Origin: an uncultured Chloroflexia bacterium
GTDB lineage: Bacteria > Chloroflexota > Limnocylindria > Limnocylindrales > CSP1-4
Reading direction: 5' to 3'
NCBI GenBank assembly: GCA_963752475.1
Contig: CAVVYR010000031.1
Location: 12,903-76,902, forward strand
Length of the DNA stretch: 64,000 bases
The number at the start of each line of letters is the position of its first letter. Within the stretch, counting starts at the first letter, position 1. Shown in pieces: positions 1-64,000 of the stretch. The translations under genes and the position numbers were made by a program. Below the pieces are notes generated by a model. That model saw only the letters and a list, made by a program, of their open reading frames with translations. It had not been told where the DNA came from and ran no database searches.

Positions 1-720
1 GCCGCGACATCACCGAGGACTGGACCCACGGGCTACAGCTGACGTCCGACGACAACACCATCCAGGGCCTGGAGTGTCACGCTTTCCCGGCGTGGGCATC
101 GCGATCTCCGAGGGCAGCGGCAACCTGATCGGCGGCGACCGGAGTATCGGTGCCGGGCCCTCCGGGCAGGGCAACGTGGTGACGCGCAACTCCCACATGG
201 GCATCGGTCTCTGGAACGGTGCGTCGGAGAACGAGGTCCGGGGCAACTTGGTCGGGGTCGGCCCGACCGGCAAGCAGGGCCAGGGCAACGGCTACGGTAT
301 CGCCATCAACGAGGGCGCTCATCACAACATCGTCGGTCCAGGGAACACCATCGCGCGCAACCACGGCGCGGCGTCGGTGTCGGCGACGCGCGACCCTCGG
401 CAATACGATCACCCGTAACAGCATCCTTCACAACGGTGGTCAGGGCATCCGGTGGGCAGAGGCGCACGACGCCGGTCCCGCCGACGATCTCGTCTCATGA
501 CCTCGAAGCTGGGAGGCTGGCCGGCGCGACATGTCCCGGCTGCAGGGTCGAGGTGTACTCCGGACGCAGGCACCAGGGCGCGATCTTCGAGGGCACCACG
601 ACGGCCGATGAGCAGGGACATTCGCCTCGCAGGGCAGGGACTCGTTCAGGGGACCCCACCTGACGGCCACGACCACCGAGCCCCGCGGCGGCACGAGCCA
701 GTTCTCGTTGCAGACGACTG
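1..720 (+). pseudogene. right-handed parallel beta-helix repeat protein (NosD/CASH-like), 5'-partial, frame broken several times
   Basis: Pieces in three + frames join into one beta-helix protein. They are 'GLQLTSDDNTIQGL' (nt 3-), 'GIAISEGSGNLIGG..VTRNSHMGIGLWNGASENEVRGNLVG..GIAINEGAHHNIVGPGNTIARN' (ORF 74-418), 'GNTITRNSILHNGGQGI' (ORF 219-500), 'AGATCPGCRVEVYSG..AIFEGTTTADEQG' (ORF 436-663) and 'TATTTEPRGGTSQFS' (about 665-707). No single frame stays open. Confidence 0.55.
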
Positions 721-869
721 GTTCAAAGGGCGGGCGTCTGGCCATCAGCGAGGGAACGACTTTGGCGGTCACCCAATGCGGCCCAGGTGTCGAGCGAGCT
801 CGACGACAATCGTATGGGCGGGGAGTTCGACGGCTTCGGGGTCCCGGTCGAGACCTACGACTAGGAGGT

Positions 870-2020
870 CTATCCTCGAGGCGTCAAGCGCGTCGCGTAT
901 CATCACGGGCATCGAGCCCGAGCTGGGTGACTGGGAGCGGTCGGAGTTCGAGGTCCTCCCCGGCTCGGAGGCGGTCATCGACCGGCTGGTCGACAATGGC
1001 GTCGAGATCACGTACGTCGCTCATGTTCTGGGACAAGGCGACGTGGCCCGGCGGCGAGGGGGCACCCTGCGCGAGGTTCAGGACCAAGGGCGAGATCAAG
1101 CGATACCTCGAGTTCGTGCGGCTTCATCGTCGAGTCACTTCAAGGGCCGTGTCGACCGCTACGAGATCTGGGACGAGCCCGACATCGAAGGCTACTGCCC
1201 CAAGTACATCCGAGTCCCGGACTACGCCCGGCTGGTGAAGCGGGTCGCACCGGTGATCCGGGCCGAGCATCCCGAAGCCAAGATCGTCGTCGGTGGCGTC
1301 TCGAACACGGTTACCCTGGTACCCGAACGTGGCTGTTCGGCATCCTCGAGACCGACATCATGCCTCTCGTGGACGTGGTCCGTGGCATCCCATGTACGGG
1401 AGTCACCAGCGTACAAGCTCGAGAAGGCCTACTACGAGAACTACCCCTCGATGTGAAGCGGATCAAAGGAGCGGCCGAGGCCAACGGGTTCGCGGCGAGT
1501 ACCAGGCCGACGACATCGGCTGGTCGACCCCGGGGAAGACCATGGCGCGGCCACGCCCTGGGTCTACACTGCCGGCGGTCGCGCCAAGTACTACGGACGC
1601 GAGCATCCTACTGCACCTGGGCATGGACATCGGGCGTGGGGGCACCCGACGACAAGCCGGTGATCCGTCAAGCTGGCGACGCTGATGGCCGGTGCTGAGC
1701 CGGCGGACCTGCCGGTGCAGATCCGCAGCAAGGCCAAGGATGTCGTCAGCTACACGTTCTCCACGCCCGATGGCGGCTACCTGGTCGCGCTCTGGACCAA
1801 CGGCAAGGCCGCCGAGGTCGACCGCGGCACGAGGGCCACGGTCACGATCTCCGGGGTCGCCACCGAGCTGGCTACGGGCATCGACGTGCTTCACGGCTAC
1901 GAGCAGCCACTGATCGTCGAGGAGGTGGAGAAGGGCATGGTCATCCGGAATCTGCTCATCAGGGACTACCCGACCCTCCTCCGAGTGGGCGCTACCGAGA
2001 CCGAGGCCGTACGGGGGTAG
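870..2020 (+). pseudogene. glycoside hydrolase (clan GH-A, GH5/GH39-like), frame broken at least 5 times
   Basis: 'FWDKATWPGGEGAPCARFRTKGEIKRYLEFVR' (ORF 708-1238) continues as 'HFKGRVDRYEIWDEPDIEGYCPKYIRVPDYARLVKRVAPVIRAEHPEAKIVVGGVSNT' (ORF 452-1456). This contains the WxEP acid/base strand motif. The protein then hops frames through 'IMPLVDVV', 'HPMYG', 'SPAYKLEKAYYENYPSM', 'VKRIKGAAEANGF' and 'GEYQADDIGWSTPG'. It ends with the intact C-terminal ORF 1685-2020. The 5' limit is uncertain. Confidence 0.55.
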
Positions 2021-2200
2021 GTACCGGCAGGCCAGCGCAGCCAGCGCCAGCTTCGTCACCATGCGCCGATAGTCCACTCGGTCGGCCGCCGCGGGACAGC
2101 CCCGGCATGCTCGGCCATCACGCGCCGATCGCGAGGGGTATCGTGCAGCCATCGCGGCGTCCCTTCACGACCGTGACGTCGACCGAGTTGAGGAGGGGCG

Positions 2201-3013
2201 ATGGTTCGGGCCCGCGAGATCGCACCTGACGTCTTCTGCCTTGGCCCGCTCGGTCGCACGCAGACCAACGTCTACTTCGTTCGAGCGGGTGACTCATGGG
2301 TGCTGATCGATGCGGGTTGGGCGAGCGATCTGTCCCGCATCGAGGAGTCCGCCGCCGACCTCGTAGGTCATGACACCGTCCCGGCCGCCATCGTCCTCAC
2401 CCACGACCATCCGGATCACGCGGGCACTGCACGCATCCTCGCCGAGCGTTGGGCATGTCGGGTGTTCGTCCACCCTGCCGAGCTGGCCATCGCCGGTGGC
2501 AGCTTCACTGCGATGTGGCGGCATGCCGGACCGCTCGACCGCTACGTCATCCTGCCGGCCATCAGTGCCCTCGGCCGCCGCCGCCGCGACACCATGCTCG
2601 AACGGAACAGCCTGGCCCCTGTCATCGAGGCGCTCGGGCCCGATGGCGCGATCCCGTACCTTCCCGGCTGGCGATGGGTACATACTCCCGGCCACACGCC
2701 TGGTCACGTCTCGTTCCTGCGACCCGACGACGGGGTACTCATCACCGGCGATGCACTCGTCACACTCCAAGTCAACACGCTCGCCGGGATGGTGCGAGGA
2801 CGCGGGGGTCTGTCCGGTCCGCCCTGGTACACGACCGCCGATCCCGCGGCAGCCCGTGCATCGCTCAGGACGATCGCCGGCCTCGAGCCACGTGTCCTCG
2901 CCACCGGGCATGGACACCCTCTGACCGGCCCGGACACCGCCGACCGTATCCGTCTACTTCGCCGACGCACAATGAGTGGGTCGCCACGATGTGGTGATAG
3001 TGGGCGTGGGTAG
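2201..3013 (+). CDS. MBL-fold metallo-hydrolase
   Basis: 270-aa ORF with the 'THDHPDHAG' (HxHxDH) motif, a later 'HTPGHTPGH' and a C-terminal 'ATGHG'. Confidence 0.85.
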   Translation: MVRAREIAPDVFCLGPLGRTQTNVYFVRAGDSWVLIDAGWASDLSRIEESAADLVGHDTVPAAIVLTHDHPDHAGTARILAERWACRVFVHPAELAIAGGSFTAMWRHAGPLDRYVILPAISALGRRRRDTMLERNSLAPVIEALGPDGAIPYLPGWRWVHTPGHTPGHVSFLRPDDGVLITGDALVTLQVNTLAGMVRGRGGLSGPPWYTTADPAAARASLRTIAGLEPRVLATGHGHPLTGPDTADRIRLLRRRTMSGSPRCGDSGRG

Positions 3014-3400
3014 GTCGCTGGGGGCAGGGCAACCGAACCGCCGACGAGCAGGGGACCAGTCAGCAAGGATCATCCCGTATGGCGAGGTCGAGGCCTATCT
3101 GGCTGCGACCGAGGGCTCAGCAGCGAGCACCCAGCTCGTCACGATCCCGAGGCCGATCACGGATACGGCTTCTACTCGGACCAGCCTGAGGTCGACGAAC
3201 TCCCTGCATAGCTCGCTCGTCGACTTCTTCACGGACGCTCTCATCGGCTAGACAGTGGCGGGCTGATTCGTCGCAGTCGGTGGCCATGCGAGTGGAACCA
3301 TCGCCGCTTGAGGTCTAGGGCCCCCGAGAAGAGTCGCGGAGGCTTGCCCTCTGTCGTAGGGGCACCCACACGACCGCGCAATGGTGGGCCGAGAGCGAGA

Positions 3401-4228
3401 TCAGCCCTCCACGATGCGTTTCGTGGATACCCGCTCGAGGAATCCACGTACAAGCTGCGCCGTCTCCTCCGGCTGTTCGATGGCGACCGCGTGGCCGGCG
3501 CCGGCGATCTCTGCGTACTCTCCATCCGTGATGCGCAGCACCATCGCCTGGACCTGGTCCGGGCTGAACGACTTGTCTTCGGTTCCTGCAATCGCGAGAA
3601 CAGGAAGTCTCACGTCCGCTAGCTGATCGGTCACGTTCCCGGCGCGGAGGACGATACCCTTCAGCGTCCGGACTGCACCGGCGCGATCGATACCACAGAT
3701 GTGCTGCCGCCAGCGTTCCCGCTCTGACGCGTGCTCCTCACCGGTCAGGAAGTCATCGGAGAAGAGCGCCTTCATCGCCGTGTCCGCTAGTGGCGCCATG
3801 CCCCTGAAGCGCGCGATCGCGCCCATGACCAGGTAGCCCGGGACTTTGGCCCAACCCTCTCCCTTGGAGTTGGAGTTGAGCAGGACGAGCGACCGAAGCA
3901 ACTCGGGCCGTCGCAACGCGAGCCGCAATCCCACCCAGCCACCCATCGAGGTACCGATGTAGTGGCATGGCGCTAGGCCCAGCCGTTCGATGAGCGCAGC
4001 CGCATCGTCAGTCAGCGCGTCGACGCTGTAGCCGTCGCTCGTCACCTCGCTCGCGCCCTGGCCGCGCCAGTCGAAGGCCGCGCAGCGGTAGTCATCCTCG
4101 AGACTGGCCGCTAGCCCATCGAAGGCGTGGTGGTCGAAGAGGAACCCGTGCGTCATCAACGCCGACTCCGCCCCGGACCCTCGCTCCTCGAACGCGAGCA
4201 ACGCGCCGTTCACCGTGATCGTCGCCAT
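3401..4228 (-). CDS. alpha/beta-fold hydrolase
   Basis: This is the internal start 'MATITVNG' of ORF 3401-4792 (residue 189). It has the 'GTSMGG' nucleophile elbow, 'HGF' near the N-terminus and 'GAGH' near the C-terminus. The upstream 188 codons are antisense to the SDR gene and look non-protein-like. Confidence 0.85.
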   Translation of the reverse strand: MATITVNGALLAFEERGSGAESALMTHGFLFDHHAFDGLAASLEDDYRCAAFDWRGQGASEVTSDGYSVDALTDDAAALIERLGLAPCHYIGTSMGGWVGLRLALRRPELLRSLVLLNSNSKGEGWAKVPGYLVMGAIARFRGMAPLADTAMKALFSDDFLTGEEHASERERWRQHICGIDRAGAVRTLKGIVLRAGNVTDQLADVRLPVLAIAGTEDKSFSPDQVQAMVLRITDGEYAEIAGAGHAVAIEQPEETAQLVRGFLERVSTKRIVEG

Positions 4229-4346
4229 CGCCGCTTCCCCCGTGCTTCGATGTCGGTACGTGGGCGGTCCTGCGGAGGCACCCGGGAGTATCGTAGCGCT
4301 GCAACATGCGGCCCAACACGATCTGAGTCGAAATGGAGGGCGAGCG

Positions 4347-5177
4347 ATGGGGGAGTTGCGAGGCGCGAACGTCCTGCTGACCGGTGCATCCAGAGGCATC
4401 GGAGTGTTCATCGCCAGGGCATGCGCATTCCGGGGTGCCAACCTGGCGATCACCGACCAGGATGCCCACGCACTCGGGAAGCTGGCTGCAAGGCTGGCCG
4501 GGACGGGCACCACGGTCGTGGCCTTGCCGGCCGACCTGCGCGACCCGGGGTCACTCGACGAGCTGGTCCCGCAGGCCGAGGCAGCGCTCGGCCCGGTCGA
4601 CATCCTGGTCAACAACGCCGCGGTCGCCCGGCTGGCCCCCTTCATCGAGTTCGACGACGCTGAGCTCCGGGCGATGGTCGAGGTCAACCTCATGGCACCG
4701 ATGATCCTCACGCGTCGTCTGCTCCCGGGCATGATCGAGCGAGGTCGCGGGCACGTAGTGACCGTGTCTTCGCTCGAGGGCAGGAAGGGCATCCCCTTCG
4801 ACGCCGCCTACTCCGGCACGAAGGCCGCGCTCGTCAGTTGGATGGAAGCCATCCATGTCGAGCTCGAGGCGACGGGCGTCAGGACCAGCATCGTCCTGCC
4901 CGGCTATGTCAGCGAGGCCGGGATCTTCGCGGACCGTGGCGCCACGGTGCCGCGACTGATGGGCGCCTGCCCTGCCTCCGATGTCGCGAGAGCGGTCGTG
5001 CGTGCGATCGAGCGAGAGAGCCAAGAGGTGATCGTCACCCCGCGACCGGTTCGGCCGCTCCTTGCCCTCAACACCATGTCACCAGTACTGGGCGACCGGA
5101 TCCTCAGGATCCTGGGAGTGGTGAGGGTGCAGCGCTGGATCCTCGAGCACCAGCGAGCTGGCGGAGCAGAGCGGTGA
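4347..5177 (+). CDS. SDR-family oxidoreductase (paralogue 1)
   Basis: 'MGELRGANVLLTGASRGIG' (TGxxxGxG), 'NNAA' and 'YSGTKAAL' (YxxxK). ATG at 4347. Confidence 0.85.
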   Translation: MGELRGANVLLTGASRGIGVFIARACAFRGANLAITDQDAHALGKLAARLAGTGTTVVALPADLRDPGSLDELVPQAEAALGPVDILVNNAAVARLAPFIEFDDAELRAMVEVNLMAPMILTRRLLPGMIERGRGHVVTVSSLEGRKGIPFDAAYSGTKAALVSWMEAIHVELEATGVRTSIVLPGYVSEAGIFADRGATVPRLMGACPASDVARAVVRAIERESQEVIVTPRPVRPLLALNTMSPVLGDRILRILGVVRVQRWILEHQRAGGAER

Positions 5178-5992
5178 GCGAGCTACGAGGTGCGAACGTC
5201 CTGTTGACCGGCGCCTCCAGAGGCATCGGGACGCACATCGCTCGAGCCCTGGCCTCGCGGGGCGCGAACCTGGCCCTCACGGCGCGGAACGCCGACGAAC
5301 TCGAACGGCAGGCTGCAAGCCTTGCCGCATACGGGGTCAGGGCCGTGGCGTTGCCGGCCGACCTGACCGACCACGCAGCGGCAGACGGGCTCGCGGCGCG
5401 CGCCGAAGCGGCGCTGGGTCCGATCGACATCCTGGTCAGCAACGCCGGCGCAGCGACGCTATCAAGGTTCTGGGAGCTCGATGAGGCCGACCTGCGGCGC
5501 ATGGTCGACGTCAACTTCGTCGCCTCCATGCTTCTGACGCGCAGGCTGCTGCCGGGCATGCTCGATCGAGGCCGAGGACACCTGGTCGCGATCGCGTCCC
5601 TCAGCGGGAGGAAGGGCCTGCCCTTCGTTGCCGTCTACAGCGGTGCGAAAGGAGCGCTCATCAACTGGTTGGAGGCGCTCCATGCCGAGCTGGAGGGTAC
5701 GGGGGTCAAGACCAGCATCGTATTGCCCGGCTACGTCAGCGGAGCCGGCTTCTTCGCGGACCTCGACGCCCCGCCTCCACGCGTGCTGGGCGCGAGCCCT
5801 GTCGCGGACGTTGCGCGCGCCGTCGTGCGTGCGATCGAGTCGGAGCGACAGGAGGTGACCGTGACTCCGATGCCAATCCGACCCTTCCTCGCCCTCTGTG
5901 CGCTGTCCCCAGCCTGGGGTGACCGGGTCCCGAAGATGCTCGGGGTGATCGAGGCGCAGCGGTGGATGGCCGACCACCGGCAGACGGGCTGA
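5174..5992 (+). CDS. SDR-family oxidoreductase (paralogue 2)
   Basis: GTG at 5174 overlaps the upstream TGA (GTGA). It has 'VSELRGANVLLTGASRGIG', 'SNAG' and 'YSGAKGAL'. It is colinear with paralogue 1 over its whole length. Confidence 0.85.
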   Translation: MSELRGANVLLTGASRGIGTHIARALASRGANLALTARNADELERQAASLAAYGVRAVALPADLTDHAAADGLAARAEAALGPIDILVSNAGAATLSRFWELDEADLRRMVDVNFVASMLLTRRLLPGMLDRGRGHLVAIASLSGRKGLPFVAVYSGAKGALINWLEALHAELEGTGVKTSIVLPGYVSGAGFFADLDAPPPRVLGASPVADVARAVVRAIESERQEVTVTPMPIRPFLALCALSPAWGDRVPKMLGVIEAQRWMADHRQTG

Positions 5993-6670
5993 CGGGGGTC
6001 GAACGGTAGGCGGGCCGCGAGGTGCGCCAACGGGCTGTCGAACTATGGCGCCAAGGCGGGGGTGCAGTGCGGGACGCCGAGCATGGACATCCGACCGACG
6101 AACGGCGTTCGACGACCGGCGCTGTTCCGCTTCAAGGACACCGCCCCGCTCGATGACTAACTGGGACTTCAAGCTCAAGAAAGACTCGGGAAGCCTCTCA
6201 AGCGGAAGGATTCCGCTTGCACGGGCGGGAAGCAGGGCCTCCGGACCTGGAGCGGTGACGGTGGGCAAGGCACGTATCGCTTGCTACTTGGCCGATGGGC
6301 GGGCCAAGCTCCGTTGGACGAACGAGCGCAACAACACGTACGGCATCGTCGACGCGACGCATCGAGACATCGGTAGGCTCGCCCTAATGGTAGCTCAGCG
6401 CGATCGCCTGGTAGGCCCGTCTCGGCGGCTCGCTGCTAGCGCCACTGTCAATGTGGCCGACAGGCTGACCGTCTGGCCGAGATCGATGACAAGGCCATCG
6501 ATGAGACCCTCGATGGGCTCTGCGCGGCCTGCGGGCGACGGAGAAGAGGTGCATCGACGGTGAGTGGTTAGAGGTGCCGGTCATGCGGCTCAAGCCCAAG
6601 GATGTCGCCATCCTCCTCGACCGGCTCCAGGTGCTATTCGAGCGACGCGACTCGGAATCAGCGAGGGCCG

Positions 6671-7183
6671 TTACCTCAGCGCCAGATCGGAGCTGCCCAT
6701 CGGCGCCCTGAACCAGATCGTGGAGCTGACGCAGGGGTGGACAGCACCACCGACAGCCCCGTTGCCGCGAACGCGACGGCTCGACGACTGAGGCGGACTC
6801 GCTCCGGCCTCGCAGGCAATCGAGCTGGCGCGGATGGGGTTACTCGAAGGCTCCAGCATGTCGGGCGTGATGGGCTGGCCGGCGACGATATCCATGGCCG
6901 CGACCCGGAACAGGACATCCCGACGGTCGGTGATGGCGTCGGTCGCCTCGTCAGCCGAGACGAACGCCCCGGTGAATTCGACGCGCTGCCCGGGCGCGGC
7001 GTCGAAGAGCGCGACCATCACCTTGACCGGGTCCTCCACGAGGTAAAAGGTGTGCTCCGCGTAGAAGTTGTAGCGCTCCGGGCGCATGTCCTCGCCCCAC
7101 ACCTCGAACGAGAGCCGCTCACCGTCATAGTCCCAGTAGTAGGTCGCCGGAACCTTCGGCTCGCTCGGCCAGTCGAAGGTCAT
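6671..7183 (-). CDS. hypothetical protein; either a separate gene ATGA-coupled to 7180-7431 or its frameshifted continuation
   Basis: 'MTFDWPSEPKVPATYYWDYDGERLSFEVWGEDMRPERYNFYAEHTFYLVEDPVKV..' looks like real protein. The last roughly 45 codons ('ASSIACEAGASPPQSSSRRVRG..') look like wrong-frame sequence, so the 3' end is unreliable. Confidence 0.45.
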   Translation of the reverse strand: MTFDWPSEPKVPATYYWDYDGERLSFEVWGEDMRPERYNFYAEHTFYLVEDPVKVMVALFDAAPGQRVEFTGAFVSADEATDAITDRRDVLFRVAAMDIVAGQPITPDMLEPSSNPIRASSIACEAGASPPQSSSRRVRGNGAVGGAVHPCVSSTIWFRAPMGSSDLALR

Positions 7184-7431
7184 CTCGTATAGAGGTCCCC
7201 GTTGACCGCATACGTGCACGGCTGGGGGCTCCAGTTCTCGCCCCAGTGTTGGACACAGGTCCCGTCCGCGTTGAACTCGACCGCTTGGCCGGGGTACTCG
7301 TAGGCGACGAGCATCCCGGTCGGGAAGGTCATCGCTTCGGACTCTTCGTCCTGTGCCGCGGCCACCCCACCGAGTCCACCCCACAACGAGACGGTCACCA
7401 TGCAGGCCACCAGAAGTCGCAACGTACGCAT
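7180..7431 (-). CDS. small secreted protein (signal peptide), possibly the N-terminal part of one gene with 6671-7183
   Basis: ATG at 7431 is preceded by AAGGGGGA. The signal peptide is 'MRTLRLLVACMVTVSLWGGLGGVAAAQ'. The mature part, 'MTFPTGMLVAYEYPGQAVEF..', repeats the motif pattern of the downstream ORF. Confidence 0.5.
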   Translation of the reverse strand: MRTLRLLVACMVTVSLWGGLGGVAAAQDEESEAMTFPTGMLVAYEYPGQAVEFNADGTCVQHWGENWSPQPCTYAVNGDLYTR

Positions 7432-7570
7432 GAGGATCCCCCTTCGATACGGGCGGGCCGGGTTCGCCAATTGCTCGGCGCGGTCCTCAGCGGCGAAGGT
7501 TCGGGCCGTGTGTCATCGCCTCCCGCTACGCCTATTCTCTCGCGGGCGTCCATCGGCCTCGACGCACGAC

Positions 7571-7609
7571 GAGTGGACAGGGTGGACATGTCCATGGACT
7601 TGTCCACTC
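7571..7609. promoter_or_regulatory. nested palindrome built from four (G)TGGACA half-sites
   Basis: GAGTGGACA (7571-7579) pairs with TGTCCACTC (7601-7609). These flank the perfect 12-bp palindrome TGGACATGTCCA (7583-7594). The site lies about 140 bp upstream of the 7431 start. Confidence 0.4.
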
Positions 7610-7809
7610 GATACATATCCGGCTACCCGACCTCGAGGTAGTAGTCCAGCACGCTGCGTCGCTGTTGGGTCTCGAGTCCGTCCGGGGGCGCCATTGCCAA
7701 ACTGGCGTGGAACGGGCGCGCCTCCGGTCGCCGCTCGATGCCAGCGATCGCCCCACCGGTCACCGCGACTTGCTCCACGAAGTGTTCGATGAGCGATGTC
7801 TGGAAGGAA

Positions 7810-7836
7810 GCGACCCTGACTCGACGTCAGGGTCGC
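7810..7836 (-). terminator. stem-loop downstream of the anti-sigma/beta-propeller gene
   Basis: GCGACCCTGAC-TCGAC-GTCAGGGTCGC forms an 11-bp perfect stem 63 nt after the stop at 7899. On the minus strand it is followed by TTCCTTCC. Confidence 0.5.
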
Positions 7837-7898
7837 TTTAGCAGTGGCGGGCTACAGGGCGTGCGTGTCCGGAGCCTGGCCGCCGACCCTGCTCGGAG

Positions 7899-9194
7899 TC
7901 AGGGCCGTGGTTGCCAGCTGGCCCAGGAGATCTCGGAGACCTCGTTGACCACGGTCGCCACCGGCGCCGTCGGGTCGGTCACATCCACGACGTTCATGGT
8001 CCCGTCGGGCCAGTTGCCGAAGATGTAGCGGCCGTCCGGTGACCAGCCCGAGACAACGAGCGGGATGTCGAGCTCGATGACCTCGCCCAAGGCCAGGTCG
8101 TAGAGCGTCGCCAGCGGATCGCCGGTCCAGCTCGTGAAGGCGATCATCGAGCTGTCGGGGGACCAGTACGGCTCGAACTCGTCCGCCGACCCGCCGGCGA
8201 CGAGCACGTCTTCTCCTGTGGCCAGGTCCACGAGATAGAGGTCTTGTTCCTGGGGGCCGATGGTGACGGCCACGGCCGTTCCGTCGGGAGAGATGGCGAT
8301 GTGCTCGAAGGATACGTCGTCGCCGGTCAGGTCGCCGATCCGCTCGACGTTCTCACCGTCGGCGTCCATGCGATAGAGGCCATAGTCAGCGCCGGTACCT
8401 GCCGGCGAGCCGCCGAAGATGATGCTCTCGCCATCCGGCGTCCACACCGGCGCCCACGCATCGAGTTCGGGATCACCGATGACCCGTGCAGGCTCGCTGC
8501 CGTCGGTGGGCGCGATCCAGATCCGCTGCCCGCAGAAGGATCCCAGGAGACAGCGAGGCTCCTCGTCAGCGGCATCGGGCCACTCGGCCCAGTACACGAT
8601 CCTCGAGCCATCGGGGCTCCAGACATGGTAGCCCGGCTTGATGCCGCGAGGCGTGGGCTCGAACGGCTCCGTGATACGATGGGGTTGGAGCCGTCAGCGT
8701 CCCGGACCACGATCGTGATCGGGTCTTGCGGGTCGGTCCAGGACTCGTAGGAGAAGCGCGTCCCGTCGGGCGACCAGGCGAAGGTTCTGGCGTACTCGTC
8801 GTCGCCCGTCAGGCGGACGGGTCCGCTAGCCCCGTCGGCCGCATGCTTTGTAGATGCCGCCGTCTGTCGAGTAGGTGAGCCCGGCGGTCGGACCACCACC
8901 GTCGGAGGCATCGACGAGGCCGCTGCCGATGGCGTAGCCACCGAGGGCGCCGATGGCCAGGAGGGCGATGGTGAGCAGGACGATGGCCACGCGGGGCATG
9001 ATGCCCAGTTGGGCGCGGGTTTCCATGGAGATCCACCTTTCCGTGGTGGCCCATGCGGGTCGCTGTCGCGTGCTCGCGACACCCTCGACGAATGCAGTCT
9101 CGAGGCTCTCGGGCGCCCGGGGGGCAGCGTCCGCTTCGAGCCAGTCGGTCAGGAGGCGGTCCAGGTTGACATCGGGTGCGTCGTTGACGCTCAT
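7899..9194 (-). pseudogene. membrane anti-sigma factor fused to a TolB-like (PD40) beta-propeller; two frame breaks
   Basis: The N-terminus is 'MSVNDAPDVNLDRLLTDWLEADAAPRAPESLETAFVEGV' followed by the TM helix 'VAIVLLTIALLAIGALGGYAI' (ORF 8826-9194). It continues as 'ADGASGPVRLTGDDEYARTFAWSPDGTRFSYESW..VVRDADGSNPI' (ORF 8327-9082 frame). It then reads 'ITEPFEPTPRGIKPGYHVWSPDGSRIVYWAEW..WTPDGESIIF..ISPDGTAVAV..WSPDSSMIAF..WSPDGRYIF' (ORF 7899-8597). The breaks are near 8835 and 8675. Confidence 0.7.
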
Positions 9195-9741
9195 GCCGGA
9201 CCCCCTTCCTGCAATGGCAGCCGCGCGTCCGCCTCGAGCGAGGCGCGCATCTGCGTCTTGGTGCGATTGAGTCGGGACTTGACGGTGCCGACCGGCAGGC
9301 TCAGGGCCTGGGCGGTCTCGTGCATCGGCAGCCCCAGGTAGTAGTGCAGGACGATCAGCGCCCGTTGGTCGGGCTCGAGCGTGACGAAGACGCGCGCGAG
9401 CTCGTCATGGTCAGCGATCGCGTGTGCGGGGTCGGCAGCTCGGTATCGATGGGCCGAACCTGGCCTTCCGCGCGCGTGCGCCGCTTCTCCTTGCGTGCTT
9501 CGCGATAGCACGCGTTGACGAGCAGGCGTCGGATCCACGCCTCGAACTTGTCGGGGTCGCGCAGGCCCGCGAGGTCACGCCAGGCGCCGATGAGGGCCTC
9601 CTGGGTGGCGTCATGAGCCCGGTCGTCGTCCCGGAGGATGAGCCGTGCGATGGCGTAGAGCCGGTCGATCTGGCCGCGTCCCAGCTCCGTGAACGCGTCC
9701 CGATCACCCGCCATCGCCCGTTCGACGAGATCCCGCTGCAT
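9191..9741 (-). pseudogene. ECF (sigma-70 family) RNA polymerase sigma factor; one frame break
   Basis: Region 2 is 'MQRDLVERAMAGDRDAFTELGRGQIDRLYAIARLILRDDDRAHDATQEALIGAWRDL' (frame of ORF 9355-9987, ATG 9741). Region 4 is 'DQRALIVLHYYLGLPMHETAQALSLPVGTVKSRLNRT' (ORF 9191-9538). The switch is near 9440. The stop overlaps the anti-sigma ATG (ATGA). Confidence 0.75.
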
Positions 9742-10058
9742 CGGGTCTCCAGTAGCGGCGGCCCACTTGGCCGCTCTCGAACCATAGGGCCCGCTCCAAG
9801 GCGTCGGGTTCCATCTTCGCCTGGAAGGGGAGCGCACGGCGCTCGCCGAGCTCGCGGCGGCCGTGGATGACGTGAGGACCGAGTCAAGAGAGTCGCGGCG
9901 TTGTTGGCTCACCGCACGCCTTGACGTTCCAGTCGGCGACCACGTCGTCGCAGGAGCGGCAAGTGCGGTCGTACGCACGGAGCGCATAGGAGGTGAGTCC
10001 GTTTCAACGATCGTCCTCGGCCAGCTGCGCGGACACCCCGTCGCGTTACACTCGGACG

Positions 10059-10391
10059 ATGTCGTCCCTCAGCGAGCACCTCGACGCACCCCAGTTCACC
10101 GACGAGCACGGTGAGTCGCTGGGCGAGTCCCACATCGGCCGTTTCGGCGGCAATTGGGTCAGGCAGGGCGTGCCGCGCCGCAAGGCCTACCTCTTCTACG
10201 CCATCTGCCTCATCGGCGGCATCGGGCTCATCGTGACCGGAGACGGCTTGGACATCTTCGCCCTGTTCGGCGTGCTCTGCCTGGTCCTGGGCCTCGTTGG
10301 CGGCGCCGAGACCATCCGCAACAAGCCCTTCACGGCTATCTTCGGGGGTCCCGCCAAGCCCAAGGGTGACCCGCCCAAGCCCAAGGGGTAG
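10059..10391 (+). CDS. small membrane protein
   Basis: This is the internal 'MSSLSEHL' start of ORF 9993-10391. It has two predicted TM helices ('AYLFYAICLIGGIGLIVTG' and 'IFALFGVLCLVLGLVGG') and a 'KPKGDPPKPKG' tail. Confidence 0.5.
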   Translation: MSSLSEHLDAPQFTDEHGESLGESHIGRFGGNWVRQGVPRRKAYLFYAICLIGGIGLIVTGDGLDIFALFGVLCLVLGLVGGAETIRNKPFTAIFGGPAKPKGDPPKPKG

Positions 10392-10633
10392 CCGGCACGG
10401 CTATCGAGCACGGGTCCAGATGACTGCCCAGGCGCCAGCGGTCGGGGGCACGAGGTCCCTGCTCGGCGGGCCGTGTCGTCCGTCGAGTCGGGTCCTCCGG
10501 CCCTATCTCCCGACACGCGCCACGCGCATCGTCGGACGCAAGCAGAGCTGGGCAGGCCGTCAATGTGGTCATACGCGCGACGGCTCAGCACCAACGCTCC
10601 CAGCCAGAACATAGCGAGTCGGGAGGCTTGAGG

Positions 10634-11155
10634 ATGCGCACACTGAGAACGGCGCTGGTGGGTCCATTGACCCTCGCACTCATCGTAGGGCTGGGTGGTC
10701 CGACCATCGCACAGGAGGACGACCTCGCCTCCGTGGCCACCTCCGGCACGCTCGAGCTGTCCGAGCCCATGGACGATGCCACCTCGCACGCGGAGGCGGT
10801 CGAGCACGTTCACACCTGGACGGCTGAAGACCCGCGCCTCACGGGCACCGCCACGTACTCCGGAACCTGGCACATCTACGAACCCCCGGCCGAGGACTGC
10901 GACGATCCTGAGGCCGAGGCCGGCGCCTACTACGAGATCGTCAACGACGGCGGCGGCTGGGCCTGTGCCGGGGTGCGTGCGCCGATCCCGGGTCCCGACG
11001 GCGCCACCAACGTGCACGTGCTCGCGCTCAACGGCACAGGCGGATACGAGGGCCTGTATGCCTACATCATGATCGACTGGGGCACCGATCCATTCACCTT
11101 CAGCGCGCTCATCACGCCGAACGACGTGCCCGTCGTCCCGGTGATGCAGGGCTAG
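10634..11155 (+). CDS. secreted hypothetical protein
   Basis: GGGAGG lies 8 nt upstream of the ATG at 10634. The signal peptide is 'MRTLRTALVGPLTLALIVGLGGPTIAQ', followed by an acidic mature domain. Confidence 0.6.
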   Translation: MRTLRTALVGPLTLALIVGLGGPTIAQEDDLASVATSGTLELSEPMDDATSHAEAVEHVHTWTAEDPRLTGTATYSGTWHIYEPPAEDCDDPEAEAGAYYEIVNDGGGWACAGVRAPIPGPDGATNVHVLALNGTGGYEGLYAYIMIDWGTDPFTFSALITPNDVPVVPVMQG

Positions 11156-11499
11156 TCCGACTCCACAGGGGGCGCGAAGTCGACCACCTCGGTCACCTCG
11201 TCTCGGTGATAGGGGATCGGCGTCCCGCGCATGAACCCGCGTGAAGAGGTGACGACGCAGTAGAGCTTGCCGGCCTCGAGGATGGCCACCACGACCTCGT
11301 GGCCATCCTGGCTCTCGACCTGGCCGACCTCATCCTGACGTTCGACGCCGTCGACGTGATGACTCAGCCGCCAGATCCTCCGGGGCGAAGCCGCAAAGCC
11401 GTTGTCGCGGGCGAAGCGCATCACGGCCTCGCGGTACTGCTCCGCCTGCTCGGGTGACGAAGAGCCAGGGAAGAAGAAGCTTGGTGTCTCGCCGGTCAT
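11152..11499 (-). CDS. hypothetical protein (115 aa)
   Basis: 'MTGETPSFFFPGSSSPEQAEQYREAVMRFARDNGF..' is protein-like. It fills the gap between two confident genes. I did not recognise the family. Confidence 0.45.
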   Translation of the reverse strand: MTGETPSFFFPGSSSPEQAEQYREAVMRFARDNGFAASPRRIWRLSHHVDGVERQDEVGQVESQDGHEVVVAILEAGKLYCVVTSSRGFMRGTPIPYHRDEVTEVVDFAPPVESD

Positions 11500-11503
11500 C
11501 GGG

Positions 11504-12286
11504 CTACTCCAGGAAGGTCTCGCGCAGCGAGATGGTCTCTGCGTCCTTGAGGCCCAGGGCATCGCGGAAGTAGCCCTCGACCGACCCGTACTCGCGGTCC
11601 ACGGTCTCGAATGACGCCCCGAGGTACTCACGGCGGGCACCGAACATGCGCTCGATGACGATGCGTTGACCGCCGCGGGCCTCGAAGTCGTCGATGGCGC
11701 CAGCGAAGAACTCACGGATGATCTCATCGCTGACGAGGTAATCCGCGTAGATCTCATCCCTGGGCACACCCAGCAGGTCGAGCAGCGCCGCCACCGCCCA
11801 GCCGGTGCGATCCTTGCCGCCGGTGCAGTGGACCAGCGAGGCGCCATCGGAAGCCGCGAGCGTGCGGAAGAAGCTGGCGTAGGCCTCCCGCGCACTACCG
11901 AGCATCACGAGGTCGTAGTAGGAATTGGCCTGGAACCGGTCCATGTCCTCCACCGTCAGCCGGGTGTCGACCCGCTCCGGCTCGCGAAGGTGAGCGATCA
12001 CGGCATCGATGTCGGCTTTGGCAGCTCTCTCACCATCGGCGAACACGTCGAGGCTCACGAGCTCGGCGCCATGCGGCAGGCGGTCGGGTCGGCGCGCCTG
12101 CTCGTCGCGTCGGCGCATGTCGAAGACGGTCGTGATCCCGAGCCAGACAAGGGTCGCGAGGTCGTCGTCGGAGGCAGCATCGAGCGCGACCGAGCGGAAC
12201 AGGCGGCCGGTTCTGACGCGCCGACCGTCGAGGGTCACATACCCACCGACATCGCGGAAGTTAGGAATCGTCTCCAGGCGAGGCAT
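11504..12286 (-). CDS. protein-tyrosine phosphatase (CX5R)
   Basis: 'MPRLETIPNFRDVGGY' at the N-terminus and the active-site loop 'HCTGGKDRTG'. Confidence 0.85.
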   Translation of the reverse strand: MPRLETIPNFRDVGGYVTLDGRRVRTGRLFRSVALDAASDDDLATLVWLGITTVFDMRRRDEQARRPDRLPHGAELVSLDVFADGERAAKADIDAVIAHLREPERVDTRLTVEDMDRFQANSYYDLVMLGSAREAYASFFRTLAASDGASLVHCTGGKDRTGWAVAALLDLLGVPRDEIYADYLVSDEIIREFFAGAIDDFEARGGQRIVIERMFGARREYLGASFETVDREYGSVEGYFRDALGLKDAETISLRETFLE

Positions 12287-12550
12287 CGTTGCGCTAGGCA
12301 CGCCCACGCCGGATCGGGCCAAGGGCGAGCCTGAGCGACAGCGCGATCGTGGACAGCCACGGAGGGGCCGTACGGTTCTTGGTAGGCAAGGGAGACCTCG
12401 GCTTCGACGACACAAGACGCGCACACCCTTGGGCGCGCCTATGAGCGGGATTGTGCCACCACCACGACGCGGTCGCCGATTCCAAGGGGCCCGGAATTGC
12501 GGGCCATCGGGACCTCTCGGCACAGCGCTGGCCGACGTACGCTAGCCCTC

Positions 12551-13524
12551 ATGATCTCGACCTCGCGATCGACGCCTTCTCACGCGTGCTCCCCGTCCTG
12601 CTGCTGGTGGGACTCGGTGCACTGTTCCGCCGTTCGAGCTTCCTCGGGCTCGGGCGCCATCGACGGGCTTCGCAAGCTCGTTCTCAACGTGACGCTGCCG
12701 GCGGCGCTCTTCCTGGCCTTCCTGGGCACGGAGATGGAGGCGCAGTACGCGGTCATCATCGTCAGCGTCTTCGGCGCGTGTCTCATCGTGCTGGCGCTGG
12801 GGCCAAGGCTGCGTCGCGGCGCCGGCGTCGGGAGCGAGGCCATGCCCAGCCTGATGGCGGGCTTCGAGGCCGGGATGATCGGCTACGCGCTCTACTCGGC
12901 CATCTTCGGGGCGGAGAACCTCTACCGCTTCGCGGTGGTGGACCTGGGGCAGGTGGTGTTCGTGTTCTTCGTGCTCGCGCCGGTGGTCATGCGCTGGGCC
13001 AGTGGGCAGACGCCACCTATCGCAGAGACAGCTGCTGCCTTCGTGAAGACACCGGTGATCATCGCCATCGTGGCTGGCGTGGCCGGTAGCGTCGCGGGGC
13101 TGGCCGAGCCGATCGCGTCCAACCCCATCACCAACGCCGGGCTGGAGACGCTGGCCATGCTGGCCGCGGTGACGACACCGCCATCGCCATCGTCATCGGC
13201 TACTCGACCTCGTTCTCAGCCGGCTCCCTCAGCGATCCGATCCGCACCGTTGCCGTGCGCTACCCCATCTGGATCGTGGCCGCCGCGGTCTTCAACTGGC
13301 TCGTCATCGACGCGCTGCTGGGGCTGGACCGCCTCTTCCAGGCGGCGGTCATGACGATGGCGGTGCTGCCGCCGCCGTTCGTCGTGCCGCTGTACATGGC
13401 TCGTGCGCGGGGGAGGGACGTGAGCGACGATCCCGACCATGACTACCTCGCCAACACGCTCTCGCTGGCGACGATCGTGACGCTCGTGGCCATCACCGTG
13501 GTGGGAGTCGTCTACGCGACGTAA
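12551..13524 (+). pseudogene. AEC (auxin-efflux-carrier) family transporter; three frame breaks
   Basis: The ATG is at 12551. 'DLDLAIDAFSRVLPVLLLVGLGALFRRSSFLGLG' is read one frame off (12553 to about 12655). It then continues as 'AIDGLRKLVLNVTLPAALFLAF..' (ORF 12497-13354). A further switch near 13170 leads to 'AIAIVIGYSTSF..RYPIWIVAAAVFNWLVIDALLGL..LPPPFVVPLYM' (ORF 13255-13524 frame). Confidence 0.7.
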
Positions 13525-13625
13525 CGCGGTGCCACCTTCTGGTCACGCATCCGCTCTGAGTCCATAGGCAGGCGCTAACACCGTGGGCTGGTGCTGCGCA
13601 TGTGGAGAACCGACGAACGCGCCGC

Positions 13626-14012
13626 CTAGTGGCCGACGATGGTGGCGAAACGCTGGTGGTACTCCGGCGGCTCGAGCGCGCTGCCGAAGTAGTAGTCGAC
13701 CTCGATGATGGAGCCCGCGTCCAGGCGCACGATGGCCACGATGTGGTCCGGTCCATGGGCACCGGCGGCATCCTCGATCACGCCTTGGCCGATCCACATG
13801 GCCGACTCGCCGGTGACCTTGCGCCACTCCACGCGCGGCGCCTCACCGGTTCGGCTGCGGTACATGCCCATGATGCGTTCGCGGCCGACGAACTTCTCAC
13901 CCATCTGCGGACGGCCTTCGACCGCCCCGGGGGCCAGCAGCGACTCATACGTGTCCAGGTCCCACTCCGCGAACGCGCGTAGGAACTTGCGGGCGACGAC
14001 GCCCTCTTTCAT
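13626..14012 (-). CDS. NTF2/SnoaL-like small protein
   Basis: These are the last 128 codons of the 1044-aa minus-strand ORF: 'MKEGVVARKFLRAFAEWDLDTYESLLAPGAVEG..IVAIVRLDAGSIIEVDYYF'. The ATG is at 14012. The rest of that long ORF is antisense shadow. Confidence 0.5.
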   Translation of the reverse strand: MKEGVVARKFLRAFAEWDLDTYESLLAPGAVEGRPQMGEKFVGRERIMGMYRSRTGEAPRVEWRKVTGESAMWIGQGVIEDAAGAHGPDHIVAIVRLDAGSIIEVDYYFGSALEPPEYHQRFATIVGH

Positions 14013-14210
14013 GTAGCTCGTACCTCCTGTCAGGTACGAGCATCGTAGCCGCTCAGCCGCGAATCGACGACCTTGGCGGTGAACGACCAGCGCGCACCAT
14101 CCGCTCGCGAGGCACACCGCACCCCGCGGCCCGCCGGGACCCATCGGCCCGCCCGTCGATGACCCGTGGACCGCGCCAGAGGGTAGACCGGCCCATCCGA
14201 CCACTCGGGT

Positions 14211-16984
14211 GTGACCGATACCATCGGAGCCACGATGACCGATACAGCCGCAACCCCACCCGTCCAGGACGATACGTCCAAGTCCCAGAAGGTCGTGCGC
14301 AGCTCGCTCAAGACCTTCTTCAAGCCGCAGTCCGTGGCCCTCATCGGCGCCACCGAGAAGGCCGGATCCGTCGGCCGCACCATCCTCAGCAACCTCATCG
14401 CCAGCCCCTTCGGCGGGACCGTCTACCCCGTCAACCCCAAGCGCCCCAGCGTCCTGGGCGTCCAGGCCCACAAGTCCATCTCGACCATCCCCGAGAAGGT
14501 CGACCTCGCGGTCATCGTGACCCCTCCCAAGTCGATCCCCGGCATCATCGAGGAGTGTGGTGAGGCCGGCGTGCCCACCGCCATCGTCATCTCCGCCGGC
14601 TTCAAGGAGGTCGGTGAGGAAGGCGCCCAGCTCGAGCGCGAGCTCGTGGCCAAGGCCCGCGAGTACGGCATGCGCATCATCGGCCCCAACTGCCTCGGCG
14701 TGATGAGCCCGGTCTCCGGCCTCAACGCCACGTTCGCGGCGGGCATGGCCAACAAGGGTCGCGTCAGCTTCATCGGTCAGTCCGGCGCGCTCATCACGGC
14801 CATCCTCGACTGGAGCCTGCGCGAGGGCGCCGGCTTCAGCTCCATCGTCTCGCTCGGCTCCATGGCCGACGTCGGCTGGGGCGACCTCATCGACTACCTC
14901 GGTGACGACCCGGACACCGACGCCATCGTCATCTACATGGAGACCGTGGGCGACGCCCGCGCCTTCCTGAGCGCCGTCCGTGAGGTCGCGCTGCAGAAGC
15001 CCATCATCGTCATGAAGCCCGGTCGCACCGAGGAAGCCTCGCGCGCGGCGGCGAGCCACACCGGTTCCATGACCGGCTCCGACGAGGTCCTCGACACGGC
15101 TTTCCGTCGCACCGGCGTGCTCCGTGCCGACCGCATCAGCGACCTCTTCTACTTCGCCGAGATCCTGGGCAAGCAGCCCCTGCCCAAGGGCGACAACCTG
15201 ACCATCGTGACCAACGCCGGCGGTCCCGGCGTGCTCGCGACCGACGCGCTCATCGGCAACGGCGGCCAGCTCACCAAGCTCTCGGAGGAGACCATCGCCA
15301 AGCTCGACGAGGTCCTGCCGGCGACCTGGCCCAAGGACAACCCCGTCGACATCATCGGTGACGCCCCGCCCGATCGCTACGCGGCCGCCCTCGACATCAT
15401 CAAGAAGGACGACGAGAGCGACGGCCTGCTGGTCATCCTCACGCCCCAGGCGATGACGGACCCGACCAAGACCGCGCGCGAGATCATCCCCTACACCTCC
15501 GACTCCGAGAAGCCGATCATGGTCAGCTGGATGGGCGGCAGCGAGATCGAAGCCGGCGAGCGCCTGCTGGGCGAGGCCGGCCTGGCCACGTTCCCGTACC
15601 CAGACAGCGCGGCCAAGATGTTCACCGAGCTGGTGGCCTACGGTGAGAACCTCAAGTCGCTGTACGAGACCCCGGGCCTGACGCCCGACTGGGTCCGCCG
15701 CCCGCAGCGCAAGCGAGCCAAGAAGCTCATCGATAACGCCCGCGCCGAGGGTCGGACCACGCTGTCCGAGCCCGAGTCGAAGGAGCTGCTCGACGCCTAC
15801 GGCATCCCCGTGGCGGAGACGCGTGTCGCGCCCACGGTCGAGGAGGCCGTGGCCGCGGCCGAGGACATCGGCTACCCGGTGGTGGTCAAGCTCGTGAGCC
15901 ACACCATCACCCACAAGTCGGACGTCGGTGGCGTGCGCCTCGACCTGCCCGACGCGGACGCCGTCCGCGCTGCCTTCCGCATCATCGAGACGAACGTGTC
16001 GGAGCGCTACAGCGCCAGCGACTTCGAGGGTGTCTCGGTGCAGCCGATGATCGAGCGCAGCGGCTACGAGCTCATCCTCGGCAGCAGCATCGATCCACAG
16101 TTCGGCCCGGTGCTCCTGTTCGGCCTCGGCGGCACGCTGGTGGAGGTCTTCAAGGACAGCGCCCTCGGCCTGCCGCCGCTGACCGCGACGCTCGCGCGCC
16201 GCATGATGGAGCGGACCAAGATCTACACCGCGCTCAAGGGCGTTCGCGGCCAGGAGAGCGTGGACATGGCTGCCCTCGAGCAGCTGCTGGTCCGCTTCAG
16301 CGAACTGGTCGTGGAGCAGCCGGCCATCGCCGAGCTCGACATCAACCCACTGCTGGCGTCGCCCGAGCGGCTGATGGCCCTCGACGCTCGCGTCATCCTC
16401 CACCCGAGCGATGTCGCCGACGAGGACCTGCCCAAGACGGCCATCCGGCCCTATCCGCGCAAGTACGTGCAGAACTGGAAGACCGAGACCGGCATCGACT
16501 TCGTCATCCGGCCCATCCGGCCCGAGGACGAGTCGCTGGTGGTGGACTTCCACGGCCGCCTCAGCAACGAGACGGTCTACCAGCGCTACTTCACCAAGCT
16601 GGGCTACGAGCAGCGCGTGGCACACGAGCGCCTGGTGCGCGTCTGCTTCACCGACTACGACCGCGAGATCGCGCTGGTGGCGGAGCGGCTCGACCCCGAG
16701 ACCGACAAGCTCTGCATCGCCTGCGATCGCCCGGCTCATCCGCCTGCACAACTCCAACACCGCCGAGTTCAGCCTGATCGTCGGCTGACGACTACCAGGG
16801 TCACGGCCTCGGGACGGAGATGGTTCGTCGCCTCATCGAGGTCGGCAAGCAGGAGGACATCGACAAGATGGTCGCTGAGATCCTCGGCGCCAACGGTGGC
16901 ATGGTCCGCATCTGCGAAGAGCTCGGCTTCACCATCACCCTCGACGACGACGGTGAGACCGTCCAGGCGGAGCTCGAGCTCTAG
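14211..16984 (+). pseudogene. Pat-like bifunctional ADP-forming acyl-CoA synthetase / GNAT acetyltransferase; GNAT part broken by two shifts
   Basis: CoA-binding and succinyl-CoA-synthetase-like segments are present ('[18 protein letters not shown]', 'IIGPNCLGV', 'FIGQSGAL', '[12 protein letters not shown]') along with an ATP-grasp part. The GNAT tail jumps frame at about 16720 ('[19 protein letters not shown]', ORF 16411-16788 frame). It jumps again at about 16786 ('[24 protein letters not shown]', stop TAG 16982-16984). Confidence 0.85.
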
Positions 16985-17059
16985 TCCCACTCAGGCGCCG
17001 GGTCCGGCCGGCGCAGCAGCCACGGACGACCGACCGCCGTCCTCATCGAGAGGGCGGCG

Positions 17060-17091
17060 GTCCTTCTGTCTGCACACAAAGACAGAAGGAC
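17060..17091. terminator. 12-bp perfect hairpin between convergent genes
   Basis: GTCCTTCTGTCT-gcacacaa-AGACAGAAGGAC. Confidence 0.55.
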
Positions 17092-17092
17092 A

Positions 17093-17115
17093 CCCGGTCG
17101 GATCGTCCGACCGGG
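17093..17115. terminator. 10-bp perfect hairpin immediately adjacent to the first
   Basis: CCCGGTCGGA-tcg-TCCGACCGGG. Confidence 0.5.
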
Positions 17116-17140
17116 TGTGTGGTGTGGTGAGAGGTGCGCG

Positions 17141-17632
17141 CTACGCCAACGCGGGCTGAGCCATGGCCTGGCGAGCGCCAGCTCCGTGGGCAGCCTGGGC
17201 GACCTTGCGTGCCCAGATCGGCGCCCGTTCCAGCTCGCCGTAGAAGAGGCTCGGCTTGCCGGAGACCTTGAACGACTCGGGGTCGACGAGGATGTTGGCG
17301 CCGGCATCGACGAGCTGGCGGCGGATTCCGAGGGCGGCGGAGCCACTCAGCATCCGAGGCCAGGCCAGGCGCGTGTCGAAGGACGCAGCGTCGATGCCAC
17401 GCAGCGCGTGGGACGGCAGGCGATCGAAGAAGGCACAGACCGGGGGTGAGGCATTGCGTCCTTCGGTGGGACTCCCGACCAAGAGCAGGTCGCACTGATC
17501 CCAGACCGTGGCTGAGGCATCCTCAGCGGCCACGAGACGGACCGGACCATACTCCTCGAGCGCACCAGCGATCGCCTGCGCGATCCCTCTGGTGTTGCCG
17601 CTCCGAGAGCCATAGACGACGACGGACTTCAC
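17141..17632 (-). CDS. flavodoxin-family protein
   Basis: GTG at 17632 has GGAGG 7 nt upstream. '[22 protein letters not shown]' matches the flavodoxin T/S-x-T-G-x-T-type FMN loop. '[10 protein letters not shown]' is also present. Confidence 0.75.
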
Positions 17633-17675
17633 GATGTACCTCCGACCGAGGACCCAGCGCCCTCGAATGCCTGGA

Positions 17676-17897
17676 CTAGGGATTGGACGCGGTCTGCTCG
17701 TTCGTGAGTCCGGGGTCAGGTGTAAGGCGAGGTTGGGCACCGCTCGTCTGGGAAGGCGTGCCTCGGACGGAGACGTGGCTGTAGCCGCAGGGGAGGGCGG
17801 TCCGGATATCGATCGCGTCGGGATAGGCGCAACCGAGGTTCACGATCCGTTCATCCGTCGTCACACGCTTCTCAGCATCGACGACATCCAACGCCAC
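17676..17897 (-). CDS. hypothetical small protein (73 aa)
   Basis: GGAAGGAGG lies 8 nt upstream of an in-frame GTG at 17897. The sequence is 'VALDVVDAEKRVTTDERIVNLGCAYPDAIDIRTALPCGYSHVSV..'. I did not recognise any family. Confidence 0.3.
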   Translation of the reverse strand: MALDVVDAEKRVTTDERIVNLGCAYPDAIDIRTALPCGYSHVSVRGTPSQTSGAQPRLTPDPGLTNEQTASNP

Positions 17898-18025
17898 GAT
17901 CCGGGCCTCCTTCCTGCAACCATTCTGCAACCCGGGCGCAACCTTCTCTATGGGCCGTTCAGCACATCCGGAAGTGACACTTCGGCTATTCCGTAATCGT
18001 TTTCATGAGCGTGGAGCGGGCGACC

Positions 18026-19066
18026 CTAGTCGTCCATCGAGTCGGACTCGACCGGCTTGCTGCGGTACCGGGTCACGAGCTCGCGGACGGCCGGCTGGTT
18101 GCGCACTGGTGGCAGGCCCTGCTCCATCAACGCGAGGTCATCGAGCACCATCTCGCCGATGTCGTCGAAGGCCTGTGGGATGCCGCCAGCTCGATGGGCC
18201 TGCAGCACCATGTTCTCGACCCCACGCGCGGGATGGTCGGCCGGAGCTGGCTCATCCGGCCAGACGTCGGTGGCGGCGTAGAAGCGGCCCTCGTCGACGT
18301 AGCGCACCATGGCCTCGAAGTCCACCACCGCGGCGCGGCTGGAGAGGATGAGGCGGGCGCCTTGCGGGATGCGGCGCATGTTCTCGGCGTTGAGCAGGTG
18401 GGTCGACTCATCGGTGACGGTGGCAAGCACGAAGAGGAACGTGGATCCGGCCATGGCCTCCTCCAGCGAAGCCGGGACCATGCCGGCGTCGCGGATGACC
18501 GCATCCGGCAGCCAGGGGTCATAGCAGCGCACGACGGAGGGACGGAAGGGCTCGAGCAGGGGCAGTAGCCTGCGGCCGATGTTGCCGTAGCCGAGGATGC
18601 CCATGGGCGCTCCGCGCAGCAGGATCGCGTCGCCGGTCGACTGGAAGACGTAGCCCTCACGCCCTTCGCGGAAGGCGCGATCCTCGCGGCTGATCCCACG
18701 CGCGAGGTCGATGGCCAACCCGAGGGAGAACTCGGCTACTGCCTGGGCATACGTGGGCATGCAGGCGACGACGTTGACGCCACGTTCGAAGCAGGCCTCG
18801 TAGTCGACGTTCTGGAAGAAGTTGCCCTCGACGTTGAGGATGCCGCGCAGCTTGGGTGCTCGCTCGAGGCGCTCGCGTGGCAGGTCCGGCTGGCCGATGA
18901 TGGCGAACACGTCCGGCAGGCAGGACTCGATGAGCTCCTCGGAGGGGTCTGCCTCGCCGTCGATGACGGTGTAGCGGTCGCGTAGTCGCCGCAGCGCATC
19001 GTCGGTGAAGATGCGGCTGGTGTTCTGCGGCGCGGGTCGCAGCAGGACCACGGGCTTGTCGGACAT
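18026..19066 (-). CDS. D-isomer-specific 2-hydroxyacid dehydrogenase family protein
   Basis: 'MSDKPVVLL' start at 19066. The NAD-binding 'GILGYGNIGRRL' (GxGxxG) is present, plus 'SRAAVVD' and 'DVWPDEP'. Confidence 0.85.
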   Translation of the reverse strand: MSDKPVVLLRPAPQNTSRIFTDDALRRLRDRYTVIDGEADPSEELIESCLPDVFAIIGQPDLPRERLERAPKLRGILNVEGNFFQNVDYEACFERGVNVVACMPTYAQAVAEFSLGLAIDLARGISREDRAFREGREGYVFQSTGDAILLRGAPMGILGYGNIGRRLLPLLEPFRPSVVRCYDPWLPDAVIRDAGMVPASLEEAMAGSTFLFVLATVTDESTHLLNAENMRRIPQGARLILSSRAAVVDFEAMVRYVDEGRFYAATDVWPDEPAPADHPARGVENMVLQAHRAGGIPQAFDDIGEMVLDDLALMEQGLPPVRNQPAVRELVTRYRSKPVESDSMDD

Positions 19067-19159
19067 CGGGACCCTCCGGGGCTTGGCGTGCGGTCGATGT
19101 GTCGAGGGTACCCCTCGCACGACCGCGAAGCTGCGAGCTCGTCGCTAGAATCGGCCGAT

Positions 19160-19987
19160 ATGACCGACCCCAGCCGTGAACCCGGGCGCGAGGCCGACCG
19201 CCGCGGACGCCAGGCCCCAGCCATCCCCGAAGGCGCGACCATCGGCCCGCCCGACTTCATCGGCGTCGGCGTGCACAAGGCCGGTACGACCTGGTGGTGG
19301 GCGCTGCTCGTTGGCCATCCCCTCATCGACGGCGTGCCGCGGCGCAAGGAGCTGCACCTGCTCGACCGCATGAAGGACGAGCCCATCCCGCAGGCGAAGA
19401 AGGATTGGTACGAACGCCAGTTCCCGCGCCTGCCGGGACACCTGGCGGGGGAGTGGACCCCGCGCTACCAGGCCCTCCCGCGGATGCCCGGCATCATCGC
19501 GGAGGTGGCGCCGAACGCGAAGCTGCTGTCGATCGTGCGCGAGCCGGTCGAGCGCTATCGTTCCGGGCTCAACCAGTGGCACGCCGAGAGCCGCCGCCGC
19601 TCGCTGAAGCGCGATGAGAAGGCCGGCAAGCGCGAGGCTCGCATGCGTGGCTTCTACGGCCGGCAGATCGAGCGGCTGGCAGAGGCCGTGGGCCGCGAGA
19701 ATATCCTCGTGCTGCAGTACGAGCAGTGCGTGCGCGATCCGTCGGGACAGTTCGCGCGCACGCTCGAGTTCCTGGAGCTGGAGCCGTACGATCCCGACCC
19801 GCGCCTGGTCAAGACACGCGTCAATGAGACCGTCGGCGACAAGCGCGCGGTGCCCTCGAAGGACGAGCAGGAGCTGATCGAGGAGTACGAGCCGGAAGTC
19901 CTGCTACTCAAGGAGCAGATGCCCGACCTCGACCTCTCGCTCTGGCCGCGCTTCGCCCACCTGCGGGACGCCGATCGATCGTCCTAG
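19160..19987 (+). CDS. sulfotransferase-family protein
   Basis: The 5'-PSB loop is 'GVGVHKAGTTWW' and the 3'-PB-like segment is 'LLSIVREPVERYRSGLNQW'. ATG at 19160. Confidence 0.8.
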   Translation: MTDPSREPGREADRRGRQAPAIPEGATIGPPDFIGVGVHKAGTTWWWALLVGHPLIDGVPRRKELHLLDRMKDEPIPQAKKDWYERQFPRLPGHLAGEWTPRYQALPRMPGIIAEVAPNAKLLSIVREPVERYRSGLNQWHAESRRRSLKRDEKAGKREARMRGFYGRQIERLAEAVGRENILVLQYEQCVRDPSGQFARTLEFLELEPYDPDPRLVKTRVNETVGDKRAVPSKDEQELIEEYEPEVLLLKEQMPDLDLSLWPRFAHLRDADRSS

Positions 19988-19999
19988 CGGAGGTGCCTG

Positions 20000-22115
20000 C
20001 TACCAGCCGAAGAACTCCTGCACGGCCTTGAAGCCCTCCCCGGGCTCTTGCATCGTGGGCGGGTCGTAGTACAGCTTCGCTCCGCGGTAGGCGAGCACGG
20101 CGACCAGGATCGCGCCGACAGCCTGCAGAGCGATGACCTCCGCCTTCGTCCACTGGATGCCGAGCCATTCGATGGTGTCCTGACCCATGCCGTTGTCCAT
20201 CTGGTCGGCCACGCGCCCGCTCGCCGGATCCACCAGCCACCAGCCCACCCGCTCGGTGCCGCCCAGCTCGACCGGGCGCTCGGGGGCGATGGCCACCCAG
20301 CCGTCATCCAGAGCTCGACGAAGCGTCTGCTTCGCCGACTCTGTGAAGGGCAGGGACCCCACCACCGCTGGGTCGCTGATGGCGGAGATGGCCTGTCCCT
20401 CGTCCTTGGCCACGTCGAAGACCTGCGCGACGCTGATGGAACCGTCGGATGATGCCGAGCCGAGACCGCTGCCTCCGACCATGCGCTCGGCAACGTTGGC
20501 CGCGATGCCCGGGATGGCCGCCGGGGTGCTGGCCACATCGACGCCGATGATGGGGAGCACGCCGTGGCTGCGGTGCCAGATGTCGATGGCGGTCTCAGCT
20601 ACCAGCTCGCCGCTCGAGTCCAGCCCTGCACGAGCCGTCACGGCAGTGATGTTGGGCGCATCGACGAACGCGTCGACCCCCAACGGGCGAAGGGTGAAGC
20701 CCTCGGCCAGGTGGGTCACCATCTGCTGGGTCCAGGGCACGATGCTCATCAGGCGTTGATCCTCGTCTCCGAGGTCGAGCACGCCCGCGATGGGCGAGGG
20801 GTGACCGGTCGCGACCGTCAGCCAGGAAACGGCAAGGTCAGGCGCCAGCTCGGCGATCCCGTCGCCGTCGAGGTCGATCTGGCCATCGGGGCGCAGCGTC
20901 TCTGCGCTGACCTCGCCAGCCGCGCGCATCTCGGCGAGGTACTCGGTCGAAGATGGTGCGCCGGACCGTGACAGGCTCCGTGCCCGGCGACAGGATCGTG
21001 AGGTCGACCCACTCAGCGGTGGTCTCAGCAAGGCTGGGACTGGCATCGAAGAAGCCGCCTCCCAGACCGCCACCGTCGGCGGCCTCGGGATCGCCGAAGC
21101 TGATATCGTCGCCGGCCACCACGTCGTCGCCGATGGCCAGCACAGGATGGCGGCTGGTGATGCCCAGCACGGCTTCGAAGCGTTGCGCCAGCGCAGGATC
21201 AGCGTCGGGTCCGACGTGTGCGATCACGATCGGTTCGTCGGCGACCTCGTGGGCCGGGATGGTCGCCTCGAGGATACGTTCCTGCGTCAGCTCGCCGTCC
21301 TCGAGCGTCTCCGCGATCACCGCCACCTCGAGCAGGTGCGTGCGCTCGGCAGGCACCTCGCGCAGCGTCTCGTCGGCTTCCGCCAGGGCCTCGCCGAACG
21401 CCAACCCCGGCAGGCTGGGATCGAGGTCGACCCAGTTCCCTCGATCTCCGCCTGGAGCCAGGTATGGGCCGCGCGCTCGTCGTCCGGCAACGTGCTCGTC
21501 GCTCCCGAGAGGGTGATGCCGGCCTCCGAAGCGGCTGACTCGATGATGGTCAACGTCTCGGTAGTCTGCTCGAGCATCCAGGCGTCGACGTCCTCGGTCT
21601 GCGTCGTCCCGTCGTAGCCGGGCAGGTAGGTGGCCACACTCGGCACCTCCGGTGCCTCCTGATAGCCGGGCAGCTGACTGGACCAAGCGGCCGTGCGCTG
21701 CTCGTCGAGCGCGGGACCGTCGAGGATGGCCGCCTCCATGAGCTGCTCGGCCGCTTCGTCGTCGATAGCGCCCACCGCGAGGCGGGTGTCGATGCCCAGG
21801 GCCGCCAGCAGGCGGCCCAGCAACAGCGACTGGTCGACGGAGTTGCCCGCCCGGCCGAAGAACGTCGTGGCCGGACCTCGGAGCAGGCCGCTGTAGGGCT
21901 CGTAGCGGACGTGGTCCGCGACGAAACGGAAGATGGCCTCGGGGTCATTGCCAAGCTGGTCGAGCGAGAAGCACCGAGATCGGCAGCAGAGAGCGTGAGC
22001 GCCTCCTCTGCGGGGTCGACCGTTCCGGCCTCAGATCCTGTGCGCCCACTGCACCCGAGAGCGCCATGACGCCCGAGAGTGCGAGGGCCAGCGTGCGGGC
22101 GCTTCTGCCGATCAT
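20000..22115 (-). pseudogene. secreted transglutaminase-like protein with C-terminal TM anchor; about 4 frame breaks
   Basis: The ATG at 22115 overlaps the TGA of the giant gene (ATGA). The signal peptide is 'MIGRSARTLALALSGVMALSGAVGAQ'. The core reads 'FVADHVRYEPYSGLLRGPATTFFGRAGNSVDQSLLLGRLLAALGIDTRLAVG' ... 'AAHTWLQAEIEGNWVDLDPS'. The C-terminal TM helix is 'AVGAILVAVLAY'. The frame switches near 22040, 21975, 21435 and 20950. Confidence 0.7.
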
Positions 22116-25100
22116 GATGCGTCCTCCTCGTCCGTGGTCAGCGACTCCGGTACTGCCAGTTCGTGCGTCTTGTCCTCACCGCCGACGAGCACGATGCCCT
22201 CGATCTCCAGCGGCGGGTCGGACCGGACCGCGAGCACGTACTCGCCGGGCTCGAGCTCGACGGCGTCACCGCCGACGGTCGTCGAGGCCACCGGCGCGGA
22301 GCGGTCGCTGACCGCATAGACGTCGACCGGCGCCGACACCGCCACGGTCACAGCGTCGACGAGCGCCTGGGCGTTCGCCGCGTCGTAGTACGTGCCGTTG
22401 TTGGACTCGGCCCAGCCACGCATCTGCTCCTTGACCGCGTCGTCACCGAGGGCGAAGCCGACGATGTTGAGCTTGATGTCGATGCCAGCATCCCGTAGCT
22501 GCGCGAGCGCCTCGGCCGGGTCCTCCTTGCAGGTGGCCTTGCCGTCGGTGACGAGCACGACCACCCGCTCGCCGGGCACATCCGCCAGGTCGTTCTGGAC
22601 CTCGCGGAGCGCGGCGGCTATGGGCGTGCCCGTCTTCTTGTCGATCTTGAGCTTGTTGAGGATGCCGACGGTGGCCTCGCGGTCGAGCGGACCGAGCCCC
22701 ACCAGTTGGCGCGTCTCGCAGCCGGTCTTCTTGCCCGTCCCGCCGAAGACGCGCAGAGACACCGGCAGACCCTCGGCCAAGCCGGTGTTCACCAGTTTCT
22801 TCATCGAGTTCTTGGCGATGACGATGCGCTTCTTCCCATCGAGCCGCTTGTTCATGCTGCCGCTGGTGTCGAGGATGAGCGCGACCGCGGTGCCTCCCGC
22901 GAGCCCCAGCGTCTGGCCCTCCGGCGCGACCACCGAGAGCGACGCCGGCGTCCGGTCCACGAACGACGAGGTCGCGGTCAGGGTGTATGCGGCCGGCTGT
23001 CGCAACTGCGTGGACATGCGTTCGAAGGCGCGCTCCATGGCCGCGTGCGTGGTGGGGTAGTCGTAGACGCCGCTGCTGCTGGCAGCCCACGACTGCATCA
23101 TGTCGCGCGTCGACACCGGCCGTGAGTCGGCACCGACGTGCACCGTGTAGATCACGGGCCGGACATCGTCGAGTGCGGCCCAGAGATCGGGCGCGAGGTT
23201 GGTTCCGGTCTCGGCGTCGCCGATGGCCAACACCGCACGCGTGCCCTCTCGCCCCGCCAGCAGGTTGGTGGAGGCGAGGATGCCCGAGAGGATGTCGCTC
23301 GACTCCTTCACAGGCACGTAGTTGTTGACCGCGTCCTCGAGCACGTGCGGCTGGTCGGACCAGTCGTCGAGCAGCGGGGCCTCGTCGAAGGGCACGATGA
23401 CCGCGGTCTCCCGACCGGGCTCGATGCCCGCGGTGAACGCGCGCATGCCCTCGTACACGAAGTCGAGGTAGGGGCCCATGCTGCCGCTGGTGTCGAAGGT
23501 GAAGGCCACGTTGAACGGTGGCTGCACGACCTCCAGGTAGTAGGTGCCGGGCTCGACCACGGCCTCGTAGCGTTCGCGACCCTGCGTCCGACCGAGCAGC
23601 GGCAGCTCCCGCTGACCGCCGTCGGCGTCGAAGAGCGAGAGCTCGACCGCGACCGCAGGCACACCTTCCAACACGACTTCGATGGTGTTGTCACCCTCGG
23701 GCACGTCGAGCCGATACCAGTCGGGATCGTCGACGATGACTACGCGGTCGCTGCGTGGCTCGCCGCTGACGACCGCGGTGGCCTCCGCCAGCGTGTCTCC
23801 CGCGTCCGGACCGAGCGCTGCTGCCGTGTCGGCCTCGTCGGACAGCCATTCGTAGGGCCCCACACGCGAGGTGTAGCCCCACTCCCCGAGGATGGATCGA
23901 TAGGTCTGGTCCGGCGCGCGTTCGATGATGTCGATGCGGCCCGGCAGCTCCAGCGAGCGAACCTCCGTCGGATCGACGGTGAGAGCCAGGCGAACGTAGC
24001 GCGCCCACGTCGGCGCCTCGAGCACGAACGGCTCGACGCTGCCGTCGTCAGCCCGGGCCAGGTCCCACCAGCCGAGGGTCTCCCAGGGACCCAAGGGACC
24101 GTCGGTGCTGACCTCGACCTCGAGCGCGCGGATGTGGTCGTCGGGCCGCGTGTCCTCAGGATCCGTCCAGCGCAGCTCCGTGATCTGCGCGGCCCGGGCC
24201 TCGTGGAACCCCAGGACGAGCTCGAGCCGACCCTCGCCCTCACGATCGAAGCTCGCGTTCTCGCGTCGCAACTCGTCGTCGAGGAGGCTCGTGTCCTCCG
24301 GGCCTCCAAGGTGCGGCGCGGACCAGGCCACGTGCCCGCCACGGATGGGGTCGCTGATGTCGTCGGGCATGGGCTCGAGGAGCGAACCCGGCTCGGCGAT
24401 GACCTTCCACTCGCCGATGCTCACGAAGTCCCGGCCGCCATCGCCATGGAGCGCATGCACTCGGAGCATGGCGTGCGTGGCCGGCACCGGGGTCTCGAGC
24501 GTGAAGTGCTGATCGATGGGCAGCGGCTCCGCGCGATCGGTAAGGACCGACTGCCAATCCTGGCCATCGGTCGAGAGCAGGAGTTCGAAGTCGCGTGGCA
24601 TCTCGTAGACCCTCGAGCCGCGTGCGAGCGGGTTCAGCACCATGCCGGCGACCGGGACGGGAGCCTCGCCGGCCAGATCGACCACGAGCTCGATGGGCAA
24701 GTCTCCGATGCTCCCACCGAAGCCGCCGCCCGCGGGCGTGACGCCGTCATACATGAATGCTTCCCGGTCTGGTTCGACCGTGCCCAGGTGGACACCACCG
24801 AGCGCCGCGGCGGCGAGGTTCAGCCCGCCCAGCAGCGGCTCCGGCACGGTCCAGACCCCCTGGGGTGCCACAGGCTCGGCTCCGGCGACGCCTTCGATGA
24901 CGGCCTCCGTCGAGACCAGGCCTCCGTCGACGGTGCGGGCGGCCGCATGAACGTGGACCGGCCAATCGGACCAGGCATCGGGCAACACCGCCAGGGTCAC
25001 CGGCACGTCGGCCTTCGTCCCGCCCGGGACCATGACCGTCGAAGACTCCGGCGTAGGCATGAAGGCGTAGTGGTCGCTGAGCAACTCCAGCTCGAGATCG

Positions 25101-27025
25101 AGGTCGTCCGCACCCTGGTTGTCGAGCGTGAGCGTGCCACTGACAGCCTGGGCCTCGGTCCAGTAGGCCGCCACGGTCTCGGCATCGAGTGTCAGCGTCA
25201 CCTCCAGCTCCGGCGCGGACGGCGGCTCCGCGGGTGTCCAGCCGGGCGCGTCCAGGCGCACGCTGTAGGGACCCTCGACCGCGACTTCGAGGTACAGCGG
25301 CACGCCGGCCGGGGCCTCGGTCGCGGTGAAGTCTCCGTCCTCACCCTGCTCCAGGTCGACCCGATCGTTGGCGTCAGGGTCGGAGTAGAGCCGCGCGGCC
25401 GGACGCTCGCCTTCGATGGTGATGGTGGCCGGTCCGGCCGTCTCGAGCGGCGGCAGCCAGTAGCCGTCGGCGTCGCGGCCATAGGTCGCCTGGCCACCAC
25501 TCCAGGTCAGCGTCGCCGGCACCTCGCGGGCGAAGCCGAAGGTGTCGTTGGGCTCGGCATCGACCGGGATGTGGAACGGATCGAGCCGATCCATGGTCAG
25601 CTCGTAGCCGCCGTCACCGACGCTGCGGGGGTCGAGCGTCAGCAGGTAGTCGCCCGCCTCCAGCCACAAGTCGGCCTCGATCTCCGCTCCCGGCTCCACT
25701 GCGGAAGCGCGGAACACCTCGAGGCCGCCCGTCTCGAGCCGGAGGTGGGTATCAGCACCCTCCGGCTGCGCCAGCCGGAGTCGCGAGCCGCCTGGTGCGG
25801 CCAGCGTGAAGCGGAAGACATCGTGGTCCTCGACCGTGGGCAGCCGGCCGACCTTGCGCTCACCGATGCGATAGGGCTCTGCCCGGACGTCGTCGTTGTT
25901 CGGCTCGCGCTCGGCCTCCGGGTCGGGCACACCCATGGGCACCAGCGTGATGGTGTAGTCGTCCTTGCCCAGCTCATCGTCGTCGCAGCCCGCGACCATG
26001 AAGCGGTGGCGACCAGGCCCCAGGTAGAGATCCTCGAGGACGGCCGACGTGGCCTGACATGCGGGCCGCGTGGAGGCGACCTCCCGGGACCCGCGCACCC
26101 AACGCACCTCATCGAGCATGCCCTCGGCCTCCAGGTTCCAGAGCTGCGGCTCACCTTCGACCACGAAGTCGAGGTAGTCGTCATCGACACGGCTGACGCG
26201 TCCGCGGGCCGTGGTCCCTTCTCTGACCAGGGTGGCCCGGATGGGCAGGTCATTGGGTTCCGCTTCGGAGGCCATGTCGCGAGGGCCCAGCGGGAGCACC
26301 CTGAGCTCGTATGAGGCCGTCTCGTCCTCGGTGCCACTCACGTGGAGCTGATGCATCCCCGGTTCCAGGAGCAGGTCGGTCAGCGCCTGTGGGCCCTGGC
26401 CCTGACGACACTGCAGGTCCCGGTCCTCGGAGTCGCGCAGGCAGAGCTTGTGGGAGCCCTCACCGGTGGGGATGAGCTCGATGTCGCGCAGCTGCGTGTC
26501 GCCTGCAGCGACGTTCAGCACGTAGCGGTCATCGTCGTTGGTGTCGCGGGCCAGCCGGCCGGTCGTCGCGACGTCATCGGCAAGGGGCAGCGCCAGTGCC
26601 ACGTCGTCGTTGGGCTCCGCGTCGAACCGCTCATCCTCGGGGAAGGCCGTCAGCTCGAACGGGAAGTCCGAACGCTCGACGGTGATCTCGTACTCGCCGG
26701 GCTCGAGCGCCAGATCGAAGAGGGCGGCACGGTCGGCGGCATCGGCCCTGCCGAGGTCGGCCCCGTCGGCGTCACGCAGCCCGATCCGCGTGCGCTCGCC
26801 GGCGGGCACGGTCGACTGCAGCCGCCAGTACTCATCGGGCGTGGTCACGGTCCAGGCATACACGGCGCGCTCCTCGGTAGAGGACCCGCTCGTGGTGAAT
26901 GCATCGACGACCGGCGTCGATGCGTCCTCCTGCGCGGTGGCTACGATGGGTACTGACGCGACGATCAGGACGACGGACAGCATGGACGCGGAGGCGCGGC
27001 GGAGCGCGCGGGGGAGAGCACTCAT
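22112..27025 (-). CDS. giant secreted multidomain protein: PPC-like repeats, two discoidin (F5/8-C)-like domains, two VWA domains
   Basis: The ATG at 27025 gives the signal peptide 'MSALPRALRRASASMLSVVLIVASVPIVATAQ'. Four 'EPN[DN]' module starts are seen ('DAEPNDDVALA', 'EAEPNDLPIRA', 'EREPNNDDVRA', 'DAEPNDTFGFA'), with module ends such as 'YELRV' and 'YELTM'. Discoidin-like segments include '..LLLSTDGQDWQSV..LRVHALHG..IGEWKV'. Two MIDAS motifs are present: 'FTFDTSGSM' (about 23480-23505) and 'LILDTSGSM' (about 22853-22880). The 4.9-kb frame is uninterrupted. Confidence 0.85.
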   Translation of the reverse strand: MSALPRALRRASASMLSVVLIVASVPIVATAQEDASTPVVDAFTTSGSSTEERAVYAWTVTTPDEYWRLQSTVPAGERTRIGLRDADGADLGRADAADRAALFDLALEPGEYEITVERSDFPFELTAFPEDERFDAEPNDDVALALPLADDVATTGRLARDTNDDDRYVLNVAAGDTQLRDIELIPTGEGSHKLCLRDSEDRDLQCRQGQGPQALTDLLLEPGMHQLHVSGTEDETASYELRVLPLGPRDMASEAEPNDLPIRATLVREGTTARGRVSRVDDDYLDFVVEGEPQLWNLEAEGMLDEVRWVRGSREVASTRPACQATSAVLEDLYLGPGRHRFMVAGCDDDELGKDDYTITLVPMGVPDPEAEREPNNDDVRAEPYRIGERKVGRLPTVEDHDVFRFTLAAPGGSRLRLAQPEGADTHLRLETGGLEVFRASAVEPGAEIEADLWLEAGDYLLTLDPRSVGDGGYELTMDRLDPFHIPVDAEPNDTFGFAREVPATLTWSGGQATYGRDADGYWLPPLETAGPATITIEGERPAARLYSDPDANDRVDLEQGEDGDFTATEAPAGVPLYLEVAVEGPYSVRLDAPGWTPAEPPSAPELEVTLTLDAETVAAYWTEAQAVSGTLTLDNQGADDLDLELELLSDHYAFMPTPESSTVMVPGGTKADVPVTLAVLPDAWSDWPVHVHAAARTVDGGLVSTEAVIEGVAGAEPVAPQGVWTVPEPLLGGLNLAAAALGGVHLGTVEPDREAFMYDGVTPAGGGFGGSIGDLPIELVVDLAGEAPVPVAGMVLNPLARGSRVYEMPRDFELLLSTDGQDWQSVLTDRAEPLPIDQHFTLETPVPATHAMLRVHALHGDGGRDFVSIGEWKVIAEPGSLLEPMPDDISDPIRGGHVAWSAPHLGGPEDTSLLDDELRRENASFDREGEGRLELVLGFHEARAAQITELRWTDPEDTRPDDHIRALEVEVSTDGPLGPWETLGWWDLARADDGSVEPFVLEAPTWARYVRLALTVDPTEVRSLELPGRIDIIERAPDQTYRSILGEWGYTSRVGPYEWLSDEADTAAALGPDAGDTLAEATAVVSGEPRSDRVVIVDDPDWYRLDVPEGDNTIEVVLEGVPAVAVELSLFDADGGQRELPLLGRTQGRERYEAVVEPGTYYLEVVQPPFNVAFTFDTSGSMGPYLDFVYEGMRAFTAGIEPGRETAVIVPFDEAPLLDDWSDQPHVLEDAVNNYVPVKESSDILSGILASTNLLAGREGTRAVLAIGDAETGTNLAPDLWAALDDVRPVIYTVHVGADSRPVSTRDMMQSWAASSSGVYDYPTTHAAMERAFERMSTQLRQPAAYTLTATSSFVDRTPASLSVVAPEGQTLGLAGGTAVALILDTSGSMNKRLDGKKRIVIAKNSMKKLVNTGLAEGLPVSLRVFGGTGKKTGCETRQLVGLGPLDREATVGILNKLKIDKKTGTPIAAALREVQNDLADVPGERVVVLVTDGKATCKEDPAEALAQLRDAGIDIKLNIVGFALGDDAVKEQMRGWAESNNGTYYDAANAQALVDAVTVAVSAPVDVYAVSDRSAPVASTTVGGDAVELEPGEYVLAVRSDPPLEIEGIVLVGGEDKTHELAVPESLTTDEEDAS

Positions 27026-27116
27026 CACGCGGCGAGGATAGCGTCGCGGCCACGAAGGTGAAAGTGTGACCTGCGCTAGTCTGGCCGTCGCATCAGCATC
27101 GGAGGCACACGACAGC

Positions 27117-27830
27117 ATGCTCCTGTGGGGTCTGTACATCGACCCGCTCTACATCGTCCTCTTCATCGCCACCCTGGTCATCTCAGGCGCGGCGCAGGTC
27201 TTCATCCGCTCCCAGTTCGGCAAGTACAGCGCCATCCGCAACGCGTCAGGACTGTCCGGCGCGCAGGTGGGCCAGCGCATCGTCGACAACGTGGACTTCG
27301 GTGGCAGCCGGGGGTCGGCCACAGGCATCAGCTTCAAGGTCGTGCCGGGCAACCTGTCGGACCACTTCGACCCTCGCACCAAGGAGATCGGCCTCAGCGG
27401 TGAGGTTGCCCAGCGTGACTCGGTCGCGGCCATGGCCGTCACCGCCCACGAGGTCGGTCACGCCCAGCAGGATGCTGAGGGCACGTTCGCCATGCGCGCC
27501 CGCGCGTTCCTGGTGCCGGCTGTCACGTTCAGCCCGACGCTGAGCTACATCCTCATCTTCATGGGCCTGATCTTCAACCTCACCGGCCTTTTCTGGATCG
27601 GCATCGTGGTGTTCGCCCTGATGGTCGTCTTCAGCATCCTCACGCTGCCCGTGGAGATCGGGGCCAGCCGCCGGGCATTGGTGATGCTGCGCGAGAGCGG
27701 CCTGATGACCACCGCGGAAGAGGAGCAGGGCGTGAAACGCGTGCTCACCGCGGCCGCCATGACCTACGTCGCTGCCGCCGTGACGTCGATCCTGACGCTG
27801 CTCTACTACATCTCCATCGCCCGCCGCTAG
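27117..27830 (+). CDS. YugP-like membrane zinc metallopeptidase
   Basis: 'MLLWGLYIDPLYIVLFIATLVISGAAQVFIRSQFGKYS' at the N-terminus, the HExxH motif 'AHEVGHAQQ', and C-terminal TM helices. Confidence 0.8.
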   Translation: MLLWGLYIDPLYIVLFIATLVISGAAQVFIRSQFGKYSAIRNASGLSGAQVGQRIVDNVDFGGSRGSATGISFKVVPGNLSDHFDPRTKEIGLSGEVAQRDSVAAMAVTAHEVGHAQQDAEGTFAMRARAFLVPAVTFSPTLSYILIFMGLIFNLTGLFWIGIVVFALMVVFSILTLPVEIGASRRALVMLRESGLMTTAEEEQGVKRVLTAAAMTYVAAAVTSILTLLYYISIARR

Positions 27831-27866
27831 CGCCAGCGACAGAGACCGCAAGACCGGCGTCCTCCT

Positions 27867-29561
27867 GTGACCGACCCACGCTCCCAGTACCCGCGGCCCA
27901 TCCCGGCCCAGCCGCCAAGCTCTGGCGCGCCGCCGATGGCACCACCCGAGGAGCCGGAGGAGCCGCCGCGCTGGACGCGCCGCACCATCGCGGGCACGGC
28001 ACTGCTGCTGGGGATCTTCGTCGTCATCGGGCTCTTCGCCGCGTGGACGGTCACGCCGCCCCCCGACGAGGAGGCCTTGCCGCGTCCGGCCGACACCGAT
28101 GTCGTCATCGCCGGTGGCACGCCGCTCTCGTGGGACCCAGCGGCCGTCACCGACGGGCTCTCGGCCCAGCTGCTGACCCAGATCTTCGAGGGCCTGACCG
28201 TCCTCGACTCCGACTCGGACGTCCGGCCCGCACTGGCCGAATCGTGGCGTGTCGAGGATGAGGGCCGTCGACTCGTCTTCGAATTGCGCGACGACCTCGC
28301 GTTCAGCGATGGCACACCGCTGACGGCCGAGGACGTCCGACGCTCGTGGCTGCGCGTCATCGACCCGGCATCACCAAGCCCGTTCTCCAGTCTGCTCGAT
28401 GACGTCGTCGGTGCGGCTGACTACGTTCGAGGGGTCGGCGACCCGGACGACGTCGGCATCACCGCCGAAGGCCGCACGGTGGTGTTGGACTTCGATCGTC
28501 CGGCGGCGTTCTTCCCGTCCATCGCGGCGGTGCCCACGCTGGCGGTCGTGCCACCCGGCATCGACGCTCAGACCCGCGGACCCGACGCCACCGACGAGTT
28601 CACAGCCAGCGGCGCGTTCGTCCCGGTGAGCCAGGACCTCGAGCAGATCCGCCTGCGGGCCAACGAGCACTTCTGGGCCGGCACAGCGCCGATGTCGGAG
28701 ATCACCGTCATCACCGACGACGGCGGCCGCAGCCAGGTGGACGTCTTCGAGGACGAGGCCGTGGACTGGACCCGTGTCGCGGCTGCCGACGCTTCCTGGA
28801 TCCGCTACGACCGCTATCTCGGCCCACGCTTGCGACACGCGGATCAGATGGCCGTGGACCTCCTGGGCTTCGACGCCGAGGAGCCGCCCTTCGATGATCC
28901 GGCCATCCGGCGAGCGGTGGCGATGGCCGTCGATTGGCGACGACTGGCGACGCTCGCAGGAGCTGAGGAGCCGCCGACCTCGATCACGCCGCCCGAGGTC
29001 GTGGCCCGACCCGATGGCGACTTCGTGGCGCCCTATGACCCCGACGCAGCGCGCGCGGAGCTGGCAGCGGCCGGCTATCCCGACGGCGAGGGCTTCCCGA
29101 CGGTCTCCCTCGCGACCTACGGCGTCGGCCCAGCCGAGGCCATCGCCGCAGAGCTCGCAGCCGAGCTGGGCATCACCGTCGCCGTCGAGACCCGGCCCTT
29201 CGAGCAGCACTCGTCGATGCTGGACCTCGACACACCCGACATGTGGACGCTGGCCTGGAGTGCCGACTACCCACACGCCCACGACTTCCTGGGCCTGCTC
29301 CTGCTCGGTGACAGCAGCGCCAACATCGGCGGCTGGAGCGACGCCGAGTACGACCGCCTCGTGGCGGAGGCCGCAGCCACGGGTGACGAAGCCGAGCAGG
29401 CAGCGCTGTACGCGCAGGCCGAGTCGATCGTGCGTGACCAGGCCCCGCTCATCCCGCTGGGCTACGGTGACGGCTGGTGGCTGGCACGCGAGGACCTGCG
29501 CGGCGACGCACTATCGGGCGTGGGCATCCTGCGCTACGCCGATCTAGAGTGGGCCGACTGA
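27867..29561 (+). CDS. family-5 (peptide/nickel type) ABC substrate-binding protein, membrane-anchored, with no cognate permease or ATPase nearby
   Basis: A Pro-rich N-terminus is followed by the TM helix 'IAGTALLLGIFVVIGLFAAW'. The sequence 'PLSWDPAAVTDGLSAQLLTQIFEGLTVLDSDSDVRPALAESWRVEDEGRRLVFELRDDLAFSDGTPLTAEDV' is typical of SBP_bac_5. Confidence 0.85.
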   Translation: MTDPRSQYPRPIPAQPPSSGAPPMAPPEEPEEPPRWTRRTIAGTALLLGIFVVIGLFAAWTVTPPPDEEALPRPADTDVVIAGGTPLSWDPAAVTDGLSAQLLTQIFEGLTVLDSDSDVRPALAESWRVEDEGRRLVFELRDDLAFSDGTPLTAEDVRRSWLRVIDPASPSPFSSLLDDVVGAADYVRGVGDPDDVGITAEGRTVVLDFDRPAAFFPSIAAVPTLAVVPPGIDAQTRGPDATDEFTASGAFVPVSQDLEQIRLRANEHFWAGTAPMSEITVITDDGGRSQVDVFEDEAVDWTRVAAADASWIRYDRYLGPRLRHADQMAVDLLGFDAEEPPFDDPAIRRAVAMAVDWRRLATLAGAEEPPTSITPPEVVARPDGDFVAPYDPDAARAELAAAGYPDGEGFPTVSLATYGVGPAEAIAAELAAELGITVAVETRPFEQHSSMLDLDTPDMWTLAWSADYPHAHDFLGLLLLGDSSANIGGWSDAEYDRLVAEAAATGDEAEQAALYAQAESIVRDQAPLIPLGYGDGWWLAREDLRGDALSGVGILRYADLEWAD

Positions 29562-30727
29562 TGCGACGACTACCGACCCTGCTCATGGCGACACTGCTAC
29601 TCGTCATCAGCGCGCTGGCACCGGCCGCGGCCCGACCCGACATCGCGTTCGGGACGCCGCTGGCCGAGGGCGCCTTCGGCGAGAGCGTCGTGTTCTCGAC
29701 GGAGTTCAGCACCGACGCCCGGCCCATCCGCGTCGAGTTGCTCAGCCGGCAGCCCGGCGACGACAGTGACCTGGTGACCATCGCGGACGTCACCGGTGAT
29801 GGGGACGGTCGCTGGACCGCGACCGTCTATCAGGGAGGTCACATCGTGCCCAACACGGCCTGGGAGTATCACTTCCGGGTCGTCACCGAGGAGGGCTCGG
29901 CCACGGGCCCGACCGGCACGCATCAGCTCATCGATGAGCGGTTCGAGTGGGACGTGCTCGAGGGCGAACTGGTCAGCGTCTGGACCTACGAGGGTGGTGA
30001 CGACTTCGCCAGGGAGGCGCTGGCCATCGCCGAGACGGCCGTGAGCGAGGCGGCCGAGCTGCTCGGCGTGGAGGACACCGAGCCCGTCGACTTCCTGCTC
30101 TATACCGACAACCGGGAGTTCCGCGACGCCATGGGGCCGGCTACCCGCGAGAACGTCGGTGGGCAGGCCCACCCCCGCATCCGCACGCTCTTCGGGCTCA
30201 TCGAGCCGCGCCAGATCGACTCCGACTGGGCCGACGAACTCATCACCCACGAGCTCGCCCACCTCGTCTTCCACGACGCCGTGGACAACCCCTACCAGTA
30301 CCCGCCGCGCTGGCTCAACGAGGGGCTCGCGGTGATGCTCTCCAAGGGCTATGACGACGGTGACCGCCGGCAGGTCCAGGGCGCGGCCGGCGGTGGCACG
30401 ATCATCCCCCTCGAGGGGCTCGTGGGGCAGTTCCCGACGCGCGCTGGTCGCCAGAGCCTGGCCTACGCGGAGTCGATCGCGGCGGTCGACTACTTCGTCG
30501 AGACCTACGGGCAGGACCGGCTGGTCGAGCTCATCGGGGCGTTCGGGGAGGGGAGCGGGCTCGACGGCGCGTTCATGGCCGCAACCGGTGATGACTTCGC
30601 GGCCTTCGATGCGGCCTGGCTCGACTCGCTCGGCGCGGACGAACCCGAACCGTATGGCCCCAGCGACAGCATCCCCGGCCCGCTGCCGGACGTGTGGGCG
30701 ACCGGACTCGGGCTGCTGCTAGGCTGA
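29561..30727 (+). CDS. secreted MA-clan (peptidase_MA-like) zinc metallopeptidase
   Basis: The ATG at 29561 overlaps the upstream TGA (TGATG). The signal peptide is 'MRRLPTLLMATLLLVISALAPAAA'. 'ELITHELAHLVFHD...WLNEGLAVML' gives HExxH plus a downstream Glu. Confidence 0.7.
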   Translation: MRRLPTLLMATLLLVISALAPAAARPDIAFGTPLAEGAFGESVVFSTEFSTDARPIRVELLSRQPGDDSDLVTIADVTGDGDGRWTATVYQGGHIVPNTAWEYHFRVVTEEGSATGPTGTHQLIDERFEWDVLEGELVSVWTYEGGDDFAREALAIAETAVSEAAELLGVEDTEPVDFLLYTDNREFRDAMGPATRENVGGQAHPRIRTLFGLIEPRQIDSDWADELITHELAHLVFHDAVDNPYQYPPRWLNEGLAVMLSKGYDDGDRRQVQGAAGGGTIIPLEGLVGQFPTRAGRQSLAYAESIAAVDYFVETYGQDRLVELIGAFGEGSGLDGAFMAATGDDFAAFDAAWLDSLGADEPEPYGPSDSIPGPLPDVWATGLGLLLG

Positions 30728-30735
30728 CCCGGCCC

Positions 30736-32184
30736 ATGTCGGAACACATCGCGCGACGAGCGCTCGACACCGCCAGCCAGTTCGGCGCGAGCTACGCCGA
30801 TGTGCGCGTCGTCCGACGGCGTGACCAGAACGTGACCGTCAAGGCCGGTCGCGTCGAGGGCGTGAGCCTGGGCGAGTCGGAGGGCTTCGGTGTCCGCGTC
30901 CTCGTCGATGGCGCCTGGGGCTTCGCTGCCTCCGGCCACATGAACAGCCCTGAAGCCGATCGCGTGGCCGCCCTGGCGGTGAGCATCGCCAGGGCTGCCG
31001 CCCGCCACAACGACAGGCCGGTGCGGCTCGACGACCGGCCTCCGGCCGTGGGCCGCTACGAGACACCGCTCGAGGAAGACCCGTTCACGGTGCCGGTGGA
31101 TCGCACCATCGACCTGCTGCTCGGGGCGGAACGGGCGATGGCCGCGGTCGCGGGCACGACCACCACCTCCGCCGGCTACGAGGCCTTCCGCGAGTCCAAG
31201 GACTTCTATGCCACCGACGGCTCACACACCGAGCAGCTCATCACCCATGTGGGTGCCGGCCTCGAGGTCAACGCCGCCGGAGAGGATGATCTCCAGCGCC
31301 GGACCTATCCGGAGGCCGGTGGCTACCGCGCCGCGGGCTACGAACACGTCCGCTCGCTCGACCTCCTCGGGCGCGCGCCCGAGCTGGCCGAGGAAGCCGT
31401 GGCGCTGCTCTCCGCGCCGGTGCTGCCGCCGGGACGACGGACGGTCGTCCTCCATCCCTCGCAGCTGTACCTGCAGATCCACGAGTCCTGCGGGCATCCC
31501 ACCGAGCTCGACCGCGTCTTCGGGACGGAGGCCGCCTACGCCGGCACCAGCTTCCTCACCACCGACAAGCTCGACGCCGGTTTCGCCTACGGCTCCGAGC
31601 TGGTGACCATCACCGCCGACGCCACCACGCCGGGTGGCCTGGGCACGTTCGGCTGGGATGACGAGGGCGTGGCCGGCCAGCGCGTGCCGCTGGTCGAGCA
31701 CGGACGCCTCACCGGCTACCTCTCGAGTCGCGAGACGGCACCCCGCATCGGGCGCGCGTCGGGTGGTTCGATGCGCGCCGACGGCCACGACCGCCTGCCG
31801 CTCATCCGCATGACCAACGTCAACCTCGAGCCTCGCGAGGGCATGAGCCTCGACGACATCATCGCCGACACCGACGACGGCCTCCTGTTCGTGAGCAACC
31901 GCAGCTGGTCCATCGACGACCGCCGGTTGAACTTCCAGTTCGGCGTGGAGCTGGCGCGCGAGATCAAGCACGGCCGACTGGGCCAGCTCTACCGCAATGC
32001 CACCTACACCGGCATCACGCCCGAGTTCTGGGGCTCCTGCGACGCGGTCGCCGATGCCGGCAGCTGGGAGCTCGTGGGCGTCACCAACTGTGGCAAGGGT
32101 CAGCCGGGACAGGGCATGCACGTGGGCCACGGCAGCAGCGGCGCTCGCTTCCGCGACGTCGAGGTCGGGGTCGGCAACCGATGA
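30736..32184 (+). CDS. tldD: TldD metalloprotease
   Basis: 'MSEHIARRALDTASQFGASYADVRV..' and 'IHESCGHPTELDRV' (HExxxH of TldD). The PmbA_TldD architecture holds throughout. Confidence 0.9.
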   Translation: MSEHIARRALDTASQFGASYADVRVVRRRDQNVTVKAGRVEGVSLGESEGFGVRVLVDGAWGFAASGHMNSPEADRVAALAVSIARAAARHNDRPVRLDDRPPAVGRYETPLEEDPFTVPVDRTIDLLLGAERAMAAVAGTTTTSAGYEAFRESKDFYATDGSHTEQLITHVGAGLEVNAAGEDDLQRRTYPEAGGYRAAGYEHVRSLDLLGRAPELAEEAVALLSAPVLPPGRRTVVLHPSQLYLQIHESCGHPTELDRVFGTEAAYAGTSFLTTDKLDAGFAYGSELVTITADATTPGGLGTFGWDDEGVAGQRVPLVEHGRLTGYLSSRETAPRIGRASGGSMRADGHDRLPLIRMTNVNLEPREGMSLDDIIADTDDGLLFVSNRSWSIDDRRLNFQFGVELAREIKHGRLGQLYRNATYTGITPEFWGSCDAVADAGSWELVGVTNCGKGQPGQGMHVGHGSSGARFRDVEVGVGNR

Positions 32185-33539
32185 CCGACCCCATGCGCTC
32201 GATGGCCAGCGAGATCGCCGACCGGGCGGTGGCCATGGCTCTCGACGCCGGCGCCACCCAGGCCGAGGCCGTGGCGGTCGACGGAGCCAGTGCACTGACT
32301 CGCTTCGCCAACAACGAGCTGCACCAGTCCGTGGCCGAGGACGGTGTCACAGTCAACCTGCGCTTCATCGATGGGCAGCGCGTCGGTGTGGCCTCGGGCA
32401 ACACGATCGACGACGACGCCCTCGGGCGGCTCACCGCCTCCGCCGCGGAGACGGCGCGCCAGCAGCCCGAGCAGGAGTGGTTCCGCTCGCTGCCCGAGCC
32501 CGGTCCCGTGCCCCTGGCTCATGCCGCCTGGGCGCAGCGCACGGCCCAGGCCGATCCCGATCTCCGGGCTGACATGGCCGCAGCCGTCATCGCCGCGGCC
32601 CGCGCTGTCGAGGCTCAGGCCTTCGGCATGGTGGAGACGACCTCGGAGACGATCGCGGTGGTCAATTCGCTGGGCATCGACGTCAGCGAGCAGCGGTCCC
32701 GGAGCCACGTATTGACGGTGATGATGGGACCGGGCGGCGGCACCGGCTACGCGGACCAGGTGGCCGTGGACATCGGGGCCATCGACGCCTCGGCCCTCGG
32801 GCGTGAGGCCGCGGAGCGCACGGCCGCGATGAAGGACCCGATCGAGCTCCCGGCCGGCGACTACCCCGTGGTCCTCGACCACTACGCCGCGATGGACATC
32901 GCGCTCTGGCTCGGGTTCGTCGGCTTCAACGCCCAGGAGGTCCAGGAGCAGCAGTCGTTCTTCGAGCCCGGCAAGGTCGTGGCCTCACCGCTGGTCAGCC
33001 TCGCCGACGACGGCACCGACACGGACGGGACCCCGGCCTCGTTCGACTTCGAAGGGGTCGCCAAGCGGCGCGTCCCGCTCATCGAGAATGGGATCTGCCG
33101 AGAGGTCGTGCACGACTCCAAGACCGCCCAGGCCGCCGGCGTAGCCTCGACAGGGCACGCGCTGCCGGCACCGAACCCGTGGGGGCCCTTCCCCTTCAAC
33201 ATGACGATGGCCGCGGGCGAGTCCACGCGCGAGGAGCTCATCGGCGGGCTCGAGCGCGGGCTGCTGGTGACGCGCTTCCACTACACCAACGCGGTCCACC
33301 CCAAGCAGGTGAGGATCACGGGCATGACCAAGGACGGCCTCTTCCTCGTGGAGGACGGACGCATCACCGCACCGGTGCGAAACCTGCGCTTCACCCAGTC
33401 ATACCTCGATGCGCTGGCAGCGGTCGAAGCCGTCGGAAGCGAGCGGCGTGCGGTCGACGCCGACGACTACCTGGGCACGATCGTGGTGCCCGCGCTGCGC
33501 ATCGGCTCGTTCGGCTTCACGGGCACCACCGAGCACTAA
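32181..33539 (+). CDS. pmbA: PmbA/TldE-family protein
   Basis: ATGA overlap with tldD. 'ALTRFANNELHQSV' is present, and the C-terminus 'VVPALRIGSFGFTG' is typical of the family. There is no HExxxH, as expected for TldE. Confidence 0.85.
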   Translation: MTDPMRSMASEIADRAVAMALDAGATQAEAVAVDGASALTRFANNELHQSVAEDGVTVNLRFIDGQRVGVASGNTIDDDALGRLTASAAETARQQPEQEWFRSLPEPGPVPLAHAAWAQRTAQADPDLRADMAAAVIAAARAVEAQAFGMVETTSETIAVVNSLGIDVSEQRSRSHVLTVMMGPGGGTGYADQVAVDIGAIDASALGREAAERTAAMKDPIELPAGDYPVVLDHYAAMDIALWLGFVGFNAQEVQEQQSFFEPGKVVASPLVSLADDGTDTDGTPASFDFEGVAKRRVPLIENGICREVVHDSKTAQAAGVASTGHALPAPNPWGPFPFNMTMAAGESTREELIGGLERGLLVTRFHYTNAVHPKQVRITGMTKDGLFLVEDGRITAPVRNLRFTQSYLDALAAVEAVGSERRAVDADDYLGTIVVPALRIGSFGFTGTTEH

Positions 33540-33745
33540 CGGGTCAGCTCGTCGAGGCCGCCCTTTCGTTCCGCTTCGCGCTGCTCCTGGCGCTCGCGCG
33601 GCGAAGGCGTCTCCAGATCGTCCGACCAGCGATCGAGCGCACAGACCCATTGCTGGTGGCCGCGACAGCCGGAGTCGGAGCACTCGCGGTAGGTGGTGCC
33701 CCTGAACTCGTAGGAGGCCTCCCACGCGTGGTCGTGCTGTGCCAT
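33536..33745 (-). CDS. hypothetical small Cys/His-containing protein (69 aa)
   Basis: 'MAQHDHAWEASYEFRGTTYRECSDSGCRGHQQWVCALDRW..' followed by a charged tail. I did not recognise the family. Confidence 0.35.
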   Translation of the reverse strand: MAQHDHAWEASYEFRGTTYRECSDSGCRGHQQWVCALDRWSDDLETPSPRERQEQREAERKGGLDELTR

Positions 33746-33841
33746 CTGGCGAGTGTATCGAGAGTTCGAGCTGGGGCAGGCCAGCGGCGCCGACCGCACC
33801 TCCACTATGCTTCCGCCTGAGCACCAGCGCAGAGGGAGCGG

Positions 33842-35359
33842 ATGAGCGAGATTCGAGAGCAGGTCGACGACGCCGTCACCATCGAGGGTGGCGCCGATCG
33901 CGAGCAGGCCAAGCAGGTCCTGCGGAACCCCAAGTTCCTGTCGCTCTTCGGGTCGCAGATCCTTACCCAGGTCGGCGGCAACGCCGTTCTCTTCGGCCTC
34001 ACGGTCACCGTCTTCGGACTCACGGACTCGAGCACCGCGGTCAGTATCCTGCTACTGACGTTCCTCGTGCCCGCTGTCGTCTTCGGCGCCGTGGCCGGTG
34101 TCTTCGTGGACATGTTCGACCGCCGTCAGATCCTTATCTGGTCGAACTTCCTGAGGGCCGGGCTTTACGTCCTGCTCCTGATCTTCCCGGACCAGCTGTT
34201 GGTCATCTACGCGGTCACCGCATTGGTGGCCACCTTGACCACGTTCTTCGGTCCGGCCGAAGCGGCCATGATCCCGTCGGTGGTGAAGAAGGAGCAGTTA
34301 CTCACCGCCAACAGCTTCTTCATCCTCATGCTGCAGGCTTCGTTCGTGCTCGGATTCGCCCTGATCGGCCCCGCCGCACATCGCTTCCTGGGCATGGAAG
34401 CGCTGGTCATCATCGTCGTGGCGGCGTACTTCCTCGCGGGCCTGCTCTGCTCGATCCTGCCCCCCTCACCAGCAGGCCAGATGGGCCAGGCCTCTCTCGA
34501 CTCCGCGCGTCGCGCCATCGCCGCGACCTTCGCCCAGTTGCGAGAAGGCCTGCAGTACATCCGTCAGCACCACAACATCTTCTGGTCGCTGACGTACCTG
34601 GCCATCACGGCATCACTCATCGGCGTCCTCGGCTCGCTGGGTCCGGCCTTCGCGGCCGATGTGCTGGGCCTCGAGGACAGCGACCTCGTGGTGATCCTCC
34701 TGCCCCTCGGTGCCGGCCTCGTCTCGGGCATCGTGGTGCTCAACTTCATCGGCCACCGGCTGCCCAGACGACGGCTCATCGAGAGCGGCATGATCGGCCT
34801 GGGCCTGGCGCTCGTGGTGCTCGGCCTGGTCCAGAACCTCGATGCCCTCCGCAACGGCGATGACATCACCGCCTTGCTCGTCATCGTGGTGGTACTCGCC
34901 TTCATGGCCGGCGTCTTCTATGCCTTCGTGGCCGTGCCCGCGCAGACCTCGCTGCAAGAGGAGCTGCCAGGTGACGTTCGCGGCCGCGTCTTCGGCGTGC
35001 TCAACATGCTCGTGAGCCTGGCCTCGTTCGTGCCCATCATCGTGGCCGGACCGCTGGCCGATGTGCTCAGCGCAGCCGCGGTCATCATCATCTTCGCCAC
35101 CCTCGTGATGGTCATCGGCGTGACCTCGATCGTCTTCGCCCATCCTCGGGTCACCGGCAGCGCGCACCCGACCAATGTCGAGCCCTACGACCCCATGACC
35201 ATCACCACGGCCTCGTCCACGCTCAACCGTCCCATCCGCCTGCGCTACATCGCCGAAGACGTCGAGGCCACCCGGCCCATCCAGATCATCGCCAGCCCGG
35301 TCGTCCCCGGCCGGGCCGGCCCTGCGCAGGAGCCACCGTCCGGCCCAGCCGATGGCTGA
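33842..35359 (+). CDS. MFS transporter
   Basis: 505 aa with about 12 hydrophobic helices. 'FVDMFDRRQILIWSN' resembles the loop-2/3 motif of MFS_3/EntS-like exporters. Confidence 0.85.
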   Translation: MSEIREQVDDAVTIEGGADREQAKQVLRNPKFLSLFGSQILTQVGGNAVLFGLTVTVFGLTDSSTAVSILLLTFLVPAVVFGAVAGVFVDMFDRRQILIWSNFLRAGLYVLLLIFPDQLLVIYAVTALVATLTTFFGPAEAAMIPSVVKKEQLLTANSFFILMLQASFVLGFALIGPAAHRFLGMEALVIIVVAAYFLAGLLCSILPPSPAGQMGQASLDSARRAIAATFAQLREGLQYIRQHHNIFWSLTYLAITASLIGVLGSLGPAFAADVLGLEDSDLVVILLPLGAGLVSGIVVLNFIGHRLPRRRLIESGMIGLGLALVVLGLVQNLDALRNGDDITALLVIVVVLAFMAGVFYAFVAVPAQTSLQEELPGDVRGRVFGVLNMLVSLASFVPIIVAGPLADVLSAAAVIIIFATLVMVIGVTSIVFAHPRVTGSAHPTNVEPYDPMTITTASSTLNRPIRLRYIAEDVEATRPIQIIASPVVPGRAGPAQEPPSGPADG

Positions 35360-36356
35360 CCGTCCGCGCATAGCGGTCGTCTTCACGGGCGGCACCATCT
35401 CGATGCTGCCGGACCCCGTCTCTGGTGCCGCCGTTCCCGCCCTCGACGGCACCGCCATCCTCGCGCGCGTGCCGGGTCTCGGGAGCATCGCGGAACTCGA
35501 ACCGATCGACTGGGGGCTGGTGCCCGCGTCGCACCTGCGCTTCAGCCAGATCCTGGAGATCGGCAGCGTCATCGCCGATGCCGCTGAGCGTGAGGACGTC
35601 GACGGCGTGGTCGTGGTGCAGGGCACCGACGTGCTCGAGGAGACGTCCTACGCCTGGGACCTGCTCCATGCCATCGACACGCCCGTGGTCGTGGTCGGAG
35701 CCATGCGCAACGCCGGTGACCCCGACTACGAGGGGCCGGCCAACATCACCGACGCGGTGCGTGTGGCGGCCGACCCGCGCATGCGCGGCCAGGGCGTGTC
35801 CGTGGTCATGGACGGGCGGATCCTGCCGGCCGACGATGTGACCAAGACGAACAGCCAGTCGATCGACACGTTCCAGGCGCTCAACGACGGACCCCTCGGC
35901 TACGTGCGTGATGGCCAGGTCGTGCTGGAGCGCGAGCGGCGCGCCCGCCGCATGCTCGTCGAGTGGCCGGTAGCGGCCGCCGAGCCGGTCGCGCTCATCA
36001 CCGCGGTCGTCGCGACCGACGGCTCGCTGCTGCGGGCGGCGCTGGAGCAGGGGAGTCGGGCCATCGTGGTCGAGGCCACCGGCTCCGGCAACACCGACCC
36101 GGACCTGCTGGCGGCCGCGGTCGAGGCCATGGACGCCGCGGTGCCGGTGGCCCTGACGACGCGCTGCGCTTCGGGCGCCGTGGGTCCGCTCTACGGGTTC
36201 CCCGGCGGCGGCCGCTCGTGGCAGGAGTCAGGCGCCATCATGGCCGGCACGCTGAGCGGCCCGAAGGCCCGCATCGCGCTCGCCCTCGGAGCGGGCGCCG
36301 GGCTCGACCGAGCCGGCCTGGGCACGCTGCTGGGCGAGCCACGGTCCGATGGCTGA
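35352..36356 (+). CDS. L-asparaginase (type I-like)
   Basis: 'RIAVVFTGGTISM' (TGGTI catalytic Thr motif), 'VVVQGTDVLEETSY' and 'AMRNAGDPDYEGPANI'. Confidence 0.85.
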   Translation: MADRPRIAVVFTGGTISMLPDPVSGAAVPALDGTAILARVPGLGSIAELEPIDWGLVPASHLRFSQILEIGSVIADAAEREDVDGVVVVQGTDVLEETSYAWDLLHAIDTPVVVVGAMRNAGDPDYEGPANITDAVRVAADPRMRGQGVSVVMDGRILPADDVTKTNSQSIDTFQALNDGPLGYVRDGQVVLERERRARRMLVEWPVAAAEPVALITAVVATDGSLLRAALEQGSRAIVVEATGSGNTDPDLLAAAVEAMDAAVPVALTTRCASGAVGPLYGFPGGGRSWQESGAIMAGTLSGPKARIALALGAGAGLDRAGLGTLLGEPRSDG

Positions 36357-38016
36357 GCCACGAGCCGACCTGCTCATCGAGGGCCGGATCGCGACGCTGA
36401 TGGGAACCAGCGGCTTCGGCTGGGTCGAGTCCGTCGCCATCGCCGACGGCCGCGTGCTCGCGGCAGGCGACCGCATCGAGGTCGCGGCGCTTTCGTCCGC
36501 CGGCACGCGCCACTGGCAGCTGCCCCCGAAGCTCGCGGTCATGCCCTCGTTCACCGACGCCCACATGCACTGCGCCTCGGCTGCGCTGGCGGCGGAGCAG
36601 CCAGATCTCAACAGCCTAGATCGGCACGGGGTCGAGCAGGCCATCGCGTCGGCCCACCGCTCCCGCCTCGAGGAGGGCGATCCCGACGGCTGGCTGCTGG
36701 GCCATGGCTGGACCTTCGACGCACTCGGCGAGCGGCCCGATGCCCGCTGGCTGGATGAGGCGGCGCCGGGCCGGCCGGTCGCGCTGTGGTCGCATGACCA
36801 CCACTCGCGCTGGCTCAGCGCCAGAGCCATCCAGATCGCGGGTCTCGCAGCCACCGGCGACCCATCCTCGGGCCGCATCGAGCGCGATGCGGAGGGCCGA
36901 CCGACGGGGATCATGTTCGAGGCCGCGGCCGGGCTGGTCGACGCCTTCATCCCGGCGCCCGCGATGAGCGACGTGGACTGGGCCGTCGGGGCCTACGCCC
37001 GCCGCTTGGCCGAGCTGGGCGTGACGTCGGTGCACGATCCGGGACACGTCGCCCCCGACCCCGAGCTCACGGGTGGACCCGTGCACTACCGGGAGATGGC
37101 CCGCGGCGGCCACCTGCCGCTGCGGGTGATGGCCAGCGTCCGCGAGGACCAGCTCGAACGAGCCATCGAGATCGGCTTTCGCACGGGACGGACCGTCGAG
37201 GGTGACGAACGTGGCCGCTACCGCGACGGCTGGCTGAAGCTGTTCAGCGATGGCGCCGTGGGCAGCCGCACCGCCGCGCTATTGGCACCGTATGAGGGGA
37301 GTGACCCCGCGGCGCCACCGCCGGACCGGGCGTCCGGGATCCCCTTGCGTAGCCATGAGCAGCTGGCCGAGGTCGCCGGCCGTGCCGCGGAGAACGGCAT
37401 CGCCAGCGAGATCCACGCCATCGGTGATGCAGCCGTGCGCACGGTGCTCGATGTCATCGAGGGACTCCCGGCCGTGCCGGACGCGATGCACCGCGTGGAG
37501 CACGCCCAGCTCGTGCACCCACATGACGTCGCGCGCTTCGCGGCGCTGGGCATCCCCGCATCGGTCCAGCCGTGCCACCTGCTGAGCGACGTGGACGTCA
37601 TGCGAACCGCATGGGGCGAGCGCTGCGCAACGGCGTTCCCGCTGGCGGACCTCGACGCGAGCGGAGCCCTGCTGCCGTTCGGGACCGATGCACCCGTCGA
37701 ACCACCCGACCCCTGGCGCAACATCGCGGCCGCCGTCGCCCGACGCGGAGCCGGCTGGGACACGGCGGCCACGTTCTACGCCGAGCAGGCCATCGGGCTC
37801 GATCGCGCCCTGCGAGGGGCCACGCTGGATGGGCCGATCTCGGCCAGGGTCGAGGACCAGGGTCATCTCGGCCCGGGGGCGCGGGCGGATCTGCTGGTCG
37901 TGCCGGCCGACATGTTCGAAGCGCCCGACGACGCCGATGTGCTCGAGCACACGCGCCCGCAGGCCACGCTGCTCGACGGCGAGGTCGTCTACCGCACGCC
38001 GGAGTTCGACCGCTAG
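36349..38016 (+). CDS. amidohydrolase-family (Amidohydro_3-like) protein
   Basis: 'LLIEGRIATL..VAIADGRVLAAG', 'PSFTDAHMH', 'EIHAIGD', 'VEHAQL' and 'GTDAPVE'. Confidence 0.85.
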   Translation: MAEPRADLLIEGRIATLMGTSGFGWVESVAIADGRVLAAGDRIEVAALSSAGTRHWQLPPKLAVMPSFTDAHMHCASAALAAEQPDLNSLDRHGVEQAIASAHRSRLEEGDPDGWLLGHGWTFDALGERPDARWLDEAAPGRPVALWSHDHHSRWLSARAIQIAGLAATGDPSSGRIERDAEGRPTGIMFEAAAGLVDAFIPAPAMSDVDWAVGAYARRLAELGVTSVHDPGHVAPDPELTGGPVHYREMARGGHLPLRVMASVREDQLERAIEIGFRTGRTVEGDERGRYRDGWLKLFSDGAVGSRTAALLAPYEGSDPAAPPPDRASGIPLRSHEQLAEVAGRAAENGIASEIHAIGDAAVRTVLDVIEGLPAVPDAMHRVEHAQLVHPHDVARFAALGIPASVQPCHLLSDVDVMRTAWGERCATAFPLADLDASGALLPFGTDAPVEPPDPWRNIAAAVARRGAGWDTAATFYAEQAIGLDRALRGATLDGPISARVEDQGHLGPGARADLLVVPADMFEAPDDADVLEHTRPQATLLDGEVVYRTPEFDR

Positions 38017-39539
38017 CCCTGCCCTCCTGAGAGGTCGGTCGCGGCGGCCCAACCCTTGCTGCGCTCGACCGCGTGATGCCAGCGTCGCACCAACCGGTCG
38101 CGATCGGACTGCGGCATGGCCGGCTCGAAGCGGCGGTCGAGCTGCCAGGTAGCCGCGACCTCGTCGGTCGAGGACCAGAACCCGCTGGCCAGACCGGCCA
38201 GGAAGGCGGCGCCCAGAGCGGTCGTCTCGGTCACCTTCGGGCGCTCGACGGGCACGCGCAGCACGTCCGCCTGGAACTGGAGCAAGGCATCGTTCACGGC
38301 GGCCCCACCGTCCACGCGCAGCGCACCGACCTCGCCGGCCGTGTCGAGGCTCATCGACTCGAGTACGTCGGCCACCTGGAAGGCCATGGCGTCGACGGTC
38401 GCAAGGGCGATGTCCTCGATGCCGGTCCCGAAGCTCAGGCCCACGATGGCTCCGCGCGCATCGGGATCCCAGTGCGGCGCGCCGAGCCCGACGAAGGCCG
38501 GCACCACCACCACGCCCGAGTCACGGTCGCCACGCGCCGCGAGGCGCTCGATATCGGCGCTGGCGCTGATGGCCTTGAGCCCATCGCGCATCCACTGCAC
38601 GGCGGCACCGGCCACGAACACCGAGCCCTCGAGGGCATAGGCCGTCTCGCCACCCTCGCCCAACTGCCACAGCACGGTCGAGAGGAGCCCGTGATCGGAG
38701 GTCACGGGAGCGGTGCCGGTGTTAAGCAGCGCGAAGGCACCGGTGCCATACGTGGACTTGGCCATCCCCGGCTCGAGGCAGGCCTGGCCGAAGGTCGCCG
38801 CCATCTGGTCGCCGGCGATGCCCGCGATGGGGATCGCCGCACCGAGCACGCTCGGGTCGGTCTCCGCGAGGAGGGCAGAGGAGGGACGGACCTCCGGCAG
38901 CAGCGCCTCTGGCACCCCGATGATCTCGCACAACCACGGGTCCCAGCGACCTTCGCGGATGTCGTAGAGCAGCGTGCGGCTGGCGTTGGATACGTCGGTC
39001 AGGTGCGCCCGGCCGCCGGTCAACCGCCAGATGAGAAAGCTATCGACGGTCCCGAAGGCCAGGTCGCCGGCTTCGGCCCGGGCGCGGAGGCCCGCCTCGG
39101 CGTCGAGGATGTGGGCGATCTTGGGGCCGCTGAAGTAGGCGTCGAGGGGCAGCCCGGTGACGGCTCGGACACGCTCCTCGTGCCCGGCCTCCCGGAGCGC
39201 CGCACAACGGTCGGCGGTGATGCGGCTCTGCCACACGATGGCCGGGGCCACGGGTTCACCGCTGGCGCGATCCCAGACCACGGTCGTCTCGCGCTGGTTG
39301 GTGATGCCCAGCGCGGCGATGTCGGCCGCGCCGCCGGGGATGGCCTCGAGCGCCTGACGCGCGACGGCCAGCTGGCTATTCCAGATGTCCTCAGGATCGT
39401 GCGTCACGTGGCCCGGGAAGGGATAGCCCTGTGGGTACTCCTGTTGGGCTACGGCCACGGTCCCACCATCACGGTCGAAGACGATGGCCCGTGAGGAGGT
39501 CGTGCCCTGATCGAGGGCGAGGATGAAGTCGGCTCCCAT
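38013..39539 (-). CDS. glpK: glycerol kinase
   Basis: 'FILALDQGTTSSRAIVFDRDG', 'GITNQRETTVVWD' and 'TYGTGAF'. It is full length at 508 aa. Confidence 0.95.
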   Translation of the reverse strand: MGADFILALDQGTTSSRAIVFDRDGGTVAVAQQEYPQGYPFPGHVTHDPEDIWNSQLAVARQALEAIPGGAADIAALGITNQRETTVVWDRASGEPVAPAIVWQSRITADRCAALREAGHEERVRAVTGLPLDAYFSGPKIAHILDAEAGLRARAEAGDLAFGTVDSFLIWRLTGGRAHLTDVSNASRTLLYDIREGRWDPWLCEIIGVPEALLPEVRPSSALLAETDPSVLGAAIPIAGIAGDQMAATFGQACLEPGMAKSTYGTGAFALLNTGTAPVTSDHGLLSTVLWQLGEGGETAYALEGSVFVAGAAVQWMRDGLKAISASADIERLAARGDRDSGVVVVPAFVGLGAPHWDPDARGAIVGLSFGTGIEDIALATVDAMAFQVADVLESMSLDTAGEVGALRVDGGAAVNDALLQFQADVLRVPVERPKVTETTALGAAFLAGLASGFWSSTDEVAATWQLDRRFEPAMPQSDRDRLVRRWHHAVERSKGWAAATDLSGGQG

Positions 39540-39563
39540 GCCGGGTCCCTCCGATTCGGTGCG

Positions 39564-41189
39564 CTAGGCGCCCGGGACGTCGTACTCGCGTCGCGCGGTC
39601 TCGAGATACTGCGCCACCTCGGCCGCCTGTCGCTCGGCGTCCCAGCCAAGGCGCAGGCCCATGATGGCGGCCACCCGAGGGGCGATGGACTCACCTCGGT
39701 CGCGGCGCGACATCGACAGGCGCATGCGGCGCGAGAGCACGTCGTCGAGGCTCAGCGCCAGTTCCTGCTCGACGGCCCAGGCGACCTCCGCCTCCAGCTC
39801 GGTGCGGTCCTCGGCCAGCGGACGCAGCAGGTCCTGCTCCTGACCCATGGCCATGACTTCGGAGGCACGCGTGCCATGGCGGTCGACGAGCTCGGACGCG
39901 CGTTGGTGGTCGAGGCCGCTGTCGCGGGCGATCTCGTCGACCAGCCGGTCGAGACGCTCGCGTGGCGCGGCCCCCAGCAGGGGTCGGTCGGCGGTCTGGC
40001 TCTGCGGCATGGGGTCCTCGCCGTCGAGCACGTAGTCGACCGCGTCCCGCGCCATCAGCCGGTACGTCGTGTACTTGCCGCCCGACACGCGCACGAGGCC
40101 GCTGGCCTCACGATGGATGGTGTGCTCGCGACTGACGCGCGCGGTGTCACCTCCGGGAGCCCCCACGAGCGGCCGCAGGCCGGCGAAGGCGCCGACGGCA
40201 TCCTCGCGCTTCAGATCCGCCTCCAGCACGCCGTTGACGTTCTCCAGGATCTCGTCCACATCGTCGAGCGTGGGTGCCGGACGGTCCGGGCCACCCTCAT
40301 CGGCGACGTCGGTCGTGCCCACCAGCCAGACCCCGGGATGGGGGATGATGAACAGGACGCGCCCGGGGACTCGCAGCGTCATGCCGGTCTTGAGCGGCAA
40401 GCGACCACGCTCGAAGACGAGGTGGGTACCACGGCTGGGCACGAGCTTCATGGTCGAGCCACCGAGGCGAGCATCAGGGTCGCCCAGCCAGACGCCGGTC
40501 GCGTCGATGACCTTCGTAGCTCGGACATCCGACTCCTGCCCGCCGATGAGGTCCTTGACCTTCAGGCCGGAGACGGCGCCACGGCGGTCGGTCAGGAGGT
40601 CGGTCACGCGGGTGCGAGTCACCGCGGTGGCACCCTGCTCGATCGCGGTCAGAGCCACGGCGATGCTGTAGCGCGCGTCGTCTTCGACGGCATCGGAGTA
40701 GGTCACACCGCCACGCAGGCCGTCGCGCTTGATGTCGGGGATGAGCTCCGCCACCGCGCCCGATCCGAGGTGGTGTGCTCGCCCGCCATCGCGGGCGGCA
40801 CCGAGCAGGTCGTAGAGCGTGAGCCCCGCACCCATGAAGGCTCGGTGCACGAGCGGCCAGCCGTAGACCGGGAAGAGGAAGCGCTCGAGCTTGACCAGGT
40901 GCGGCGCCAACGCAAGCAGCCGGGAACGCTCAGCGAGGGCCTCACGCACCAGCTGCAGGCGGAAGTCCTCGAGGTAACGCAGGCCGCCGTGGATGAGCCG
41001 GGATGAGCGCGACGACGTCCCGACGGCGAGATCGTCCTGCTCGATGAGGGCGGCCTTGAGACCGCGGGAGGTGGCGTCGAGGAGGGCGCCGGAGCCGACG
41101 ATGCCGCCGCCGATGATGAGCACGTCCCAGGTCTCGTTCGCAAGGCGTGCCAGTGCGCCCTCGCGTGCGGTAAGGGGTGCGCTCGTCAC
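39564..41189 (-). CDS. glpD: FAD-dependent glycerol-3-phosphate dehydrogenase
   Basis: The GTG at 41189 has AGGAGG upstream. 'WDVLIIGGGIVGSGALLDATSRGLKAALIEQDDLAVGTSSRSSRLIHGGLRYLE'. Confidence 0.9.
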   Translation of the reverse strand: MTSAPLTAREGALARLANETWDVLIIGGGIVGSGALLDATSRGLKAALIEQDDLAVGTSSRSSRLIHGGLRYLEDFRLQLVREALAERSRLLALAPHLVKLERFLFPVYGWPLVHRAFMGAGLTLYDLLGAARDGGRAHHLGSGAVAELIPDIKRDGLRGGVTYSDAVEDDARYSIAVALTAIEQGATAVTRTRVTDLLTDRRGAVSGLKVKDLIGGQESDVRATKVIDATGVWLGDPDARLGGSTMKLVPSRGTHLVFERGRLPLKTGMTLRVPGRVLFIIPHPGVWLVGTTDVADEGGPDRPAPTLDDVDEILENVNGVLEADLKREDAVGAFAGLRPLVGAPGGDTARVSREHTIHREASGLVRVSGGKYTTYRLMARDAVDYVLDGEDPMPQSQTADRPLLGAAPRERLDRLVDEIARDSGLDHQRASELVDRHGTRASEVMAMGQEQDLLRPLAEDRTELEAEVAWAVEQELALSLDDVLSRRMRLSMSRRDRGESIAPRVAAIMGLRLGWDAERQAAEVAQYLETARREYDVPGA

Positions 41190-41212
41190 GGGATCCTCCT
41201 GGGTCGAGTCGG

Positions 41213-42250
41213 TCAGGCGGTAGCGGTCGCCCGGGCCGCGCCGACCGGCGCCGCCGCACGCAGTCGCTCGGCCGCGTCTTCGGCGTTGATATCGCGTTGC
41301 GGTTCGCTGAGCAGCTCGTAGCCGACCATGAACTTGCGCTTGGTGGCCTCGAGCAGCGGGGGCATGAAGTGAGCATGCACCTGCCACGGCTCTGTGGGGT
41401 CGCTGCCGAAGGGCGCCTGATGCCAGCCCATGGAGAACGGCATGGGCTGCTCGAAGAGCGCGTCGTAGCGCTGCATCAGCCGCTGCATCGTCTGTGCCAG
41501 GCCGGCACGCTGAGCCTCGTCGAGGTCGGAGATGCGGGCGGCCGGTCGCTTGGGCACGAGCAGCGTCTCGAACGGCCACACCGCCCAGAACGGCACCAGC
41601 GCGAGCCACTCCTCGCCGTCCTCCACGACCCGCTGACCGCCCTGCTCCTGCTCGACCACATCGAGGAGGAGCTGGCGGCCCTCGGCCTCGAAGTAGTGGC
41701 GCTGCGAGGCATCCTCACGCGCGGCGTACTCGGGCAAGGCGGCACCCGACCAGATCTGGCCGTGTGGATGCGGATTGGAGGCGCCCATGGCCGCACCTCG
41801 ATTCTCGAAGATCTGGACCCAGCGCCAGTCGCGACCGAGATCGGTGCTCTGCTGTGCCCACATCTCGATGACCTCGCGCACGGCCGCCGGCGCCATGCGC
41901 GTGAGCGTCAGATCGTGGCGCGGGGAGAAGCAGAGGACACGGCAGGTGCCCGGCTGGGACTCCGCTCGCAACAGCCCATCGTGGTAGACATCTTCACCGG
42001 CATCGGGGCGCAGGGCCGCGAAGTCGTTGGTGAAGACGTAGGTGGAGTCGTACCGCGGGTTCTGCTCGCCGCTGACCCGGGTGTTGCCGGGGCAGAGGTA
42101 GCAGTCGGGGTCGAAGCTGGGGCGGTCGTCGGCCACGACGCGACGTTCCTTGCTGCCTTGCCAGGGGCGCTTCGTGCGTCCCGCGGAGACGAGTACCCAG
42201 CGATCGCCGAGGGGATCGTAGCGGCGATGCGGTCCGGTCGGGAGGGGCAT
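41213..42250 (-). CDS. galT: galactose-1-phosphate uridylyltransferase
   Basis: 'MPLPTGPHRRYDPLGDRWVLVSAGRTKRPWQG', 'CYLCPGN' and 'HPHGQIW' (HxHxQ). Confidence 0.9.
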   Translation of the reverse strand: MPLPTGPHRRYDPLGDRWVLVSAGRTKRPWQGSKERRVVADDRPSFDPDCYLCPGNTRVSGEQNPRYDSTYVFTNDFAALRPDAGEDVYHDGLLRAESQPGTCRVLCFSPRHDLTLTRMAPAAVREVIEMWAQQSTDLGRDWRWVQIFENRGAAMGASNPHPHGQIWSGAALPEYAAREDASQRHYFEAEGRQLLLDVVEQEQGGQRVVEDGEEWLALVPFWAVWPFETLLVPKRPAARISDLDEAQRAGLAQTMQRLMQRYDALFEQPMPFSMGWHQAPFGSDPTEPWQVHAHFMPPLLEATKRKFMVGYELLSEPQRDINAEDAAERLRAAAPVGAARATATA

Positions 42251-42255
42251 GCTCA

Positions 42256-43073
42256 GGCGCCCACCGCCGATCTCGACACCCGACGGAGCCTGGCTCTCCC
42301 CGGGTCCGGTGAGCAGGACCGTTCCGACCCGTTCCTCGAGGATGCGACAGGCATCGAGGCCCGAGGGCGTCGTCGGTGATGACGACATCGGCCCGGTCGA
42401 GCCGGGCGATGGTGCTCACGCCGGTCACGCCCCACTTCGTATGGTCGGCCGTGACCACCAGGCGGGCGCCCGCATCGATGAGGGCCTGGTTCGTCTCGGC
42501 CTCGAGCATGTTGGGCGTGGTGAAGCCCGCGCGCTCGTGCATGCCGTGGACGCCGAGGAAGACGAGGTCGACGTTGACGTTGCGCAAGGCGCTCACGGCG
42601 AAGGGTCCGACGAGCGCGTCCGAGGGTGTGCGCACCCCGCCGGTGAGGATGATGGTCTGGTCGCTGCGACCGCCGTGGTAGAGCACCTCCGCTGCCGGCA
42701 CCGAGTTGGTCACGACGGTCAGGCGCGGGATCTCCACCAGGCGCCGGCTGACCTCGTAGGTCGTGCTGCCGGCCGAGACCGCCACCGCCATGCCCGGCTC
42801 GACCATGGCCGCGGCCGTGCGCGCGATCGCCAGCTTGGCGTCGTGCTCGAGCGTGCGCTTGGTGTCGAAGCCCGGCTCGTGGACGGCCGACTCGCGGAGC
42901 AGCGTGGCCCCGCCGTGGACCTTGACCAGGTGACCCTGGCTCTCGAGGGCTTCGAGATCACGACGCACGGTCATGTCGGAGACGTCGAGCTCGCGCATGA
43001 GGTCCGACACGCGCACGGCACCATCAGCTCGCAGCCGCTCGAGGATGAATGCGTGTCGCTGTGGCGCCAGCAC
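42256..43073 (-). CDS. DeoR-family transcriptional regulator (3' end unresolved)
   Basis: The GTG is at 43073. The HTH is 'RHAFILERLRADGAVRVSDLMRELDVSDMTVRRDLEALE', followed by a DeoR C-terminal sugar-binding domain to 'ADVVITDD'. After about 42370 the original frame turns Arg-rich nonsense. The plausible continuation, 'GLDACRILEERVGTVLL', lies in the galT frame, which has no stop before the galT ATG. Confidence 0.75.
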
Positions 43074-43238
43074 GGTGCAGCTACCTCCCTGGTGCGTCGG
43101 CAGATGCACGCCGATAGTGACGGCTAATCCGACAGAAGTCAACGTCGGAGTGACAGGACCATACGAGCGCCGCGACAAGAAAACGGTTGACAATCCGACA
43201 CCAGCCGGCGCACAATCGAGCCTGAACCGTGTTGGTTT

Positions 43239-43265
43239 CTGTTGGACCGTTGGGAGTTCCAACAG
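43239..43265. promoter_or_regulatory. inverted repeat CTGTTGGA-N11-TCCAACAG just upstream of the ABC-operon RBS
   Basis: Perfect 8-bp arms in the deoR / sugar-SBP divergent intergenic region. The repeat ends 4 nt before AGGAGGAGG (RBS of the ATG at 43283). An extra GTTGG copy lies at 43231. Confidence 0.35.
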
Positions 43266-43282
43266 CATAGGAGGAGGAACAC

Positions 43283-44602
43283 ATGGCGTTCCCTGAGACT
43301 CGCGCGCGCCGTCGGCTGACGGTCGCCGCGACCGCGCTCGCCACGGCGGCCCTGGTGGGCTCGAGCATCGCCGTCGCCGCGCAGGACGACGTCACCGTGA
43401 CCTTCCGGACCCGCCCGGACAACGAAGCCGAGGCGCAGGTCTACCGGGACATCGCGGCGCAGATCTCCGAGCAGCTCGACGGCATTACCGTGGAGTACCA
43501 AGCCGGCGGCACGGAGACGGCCGGATATCAGGACACGCTGAAGACCGAGGCCGCCGCAGGCACGGCACCCGATCTCTTCTGGATCCCCGGTACCGACGTT
43601 GCGGACTTCGCGACCCGCGGCATCATCGGTGACATGCGCTCGTATGCTGACGCCACCGACGGCTACAGCGACGACGACTTCTATCCAGGTCCGATGTACC
43701 ACATGACCTTCGATCCCGAGAGCGGTGAGCCGGGTGGCCCACTGTGGGGTCTGCCGCGTGACGTCTCTACGTTCGCGCTCTACCTGAACCTTGACCTGCT
43801 GGCCGAGGCCGGTGCGGAGGATCCGCGCGAGCTGGCCGCCAACGGCGAGTGGACATGGGACGCCTTCGGGGAGGTCGGCGAGGCCGTGGCCGCGCTCGGC
43901 AGCGACGTCAAGGCCTATGGAGCCAACGCATGGTGGGGTCCGTATGGCGTCTGGCTGAATGGCGCCGGTGGTGGCTTCTTCAATGAGGCCCGCGACGCCT
44001 GCGCGCTCGACACGCCCGAGTCCATCGCTGGACTCGAGCAGCTGGTCGATGTCTACGCCAAGGACAACTTCGCGGTGGCCTACGGCGAGGACTCCGAGCC
44101 GCCCTTCCTGGCCGGCAACGTGGGCATGTTCCAGAACGGCCGCTGGGCCACACCGAACATGCGTGCCAACGCCAACTTCGATTGGGACGTGGTGACTCTG
44201 CCGGATGGTCCAGTGCCCGGCGGCAATTGGCTCTTCTGGGGCGCCTACACCGTGAACGCCGCTTCGGAGCACCCCGAGGAGGCATGGCAGGTGCTCTACG
44301 CACTGACGGACCCGGAGGTCCAGAAGACGGTCTCAGAGCTGGGTGCCAACATCCCGAGCCGCGTGGGCCAGCAGGGCATCGACGACTTCATGACCTTCAC
44401 CCCGCCGGAGAACAACCAGGCCTTCCTCGACGGTCTGGCCAACAACAGCGTGGCTGAGGGTCCGCTGTGGGCCGGCAGCTGGCCGCAGTTCGACCAGGTC
44501 ATGGGCCCCGCCATCCAGGGTGTCGTCAACGGCGACATCAGCGTGGAGGAGTTCCAGGCCACCATCTGCGCCGACGCCAACGCCGCCGCGTTCGGCGACT
44601 GA
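43283..44602 (+). CDS. sugar ABC transporter substrate-binding protein (family 1)
   Basis: Signal peptide 'RRRLTVAATALATAALVGSSIAVAAQ'. 'PDLFWIPGTDVADFA' and 'GLPRDVSTFALYLNLDLL' are typical of SBP_bac_1/8. Confidence 0.9.
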   Translation: MAFPETRARRRLTVAATALATAALVGSSIAVAAQDDVTVTFRTRPDNEAEAQVYRDIAAQISEQLDGITVEYQAGGTETAGYQDTLKTEAAAGTAPDLFWIPGTDVADFATRGIIGDMRSYADATDGYSDDDFYPGPMYHMTFDPESGEPGGPLWGLPRDVSTFALYLNLDLLAEAGAEDPRELAANGEWTWDAFGEVGEAVAALGSDVKAYGANAWWGPYGVWLNGAGGGFFNEARDACALDTPESIAGLEQLVDVYAKDNFAVAYGEDSEPPFLAGNVGMFQNGRWATPNMRANANFDWDVVTLPDGPVPGGNWLFWGAYTVNAASEHPEEAWQVLYALTDPEVQKTVSELGANIPSRVGQQGIDDFMTFTPPENNQAFLDGLANNSVAEGPLWAGSWPQFDQVMGPAIQGVVNGDISVEEFQATICADANAAAFGD

Positions 44603-44615
44603 TCCCATAACGAAG

Positions 44616-44646
44616 GGCACGGAGCTGGCGCCGCCCGCTCCGTGCC
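44616..44646 (+). other. intra-operon stem-loop after the SBP gene
   Basis: GGCACGGAGC-N11-GCTCCGTGCC (10-bp stem), 14 nt after the SBP stop and 44 nt before the permease ATG. Confidence 0.4.
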
Positions 44647-44689
44647 ATCACCTCACACATAACTAGTACCTACTGGGGCACTAGCGCGC

Positions 44690-46399
44690 ATGTCCGTCCA
44701 GACGGCAGACCCACGAGGCTCCGCGCTCTCTTCGGTGCCGTCACCCCGTGACCCGCTCGGAGGACTGAAGCGCGGGCTGCTCACGCTCGTCCCCATCCTG
44801 CAGGCGGTCCTGACGGTCGCCGGCGCCGGCGCCGTCATCGCGCTCCTGCTAGCCGGCGACCTGGGCCTGCCGCTCCCCCTCTACCTATTCGTGCTCGCGG
44901 TCCCGGCGCTGTTTGCGCTGGCCGCCGGCGCGTCGACGGTGTGGACCTTCCAGCGCACCGCTCGCGGTCGCGTCGCGGCCATCATCGTCGACTACCTGGC
45001 TTTCCTGACCGCCTTCCTGCTGCTGCTGCACCTGCAAGGCGTCTTCATCGGCTTTGGTGACTTGGCGGACGTCTTCGCGGCGTCGCTGCCGTGGCTGGCG
45101 GTCGCGCTCGTGGCCTATCTAGTGGGCCAAACCACCGAGTGGACGGTCAATCGGCCCACCGCCACGAGGGTCATCACCCTCGTGCGCTACGGACTGTTCG
45201 CGGTCGCGGGCATCGGGTTCCTGGCCGCCATCGATGCCGTCCACGGCGCGCTGGAGTTGCTGCGGGGCCTGGCCGACCCGGTCAACCTCGGGCTGGCCAT
45301 CGCCAGCGTCGTGCTGCTCGCCTTCGTGGTCGCGCTCTGGGGCACCGAGGGCAGAGTCCGCTACGGTGCCACGCTCGGCGACAACGAGCTACTTGACGGG
45401 GTCATGCTCATCTCGCCCAACCTCCTGGGCTTCCTGGGCTTCTTCGCTGGTCCGCTGCTATTCAGCCTCTACGTCAGCCTCACCGACTGGGACGCCTTCA
45501 GCGACCCCGTGTTCCTGGGCTTCGAGAACTACCTCGAACTGCTCTCCATCCAACTCCTCTGGCTGAGCGACCCCTCGGTCCTGCTGCCCGCCGAGATGAA
45601 CGAAGGCTTCTCCGAGGTCTTCCGGCTCGGTCCGCTGATGATGGCGGCCAAGGACAAGCTCTTCTGGCTGTCGCTGCGGAACATCTTCGTCTTCGGCCTC
45701 ATCGCCATCCCGCTTGCGGTCATCCCGGCGCTCTTCATCGCCTCGCTGCTCAATTCCCGCGTGCGCGGCATCCGGATCTTCCGGACCATCTACTTCATCC
45801 CTACCGTTGCCGGCATCGTGGGCGTGGCCATCATCTGGAAGCAACTCCTGGACCAGACCGTCGGGTGGATCAACTACGGCGTCACGCTCACGGTCGACTT
45901 CCTCAACGGCACTCTCGGCCTGTCCCTCGAGGATCCCAGGATCGCCTGGCTTTCCGATCCGGTCACAGCACTGCCGATCATCGCGATCGTCTTCGCCTGG
46001 ACCACCGTCGGATTCAACTCGGTCATCTATCTGGCGGGCATGCAGGGCATCCCCGCCGACCTCTACGAGGCCGCCACCATCGACGGCGCCAATCGCTGGC
46101 AGCGCTTCATCCACATCACCATCCCCTCGGTCTCGGCCACGACGTTCTTCGTCATCGCGACAACGACCATCCTGGCCTTCCAGCTCTTCACCGAGGTGTG
46201 GGTCCTGACGGGAGGCGTCCAGCCTCCGGGCGGTCCTAACAACGCGACCATGACGCCGGCCCTGTACCTCTACAACTCGGGCTTCCAGAACTTCGAGTTC
46301 GGGTATGCGTCGGCGATCGCCTGGGCGCTCTTCGCGATCATCTTCGTCTTCACTCTGATGCAATTCCGGCGACAGCGAGCGGAGGCCCAAGGTGTCTGA
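44690..46399 (+). CDS. sugar ABC permease (MalF-type) with about 250-aa extra N-terminal membrane domain
   Basis: The C-terminal half carries the BPD_transp_1 EAA loop 'EAATIDGANRWQRFIHITIP'. The N-terminal half consists of additional hydrophobic helices. Confidence 0.85.
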   Translation: MSVQTADPRGSALSSVPSPRDPLGGLKRGLLTLVPILQAVLTVAGAGAVIALLLAGDLGLPLPLYLFVLAVPALFALAAGASTVWTFQRTARGRVAAIIVDYLAFLTAFLLLLHLQGVFIGFGDLADVFAASLPWLAVALVAYLVGQTTEWTVNRPTATRVITLVRYGLFAVAGIGFLAAIDAVHGALELLRGLADPVNLGLAIASVVLLAFVVALWGTEGRVRYGATLGDNELLDGVMLISPNLLGFLGFFAGPLLFSLYVSLTDWDAFSDPVFLGFENYLELLSIQLLWLSDPSVLLPAEMNEGFSEVFRLGPLMMAAKDKLFWLSLRNIFVFGLIAIPLAVIPALFIASLLNSRVRGIRIFRTIYFIPTVAGIVGVAIIWKQLLDQTVGWINYGVTLTVDFLNGTLGLSLEDPRIAWLSDPVTALPIIAIVFAWTTVGFNSVIYLAGMQGIPADLYEAATIDGANRWQRFIHITIPSVSATTFFVIATTTILAFQLFTEVWVLTGGVQPPGGPNNATMTPALYLYNSGFQNFEFGYASAIAWALFAIIFVFTLMQFRRQRAEAQGV

Positions 46400-47631
46400 G
46401 CAGAGCAGGACCCCGCGCGCTCCGCAGGCCACCACCTGGAGCCGTCTCCAGCCTCGGGCCAGGCTCCTGGGCACCTATCTACTGCTCATCGTCGTGGGCC
46501 TCGTGTTCGTCTTCCCCTTCGTGTTCATGGCTGCGACTTCGCTCAAGACCAGCGACGAGGTCTTCCGCTATCCCCCGCGCCTGCTGCCGTCCGAGACGGT
46601 CCTGGCCGTGGTCGCAGGGGAGGAGGTACCGCTCTACCAGATCACGGTGGATGGCACCACCATGGAGATGGCGGCCCTGGAGACGGGCATCCGCGCGGGC
46701 GTCTTCGCTGACGCCGCCTCGCCGGAGGAGACCCGGGCATGGCCGCTCGACCTGGCCACACCCGTGCTCGATGCGTCGGGCGAGGAGGTGACCCAGGAGG
46801 TCGGAGGCGAGTCGCTGCCGCTCTACGACGTGGCCTACGAGGGAGGGATCGAGCGCCAGGTCCTGACCCGCAACACCTCGGTCGCACGCTTCGTCCTGCC
46901 GGAGGACCCGAGCGTCACCGCCTACGGGGTGCTGCGAACCTCGACGCCGGTCGAGCGTCCCACGGCCCATCCAGAGAACTTCTCCACCGTGCTTGAGAAG
47001 GAGGGCTTCGGCCGCAACGTGACCAACACCATCCTGGTGACGCTCGCCGTGGTCTTCGGGCAGCTCTTCACTTCGATCCTCGGCGGCTACGCCTTCGCCC
47101 GCATCAGGTTCCCCTTCCGCAACGCGCTGTTCCTGGTGTACCTGGGCTCGATCATGGTGCCCTTCGTGGTGCTCATCATCCCGCTCTACCAGCTCATGGT
47201 CGGCATCGGCTGGGTCGACAGCATCCCGGCCCTGATCTTCCCTTGGGTCTTCAGCGCGTACGGCACCTTCCTGATGCGCCAGTTCTTCATCACTATCCCC
47301 AAGGAGCTGGAGGAGGCGGCCTTCATCGATGGAGCCAGTCGTTGGACGATCCTGTGGCGCATCTACGTGCCGCTCAGCCTGCCCGCCCTGGCGACCCTGG
47401 GCACTTTCGCCTTCCTCTACGCCTGGAACAGCTTCGTATGGCCCTTCGTCGTCATCAGCACGGGCAACGATGCTGCGCAGGTCATCACGGTGGCCCTGAC
47501 CCAGTTCAGTGGGCGGGCCGCAGTCTCGCCGCAGCTGGTCTTCGCGGGCGTCGTCATCGCCGTCTCGTTCCCGATCCTGGTCTTCATCATCGTTCAACGC
47601 TACTACCAAGCCAACGTCGCTTCGAGCGGCA

Positions 47632-47639
<8 letters not shown>
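46392..47639 (+). CDS. sugar ABC permease (MalG-type) with about 150-aa extracytoplasmic insertion after TM1
   Basis: EAA loop 'EAAFIDGASRWTILWRIYVPLSLPAL'. A long hydrophilic segment, 'TSDEVFRYPPRLL...TAHPENFSTVLEKEGFG', lies between the first two helices. Confidence 0.85.
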
Positions 47640-48822
<1,183 letters not shown>

Positions 48823-48883
48823 GAGCCCGATGGTATGCGGCTACACAGCCTGTCGCATGGAGTTCTGGTAGGTTGTCGGCGCT

Positions 48884-49894
48884 GTGAGTCGTCGATCCCT
48901 CCTGATGGCAGCGCTGTGCGCGAGCCTGTTGCTGCCTGGTGCTGCCCCTGCCGTCGCCGAAGAGCCTTCCCCCTATGGGCTCGAGGAAGTCTGGGCGCCG
49001 GTGGCAGCCAAGACCGACAAGGGCAAACGGCCGAAGGTCAACTTCAAGGTCGGGGACTGGAAGCTGAAGAAGCTCAAGTGGAAGAACCTGCGCTTCAACG
49101 GCGGTCAGCCGCTGGCCATCGAGACCGAGGGGCCGCAGGACGACCAGGCCATCCCCATGCGCCCCCTGGGCGTGGACGGCGCCCTCGTCTACAACCCGAC
49201 CGTGCTCGCGCAGCAGGGCATGAAGCGGCTGGACACATACCTGCAGACCGGGAACAAGTACCACCTGCGTCAGGCGCGCAAGTACGCGAACAAGCTCAAG
49301 GACCTCTCCGATGGCGGCAAGAAGCGTCGCTGGCAGCCGCACTGGTACGACCTCAGCGTCCATGAGAAGGGCTGGGTCAACTCCAACTCGCACGGCCTGA
49401 CGCTCTCGTTCGTGTCGCGCTACCACAAGATCACCGGCGCCAAGAAGAAGCTGCGACAGGCCAGGAAGCTGATGGCCGCCTTCGAGCAGCGGCCCAAGAA
49501 CCAACGCTGGTTCAGCGACGTCACGGCCAAGCGATACATCTGGTTCGAGCACTGGCCTGACGGCCGCAACGACCGCACGCTCAACGCGCACATCAACGCC
49601 CTCTTCGGCATCTACGACTACTGGCGCGTGACGGACGATCCGCTCGCGGAGGTCTACCTTCTGGGCGGTCTCAAGACCGTGCGTGACAAGCTCTACCGCT
49701 TCCGGCGCAAGGGCGAGCTCTCGAGATACAGCCTGGAGGGCACCACGGGCTCGCTGCACTACCACGAGACGCATATCGAGCAGTTGCGCATCCTGGCCAA
49801 GATGACCGGCGACAAGTGGTTCGAAAGGCAGGCCGACCGGTTCCAGCGAGACGAAGACAAGTGGAAGGCGAAGTACCGCGGCGGCGGACGCTAG
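48884..49894 (+). CDS. exported D-glucuronyl C5-epimerase-like protein
   Basis: GTG at 48884. The signal peptide is 'MSRRSLLMAALCASLLLPGAAPAVA'. The sequence 'GWVNSNSHGLTLSFVSRY', 'WFEHWPDGRNDRTLNAHINALFGIYDYW' and 'YHETHIEQLRIL' follows the C5-epimerase C-terminal domain pattern (WYEEYP / LNGFIYSLIGLYD / YH..HI.QL). The protein is unusually Lys-rich. Confidence 0.65.
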   Translation: MSRRSLLMAALCASLLLPGAAPAVAEEPSPYGLEEVWAPVAAKTDKGKRPKVNFKVGDWKLKKLKWKNLRFNGGQPLAIETEGPQDDQAIPMRPLGVDGALVYNPTVLAQQGMKRLDTYLQTGNKYHLRQARKYANKLKDLSDGGKKRRWQPHWYDLSVHEKGWVNSNSHGLTLSFVSRYHKITGAKKKLRQARKLMAAFEQRPKNQRWFSDVTAKRYIWFEHWPDGRNDRTLNAHINALFGIYDYWRVTDDPLAEVYLLGGLKTVRDKLYRFRRKGELSRYSLEGTTGSLHYHETHIEQLRILAKMTGDKWFERQADRFQRDEDKWKAKYRGGGR

Positions 49895-50002
49895 GCGCGC
49901 GACGCTCGCGGGATCCTCGCGCTACGATGACCCCAGCGGCGGTCGTGCACGGCATTCGCTCTTGCACCAGAAGCTGACCGACCATGGCGGAGGGACTCCC
50001 TG

Positions 50003-50248
50003 ATGATGGACATGATCCAGCGGATCATCGGACTTGCGATCGGCGTGATCGTGACCCTGATCCTGCTCGTAGCGATGACCGACGTGACCATGGACCAAGC
50101 CATCGTGCCGCTCATCATCGGCGCGGTCGCGGCCTTCTTCTGGCCCATCGTCATCGCCTGGTACCTCGTCCGCCGCGCCAAGGCACGGCGCGAGAGCAAT
50201 ATCCAGAACGAGGTCAGCCGTCAGATCGACCAGCAGAAGCGCGGCTAG
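50003..50248 (+). CDS. small two-TM membrane protein
   Basis: GGAGGGA lies 7 nt upstream. The sequence is 'MMDMIQRIIGLAIGVIVTLILLVAM..IVPLIIGAVAAFFWPIVIAWYLV' followed by a basic tail. Confidence 0.55.
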   Translation: MMDMIQRIIGLAIGVIVTLILLVAMTDVTMDQAIVPLIIGAVAAFFWPIVIAWYLVRRAKARRESNIQNEVSRQIDQQKRG

Positions 50249-50317
50249 CCTTCGTCGGCGACGACAGGGCTTCGTCGCCGTCGCCTCTCCGGCCGGCGCA
50301 TCGGCGCCGGCCGACCC

Positions 50318-52360
50318 ATGTCTGACGGCATGACCGAGACGCACCCCAAGTCATACTTCCGCTCCGACATCGAAGGCCTGCGGGCCATCGCCATCGGGGC
50401 GGTGTTGCTGTACCACGCCGGCGTCGCCGGTGCCGATGGCGGCTTCATCGGCGTCGACGTCTTCTTCGTCATCTCCGGCTTCCTCATCACCGGACTGCTC
50501 GTCCGGGAGTGGAACGGTAGCGGCCGCATCGACCTGCTGGTGTTCTACGCGCGCCGCTTCCGCCGGCTGCTGCCGGCGGCCCTGCTGGCGATCGTGGTCA
50601 CGGTCGTGGCCTCGTACCTCATCCTGTCGGAGCTTCGCTTCCCGGGCGTGGCCTTCGACGGCGCCGCGGCTGCGCTCTACGTCTCCAACATCCGCTTCGC
50701 TACCGAGGCCATCGACTACCTCGGGGCGGAGACGGCACCATCGCCACTGCTGCATTTCTGGTCCCTGGGCGTGGAGGAGCAGTTCTACCTCTTCTGGCCG
50801 CTGATCATCTTCCTCAGCCTGCGCCTGCTGGGGCTGGCGCGGCTCTGGCTCGCGGTGGCCCTGATGGTGGTGGCTTCGCTCGCGCTGGCGTTCTACTGGA
50901 CCGACGTCGCCGCCCCGTGGGCCTTCTTCTCGTTGCCGACCCGCGCCTGGCAGCTGGGCGCGGGCGCGCTCATCGCCATCGGGGTGCTCAAGCTGCCCGA
51001 GCGCACACCCGGCTGGCTGGCACAGGCCGCCAGCTGGCTCGGCCTGGCACTCATCTGCTTCGGCGTCGTCTACATCAAGGGCGATATGCCGTACCCGGGC
51101 ACCGTCGCGCTCATCCCGGTCGTGGGTACGGCCCTGATGATCGTGGGCATGAGCCACACGCCGGGGCTGCCGGCGCAGCTCCTCTCGACCCGCTTCCCAC
51201 GCTGGATCGGGCGCATCTCTTACTCGCTCTACCTCTGGCACTGGCCGCTGCTGGTGCTGGTGCCCATCGCCCTCGGAATCGAGAGCGTGCCCTTCAACCT
51301 GCTGCTGGTCGTCGTGGCCACGCTCGTGGCCTGGGCGTCGACCGAGCTCTACGAGGGACCCATCCGCCACGGCACGCTGCTGCCGATGCGCCCGAGCCGC
51401 AGTGTCGCGGCCGCCATCGCGGCGTCGGTGCTGGTGGCGCTGGGGGCCTTCGCCTGGGGCAACGCGATACAGGGCGAGCGCTGGACGCCGGGTGAGGTCG
51501 ACGAGGCCACCGTGCGTTCGATCGAGCTGCCTGAACCACGACGCGAGGGACCCGTCCCCGAGGATCTCGTGCCGCCGTTGACCGGCGCCTACTGGGACAA
51601 CCCCGACGGCTACGACGATGGCTGCCATCTCGAGCCCGGCGATGTCACGGTGCCAGACTGCGTCTACGGTGACCCTGCCGGCGAGCAGACCGTGATGCTG
51701 ATCGGGGACTCGCACGCCCAGCAATGGCTACCCGCAGCGCAGGCGCTCGCTGACGAGCGGGGCTGGCGGCTGGTGGCCATCACCAAGTCCGCCTGCCCGA
51801 TGGTCGAGGGCACGGTCTGGAACGGCATCCTCAAGCGTGACTATCGCGAGTGCGATGCGTGGCGCGAAGACATCTACGAGCGCATCGAGACAGAGGCACC
51901 GGCACTGGTGCTGACCGCCGCTGACAGCCGCTACCAGCTGATGCAGGGCGGCGAGCGGCTCGAGGAGGGCAACGACGAGGCCTGGTCCACCGCTCTGACG
52001 TCTGGGCTCGAGCGCCTCCGCGAGCTGGCGCCCACGGTCGTCATCGCCGACACCCCACGGGTCGGCTACCTCCCGGCCGAGTGCCTGGCCACGAGCGATG
52101 GCATCGAGGACTGCGATGTCGATCGAGAGCGCATGGTGGACGAGGTCTACGCTGAGATGGAGGCCGCGGCCGCGGCCGCGGCCGGGGTCGGGCTCGTGTC
52201 GGCGACCGAGTGGCTCTGCTTCGAGGAGGACTGCCCCATCGTGCGTGGTTCGAACCTCGTGTACCGTGACAGCCACCACCTCTCTGCGACGTTCGCCGAC
52301 CGCCTCTCCGAGCGGCTCGGTGCCGCCGTCGACGCCGTACTGGGGGAAGTTGGACCGTGA
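50318..52360 (+). CDS. acyltransferase-3 (AT3) membrane domain fused to a C-terminal SGNH domain (OafA/OatA-type)
   Basis: 'IEGLRAIAIGAVLLYHAG..GFIGVDVFFVISGFLIT' and about 10 TM helices form the AT3 part. The C-terminal part has 'MLIGDSHAQQW', 'TKSACP' and 'YRDSHHLSATF'. Confidence 0.9.
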   Translation: MSDGMTETHPKSYFRSDIEGLRAIAIGAVLLYHAGVAGADGGFIGVDVFFVISGFLITGLLVREWNGSGRIDLLVFYARRFRRLLPAALLAIVVTVVASYLILSELRFPGVAFDGAAAALYVSNIRFATEAIDYLGAETAPSPLLHFWSLGVEEQFYLFWPLIIFLSLRLLGLARLWLAVALMVVASLALAFYWTDVAAPWAFFSLPTRAWQLGAGALIAIGVLKLPERTPGWLAQAASWLGLALICFGVVYIKGDMPYPGTVALIPVVGTALMIVGMSHTPGLPAQLLSTRFPRWIGRISYSLYLWHWPLLVLVPIALGIESVPFNLLLVVVATLVAWASTELYEGPIRHGTLLPMRPSRSVAAAIAASVLVALGAFAWGNAIQGERWTPGEVDEATVRSIELPEPRREGPVPEDLVPPLTGAYWDNPDGYDDGCHLEPGDVTVPDCVYGDPAGEQTVMLIGDSHAQQWLPAAQALADERGWRLVAITKSACPMVEGTVWNGILKRDYRECDAWREDIYERIETEAPALVLTAADSRYQLMQGGERLEEGNDEAWSTALTSGLERLRELAPTVVIADTPRVGYLPAECLATSDGIEDCDVDRERMVDEVYAEMEAAAAAAAGVGLVSATEWLCFEEDCPIVRGSNLVYRDSHHLSATFADRLSERLGAAVDAVLGEVGP

Positions 52361-53502
52361 TCAGCCTCGCCACCGCTCGCGCCGCGCTCGTCGGCCTTCT
52401 CCTGGTCGTGCTCACGGCTGTGCCGGTGCTCGCCGCCGATCGCGATGGCGACGGCCTCAAGGACAGCTTCGAGACACGCTATGGCGTGACCTCGCCCGAC
52501 TCGCACGACTCGGACAGCGACGGCGTCGTCGACAGCGCCGAGGACAGCGACGGCGACCGCCTGGCCAACCACGCCGAGCAGCGCTTCGGCCTGAACCCCG
52601 CCAGACGCGACACCGACGGCGACGGGAGGTCGGACGCCGCCGAGGACCACGACCGTGACGGGCGCAGCAACGCCAAGGAGCAGGACCAGCGACGACTGCC
52701 GGCCAGGACGAACCCGAGGCTCGGCTACATCAAGCGCGACCGGGCCGTGATCGCCAAGAACTGCATCTCGTCCCAGCGCTCCGCCAACGTCGTCAGCTGC
52801 CTCGACGGGATGATCTCGAGCGACACCCGCATCGTGGTCATGGGCGACTCCCACGCGACGATGATGGTCGATCCCATCCGACGCGCGGCTCGCAATGCCG
52901 GCTGGCGCGTGGAGACCATGCTCAAGGGTGCCTGCATGCCGTTGCTGGGCACGATGAATACGGCCCAGTGGAAGCTGGATAAGGGCCAGAGCTGCCGTGA
53001 GTGGCGCATCCGTGCCTTCACTCGCCTGAAGAAGAACCCGCCGGACCTGCTCATCCTCACCGCCAACGACAATGCCGTCTTCGTGGACAAGAAGGGCCGC
53101 GAGCTGCCGCGCAGGAAGCGTGCGGCCATCTGGCGCAAGGGCATCGCGCGGGTCATCGACCGCCTGGCCCCGGAGACCACGCTGCTGGTCCTGGGCGATG
53201 TGCCGGACACGAACGGCAACCCCATCAAGTGCCTCAAGCGCGATCGCTCGGACATGTCCCGCTGCACGACGCGGCGTGAGCCACTGAGCAAGCGCAACAT
53301 CGAACGCGCCGTGCGCTCGATCGTCATCGCCCGCGGACAGGAGTTCGCGACCCTCTACGGCAAGATCTGTCCATACGATCCCTGCCCGGTGGTCCAGGGC
53401 ACGACGCTGGTCTGGCGCTCGAAGGGCCACCTGTCGGCCTCGTTCGCACGCAAGCTGACGCCGACGATGCGGCGCATCATCACCGGAGCACTCGACCGAT
53501 GA
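52357..53502 (+). CDS. secreted TSP3-repeat / SGNH-domain protein, paralogue P1
   Basis: GTGA overlap with AT3-SGNH. The signal peptide is 'LVGLLLVVLTAVPVLAA'. The repeat module is 'DRDGDGLKDSFE..DSDSDGVVDSAEDSDGDRLANHAEQRFG..DTDGDGRSDAAEDHDRDGRSNAKEQD'. The SGNH part has 'VVMGDSHA' and 'WRSKGHLSASF'. Confidence 0.85.
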   Translation: MISLATARAALVGLLLVVLTAVPVLAADRDGDGLKDSFETRYGVTSPDSHDSDSDGVVDSAEDSDGDRLANHAEQRFGLNPARRDTDGDGRSDAAEDHDRDGRSNAKEQDQRRLPARTNPRLGYIKRDRAVIAKNCISSQRSANVVSCLDGMISSDTRIVVMGDSHATMMVDPIRRAARNAGWRVETMLKGACMPLLGTMNTAQWKLDKGQSCREWRIRAFTRLKKNPPDLLILTANDNAVFVDKKGRELPRRKRAAIWRKGIARVIDRLAPETTLLVLGDVPDTNGNPIKCLKRDRSDMSRCTTRREPLSKRNIERAVRSIVIARGQEFATLYGKICPYDPCPVVQGTTLVWRSKGHLSASFARKLTPTMRRIITGALDR

Positions 53503-54653
53503 CACGAACCTCTCCCATGCGCGGGCTCCTCGGCACCGTCCTCGCCGGCTGCCTGCTACTGACCAGCCTCGGGGTGGCCGCGGCGGCCACGGACACCGAT
53601 GGCGACGGCTTGAGCGACGAGTTCGAGACGACCTGGGGTGTGACCTCGCCGGAGTGGAAGGACACCGATCGTGACGGCATCATCGACGCCGTCGAGGACG
53701 AAGACGGCGACAAGCTGGGCAACCGCGGCGAGCAGCGCTACGGCACGGATCCCGGCAACCCCGATACCGATGGCGACGGCACGCTCGACGGTGACGAGGA
53801 TTCCGACGACGACGGCCGCACCGATGCCCAACAGCAGGACGAGCGACGCGTGCCCAAGGATGTGCGTCCCGCGCTAGACGAGGCCGAGGACGACGCCAAC
53901 GGCGTCAACGTCTTCTGCGGTGTCCTCCAGGGTAGGTCCGAGCTGCGCCACTGCAGCTTCGGACCCAGGGATAGCGAGACCCGCATCGTATTCATGGGCG
54001 ACTCGCACGCCCACTCGCTGCTACGACCCTTCAAGCGCGCGGCCCAGCGTGAACGCTGGCACATCGAGACCGTCATCAAGGGCGCCTGCATCCCCCTCCT
54101 GGGCATCGAGAACGGGCTCCAGCAGCGACTCGACAAGGGCCAGAGCTGCCGCGCCTGGAAGGACAACGCCATCGACTGGCTGAAGGCTGACCCGCCCGAC
54201 CTCGTCGTCATCACCCAGAGCCAGACCTACAACCTCGCCCGGCGCGACGGCACGCCATTCGGCAAGAAGAGCTGGCCCGACCGCTGGCAGGCGGCGGTGG
54301 AACGGACCGTGGGGGCCATGCCCGAGTCGACGCAGGTGCTCATCCTCGGCGACGTGCCGCGCAACTTCGGTGACCCTGTGAAGTGCCTGCAGGAGGACCC
54401 CAGGGACATGTCCGCCTGCACCTCGCCGCGCCTGGCGCCGGAGGAGCGCGCGATCGAGTCGGCGCTGCGTGCCGGTGCGGAGGCCAGCGGCGCAGCCTTC
54501 GGCACGCTCTACGACTCGATCTGCACCTACGATCCCTGCCCCCTGGTCCACGGCGAGGTGCTCGTCTGGCGCGACCGCTCGCACGTCAACGCCACGTTCA
54601 GCGGCCGCCTGACGCCCACGATCCAGACGCTCCTGACGGACGCTCTGCCGTGA
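53499..54653 (+). CDS. secreted TSP3-repeat / SGNH-domain protein, paralogue P2
   Basis: ATGA overlap. 'DTDGDGLSDEFE..DTDRDGIIDAVEDEDGDKLGNRGEQRYG..DTDGDGTLDGDEDSDDDGRTDAQQQD', then 'VFMGDSHA' and 'WRDRSHVNATF'. Confidence 0.85.
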   Translation: MTRTSPMRGLLGTVLAGCLLLTSLGVAAAATDTDGDGLSDEFETTWGVTSPEWKDTDRDGIIDAVEDEDGDKLGNRGEQRYGTDPGNPDTDGDGTLDGDEDSDDDGRTDAQQQDERRVPKDVRPALDEAEDDANGVNVFCGVLQGRSELRHCSFGPRDSETRIVFMGDSHAHSLLRPFKRAAQRERWHIETVIKGACIPLLGIENGLQQRLDKGQSCRAWKDNAIDWLKADPPDLVVITQSQTYNLARRDGTPFGKKSWPDRWQAAVERTVGAMPESTQVLILGDVPRNFGDPVKCLQEDPRDMSACTSPRLAPEERAIESALRAGAEASGAAFGTLYDSICTYDPCPLVHGEVLVWRDRSHVNATFSGRLTPTIQTLLTDALP

Positions 54654-56030
54654 GCCGATGGTCGCGCCCGACCCGTGGCGCACTCGTCAGCCTGCTGGCC
54701 GTGGCGCTGACCGCCGGCCCCGTGGCCGCCGTCGATACCGATGGCGACGGTCTGCGCGACGCCTTCGAGCGCAAGAACGGCATGACCTCGCCCGATCGAG
54801 CCGACACCGACCGCGATGGCGTCATCGACTCGGCGGAGGACCATGACCGTGACGACCTCGCCGACCTGGGCGAGCAGCGCTTCAAGACCGATCCGGGTGA
54901 CCGCGATACCGACGGCGACGGAATCCTCGATGGGTTCGAGGATTCCGACGGCGATGGCACGCTCGACCGCGTCGACCAGCACCGCCGCCCCGTCCCGGCC
55001 GATGTCCGACCCAAGCTGCAGAGCGCCGTCGTCGACGTGGCTCGCGACGGCAGGCGGTGTGGCGTGCGCACCGGCGACCCGACGGTCAACGTCTGTCGCT
55101 TCGGCAAGCTCAAGAGCAAGACCGACGTGGTGCTCATCGGCGACTCCAAGGCCACCATGTACCTGCCGCCGATGCAGATCGTGGCCGAGCAGGAAGGCTG
55201 GCGCCTGACCACGATGCTCAAGGGTCGTTGCACGCCGGTGCTGGGCACGATGCCCCGCTACCAACGCATCTTCGACCAGGGGCTCACCTGCGCCCGCTGG
55301 CGCAGCAGCGTCTTCGAGCGACTGCGCAAGAACCCGCCGGAGATGATCGTGCTCGTGTTCTCGGACGACTACGCGCTCGTCGACAAGGAGAACCGCAAGC
55401 TCAACGACAAGCAGAAGGAACAGCAGCTCGAGAGCGGGTTGCGCGCGACGCTGCGCGCCCTGCCCAGGAAGTCGACCGTGGTGCTGCTGGCGGATGCACC
55501 GCGCTCGCTCAAGAACCCGCCGAACTGCCTGCGGCAGAACCCCAACGACATGTCCGCCTGCCTGACGCTTGGCGAACCGGCCTCGGCCCGTCGGCTCAAT
55601 ACCGTCCAGCGACGAGCCATGGAGGAGGGCGGTGGTGTCTACCGCACGCTCGAGGACAAGATCTGCCCGAGCCGCCCGTGTCCGCTCGTCCAGGGCGACA
55701 TCCTCGTCAACAAGGACAAGGGCCACCTGACGGTGACCTTCACGCGGAAGCTCGCGCCCTCGCTCCGCGCCGAGCTGGCGCCGTTGCTGGCACCTCCGAC
55801 GCCCAAGCCGACGCCGACGCCGGCAGCCGACGCCGGAGCCGACGCCAAGCGTCGAACCCAGCCTCGACCCGTCGGCCCAGCCATCGCTCGACCCGGTCCC
55901 GGAGCCGACGCTCGATCCCGAGGCTGGAGCTACCCACGACCCGGCTGCGGAACCGGTGCTGGACCCCTCGTCCGCTCCGTCCGAAGTCCCGCTCGATCCG
56001 TCTCCGATGCCGTCGGAGCCGCCGGCGTGA
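54650..56030 (+). pseudogene. secreted TSP3-repeat / SGNH-domain protein, paralogue P3, with Pro-rich tail reached only after a frame shift (about 55820)
   Basis: GTGA overlap with P2. 'DTDGDGLRDAFE..DTDRDGVIDSAEDHDRDDLADLGEQRFK..DTDGDGILDGFEDSDGDGTLD', then 'VLIGDSKA' and 'NKDKGHLTVTF'. After 'PTPKPTPTPAA' the alternative frame reads 'PTPEPTPSVEPSLDPSAQPSLDPVPEPTLDP...SEPPA' and stops at TGA 56028-56030. Confidence 0.75.
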
Positions 56031-57181
56031 ATTCGGTCCTGAGCATGACCCTGGTGCTGCTGCTCGTGGCGCTAGCCGTGGCACCCGCGACCGCGGCCAC
56101 TGACAGCGACGGAGATGGCCTGCGCGACGGTTTCGAGGCGCGCCACGGCCTGACCTCGGCCAGCGATCCCGACAGCGATGACGATGGCGTCATCGACGGG
56201 GCCGAGGATCACGACAACGACCGCCTCAGCGACCGCGGAGAGCAGCGGTTCGGCACCAACCCGCGCCGCCGCGACACCGACCGCGACGGCATCCTCGACG
56301 GGCGTGAGGACGACGACGGCGACGGCCGCCGCAATGCCGTCGAGCAGGACCAGCGGCCCATGCCGCGGGCGCTCGCACCCGGGCTGGCGGCTGCGCGGGC
56401 TGACGTCTCGCCGTACAAGGCCGGCTGCCAGGCTACCCAGGGCCAATCGGCGGTGGTCACGTGCAGCTATGGCCCGGCAGACAGCGACACCAGCGTCGTG
56501 CTGATGGGCGATTCCCACGCCATGCAGCTGGCCACGCCGATCGTGACCGTGGCCAGAGAGAACGGCTGGCGGCTGACGACGTTGGTGAAGAAGGCCTGCC
56601 CGCCGATCCTGGGCATCCATAACCTGGCCAAGAGGTGGCGCTCGGACCGAGGCCACTGTCGCGTCTGGCGCCGCAAGGCACTGGCCTGGCTCAAGGCCGA
56701 CCCGCCGGACCACATCATCCTGGCTCACTCCGATGCCTACGCCATCTCGACGCTCAGGGGCAAGCGGATCGTGGGCGACAGGCGCGCGCCGCTGTGGCGC
56801 TCGGGCGTCAAGCGCACCGTCCGCCGGATGCCGGCCGCGTCGAAGGTGCTCGTCCTCGGTGACACCCCCGAGAACCGCACCGATCCCGTCGCGTGTCTCA
56901 AGCAGCACCCGACCGATATGTCCCAGTGCACGACCCGGCGCAAGCCGCTCGCCAAGCGGGCCATCGAGCTGGCCATCGAGCGGGGTGCCAGGGCCGCTGG
57001 CGCCGACTACCGGCGCTTCTTCGACAAGGTCTGCTCGTACGATCCATGCCCCATCGTGCAGGGGCGGGTGCTCATGTACCGCGACCGGGGCCACCTGACA
57101 GCGACCTTCGCCGAACGCCTGACGCCGACCTTCCGGTCGATGCTCGGGGACGTCATCGGCCGCGCCGGGAGGCACGACTGA
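56027..57181 (+). CDS. secreted TSP3-repeat / SGNH-domain protein, paralogue P4
   Basis: GTG at 56027 (GTGA with the corrected P3 stop), or ATG at 56045. The signal peptide is 'MTLVLLLVALAVAPATAA'. 'DSDGDGLRDGFE..DSDDDGVIDGAEDHDNDRLSDRGEQRFG..DTDRDGILDGREDDDGDGRRNAVEQD', then 'VLMGDSHA' and 'YRDRGHLTATF'. Confidence 0.85.
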   Translation: MNSVLSMTLVLLLVALAVAPATAATDSDGDGLRDGFEARHGLTSASDPDSDDDGVIDGAEDHDNDRLSDRGEQRFGTNPRRRDTDRDGILDGREDDDGDGRRNAVEQDQRPMPRALAPGLAAARADVSPYKAGCQATQGQSAVVTCSYGPADSDTSVVLMGDSHAMQLATPIVTVARENGWRLTTLVKKACPPILGIHNLAKRWRSDRGHCRVWRRKALAWLKADPPDHIILAHSDAYAISTLRGKRIVGDRRAPLWRSGVKRTVRRMPAASKVLVLGDTPENRTDPVACLKQHPTDMSQCTTRRKPLAKRAIELAIERGARAAGADYRRFFDKVCSYDPCPIVQGRVLMYRDRGHLTATFAERLTPTFRSMLGDVIGRAGRHD

Positions 57182-58368
57182 TGGCTCGCCTCACGCGCGC
57201 CGCTGCCGCCGCGCTTCTCGGGCTGCTCCTGGCCGCGGTGCCGGCCATGGCCACGGATGCGGATGGCGACGGGCTGACCGATGAGTTCGAAGAGCGCTGG
57301 GGCGTCACCGACCCTGCGACCGCGGACAGCGACGGCGACGGGCTCGGGGACGCGCTCGAGGACCTCGACGCCGACCGCCTCGGCAACCTCGGGGAACAGC
57401 GCTACGGAACCGATCCCGGCAGCGCCGACACCGACGGCGACGGCGTCATCGATGGCGACGAGGACACCGACGGAGACGGCGTCAGTGACGCCCGGGAGCA
57501 GGACCGCCGCCCGGCACCCGCAGACCTCGAGCCGAAGCCCGAGTACGCCTGGTGGGACCGCCCGCCCAACTATGACGACGCCTGCCACGGCGACACCCTC
57601 GACCCGGAGCTACACCCCTGCACCTACGGCGTGGAGGAGAGCGATACGACGGTCGTCCTCTTCGGCGACTCCCACGCCCTGCAGTGGCAACCGGGACTCA
57701 AGGCGGCCGCGTTCGAGAACGGTTGGCGCGTCGTGACACTGACCAAGGCGGCCTGCCCACCGGCCGAGATCCGCTCTTCGCGCAAGGAGCAAGCAGCACA
57801 GGACTCGTGCGACGTCTGGCGGAGCGCGGCCCTCGACTGGATCGGAGAGAACGAGCCTGAGGTCGTGCTCATGACCGGCGGTGGTCGCATCTACCGGCTG
57901 GAGGACGAGCGTGGCGAACGCATCGCGGGCGACGACCGCACGGTCGCGTGGAACGCCGGTCTCACGAGCACCATCGAGGCCTTGCCCGAGGCCACGACCG
58001 CGGTGGTGCTGGCGGACACGCCGTACCTCCAGACGAACCCCGCGACTTGCCTGGAGAAGGACTCGAGCGACCTCATGGCCTGCTCGACACCCCGATCGGC
58101 GGCCATCGACACCGACTTCGACGCTGCCGAAAGGGCGGCGGTGGAGGCTGCGGGCGGGTTCTATGCCGACCTCAACGTCCTCGTCTGCCCGTACAGCCCA
58201 TGCCCGGTGGTCTTCGACGACGTTCTCGCATGGCGCAACCGTGACCACCTCACGGCCACGTTCGTCACGACCCTGGCGCCGTCGCTCGGGGCGGCCATCG
58301 TGGAGGCACTCAGGGGCGGAGCCGATCCGGCAGAGGAGGGGGCAGCCTCAGAGGAGGCGACGAGCTAG
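57181..58368 (+). CDS. secreted TSP3-repeat / SGNH-domain protein, paralogue P5 (closest to the AT3-fused SGNH domain)
   Basis: TGATG overlap with P4. The signal peptide is 'MARLTRAAAAALLGLLLAAVPAMA'. 'DADGDGLTDEFE..DSDGDGLGDALEDLDADRLGNLGEQRYG..DTDGDGVIDGDEDTDGDGVSDAREQD', then 'YDDACH', 'VLFGDSHALQW', 'GWRVVTLTKAACP' and 'WRNRDHLTATF'. Confidence 0.85.
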   Translation: MARLTRAAAAALLGLLLAAVPAMATDADGDGLTDEFEERWGVTDPATADSDGDGLGDALEDLDADRLGNLGEQRYGTDPGSADTDGDGVIDGDEDTDGDGVSDAREQDRRPAPADLEPKPEYAWWDRPPNYDDACHGDTLDPELHPCTYGVEESDTTVVLFGDSHALQWQPGLKAAAFENGWRVVTLTKAACPPAEIRSSRKEQAAQDSCDVWRSAALDWIGENEPEVVLMTGGGRIYRLEDERGERIAGDDRTVAWNAGLTSTIEALPEATTAVVLADTPYLQTNPATCLEKDSSDLMACSTPRSAAIDTDFDAAERAAVEAAGGFYADLNVLVCPYSPCPVVFDDVLAWRNRDHLTATFVTTLAPSLGAAIVEALRGGADPAEEGAASEEATS

Positions 58369-58559
58369 CCCGTGCTCGGGCGCTTCTCGCGTCGGGGCTC
58401 GAGCGGCATCAGCAATGGCTGCCAGTCCACGCCGTTGCGATCGCGGTGCCAGAAGACGATGGCATTGTGGCGGCGCGCGAGCGACATCACGAAGCGGTAG
58501 TCGCGCGGGTTGATGTTGGCGATCGGGACCGAGCCGACCTCGCGGTCATCCATCAGCAC
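58365..58559 (-). CDS. hypothetical small protein
   Basis: 'M(LM)DDREVGSVPIANINPRDYRFVMSLARRHNAIVFWHRDRNGVDWQPLLMPLE..'. It lies co-directionally 60 nt downstream of the hemerythrin gene. I did not recognise the family. Confidence 0.35.
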   Translation of the reverse strand: MLMDDREVGSVPIANINPRDYRFVMSLARRHNAIVFWHRDRNGVDWQPLLMPLEPRREKRPSTG

Positions 58560-58618
58560 CGATGGTATCGGGCCTCCCGCTCCGTTGTTGGGCCGGCCGG
58601 TCAGGCGAGGGGAGCCGG

Positions 58619-59107
58619 CTACTCCGCCGAGCTGTGCTCGAGGCCCTTCTCGACGACGGCCTGCTCACCCTGCGAGAGGTTGCCCTGCAACACACGCAGA
58701 TACTCCTCTTCTTCGCCGATGTGCGTCTTGACGAGGGCGTAGAAGCGGATACACATGCGGCGCATCTCGAACGCCACTGTCGGCTTCAGGTCACCGGCCT
58801 CCACGCGTGCCTTGTATTGGCGCATCTGCTCGACGATCTCCCGCATCTCCTCGTGCTCTCGACGGAGATGGGCCATCGAGTGGCGGTTCTGCTGCAGCCG
58901 CTCCAGCTCGGGATAGACGTTCTCCTCGACGACCGCGACGTGCGGCAGGAAGGTGCCGGTCATGAAGTCGCACTCGGTCACGAAGGCCGGGGCGAACTCC
59001 TGGGGCACGGGGCGCTGCTCGAGCATGTCGGCCAGCACAGGTAGACGGTCGATGTGCTCGCGGATGCGTTCGTGGTGTTCGTGTCCGGTGTCTGGCAGTG
59101 GCGACAT
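58619..59107 (-). CDS. hemerythrin-domain protein
   Basis: ATG at 59107. 'HEHHERIREHIDRL', 'EENVYPELE', 'HLRREHEEMREIV' and 'HIGEEEEYL' form the H/E-rich four-helix HHE pattern. Confidence 0.8.
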   Translation of the reverse strand: MSPLPDTGHEHHERIREHIDRLPVLADMLEQRPVPQEFAPAFVTECDFMTGTFLPHVAVVEENVYPELERLQQNRHSMAHLRREHEEMREIVEQMRQYKARVEAGDLKPTVAFEMRRMCIRFYALVKTHIGEEEEYLRVLQGNLSQGEQAVVEKGLEHSSAE

Positions 59108-59473
59108 GGTCGGTACTCCTGGCCCCGCCGGGGGCACCCGGCCAGAGGCGTACATGCGGCGAAGTCTGGCTGGACCATGTACCCAAGGATCCACACCGCG
59201 ACAGTGCCGAAGGGACCGGATTCGGCCCAGCCTGCACGCTCCCTGTCAGCGAGACGTTGCTCGCCCGGCTACGGTAGCGCAGGGTGCCGCGACACGACAG
59301 GGAGACATGCGCTTGCGACAGACGCGACCACGGCGACAGTCGCTGGCTGGGCTGCTGCGGGTGCCACTGCGCCTGCGGCCCGGTCGATCGCCGCGCGGGC
59401 GTGAGGAAGCAGCCGGTAGCGGTCTCGACGAGCGCTGCTGGGTCGAGGACGGGCAGCTCCGCGTCGGGTATGA

Positions 59474-60860
59474 CGCGAGCGTGTATCCCGGGCGTTCGGG
59501 GGTTCGGCTGACCCTCGACGACGGGCTCCGGCGGACCTGGATGCCGATCCGCAGGTCCTTGCTGCCAAGTCGATCCACAACGGAGACTTCCGACGCGGAA
59601 CCGACGGCTGGGCCCTCCGTGATGCCCCCACGGCCGAGCTTGGCATCGACCTGTCGCCCGAATGGACACTCGCCGATGGGCACACCGCCTACGTGAGCGA
59701 TGCCAGCCCAGCCTCGGCGGCCGCGACGCTGACCGTCGTCGACGATACCGGAGACGTGCGCATCCGCGTGATCGCCGGTGCGACGTGGGAGCTATCGCTG
59801 CTCCTCGCGACCCACGGCTGCACGGCCGAGGTCGAGCTCGCCTTCACCGATGACCACAGCGACCCCATCCGCAGCACTCATCGTCACGTCCCGGCCGGGG
59901 TGATCGGTGGTACCGAGGCCGAGGGCTATCGGTCGTTGACTCTGCGCGAGGTGGTGCCGCAAGGTGCGAGGTGGGCCCGACTCGGCCTGCGCAAGGGCCC
60001 CACCCTTCCTCCCGCGCGCGACAGCTACCTGTTCGTGGCCCAGGTGAGCTTCGATCGGGTGGATGCGTCACCCTTCGATGCGGCTGAGCGCCCGGAGCTC
60101 GACGCTGCCGTCGCAGGCTGGGGCGATCCGCGAGTCCTCGTCCTGCCTCTGCCCCAAGGGTCCGATGACGGGTGCCCACACCAGCTGCACGTGCAGGATC
60201 AGGCTACCGGCCAGCAGATGAAGGGCTCGCCGCTGCAACTGGGTCGGCGGCAACCTCTCGAGGGCGGTATCGACCGGTTCGATGGGGCGGTCCTGATCGG
60301 CTGGGTCCGGGCGGCGACCGGGGCCGTCGACGCTCGACAGATCGCGCTGGAGATCGACGGCGCCGAGGTCGCACGCATATGGGCCTGGGAAACGCGCGCC
60401 GACGGGGCTCTTGCCCTTCAGGCTCCGCTCCCGGCCGGGACGTTCGACGACAGGACACACGCACTGCGCATCCGGGCCGTTCGCGAGGGCACGGTCATCC
60501 ACGAGGCGCCCACTCGCCTCCCGCGTCTGCCCGCACCCTGGGAGACGCCAGCCGCGGCCAAGCTCACGGCCTCGTCTGGTTCCGCGTCGGCCACCGCCAG
60601 CCATCGCTATCGATCGCTCCAGATCGATCTGGAGAAGCTGGCGAGCGGTGACCGCGTCGACCCCGTGCGCACCGAGTAGCTCGGCCTCCTGCAGGAGGTG
60701 CTCATCGGCGGCCGTGGCCCTGCCTTCCGCCCTCTCGTGTTCCTGTCCGTCGAGGCGCCCAGCGTATCGGTGGTCATCCCGGTCTACGAGCACTTCGCGA
60801 CGACCTATCGTTGCCTCGCGGCCCTGCTCTTCGCCCACACGGACGTGGCCTACGAGGTAG
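59474..60860 (+). pseudogene. decayed family-2 glycosyltransferase gene (CBM-like N-terminal region, in-frame TAG, truncated after the first beta-strand of the GT2 fold)
   Basis: The frame is open from 59474, with 'SIHNGDFRRGTDGWAL' upstream of the first usable start (GTG 59693). An in-frame TAG is at 60677-60679. The same frame then reads 'SVSVVIPVYEHFATTYRCLAALLFAHTDVAYEV' (the GT2 opening) and stops resembling GT2 at about 60855. Confidence 0.55.
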
Positions 60861-61414
60861 GTCGGCGAGCACATGATCTGTCCGAACTCGTGGCCTGGGC
60901 CCGCGACCATATCGCCACCTCCGAGCGGGACCACCAGGCGTACGACATGTGGCAGGCCCAGCCCGACCTGCGCATCCTCGATGTCCGTACGCCGGAGGAG
61001 TTCGTCTTCGTGGGCCACGCGCCCATGGCCTGGAACATCCCATTCACGCTCCTCACCTACGAATGGGACCCCCAGAACAAGGCCCGCCGCTGGGAGCTCA
61101 ACCCCGGGTTCGTCGATGCCGTGAAGGGATGGGCCGCTCCGGGTGAGACGGTGCTCGTCACCTGCCGGTGGGGAGGGCGCAGCGCGATGGCTATCAACGC
61201 GCTGGCCGCGGCTGGCTTCACCGGGCCCTACAACATCCTCGATGGCATAGAGGGTAGCGAGGTCGAGGATCCCGACAGCGTCTTCGACGGCATGCGCATG
61301 AAGAACGGCTGGAGGAACTCCGGGCTGCCCTGGGAGTACCAGATCGATCCTGCACGGATGCTGCTCCCGCCGCGCCAGAGCCGCACGTTCGTGGCTGGCA
61401 GCGAGCACGACTGA
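60861..61414 (+). pseudogene. rhodanese-domain protein lacking its own 5' end, fused in frame to the GT2 stub (chimeric ORF 60698-61414)
   Basis: 'AYDMWQAQPDLRILDVRTPEEFVFVGHAPMAWNIPF..TCRWGGRSAMAINALAAAGF..GMRMKNGWRNSGLPW' contains the CRxGxRS active-site loop. No signal peptide or start of its own is present, apart from an internal 'MWQAQ'. Confidence 0.6.
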
Positions 61415-61493
61415 CGGGAGGGCAGAGTTCCAAAGCACCCGCGTCTCGCTCCCGGAGAACAAGGCGTCCACACACACGAGAGGAACCACCCAA

Positions 61494-61652
61494 ATGGCAG
61501 TCAAGATCGTCACCGGACCCGTCCAGGTCTTCGTCATCGGCTTCGACAAGCCCGACTTCAACGGCCCGCCTGATCCTCGGCTAGGACACGGTACGAGTCC
61601 GGGCCAGCCCTTCGGGGTTCTCCCGGACTCGCGCTGCGTCCTCTCGGCCTGA
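61494..61652 (+). pseudogene. 52-codon stub; the first 24 codons look like the N-terminus of an actinobacterial 'GPVxVxVIGF' small-protein family
   Basis: GAGAGGAA RBS. 'MAVKIVTGPVQVFVIGFDKPDFNG' is followed by unrelated 'PPDPRLGHGTSPGQ..'. The family assignment is from memory only. Confidence 0.3.
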
Positions 61653-61668
61653 ATCGCGAAGGACATCG

Positions 61669-62311
61669 ATGACTGACTCGACGACCGACGGCGATCGGCG
61701 CACGCACCTCTCGAGGGCGCTGCCTATTGATCGCTTCAATGCCTTCTCTGACGGCGTCTTCGCGATCGCCATCACGTTGCTGGTCCTCGAGTTGCCGGTG
61801 CCGACTGGAGAGGACCTGCTCGCGAGCCTGGTCGAGGAGTGGCCGGAGTTCCTCGGGTACTTCATCAGCTTCGCCTTCATCGGCATGAGCTGGATGACGC
61901 ACGCTCGCGTGACCGGGTTCATGAAGGGTGGTGACACCGCCGCCGGTGGACTGAACCTCCTGGCCCTGCTCTTCATCGCGCTGCTGCCGTTCGCGACGAG
62001 CCTGATGGTGAGCAATATCGGCGGCCCAGATGAGCGGGTGGCGGTGCTCATCTACGGCATCAACGTCCTTGTCGCGTCGGTGATGCTGACGCTGCTGATG
62101 GCCTACCTCGTGCGCAAGCCGGACGCTGTTGCAGGGAGAAATCGCCGACGAGACGCTGGAGGCGCTGACTCGGCAGCGCAGGATCTCCAACGGGGCTTGG
62201 CTCATCGCGGTCGTCTGCGCCCTGGTCATGCCGCGGGTCGCGATCGGTCTCTACGTGCTGGCTACCATCCTCATGCTGGTCTCGCCATTCATCCGGTTGC
62301 GCCGCACCTGA
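61669..62311 (+). pseudogene. TMEM175/DUF1211-family K+ channel-like protein; one frame break (about 62125)
   Basis: 'IDRFNAFSDGVFAIAITLLVLELPVP' is the family hallmark (FSDGVFAIAITLLV). After 'LVRKPDA' the sequence continues in ORF 62129-62311: 'LQGEIADETLEALTRQRRISNGAWLIAVVCALVMP..'. Confidence 0.7.
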
Positions 62312-62401
62312 GGATCCACGCCTACGACTGTCGCACGCTGGTACCGCAACATCCTGGCCGCGCCCGAGAACGCCTCCGACGACCCCCGGCGCCTGCCCCT
62401 C

Positions 62402-62626
62402 ATGCGCCAGATCCTGATCGACTCCAGCTTGGCGGCCCGGCTCATCGGGCTGGACCCATGCCAGCTGTCGGACGAGGACCTCGACCAGGCCACCTGGACA
62501 TACCGACTCCTGCGCATCCACCCGCTGCGCCGGGAAGCCTCGAGCGATGGCCCCGGCAGCCTGGCCCGGATCTGGGTGTTCAGTGCGATCGTCGCCATCG
62601 TTCTGGTAACCATCGCGTCGTCGTGA
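62402..62626 (+). CDS. hypothetical protein with C-terminal TM helix (possibly another fragment)
   Basis: 'MRQILIDSSLAARLIGLDPCQLSDEDLDQATWTYRLLRIHPL..IWVFSAIVAIVLVTIA'. The frame is also protein-like upstream of the ATG ('TVARWYRNILAAPENASDDP'). Confidence 0.25.
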   Translation: MRQILIDSSLAARLIGLDPCQLSDEDLDQATWTYRLLRIHPLRREASSDGPGSLARIWVFSAIVAIVLVTIASS

Positions 62627-62722
62627 CCTGCCGAGGCGGGCCGGAGTTGCTCCAGGTGATCGAGGTAGACCTGCCCGCACCGGCGCCCGACGAGGTGCGC
62701 ATCCAGGTCGAGGCGACCGGTG
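62611..62722 (+). pseudogene. about 37-codon N-terminal fragment of an MDR-type quinone oxidoreductase / Zn-alcohol dehydrogenase
   Basis: 'VVVTCRGGPELLQVIEVDLPAPAPDEVRIQVEATG' matches the canonical N-terminus (GGPEVL..V..P.P.PGEV.V.V.A.G). It has no start codon and runs straight into the antisense of the LuxR gene end. Confidence 0.5.
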
Positions 62723-62729
62723 ACTCTGG

Positions 62730-64000
62730 CTACGGCCTTGTCCCTGTCAGCCGAAGGCCAGGGAACGGCTCGAGCAGACCGATCTCGATGGCGCCGTCGA
62801 TGGCCTCGCTGCGATTCGACACTCCAAGCTTCCCGTAGATCGCCAAAGCTTGGCTCTTCACCGTGTAGCGCGAAACACCCAGACGGTCCCCGATCTCCTC
62901 GAAGCTGAGGTAGGTGGAGAGCATCGGCAGGACGCGCAGCTCGGCCGGTGTGAGGGTGGAGGGTCCGGCCAGCGTGCGTGCCGAACCATCGACTCGCCGG
63001 CGAAGCTCCGCGAGCTGATCGGTCAGGATGCCGAGGTCGGGTCGGCGGCGCTTGATCTGCTCAGCCTGAGCGACGACGCTTCCGGCACCCGCGGCGTCAC
63101 CCATGGACAGGTAGCATCGGCCAAGCTGCAACAGGGCAGCCACCGTGAGCCAAGGAAGGACATGCGTTGCCAACGGCCGCACGACATGCGTGTGGAGCAG
63201 TTCTTCGCGAGCCCGTGGCAGGTCACCGTTGTGGAGAGCGACGCGGGCTGAAACAGCGTGCACGATGAGCGCTGTCGAGATCTCGGTGAGCCCGGCGCGC
63301 TCGCCCAGTTCGTGGCTCTCGCGGATGAACTGATCCGCGGCCTGCCATTCACCTGCGTCCATGGCGATGATGGCGCGGGTGGCCAACCCCAACGCTGACC
63401 CTTCGCCCGCGGCGGCAGCCACCTGGATGGCTTCGGCCAGGACATCATCGGCCTGGGCGGTGTCTCCCTCCAGCCAATGTGCGGAACCAAGCAGGTAGAT
63501 GGCAGTGGAGCGCCAGGGACTCGGGGGCGTCTCCGCGGCGGCCGCGAGCGCGGCATCCGCCAACATGCTCCCCACGCCATGAGGAGTCATCGCGGCCCGC
63601 AGCATCGCTTTCGCAGAGTCGAGCGAAGCAGATCCGTCACGGGGCGCGAGGACGACCGTCGAACGCTCGGCGATGCCGGCCAGCTGCTCAGCCTCGTCAG
63701 GCCTGCCATTGAGAGCATGGAACCAGGCGCCGATGACAGCCAGCGAAGGATGTCGGGCGAACACGTCCGCATCGAAACTCCGCAGCCACCGATAGGCCCG
63801 TTCGCTGCGGCCGCCATAGTGAGCCCCGAGCACCCCGGCCAGGACGAGGTGCGCCGTGCGGTCCTGGTCTCCGCTTGCCAAGGAGTGCTCGATCGCCAAC
63901 TCGGTGCGACCGGCAGTCGCATAGGACGTCGCCGCCCGTACATGCAGCTCCTTGGCAGCCCCCGGCTCGCGGCGGTCCAACTCGGACCGTAGATAGTCGC
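62730..64000 (-). CDS. LuxR-family (LAL/MalT-like) regulator, 3' portion; probably continues beyond the window
   Basis: The C-terminal HTH is 'LTPAELRVLPMLSTYLSFEEIGDRLGVSRYTVKSQALAIYGKLGVSNRSEAI'. It is preceded by TPR-like helical repeats. The frame is still open at the window edge. Confidence 0.8.
   Translation of the reverse strand, partial: DYLRSELDRREPGAAKELHVRAATSYATAGRTELAIEHSLASGDQDRTAHLVLAGVLGAHYGGRSERAYRWLRSFDADVFARHPSLAVIGAWFHALNGRPDEAEQLAGIAERSTVVLAPRDGSASLDSAKAMLRAAMTPHGVGSMLADAALAAAAETPPSPWRSTAIYLLGSAHWLEGDTAQADDVLAEAIQVAAAAGEGSALGLATRAIIAMDAGEWQAADQFIRESHELGERAGLTEISTALIVHAVSARVALHNGDLPRAREELLHTHVVRPLATHVLPWLTVAALLQLGRCYLSMGDAAGAGSVVAQAEQIKRRRPDLGILTDQLAELRRRVDGSARTLAGPSTLTPAELRVLPMLSTYLSFEEIGDRLGVSRYTVKSQALAIYGKLGVSNRSEAIDGAIEIGLLEPFPGLRLTGTRP

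Follow-up and report, generated by a model that had tools for sequence, protein, structure and literature searches.

The stretch of DNA analysed here (the window, 64,000 nucleotides from an uncultured Chloroflexota bacterium) carries at positions 50318-58368, on the forward strand, one AT3-SGNH acyltransferase gene followed by five coupled paralogues, P1-P5 (Table 1). The paralogues are detached copies of the SGNH domain linked to AT3, including its structured linker or 'SGNH extension'. Judged from sequence, the locus is best explained as a lineage-specific operon that would modify cell-envelope glycans in Limnocylindria-type Chloroflexota. The paralogues and the AT3 protein probably work in one pathway; the specific trans-acyltransferase mechanism that we prefer for them is put forward more tentatively, at somewhat short of even chances.

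Table 1. Features of the AT3-SGNH locus, in window positions
Feature	Positions	Strand	Description
Secreted C5-epimerase-like protein	48884-49894	+	Pfam C5-epim_C PF06662, E 1.3e-24; signal-peptide-like N-terminus
AT3-SGNH fused transmembrane acyltransferase	50318-52360	+	680 aa; Pfam PF01757 and PF19040
P1	52357-53502	+	381 aa; signal-peptide-like N-terminus, TSP3-type module, SGNH; PF19040 E 2.3e-22; GTGA overlaps AT3 stop codon
P1 TSP3-type module DNA	52416-52686	+	one of five repeat copies
P2	53499-54653	+	384 aa; ATGA overlap; PF19040 E 1.1e-27; orthologues in L004, L020, L032
P3	54650-56030	+	~459 aa after removal of one base near 55815; GTGA overlaps at its start and end in the corrected frame
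P4	56027-57181	+	384 aa; VKKACPP and DRGH signatures
P5	57181-58368	+	395 aa; TGATG junction; PF19040 E 3.1e-27
Other module DNA copies	53570-53840, 54712-54982, 56080-56350, 57234-57504	+	direct-repeat family D1

Gene models

The start/stop junctions, read from the ORFs in order, are GTGA, ATGA, GTGA, GTGA and TGATG, exactly as in a preliminary description of this DNA. That description had also corrected a frame in P3, which in the uncorrected assembly forms with P4 a single 932-aa read-through ORF (54383-57181). The corrected frame yields a Pro/Ser/Glu-rich C-terminal tail that ends '...PLDPSPMPSEPPA' at the stop codon. We accept the correction because the tails of four P3 orthologues (in L032, L004, L020 and L001) are of the same kind, '...DPSPxxSExAA' and stop, and agree with the corrected frame.

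AT3-SGNH acyltransferase

The first protein matches Pfam PF01757 (105.9 bits, E 2.9e-30) and PF19040 (115.4 bits, E 4.5e-33). It has an R-X10-H motif at residues 22-33, and its final hydrophobic segment (363-381) precedes an SGNH domain that alignment shows to be complete, with GDS and DSHH catalytic motifs and an intact Ser/Asp/His triad. OafA and OafB, the Salmonella O-antigen acetyltransferases, have the same AT3 plus SGNH build, R-X10-H motif and triad; the difference is that here the SGNH unit also occurs as 2-9 separate, putatively secreted proteins with a TSP3-type module. Among NCBIfam models the top match is SucT, over the whole length (E 6.4e-80) but at only 269 bits, far under the equivalog cutoff of 1275. 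SucT (Rv1565c) is a mycobacterial AT3-SGNH protein needed for succinylation of arabinogalactan and lipoarabinomannan, so that this type can transfer acyl groups beyond acetyl; the paper describing it reports no detached SGNH array (PMC10503756). By homology, the enzyme of the window would be OafB/SucT-like and draw its acyl group from cytoplasmic acyl-CoA; the AT3 domain would move the group across the membrane to an outward-facing residue, and it would then pass via the Ser of the SGNH domain to a sugar hydroxyl.

Detached SGNH domains

PF19040 scores P1, P2 and P5 at 80-98 bits (gathering cutoff 27); for P3 and P4 the scan covered only their joint ORF of 932 aa, which reaches 187.7 bits across two stretches. 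GDS, the block V His and eight Cys are invariant in the alignment of the six SGNH domains of the window; the nucleophile Ser, the same His and the eight Cys are kept in nearly all of 119 domains compared from 48 loci. SGNH identity between paralogues is 32-45%. The SGNH domain of the AT3 protein shares 41% identity with P5 in a pairwise alignment and 25-32% with P1-P4. An AlphaFold2 model of P5 (pLDDT 93.9, pTM 0.88) finds with Foldseek, as its top hit among solved structures, the periplasmic domain of OafB (6SE1, E 1.6e-11), with weaker matches to generic esterases (~1e-4) and Ape1 (6e-4). The SGNH profile gives a full-length alignment with 6SE1 that takes in GDS, DxxH and the Cys pair at the C-terminus. 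The domains share with OafB the extended SGNH fold, one Cys pair in the structured linker and another at the C-terminus, and an atypical oxyanion region; they differ in having four Cys pairs, against two or three in OafA/OafB, in being only ~16% identical to OafB, and in their Chloroflexota host. These profile and structure matches bear out the claim, made earlier by eye, that the C-terminal domains are homologous to the AT3-fused one.

Block V differs among the copies: it reads SKGH in P1, with Ser in place of the triad Asp, DRSH in P2, and NRDH in P5, where the canonical Asp of DxxH is absent as in P1. P3 has the signatures GDSKA, KGRC and DKGH, a clade signature kept in eight orthologues. 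The preliminary description spoke of 'diverged acceptor sites'. Clade-specific conserved residues do lie beside the catalytic Ser and His, but a test for enrichment was not significant (p = 0.11), so that this part of the claim is weakly supported.

Acidic module and secretion

Each paralogue has an acidic N-terminal module of 86 aa, in which five DxDxDG-type motifs keep constant positions; it contains 28-34% Asp+Glu and is 56-66% identical between copies. At the DNA level the modules form direct-repeat family D1 (five 271-nt copies with 68-72% identity, at spacings of 1154, 1142, 1368 and 1154 nt). Pfam TSP3_bac gives 14-19 bits per protein, under the gathering cutoff of 25, yet we deem the hits real: the module profile matches giant repeat proteins that themselves score 118-132 bits on PF18884, and NCBIfam 'throspo3' and CglD models match the module at 1e-5 to 1e-7. 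Through this transitive homology the assignment to bacterial TSP3-type repeats, first proposed from the motif layout, holds. The module matches surface and matrix proteins (Bap, CglD, MtsC/D and the giant TSP3_bac proteins). A signal peptide had been claimed for every paralogue, and on inspection all five N-termini are signal-peptide-like, with a basic n-region, a 12-residue hydrophobic core and small-x-small sites. P1-P5 are predicted to be secreted, and their module to bind calcium.

Conservation and evolution

The array is known from uncultured Chloroflexota (Limnocylindria) of soil and freshwater. It extends well beyond one assembly: the AT3-then-array order occupies a conserved slot in ~17 syntenic Limnocylindria-type MAG species, with 2-9 paralogue copies, and recurs at the non-syntenic loci L016, L019 and L050; at a fourth such locus, L018, the array is present in a different gene order. 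Overlaps of 1-4 nt within a same-strand array headed by the AT3 gene are found in the window and in L001, L032 and L008. In a tree the paralogues group by array position into orthologous clades, and with rough dN/dS values of 0.17-0.44 they are under purifying selection. P5, the copy nearest the AT3 protein's own SGNH domain, forms a separate clade, is the last array gene in every syntenic locus and evolves slowest (dN/dS 0.17-0.19 against its orthologues). Many related loci have broken frames, concentrated in 'MFD' MAG assemblies, where AT3 genes are broken too; if those assemblies are long-read, as we assume, the frameshifts are probably sequencing indels.

At all syntenic loci the C5-epimerase-like gene is the immediate upstream neighbour of the AT3 gene and shares its orientation. 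It is absent at all four non-syntenic arrays, and its membership of the system is uncertain. Other neighbours encode a sugar ABC transporter and the Leloir enzymes GalK and GalT.

Candidate AT3-SGNH-SGNH proteins occur in metagenomes as ~14 representative clusters of 937-1000 aa, for which we found no description in the literature. Pfam finds two SGNH stretches in P0169, and sequence reading confirmed P0173 and P0185; these three have Ser and His in both SGNH units and no signal peptide between them. One fusion lies within a glycosyltransferase cluster. Like the array, the fusions (P0169, P0173, P0185 and P0216) pair an AT3-SGNH protein with a second complete SGNH unit, GDS and His being present in both; unlike it, the extra unit is single, covalently attached, and has neither signal peptide nor TSP3 module. 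Their existence favours cooperation of AT3-SGNH with an extra SGNH unit.

Function of the paralogues

The copies have most likely lost the membrane domain, gained a Sec signal peptide and the putative Ca-binding module, and remained active extracytoplasmic acyl-transfer enzymes. In favour of this stand the homology to transferase domains, the retained catalytic residues, the AT3-first gene order with its translational coupling, the maintenance of the paralogues in orthologous clades, the fusion proteins and the likeness of the module to surface proteins. In the reading that we prefer, they would act in trans, picking up the acyl group at the AT3 domain, and so serve as alternative transferase heads. 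Such donation is plausible because acetyl-Tyr peptide mimics can serve as donors for SGNH domains of both known system types (PMC12148441). Several points count against it: the AT3 protein has an intact SGNH domain of its own, so that partners are not obviously needed; at least 15 loci have a TSP3-SGNH gene without any AT3 within 10 kb; the DxxH Asp is missing from P1 and P5, and the D587A mutant of OafA retains no more than ~10% activity (PMC7448272); and in the profile alignment to 6SE1 the transferase-marking position of block II has no confident assignment. Repeated access to a membrane donor is also less obvious for proteins that appear soluble and secreted by a probably single-membrane cell. 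We infer transferase rather than esterase chemistry for the paralogues, the role of AT3 as acyl donor to the free domains, and the identity of acyl group and glycan.

Hydrolysis is the default activity of SGNH enzymes, and most of them are hydrolases. The paralogues might accordingly be O-acyl esterases that, like Ape1, remove or edit groups added by the AT3-SGNH protein, position-specific copies thereby remodelling the glycan or wall. The three-gene patA-patB-ape1 operon, with an esterase encoded beside its acetyltransferase, is a direct precedent (PMC12148441); the AT3 protein already has a transferase head, solo copies distant from AT3 could act donor-free, the paralogues look soluble and secreted, and Ape1 is among the fold matches. 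We nevertheless regard this as less likely than the transferase reading: OafB is far nearer than Ape1; the domains fall in the AT3-associated subfamily, whose characterised members (OatA, OafA, OafB) are all transferases, not esterases (PMC9487903); the SGNH extension, which in OafB occludes the active site (PMC7448272), is retained; the AT3-SGNH-SGNH fusions keep a second head attached to the donor, which would be a strange layout for an esterase; and 2-9 esterases per transferase are hard to rationalise.

Still less probable is that the paralogues are secreted carbohydrate esterases deacylating external polysaccharides for nutrition, with AT3 adjacent only through tandem duplication. Carbohydrate esterases (CE2 and similar) have a like fold, sugar uptake and galactose genes lie nearby, copy number varies among species as in substrate-driven families, and solo copies are scattered around the genome; but the AT3-first order and the stop/start overlaps persist at distant and non-syntenic loci, the slowest-evolving P5 is always beside the AT3 gene in syntenic loci, the array loci examined showed neither glycoside hydrolases nor polysaccharide lyases, and the extension is predicted to occlude the active site. 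It is very improbable that the copies lack catalysis and have a mere SGNH-like fold, whether as surface or matrix proteins or as duplicates in decay. The missing Asp of P1 and P5, the P3 frameshift of the present assembly, the broken frames elsewhere and the TSP3 repeats typical of adhesins would fit it, and are outweighed by the near-universal Ser and His, by dN/dS well under 1, by clades maintained across species and by the clustering of frameshifts in MFD MAGs.

Comparison with known systems

In the literature consulted there are just two paradigms, MBOAT with a separate SGNH protein and AT3 fused to SGNH (PMC12148441), and a 2022 review of AT3 proteins treats partner SGNH proteins as an open question (PMC9558356). 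We found no description of one AT3 protein with a detached TSP3-SGNH array, in agreement with the preliminary description, which knew of none. In PatA/PatB(/Ape1), AlgI/AlgJ/AlgX, WssH/WssI and DltB/DltD a membrane acyl translocator likewise stands beside free extracytoplasmic SGNH proteins that complete or reverse the transfer, and an operon can carry transferase and esterase together (PMC12148441). Here, by contrast, the membrane component is an AT3 protein that still has its own fused SGNH domain; up to nine paralogues of that domain are encoded as free proteins, which carry TSP3-type repeats. A parallel of logic only is offered by AlgE1-7 of Azotobacter vinelandii, with catalytic fold, chemistry and repeat type all unlike the array. 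They are secreted Ca2+-dependent mannuronan C5-epimerases, each with a Ca-binding module of RTX repeats, paralogous polymer-modifiers that jointly pattern one extracellular polysaccharide.

The arrangement, in which an AT3-SGNH acyltransferase gene is followed by 2-9 genes for copies of the enzyme's outer catalytic domain, each predicted to be secreted and bearing a calcium-type repeat module, is conserved, and we found no account of it. In the most likely role of the copies, as acyl-transfer enzymes in one pathway with the AT3 protein, the putative Ca-binding module would anchor them at the cell surface or matrix, and each orthologous clade would serve its own acceptor sugar or position.

A conserved AT3-SGNH gene and its coupled paralogues

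The first gene of the locus is an ordinary member of the AT3-SGNH class (OafA/OafB/OatA/SucT type). The sequence features of the fused class are present: Acyl_transf_3 (PF01757; residues 17-340, 105.9 bits against a Pfam cutoff of 31, E 2.9e-30); PF19040 (115.4 bits, Pfam cutoff 27, E 4.5e-33) with the Ser/Asp/His triad of the fused SGNH domain in the motifs IGDSHA and YRDSHH; the R/K-X10-H motif, here R-X10-H in the first helix (RAIAIGAVLLYH, residues 22-33); and an additional final helix by which the SGNH domain comes to lie outside the cell, its hydrophobic segment (363-381) lying before the SGNH extension according to a crude hydropathy scan only. The protein scores 269.5 bits against the NCBIfam SucT equivalog NF058601, whose cutoff is 1275, and is by sequence a distant SucT homologue only, not an equivalog. 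A single-sequence search of the PDB with its SGNH domain gave no match; the OafB periplasmic-domain structure 6SE1 was reached by profiles only.

Downstream lie five free TSP3-SGNH genes (P1-P5), all translationally coupled to the AT3 gene; the stop/start overlaps, in order from AT3-SGNH to P5, are GTGA, ATGA, GTGA, GTGA and TGATG. The DNA of the window is high in GC (66-71%). As assembled, P3 continues into P4 to form a single 932-aa ORF. A one-base shift near 55815 gives P3 a Pro/Ser/Glu-rich tail ending '...PLDPSPMPSEPPA*', and the corrected stop overlaps the GTG start of P4. This frame correction, made in the preliminary description, was right, because the P3 orthologues of four other genomes end in the same type of tail ('...DPSPxxSExAA*'). 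A promoter scan returned nothing promoter-like, and the sole terminator-like hairpin on the + strand falls within the AT3 coding region, probably by chance.

Two or three TSP3-SGNH units share one ORF in the window and in three related loci (L001, L021 and L050, the last as protein P0121). The one-base frame problem in the tail of P3 accounts for the joining in the window; L001 and P0121 have units that are continuous in frame, the signal peptide of the next unit becoming an internal hydrophobic segment. Such multi-unit ORFs could be real fusions or assembly errors.

Coordinates of features in the window and in related loci (L numbers) of other assemblies
Feature	Position	Strand	Remark
AT3-SGNH gene	50318-52360	+	680 aa
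P1	52357-53502	+	381 aa
P2	53499-54653	+	384 aa
P2 N-terminus	53499-53590		'LAGC', lipobox-like
P3	54650-56030	+	about 459 aa after frame correction
P4	56027-57181	+	384 aa
P5	57181-58368	+	395 aa
Secreted C5-epimerase-like protein	48884-49894	+	D-glucuronyl C5-epimerase C-terminal domain PF06662; directly upstream of AT3 gene
TSP3-SGNH units in one ORF, window	54650-57181		P3 and P4
TSP3-SGNH units in one ORF, L001	3111-5297		
TSP3-SGNH units in one ORF, L021	7509-9926		
TSP3-SGNH units in one ORF, L050	10001-13699		P0121
AT3-SGNH gene, L050	7038-10004		
Identical stretches, L021	7675-8000 and 8815-9140		326 nt, adjacent paralogues
FemAB-family gene (from ORF layout) and solo TSP3-SGNH, L023	8915-11131		between HisRS and AspRS
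FemAB-family gene (from ORF layout) and solo TSP3-SGNH, L027	8619-11074		between HisRS and AspRS
FemAB-family gene and solo TSP3-SGNH, L041	8610-11098		between HisRS and AspRS
AT3-SGNH-SGNH candidate, L048	1995-4961		
AT3-SGNH-SGNH candidate, L049	8001-10853		
c-di-GMP-II-GAG riboswitch aptamer	7448-7532	-	Rfam 42.4 bits, gathering score 40
237-aa ORF	6671-7384	-	no Pfam match
1675-aa ORF	22112-27139	-	
Sugar-use neighbourhood	38013-48822		
GalT	41213-42388	-	
Sugar ABC transporter	43283-47639	+	permeases unusually long (569 and 415 aa)
GalK	47632-48822	-	
328-aa ORF	59693-60679	+	no Pfam match

The free proteins as copies of an extracytoplasmic part

Pfam finds no AT3 domain in P1-P5, each of which begins with a signal-peptide-like segment and a TSP3-type module. 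Their C-terminal domains had been aligned by eye with that of the AT3 protein in the preliminary description, and the likeness holds: PF19040 scores far above its cutoff of 27 (P1, 80.3 bits; P2, 97.8; P5, 96.3; P3 and P4, scanned jointly only as the 932-aa ORF, 187.7 across two stretches), and the domains align with the fused one. In the six-domain alignment the GDS, the block V His and eight Cys are invariant; the catalytic Ser (block I) and His occur in all five paralogues. The Asp of DxxH is kept in the AT3 protein's domain, P2, P3 and P4. P1 has Ser in its place (SKGH) and P5 has Asn (NRDH), an Asn conserved throughout the P5 clade. Paralogues share 32-45% identity with one another in the SGNH domain; the AT3 protein's own domain is 41% identical to that of P5 and 25-32% to the others. 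Block II, in which transferases are marked by a replaced Gly, a type I turn and the exclusion of water, was tried as a discriminator between transferases and esterases and dropped: opposite OafB N459 the paralogues have Ala or Arg, preceded by Ser, Ala, Gly or Lys, and this alignment is not decisive.

The AlphaFold2 model of P5 (84-sequence alignment) has a mean pLDDT of 93.9 and a pTM of 0.88, with the TSP3 module at about 98. Its top solved structure in Foldseek is 6SE1 (E 1.6e-11, TM 0.65 on the target), against about 1e-4 for generic SGNH esterases and 6e-4 for the peptidoglycan esterase Ape1. The profile of the SGNH part aligns full-length to 6SE1 with GDS, DxxH and the C-terminal Cys pair in register. 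A further invariant pair, Cys135/Cys147, lies in the stretch ahead of the core domain, which in this respect resembles the SGNH extension of OafA/OafB, a structured linker past the last membrane helix that covers the active site and influences the choice of acceptor (PMC7448272). From the 6SE1 match, the profile register and this extension-like Cys pair it follows that the free proteins are copies of the entire extracytoplasmic part of an AT3-SGNH enzyme, in which the membrane domain is swapped for a signal peptide and a TSP3 module. P1-P5 have the sequence and fold of the SGNH-AT3 family and lack its defining architecture, fusion to AT3. A close likeness to Ape1 in fold and sequence, including an inserted accessory domain, was not found in the paralogues; the Ape1 entries 4k3u and 8gld match the P5 model at E 6e-4 to 1e-2 with TM about 0.3, and the profile match to 4k3u has E 0.21.

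Signal peptide and TSP3-type module

By heuristic only, the N-termini of P1-P5 open with basic residues, continue into a hydrophobic core of 12 residues and contain small-x-small sites, consistent with Sec signal peptides. P2 also has a lipobox-like 'LAGC' upstream of an Ala-rich cleavage-like site, and might be a lipoprotein instead of a freely secreted protein.

The 86-aa module that follows the signal region contains five DxDxDG-type motifs at fixed positions and 28-34% Asp+Glu; its copies are 56-66% identical to each other. It is also the most conserved DNA stretch of the array, as five 271-nt repeat copies with 68-72% identity. The preliminary description took it for a Ca-binding TSP3 repeat. 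What stands of this claim are the repeated acidic loops of DxDxDGxxD type and homology to accepted TSP3_bac proteins: a module profile finds giant proteins with 10-57 repeats, of which the two strongest of three tested score 118-132 bits against PF18884, and the NCBIfam models throspo3 MtsC/D and CglD match at 1e-5 to 1e-7. In Pfam, PF18884 (TSP3_bac) reaches 14.2-19.1 bits per protein and 24.7 in the double ORF, below the gathering score of 25, and Foldseek of the confident module-only model (pLDDT 94.8) gave nothing significant, the best hit being the Ca-binding region of the biofilm protein Bap (E 0.25), with no COMP or thrombospondin match. A PDB profile search with the module likewise found the Bap Ca-binding region (7c7r, E 2e-4) and, weakly, COMP (E 0.25). 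On this sequence evidence the module can be accepted as a bacterial TSP3-type acidic repeat, and we infer that it binds Ca.

In L021 the 326 nt that are perfectly identical between adjacent paralogues take in the entire TSP3 module and the end of the signal peptide. Either the module underwent gene conversion recently or this is an artefact of assembly.

Distribution and synteny

Among 8000 candidates scored, more than 800 homologues of P5 were found in public data. The best 120 listed, mostly proteins of about 400 aa, contain PF19040 either alone or together with TSP3_bac; those few that are named are from Candidatus Limnocylindrales or Chloroflexota MAGs, except for one labelled Planctomycetota. 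A one-genome-per-species scan yielded 45 loci, all from Chloroflexota MAGs labelled Limnocylindrales, 'uncultured Chloroflexia' or Anaerolineaceae. The closest relatives of the window have 83% identity in the AT3 protein and about 76% in P5.

Conservation of the array and its copy number, which the preliminary description had asked about, is evident in about 17 species that share an orthologous slot with the order GalK (-), C5-epimerase-like (+), AT3-SGNH (+), n TSP3-SGNH (+), hemerythrin (-). The number n runs from two (L002) through three (L010-L014, L042), five (the window, L007, L008, L020, L021, L025) and seven (L004) to nine (L001), and overlap or near-abutment of the array genes is the rule. 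The PF06662 gene is directly 5' of the AT3 gene in every syntenic locus and absent from the non-syntenic arrays. Gene calls had suggested that L002 lacks AT3; a six-frame scan shows the gene present, split by frameshifts, and the reading that synteny holds without AT3 was dropped.

AT3-SGNH stands beside TSP3-SGNH genes with unrelated flanks in L016, L018, L019 and L050. The AT3 gene comes first in all of these except L018, where one TSP3-SGNH gene lies upstream of it and an SGNH gene without the TSP3 module downstream. The AT3-SGNH gene of L050 (988 aa) has a 4-nt overlap with an ORF of 1232 aa that comprises three TSP3-SGNH units, and two further copies come after this ORF. In the L050 AT3-SGNH protein the AT3 and SGNH domains are separated by about 390 residues without a Pfam match, perhaps an additional, degenerate SGNH unit or a different domain inserted there.

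In at least 15 loci a TSP3-SGNH gene stands alone, and no AT3 lies within 10 kb of it. The neighbours of these solo copies are housekeeping genes that share no theme, except for a FemAB-family gene (peptidoglycan cross-bridge type) beside one clade, which TSP3-SGNH directly follows in three species. The FemAB assignment is from Pfam in L041 only, and from matching ORF layout in L023 and L027.

Evolution of the copies

In a neighbour-joining tree built from 119 SGNH domains, those fused to AT3 are one group; the others are a P5-type clade, a large inner-copy clade and two further clades absent from the window. P5-type genes are always last in the array and are nearest to the fused domain. Within the inner-copy clade, P1, P2, P3 and P4 each group with the positional orthologues of other species; solo genes are nested among the inner copies or form a separate divergent clade. 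In the phylogeny and pairwise identities of the six domains, checks proposed in the preliminary description, P5 is nearest the AT3-fused one (41%).

The GDS, the His and the eight Cys are retained in nearly every one of the 119 domains, and in each clade conserved clade-specific residues adjoin the catalytic Ser and His. The P3 clade, for example, is marked by GDSKA, KGRC and DKGH, the P5 clade by NxDH and GGGRIY, and one clade absent from the window by GDSNM. A test of whether clade-specific residues gather around the catalytic Ser, block II and His gave no significant result (p = 0.11; four strict columns, two of them near the site). Compared with orthologues, P5 has a dN/dS of 0.17-0.19, the AT3 gene one of 0.21-0.23 and P2-P4 values of 0.29-0.44; all are rough because synonymous sites approach saturation (pS 0.4-0.55). 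The positional clades, kept catalytic residues, clade signatures and dN/dS together indicate that the copies are old, maintained and differentiated, and not decaying duplicates.

AT3-SGNH-SGNH fusions

A search of cluster representatives returned about 14 clusters (50% identity) of AT3-SGNH-SGNH candidates, 937-1000 aa long, and we found no published description of this architecture. Two SGNH stretches were confirmed by Pfam in P0169, and the AT3-SGNH-SGNH order by sequence reading in P0173 and P0185; for P0216 the precomputed Pfam record shows the presence of AT3 and SGNH only. In P0169, P0173 and P0185 each of the two SGNH units carries an extension, GDS and His of its own, and no signal peptide separates them. 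One such gene belongs to a cluster that also encodes glycosyltransferases, UDP-glucose dehydrogenase and UDP-GlcNAc 2-epimerases. The physical tie of a second SGNH head to AT3 argues that extra heads would work jointly with the membrane domain.

Role of the free copies

By homology, the AT3 domain would move an acyl group, be it acetyl, succinyl or another, from acyl-CoA to an outward-facing residue, and the SGNH Ser would then hand it to a glycan hydroxyl; OatA, OafA/B and SucT are precedents for acyl transfer to an extracytoplasmic glycan (PMC12148441, PMC7448272, PMC10503756). The free copies probably act in the same pathway as AT3. How they do so is a more tentative matter. We favour, short of even confidence, the reading that they would be alternative transferase heads drawing on the AT3 donor, held at the surface by the Ca-binding module and differing in acceptor, because OatA, OafA and OafB, the characterised SGNH-AT3 members, all act as transferases (PMC9487903) and acetyl-Tyr peptide mimics can serve SGNH domains as donors (PMC12148441). 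In its fullest and rather doubtful form, one AT3 would be a shared donor hub for two to nine acceptor-tuned, Ca-repeat-tagged SGNH transferase heads as well as its own, the module serving Ca-dependent retention or docking.

In the main rival reading, the same copies could be esterases that edit the product, for which patA-patB-ape1 is a precedent; in its favour, AT3 retains its own intact head, solo copies occur with no AT3 nearby, and the proteins appear soluble. We consider this somewhat unlikely, given the transferase activity of the characterised members that favours transferase heads. That the copies are nutritional carbohydrate esterases, linked to AT3 by descent only, is improbable, and that they are non-catalytic or decaying very improbable indeed, since both readings fit poorly with the conserved coupling and catalytic residues. 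As to the glycan, the upstream secreted C5-epimerase-like gene (PF06662) is a weak hint of a uronic-acid polymer, and the FemAB neighbour of one solo clade a weak hint of peptidoglycan as substrate.

Other features of the window

The riboswitch aptamer lies just upstream of the 237-aa ORF. In the 1675-aa ORF Pfam finds a C-terminal von Willebrand A domain that passes its gathering score, and F5/8 type C (E 9e-07) and PPC (E 3e-06) similarity but no single stretch past the threshold; this ORF probably encodes a large surface protein. Genes for glycerol kinase, a glycerol-3-phosphate oxidase-like protein, GalT, a sugar ABC transporter and GalK make up the sugar-use neighbourhood. Downstream of the hemerythrin gene, the 328-aa ORF has no homologue in the related loci examined.

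Comparison with known systems

Two designs of extracytoplasmic acylation are recognised, an MBOAT protein with a separate SGNH protein and AT3 fused to SGNH (PMC12148441), and a 2022 review of AT3 proteins leaves open whether they use partner SGNH proteins (PMC9558356). We found no description in the literature of an AT3-SGNH gene with an array of free TSP3-SGNH genes. The locus resembles the two-component MBOAT/SGNH systems in having a separate extracytoplasmic SGNH gene, here five, beside a membrane acyl translocator. The paralogues would work like the free SGNH partners of those systems, but the membrane partner differs: in PatAB and AlgIJFX it is an MBOAT protein (PF03062), here it is AT3 (PF01757), and no MBOAT domain was found among the window ORFs scanned with Pfam.

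The pattern that emerges from genome comparison is solid as well as conserved, and is relevant to an unsettled question of mechanism. Here, in a natural and conserved case, an AT3-SGNH enzyme is coupled with free copies of its catalytic head, as many as nine of them; the AT3-SGNH-SGNH fusions found elsewhere are related evidence in the same direction. The locus can serve as a test bed for AT3 acyl donation in trans, for the determinants of transferase versus esterase activity inside one subfamily and for the diversification of acceptor specificity. The free proteins point to a large family of putative secreted enzymes without prior description, in an abundant uncultured lineage of soil and freshwater. 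If one AT3 does act as a shared donor for many heads, this would be a third organisation of extracytoplasmic glycan acylation, and would give the Limnocylindria a combinatorial, fast-evolving acylation of surface glycans, for example against phages or lytic enzymes.
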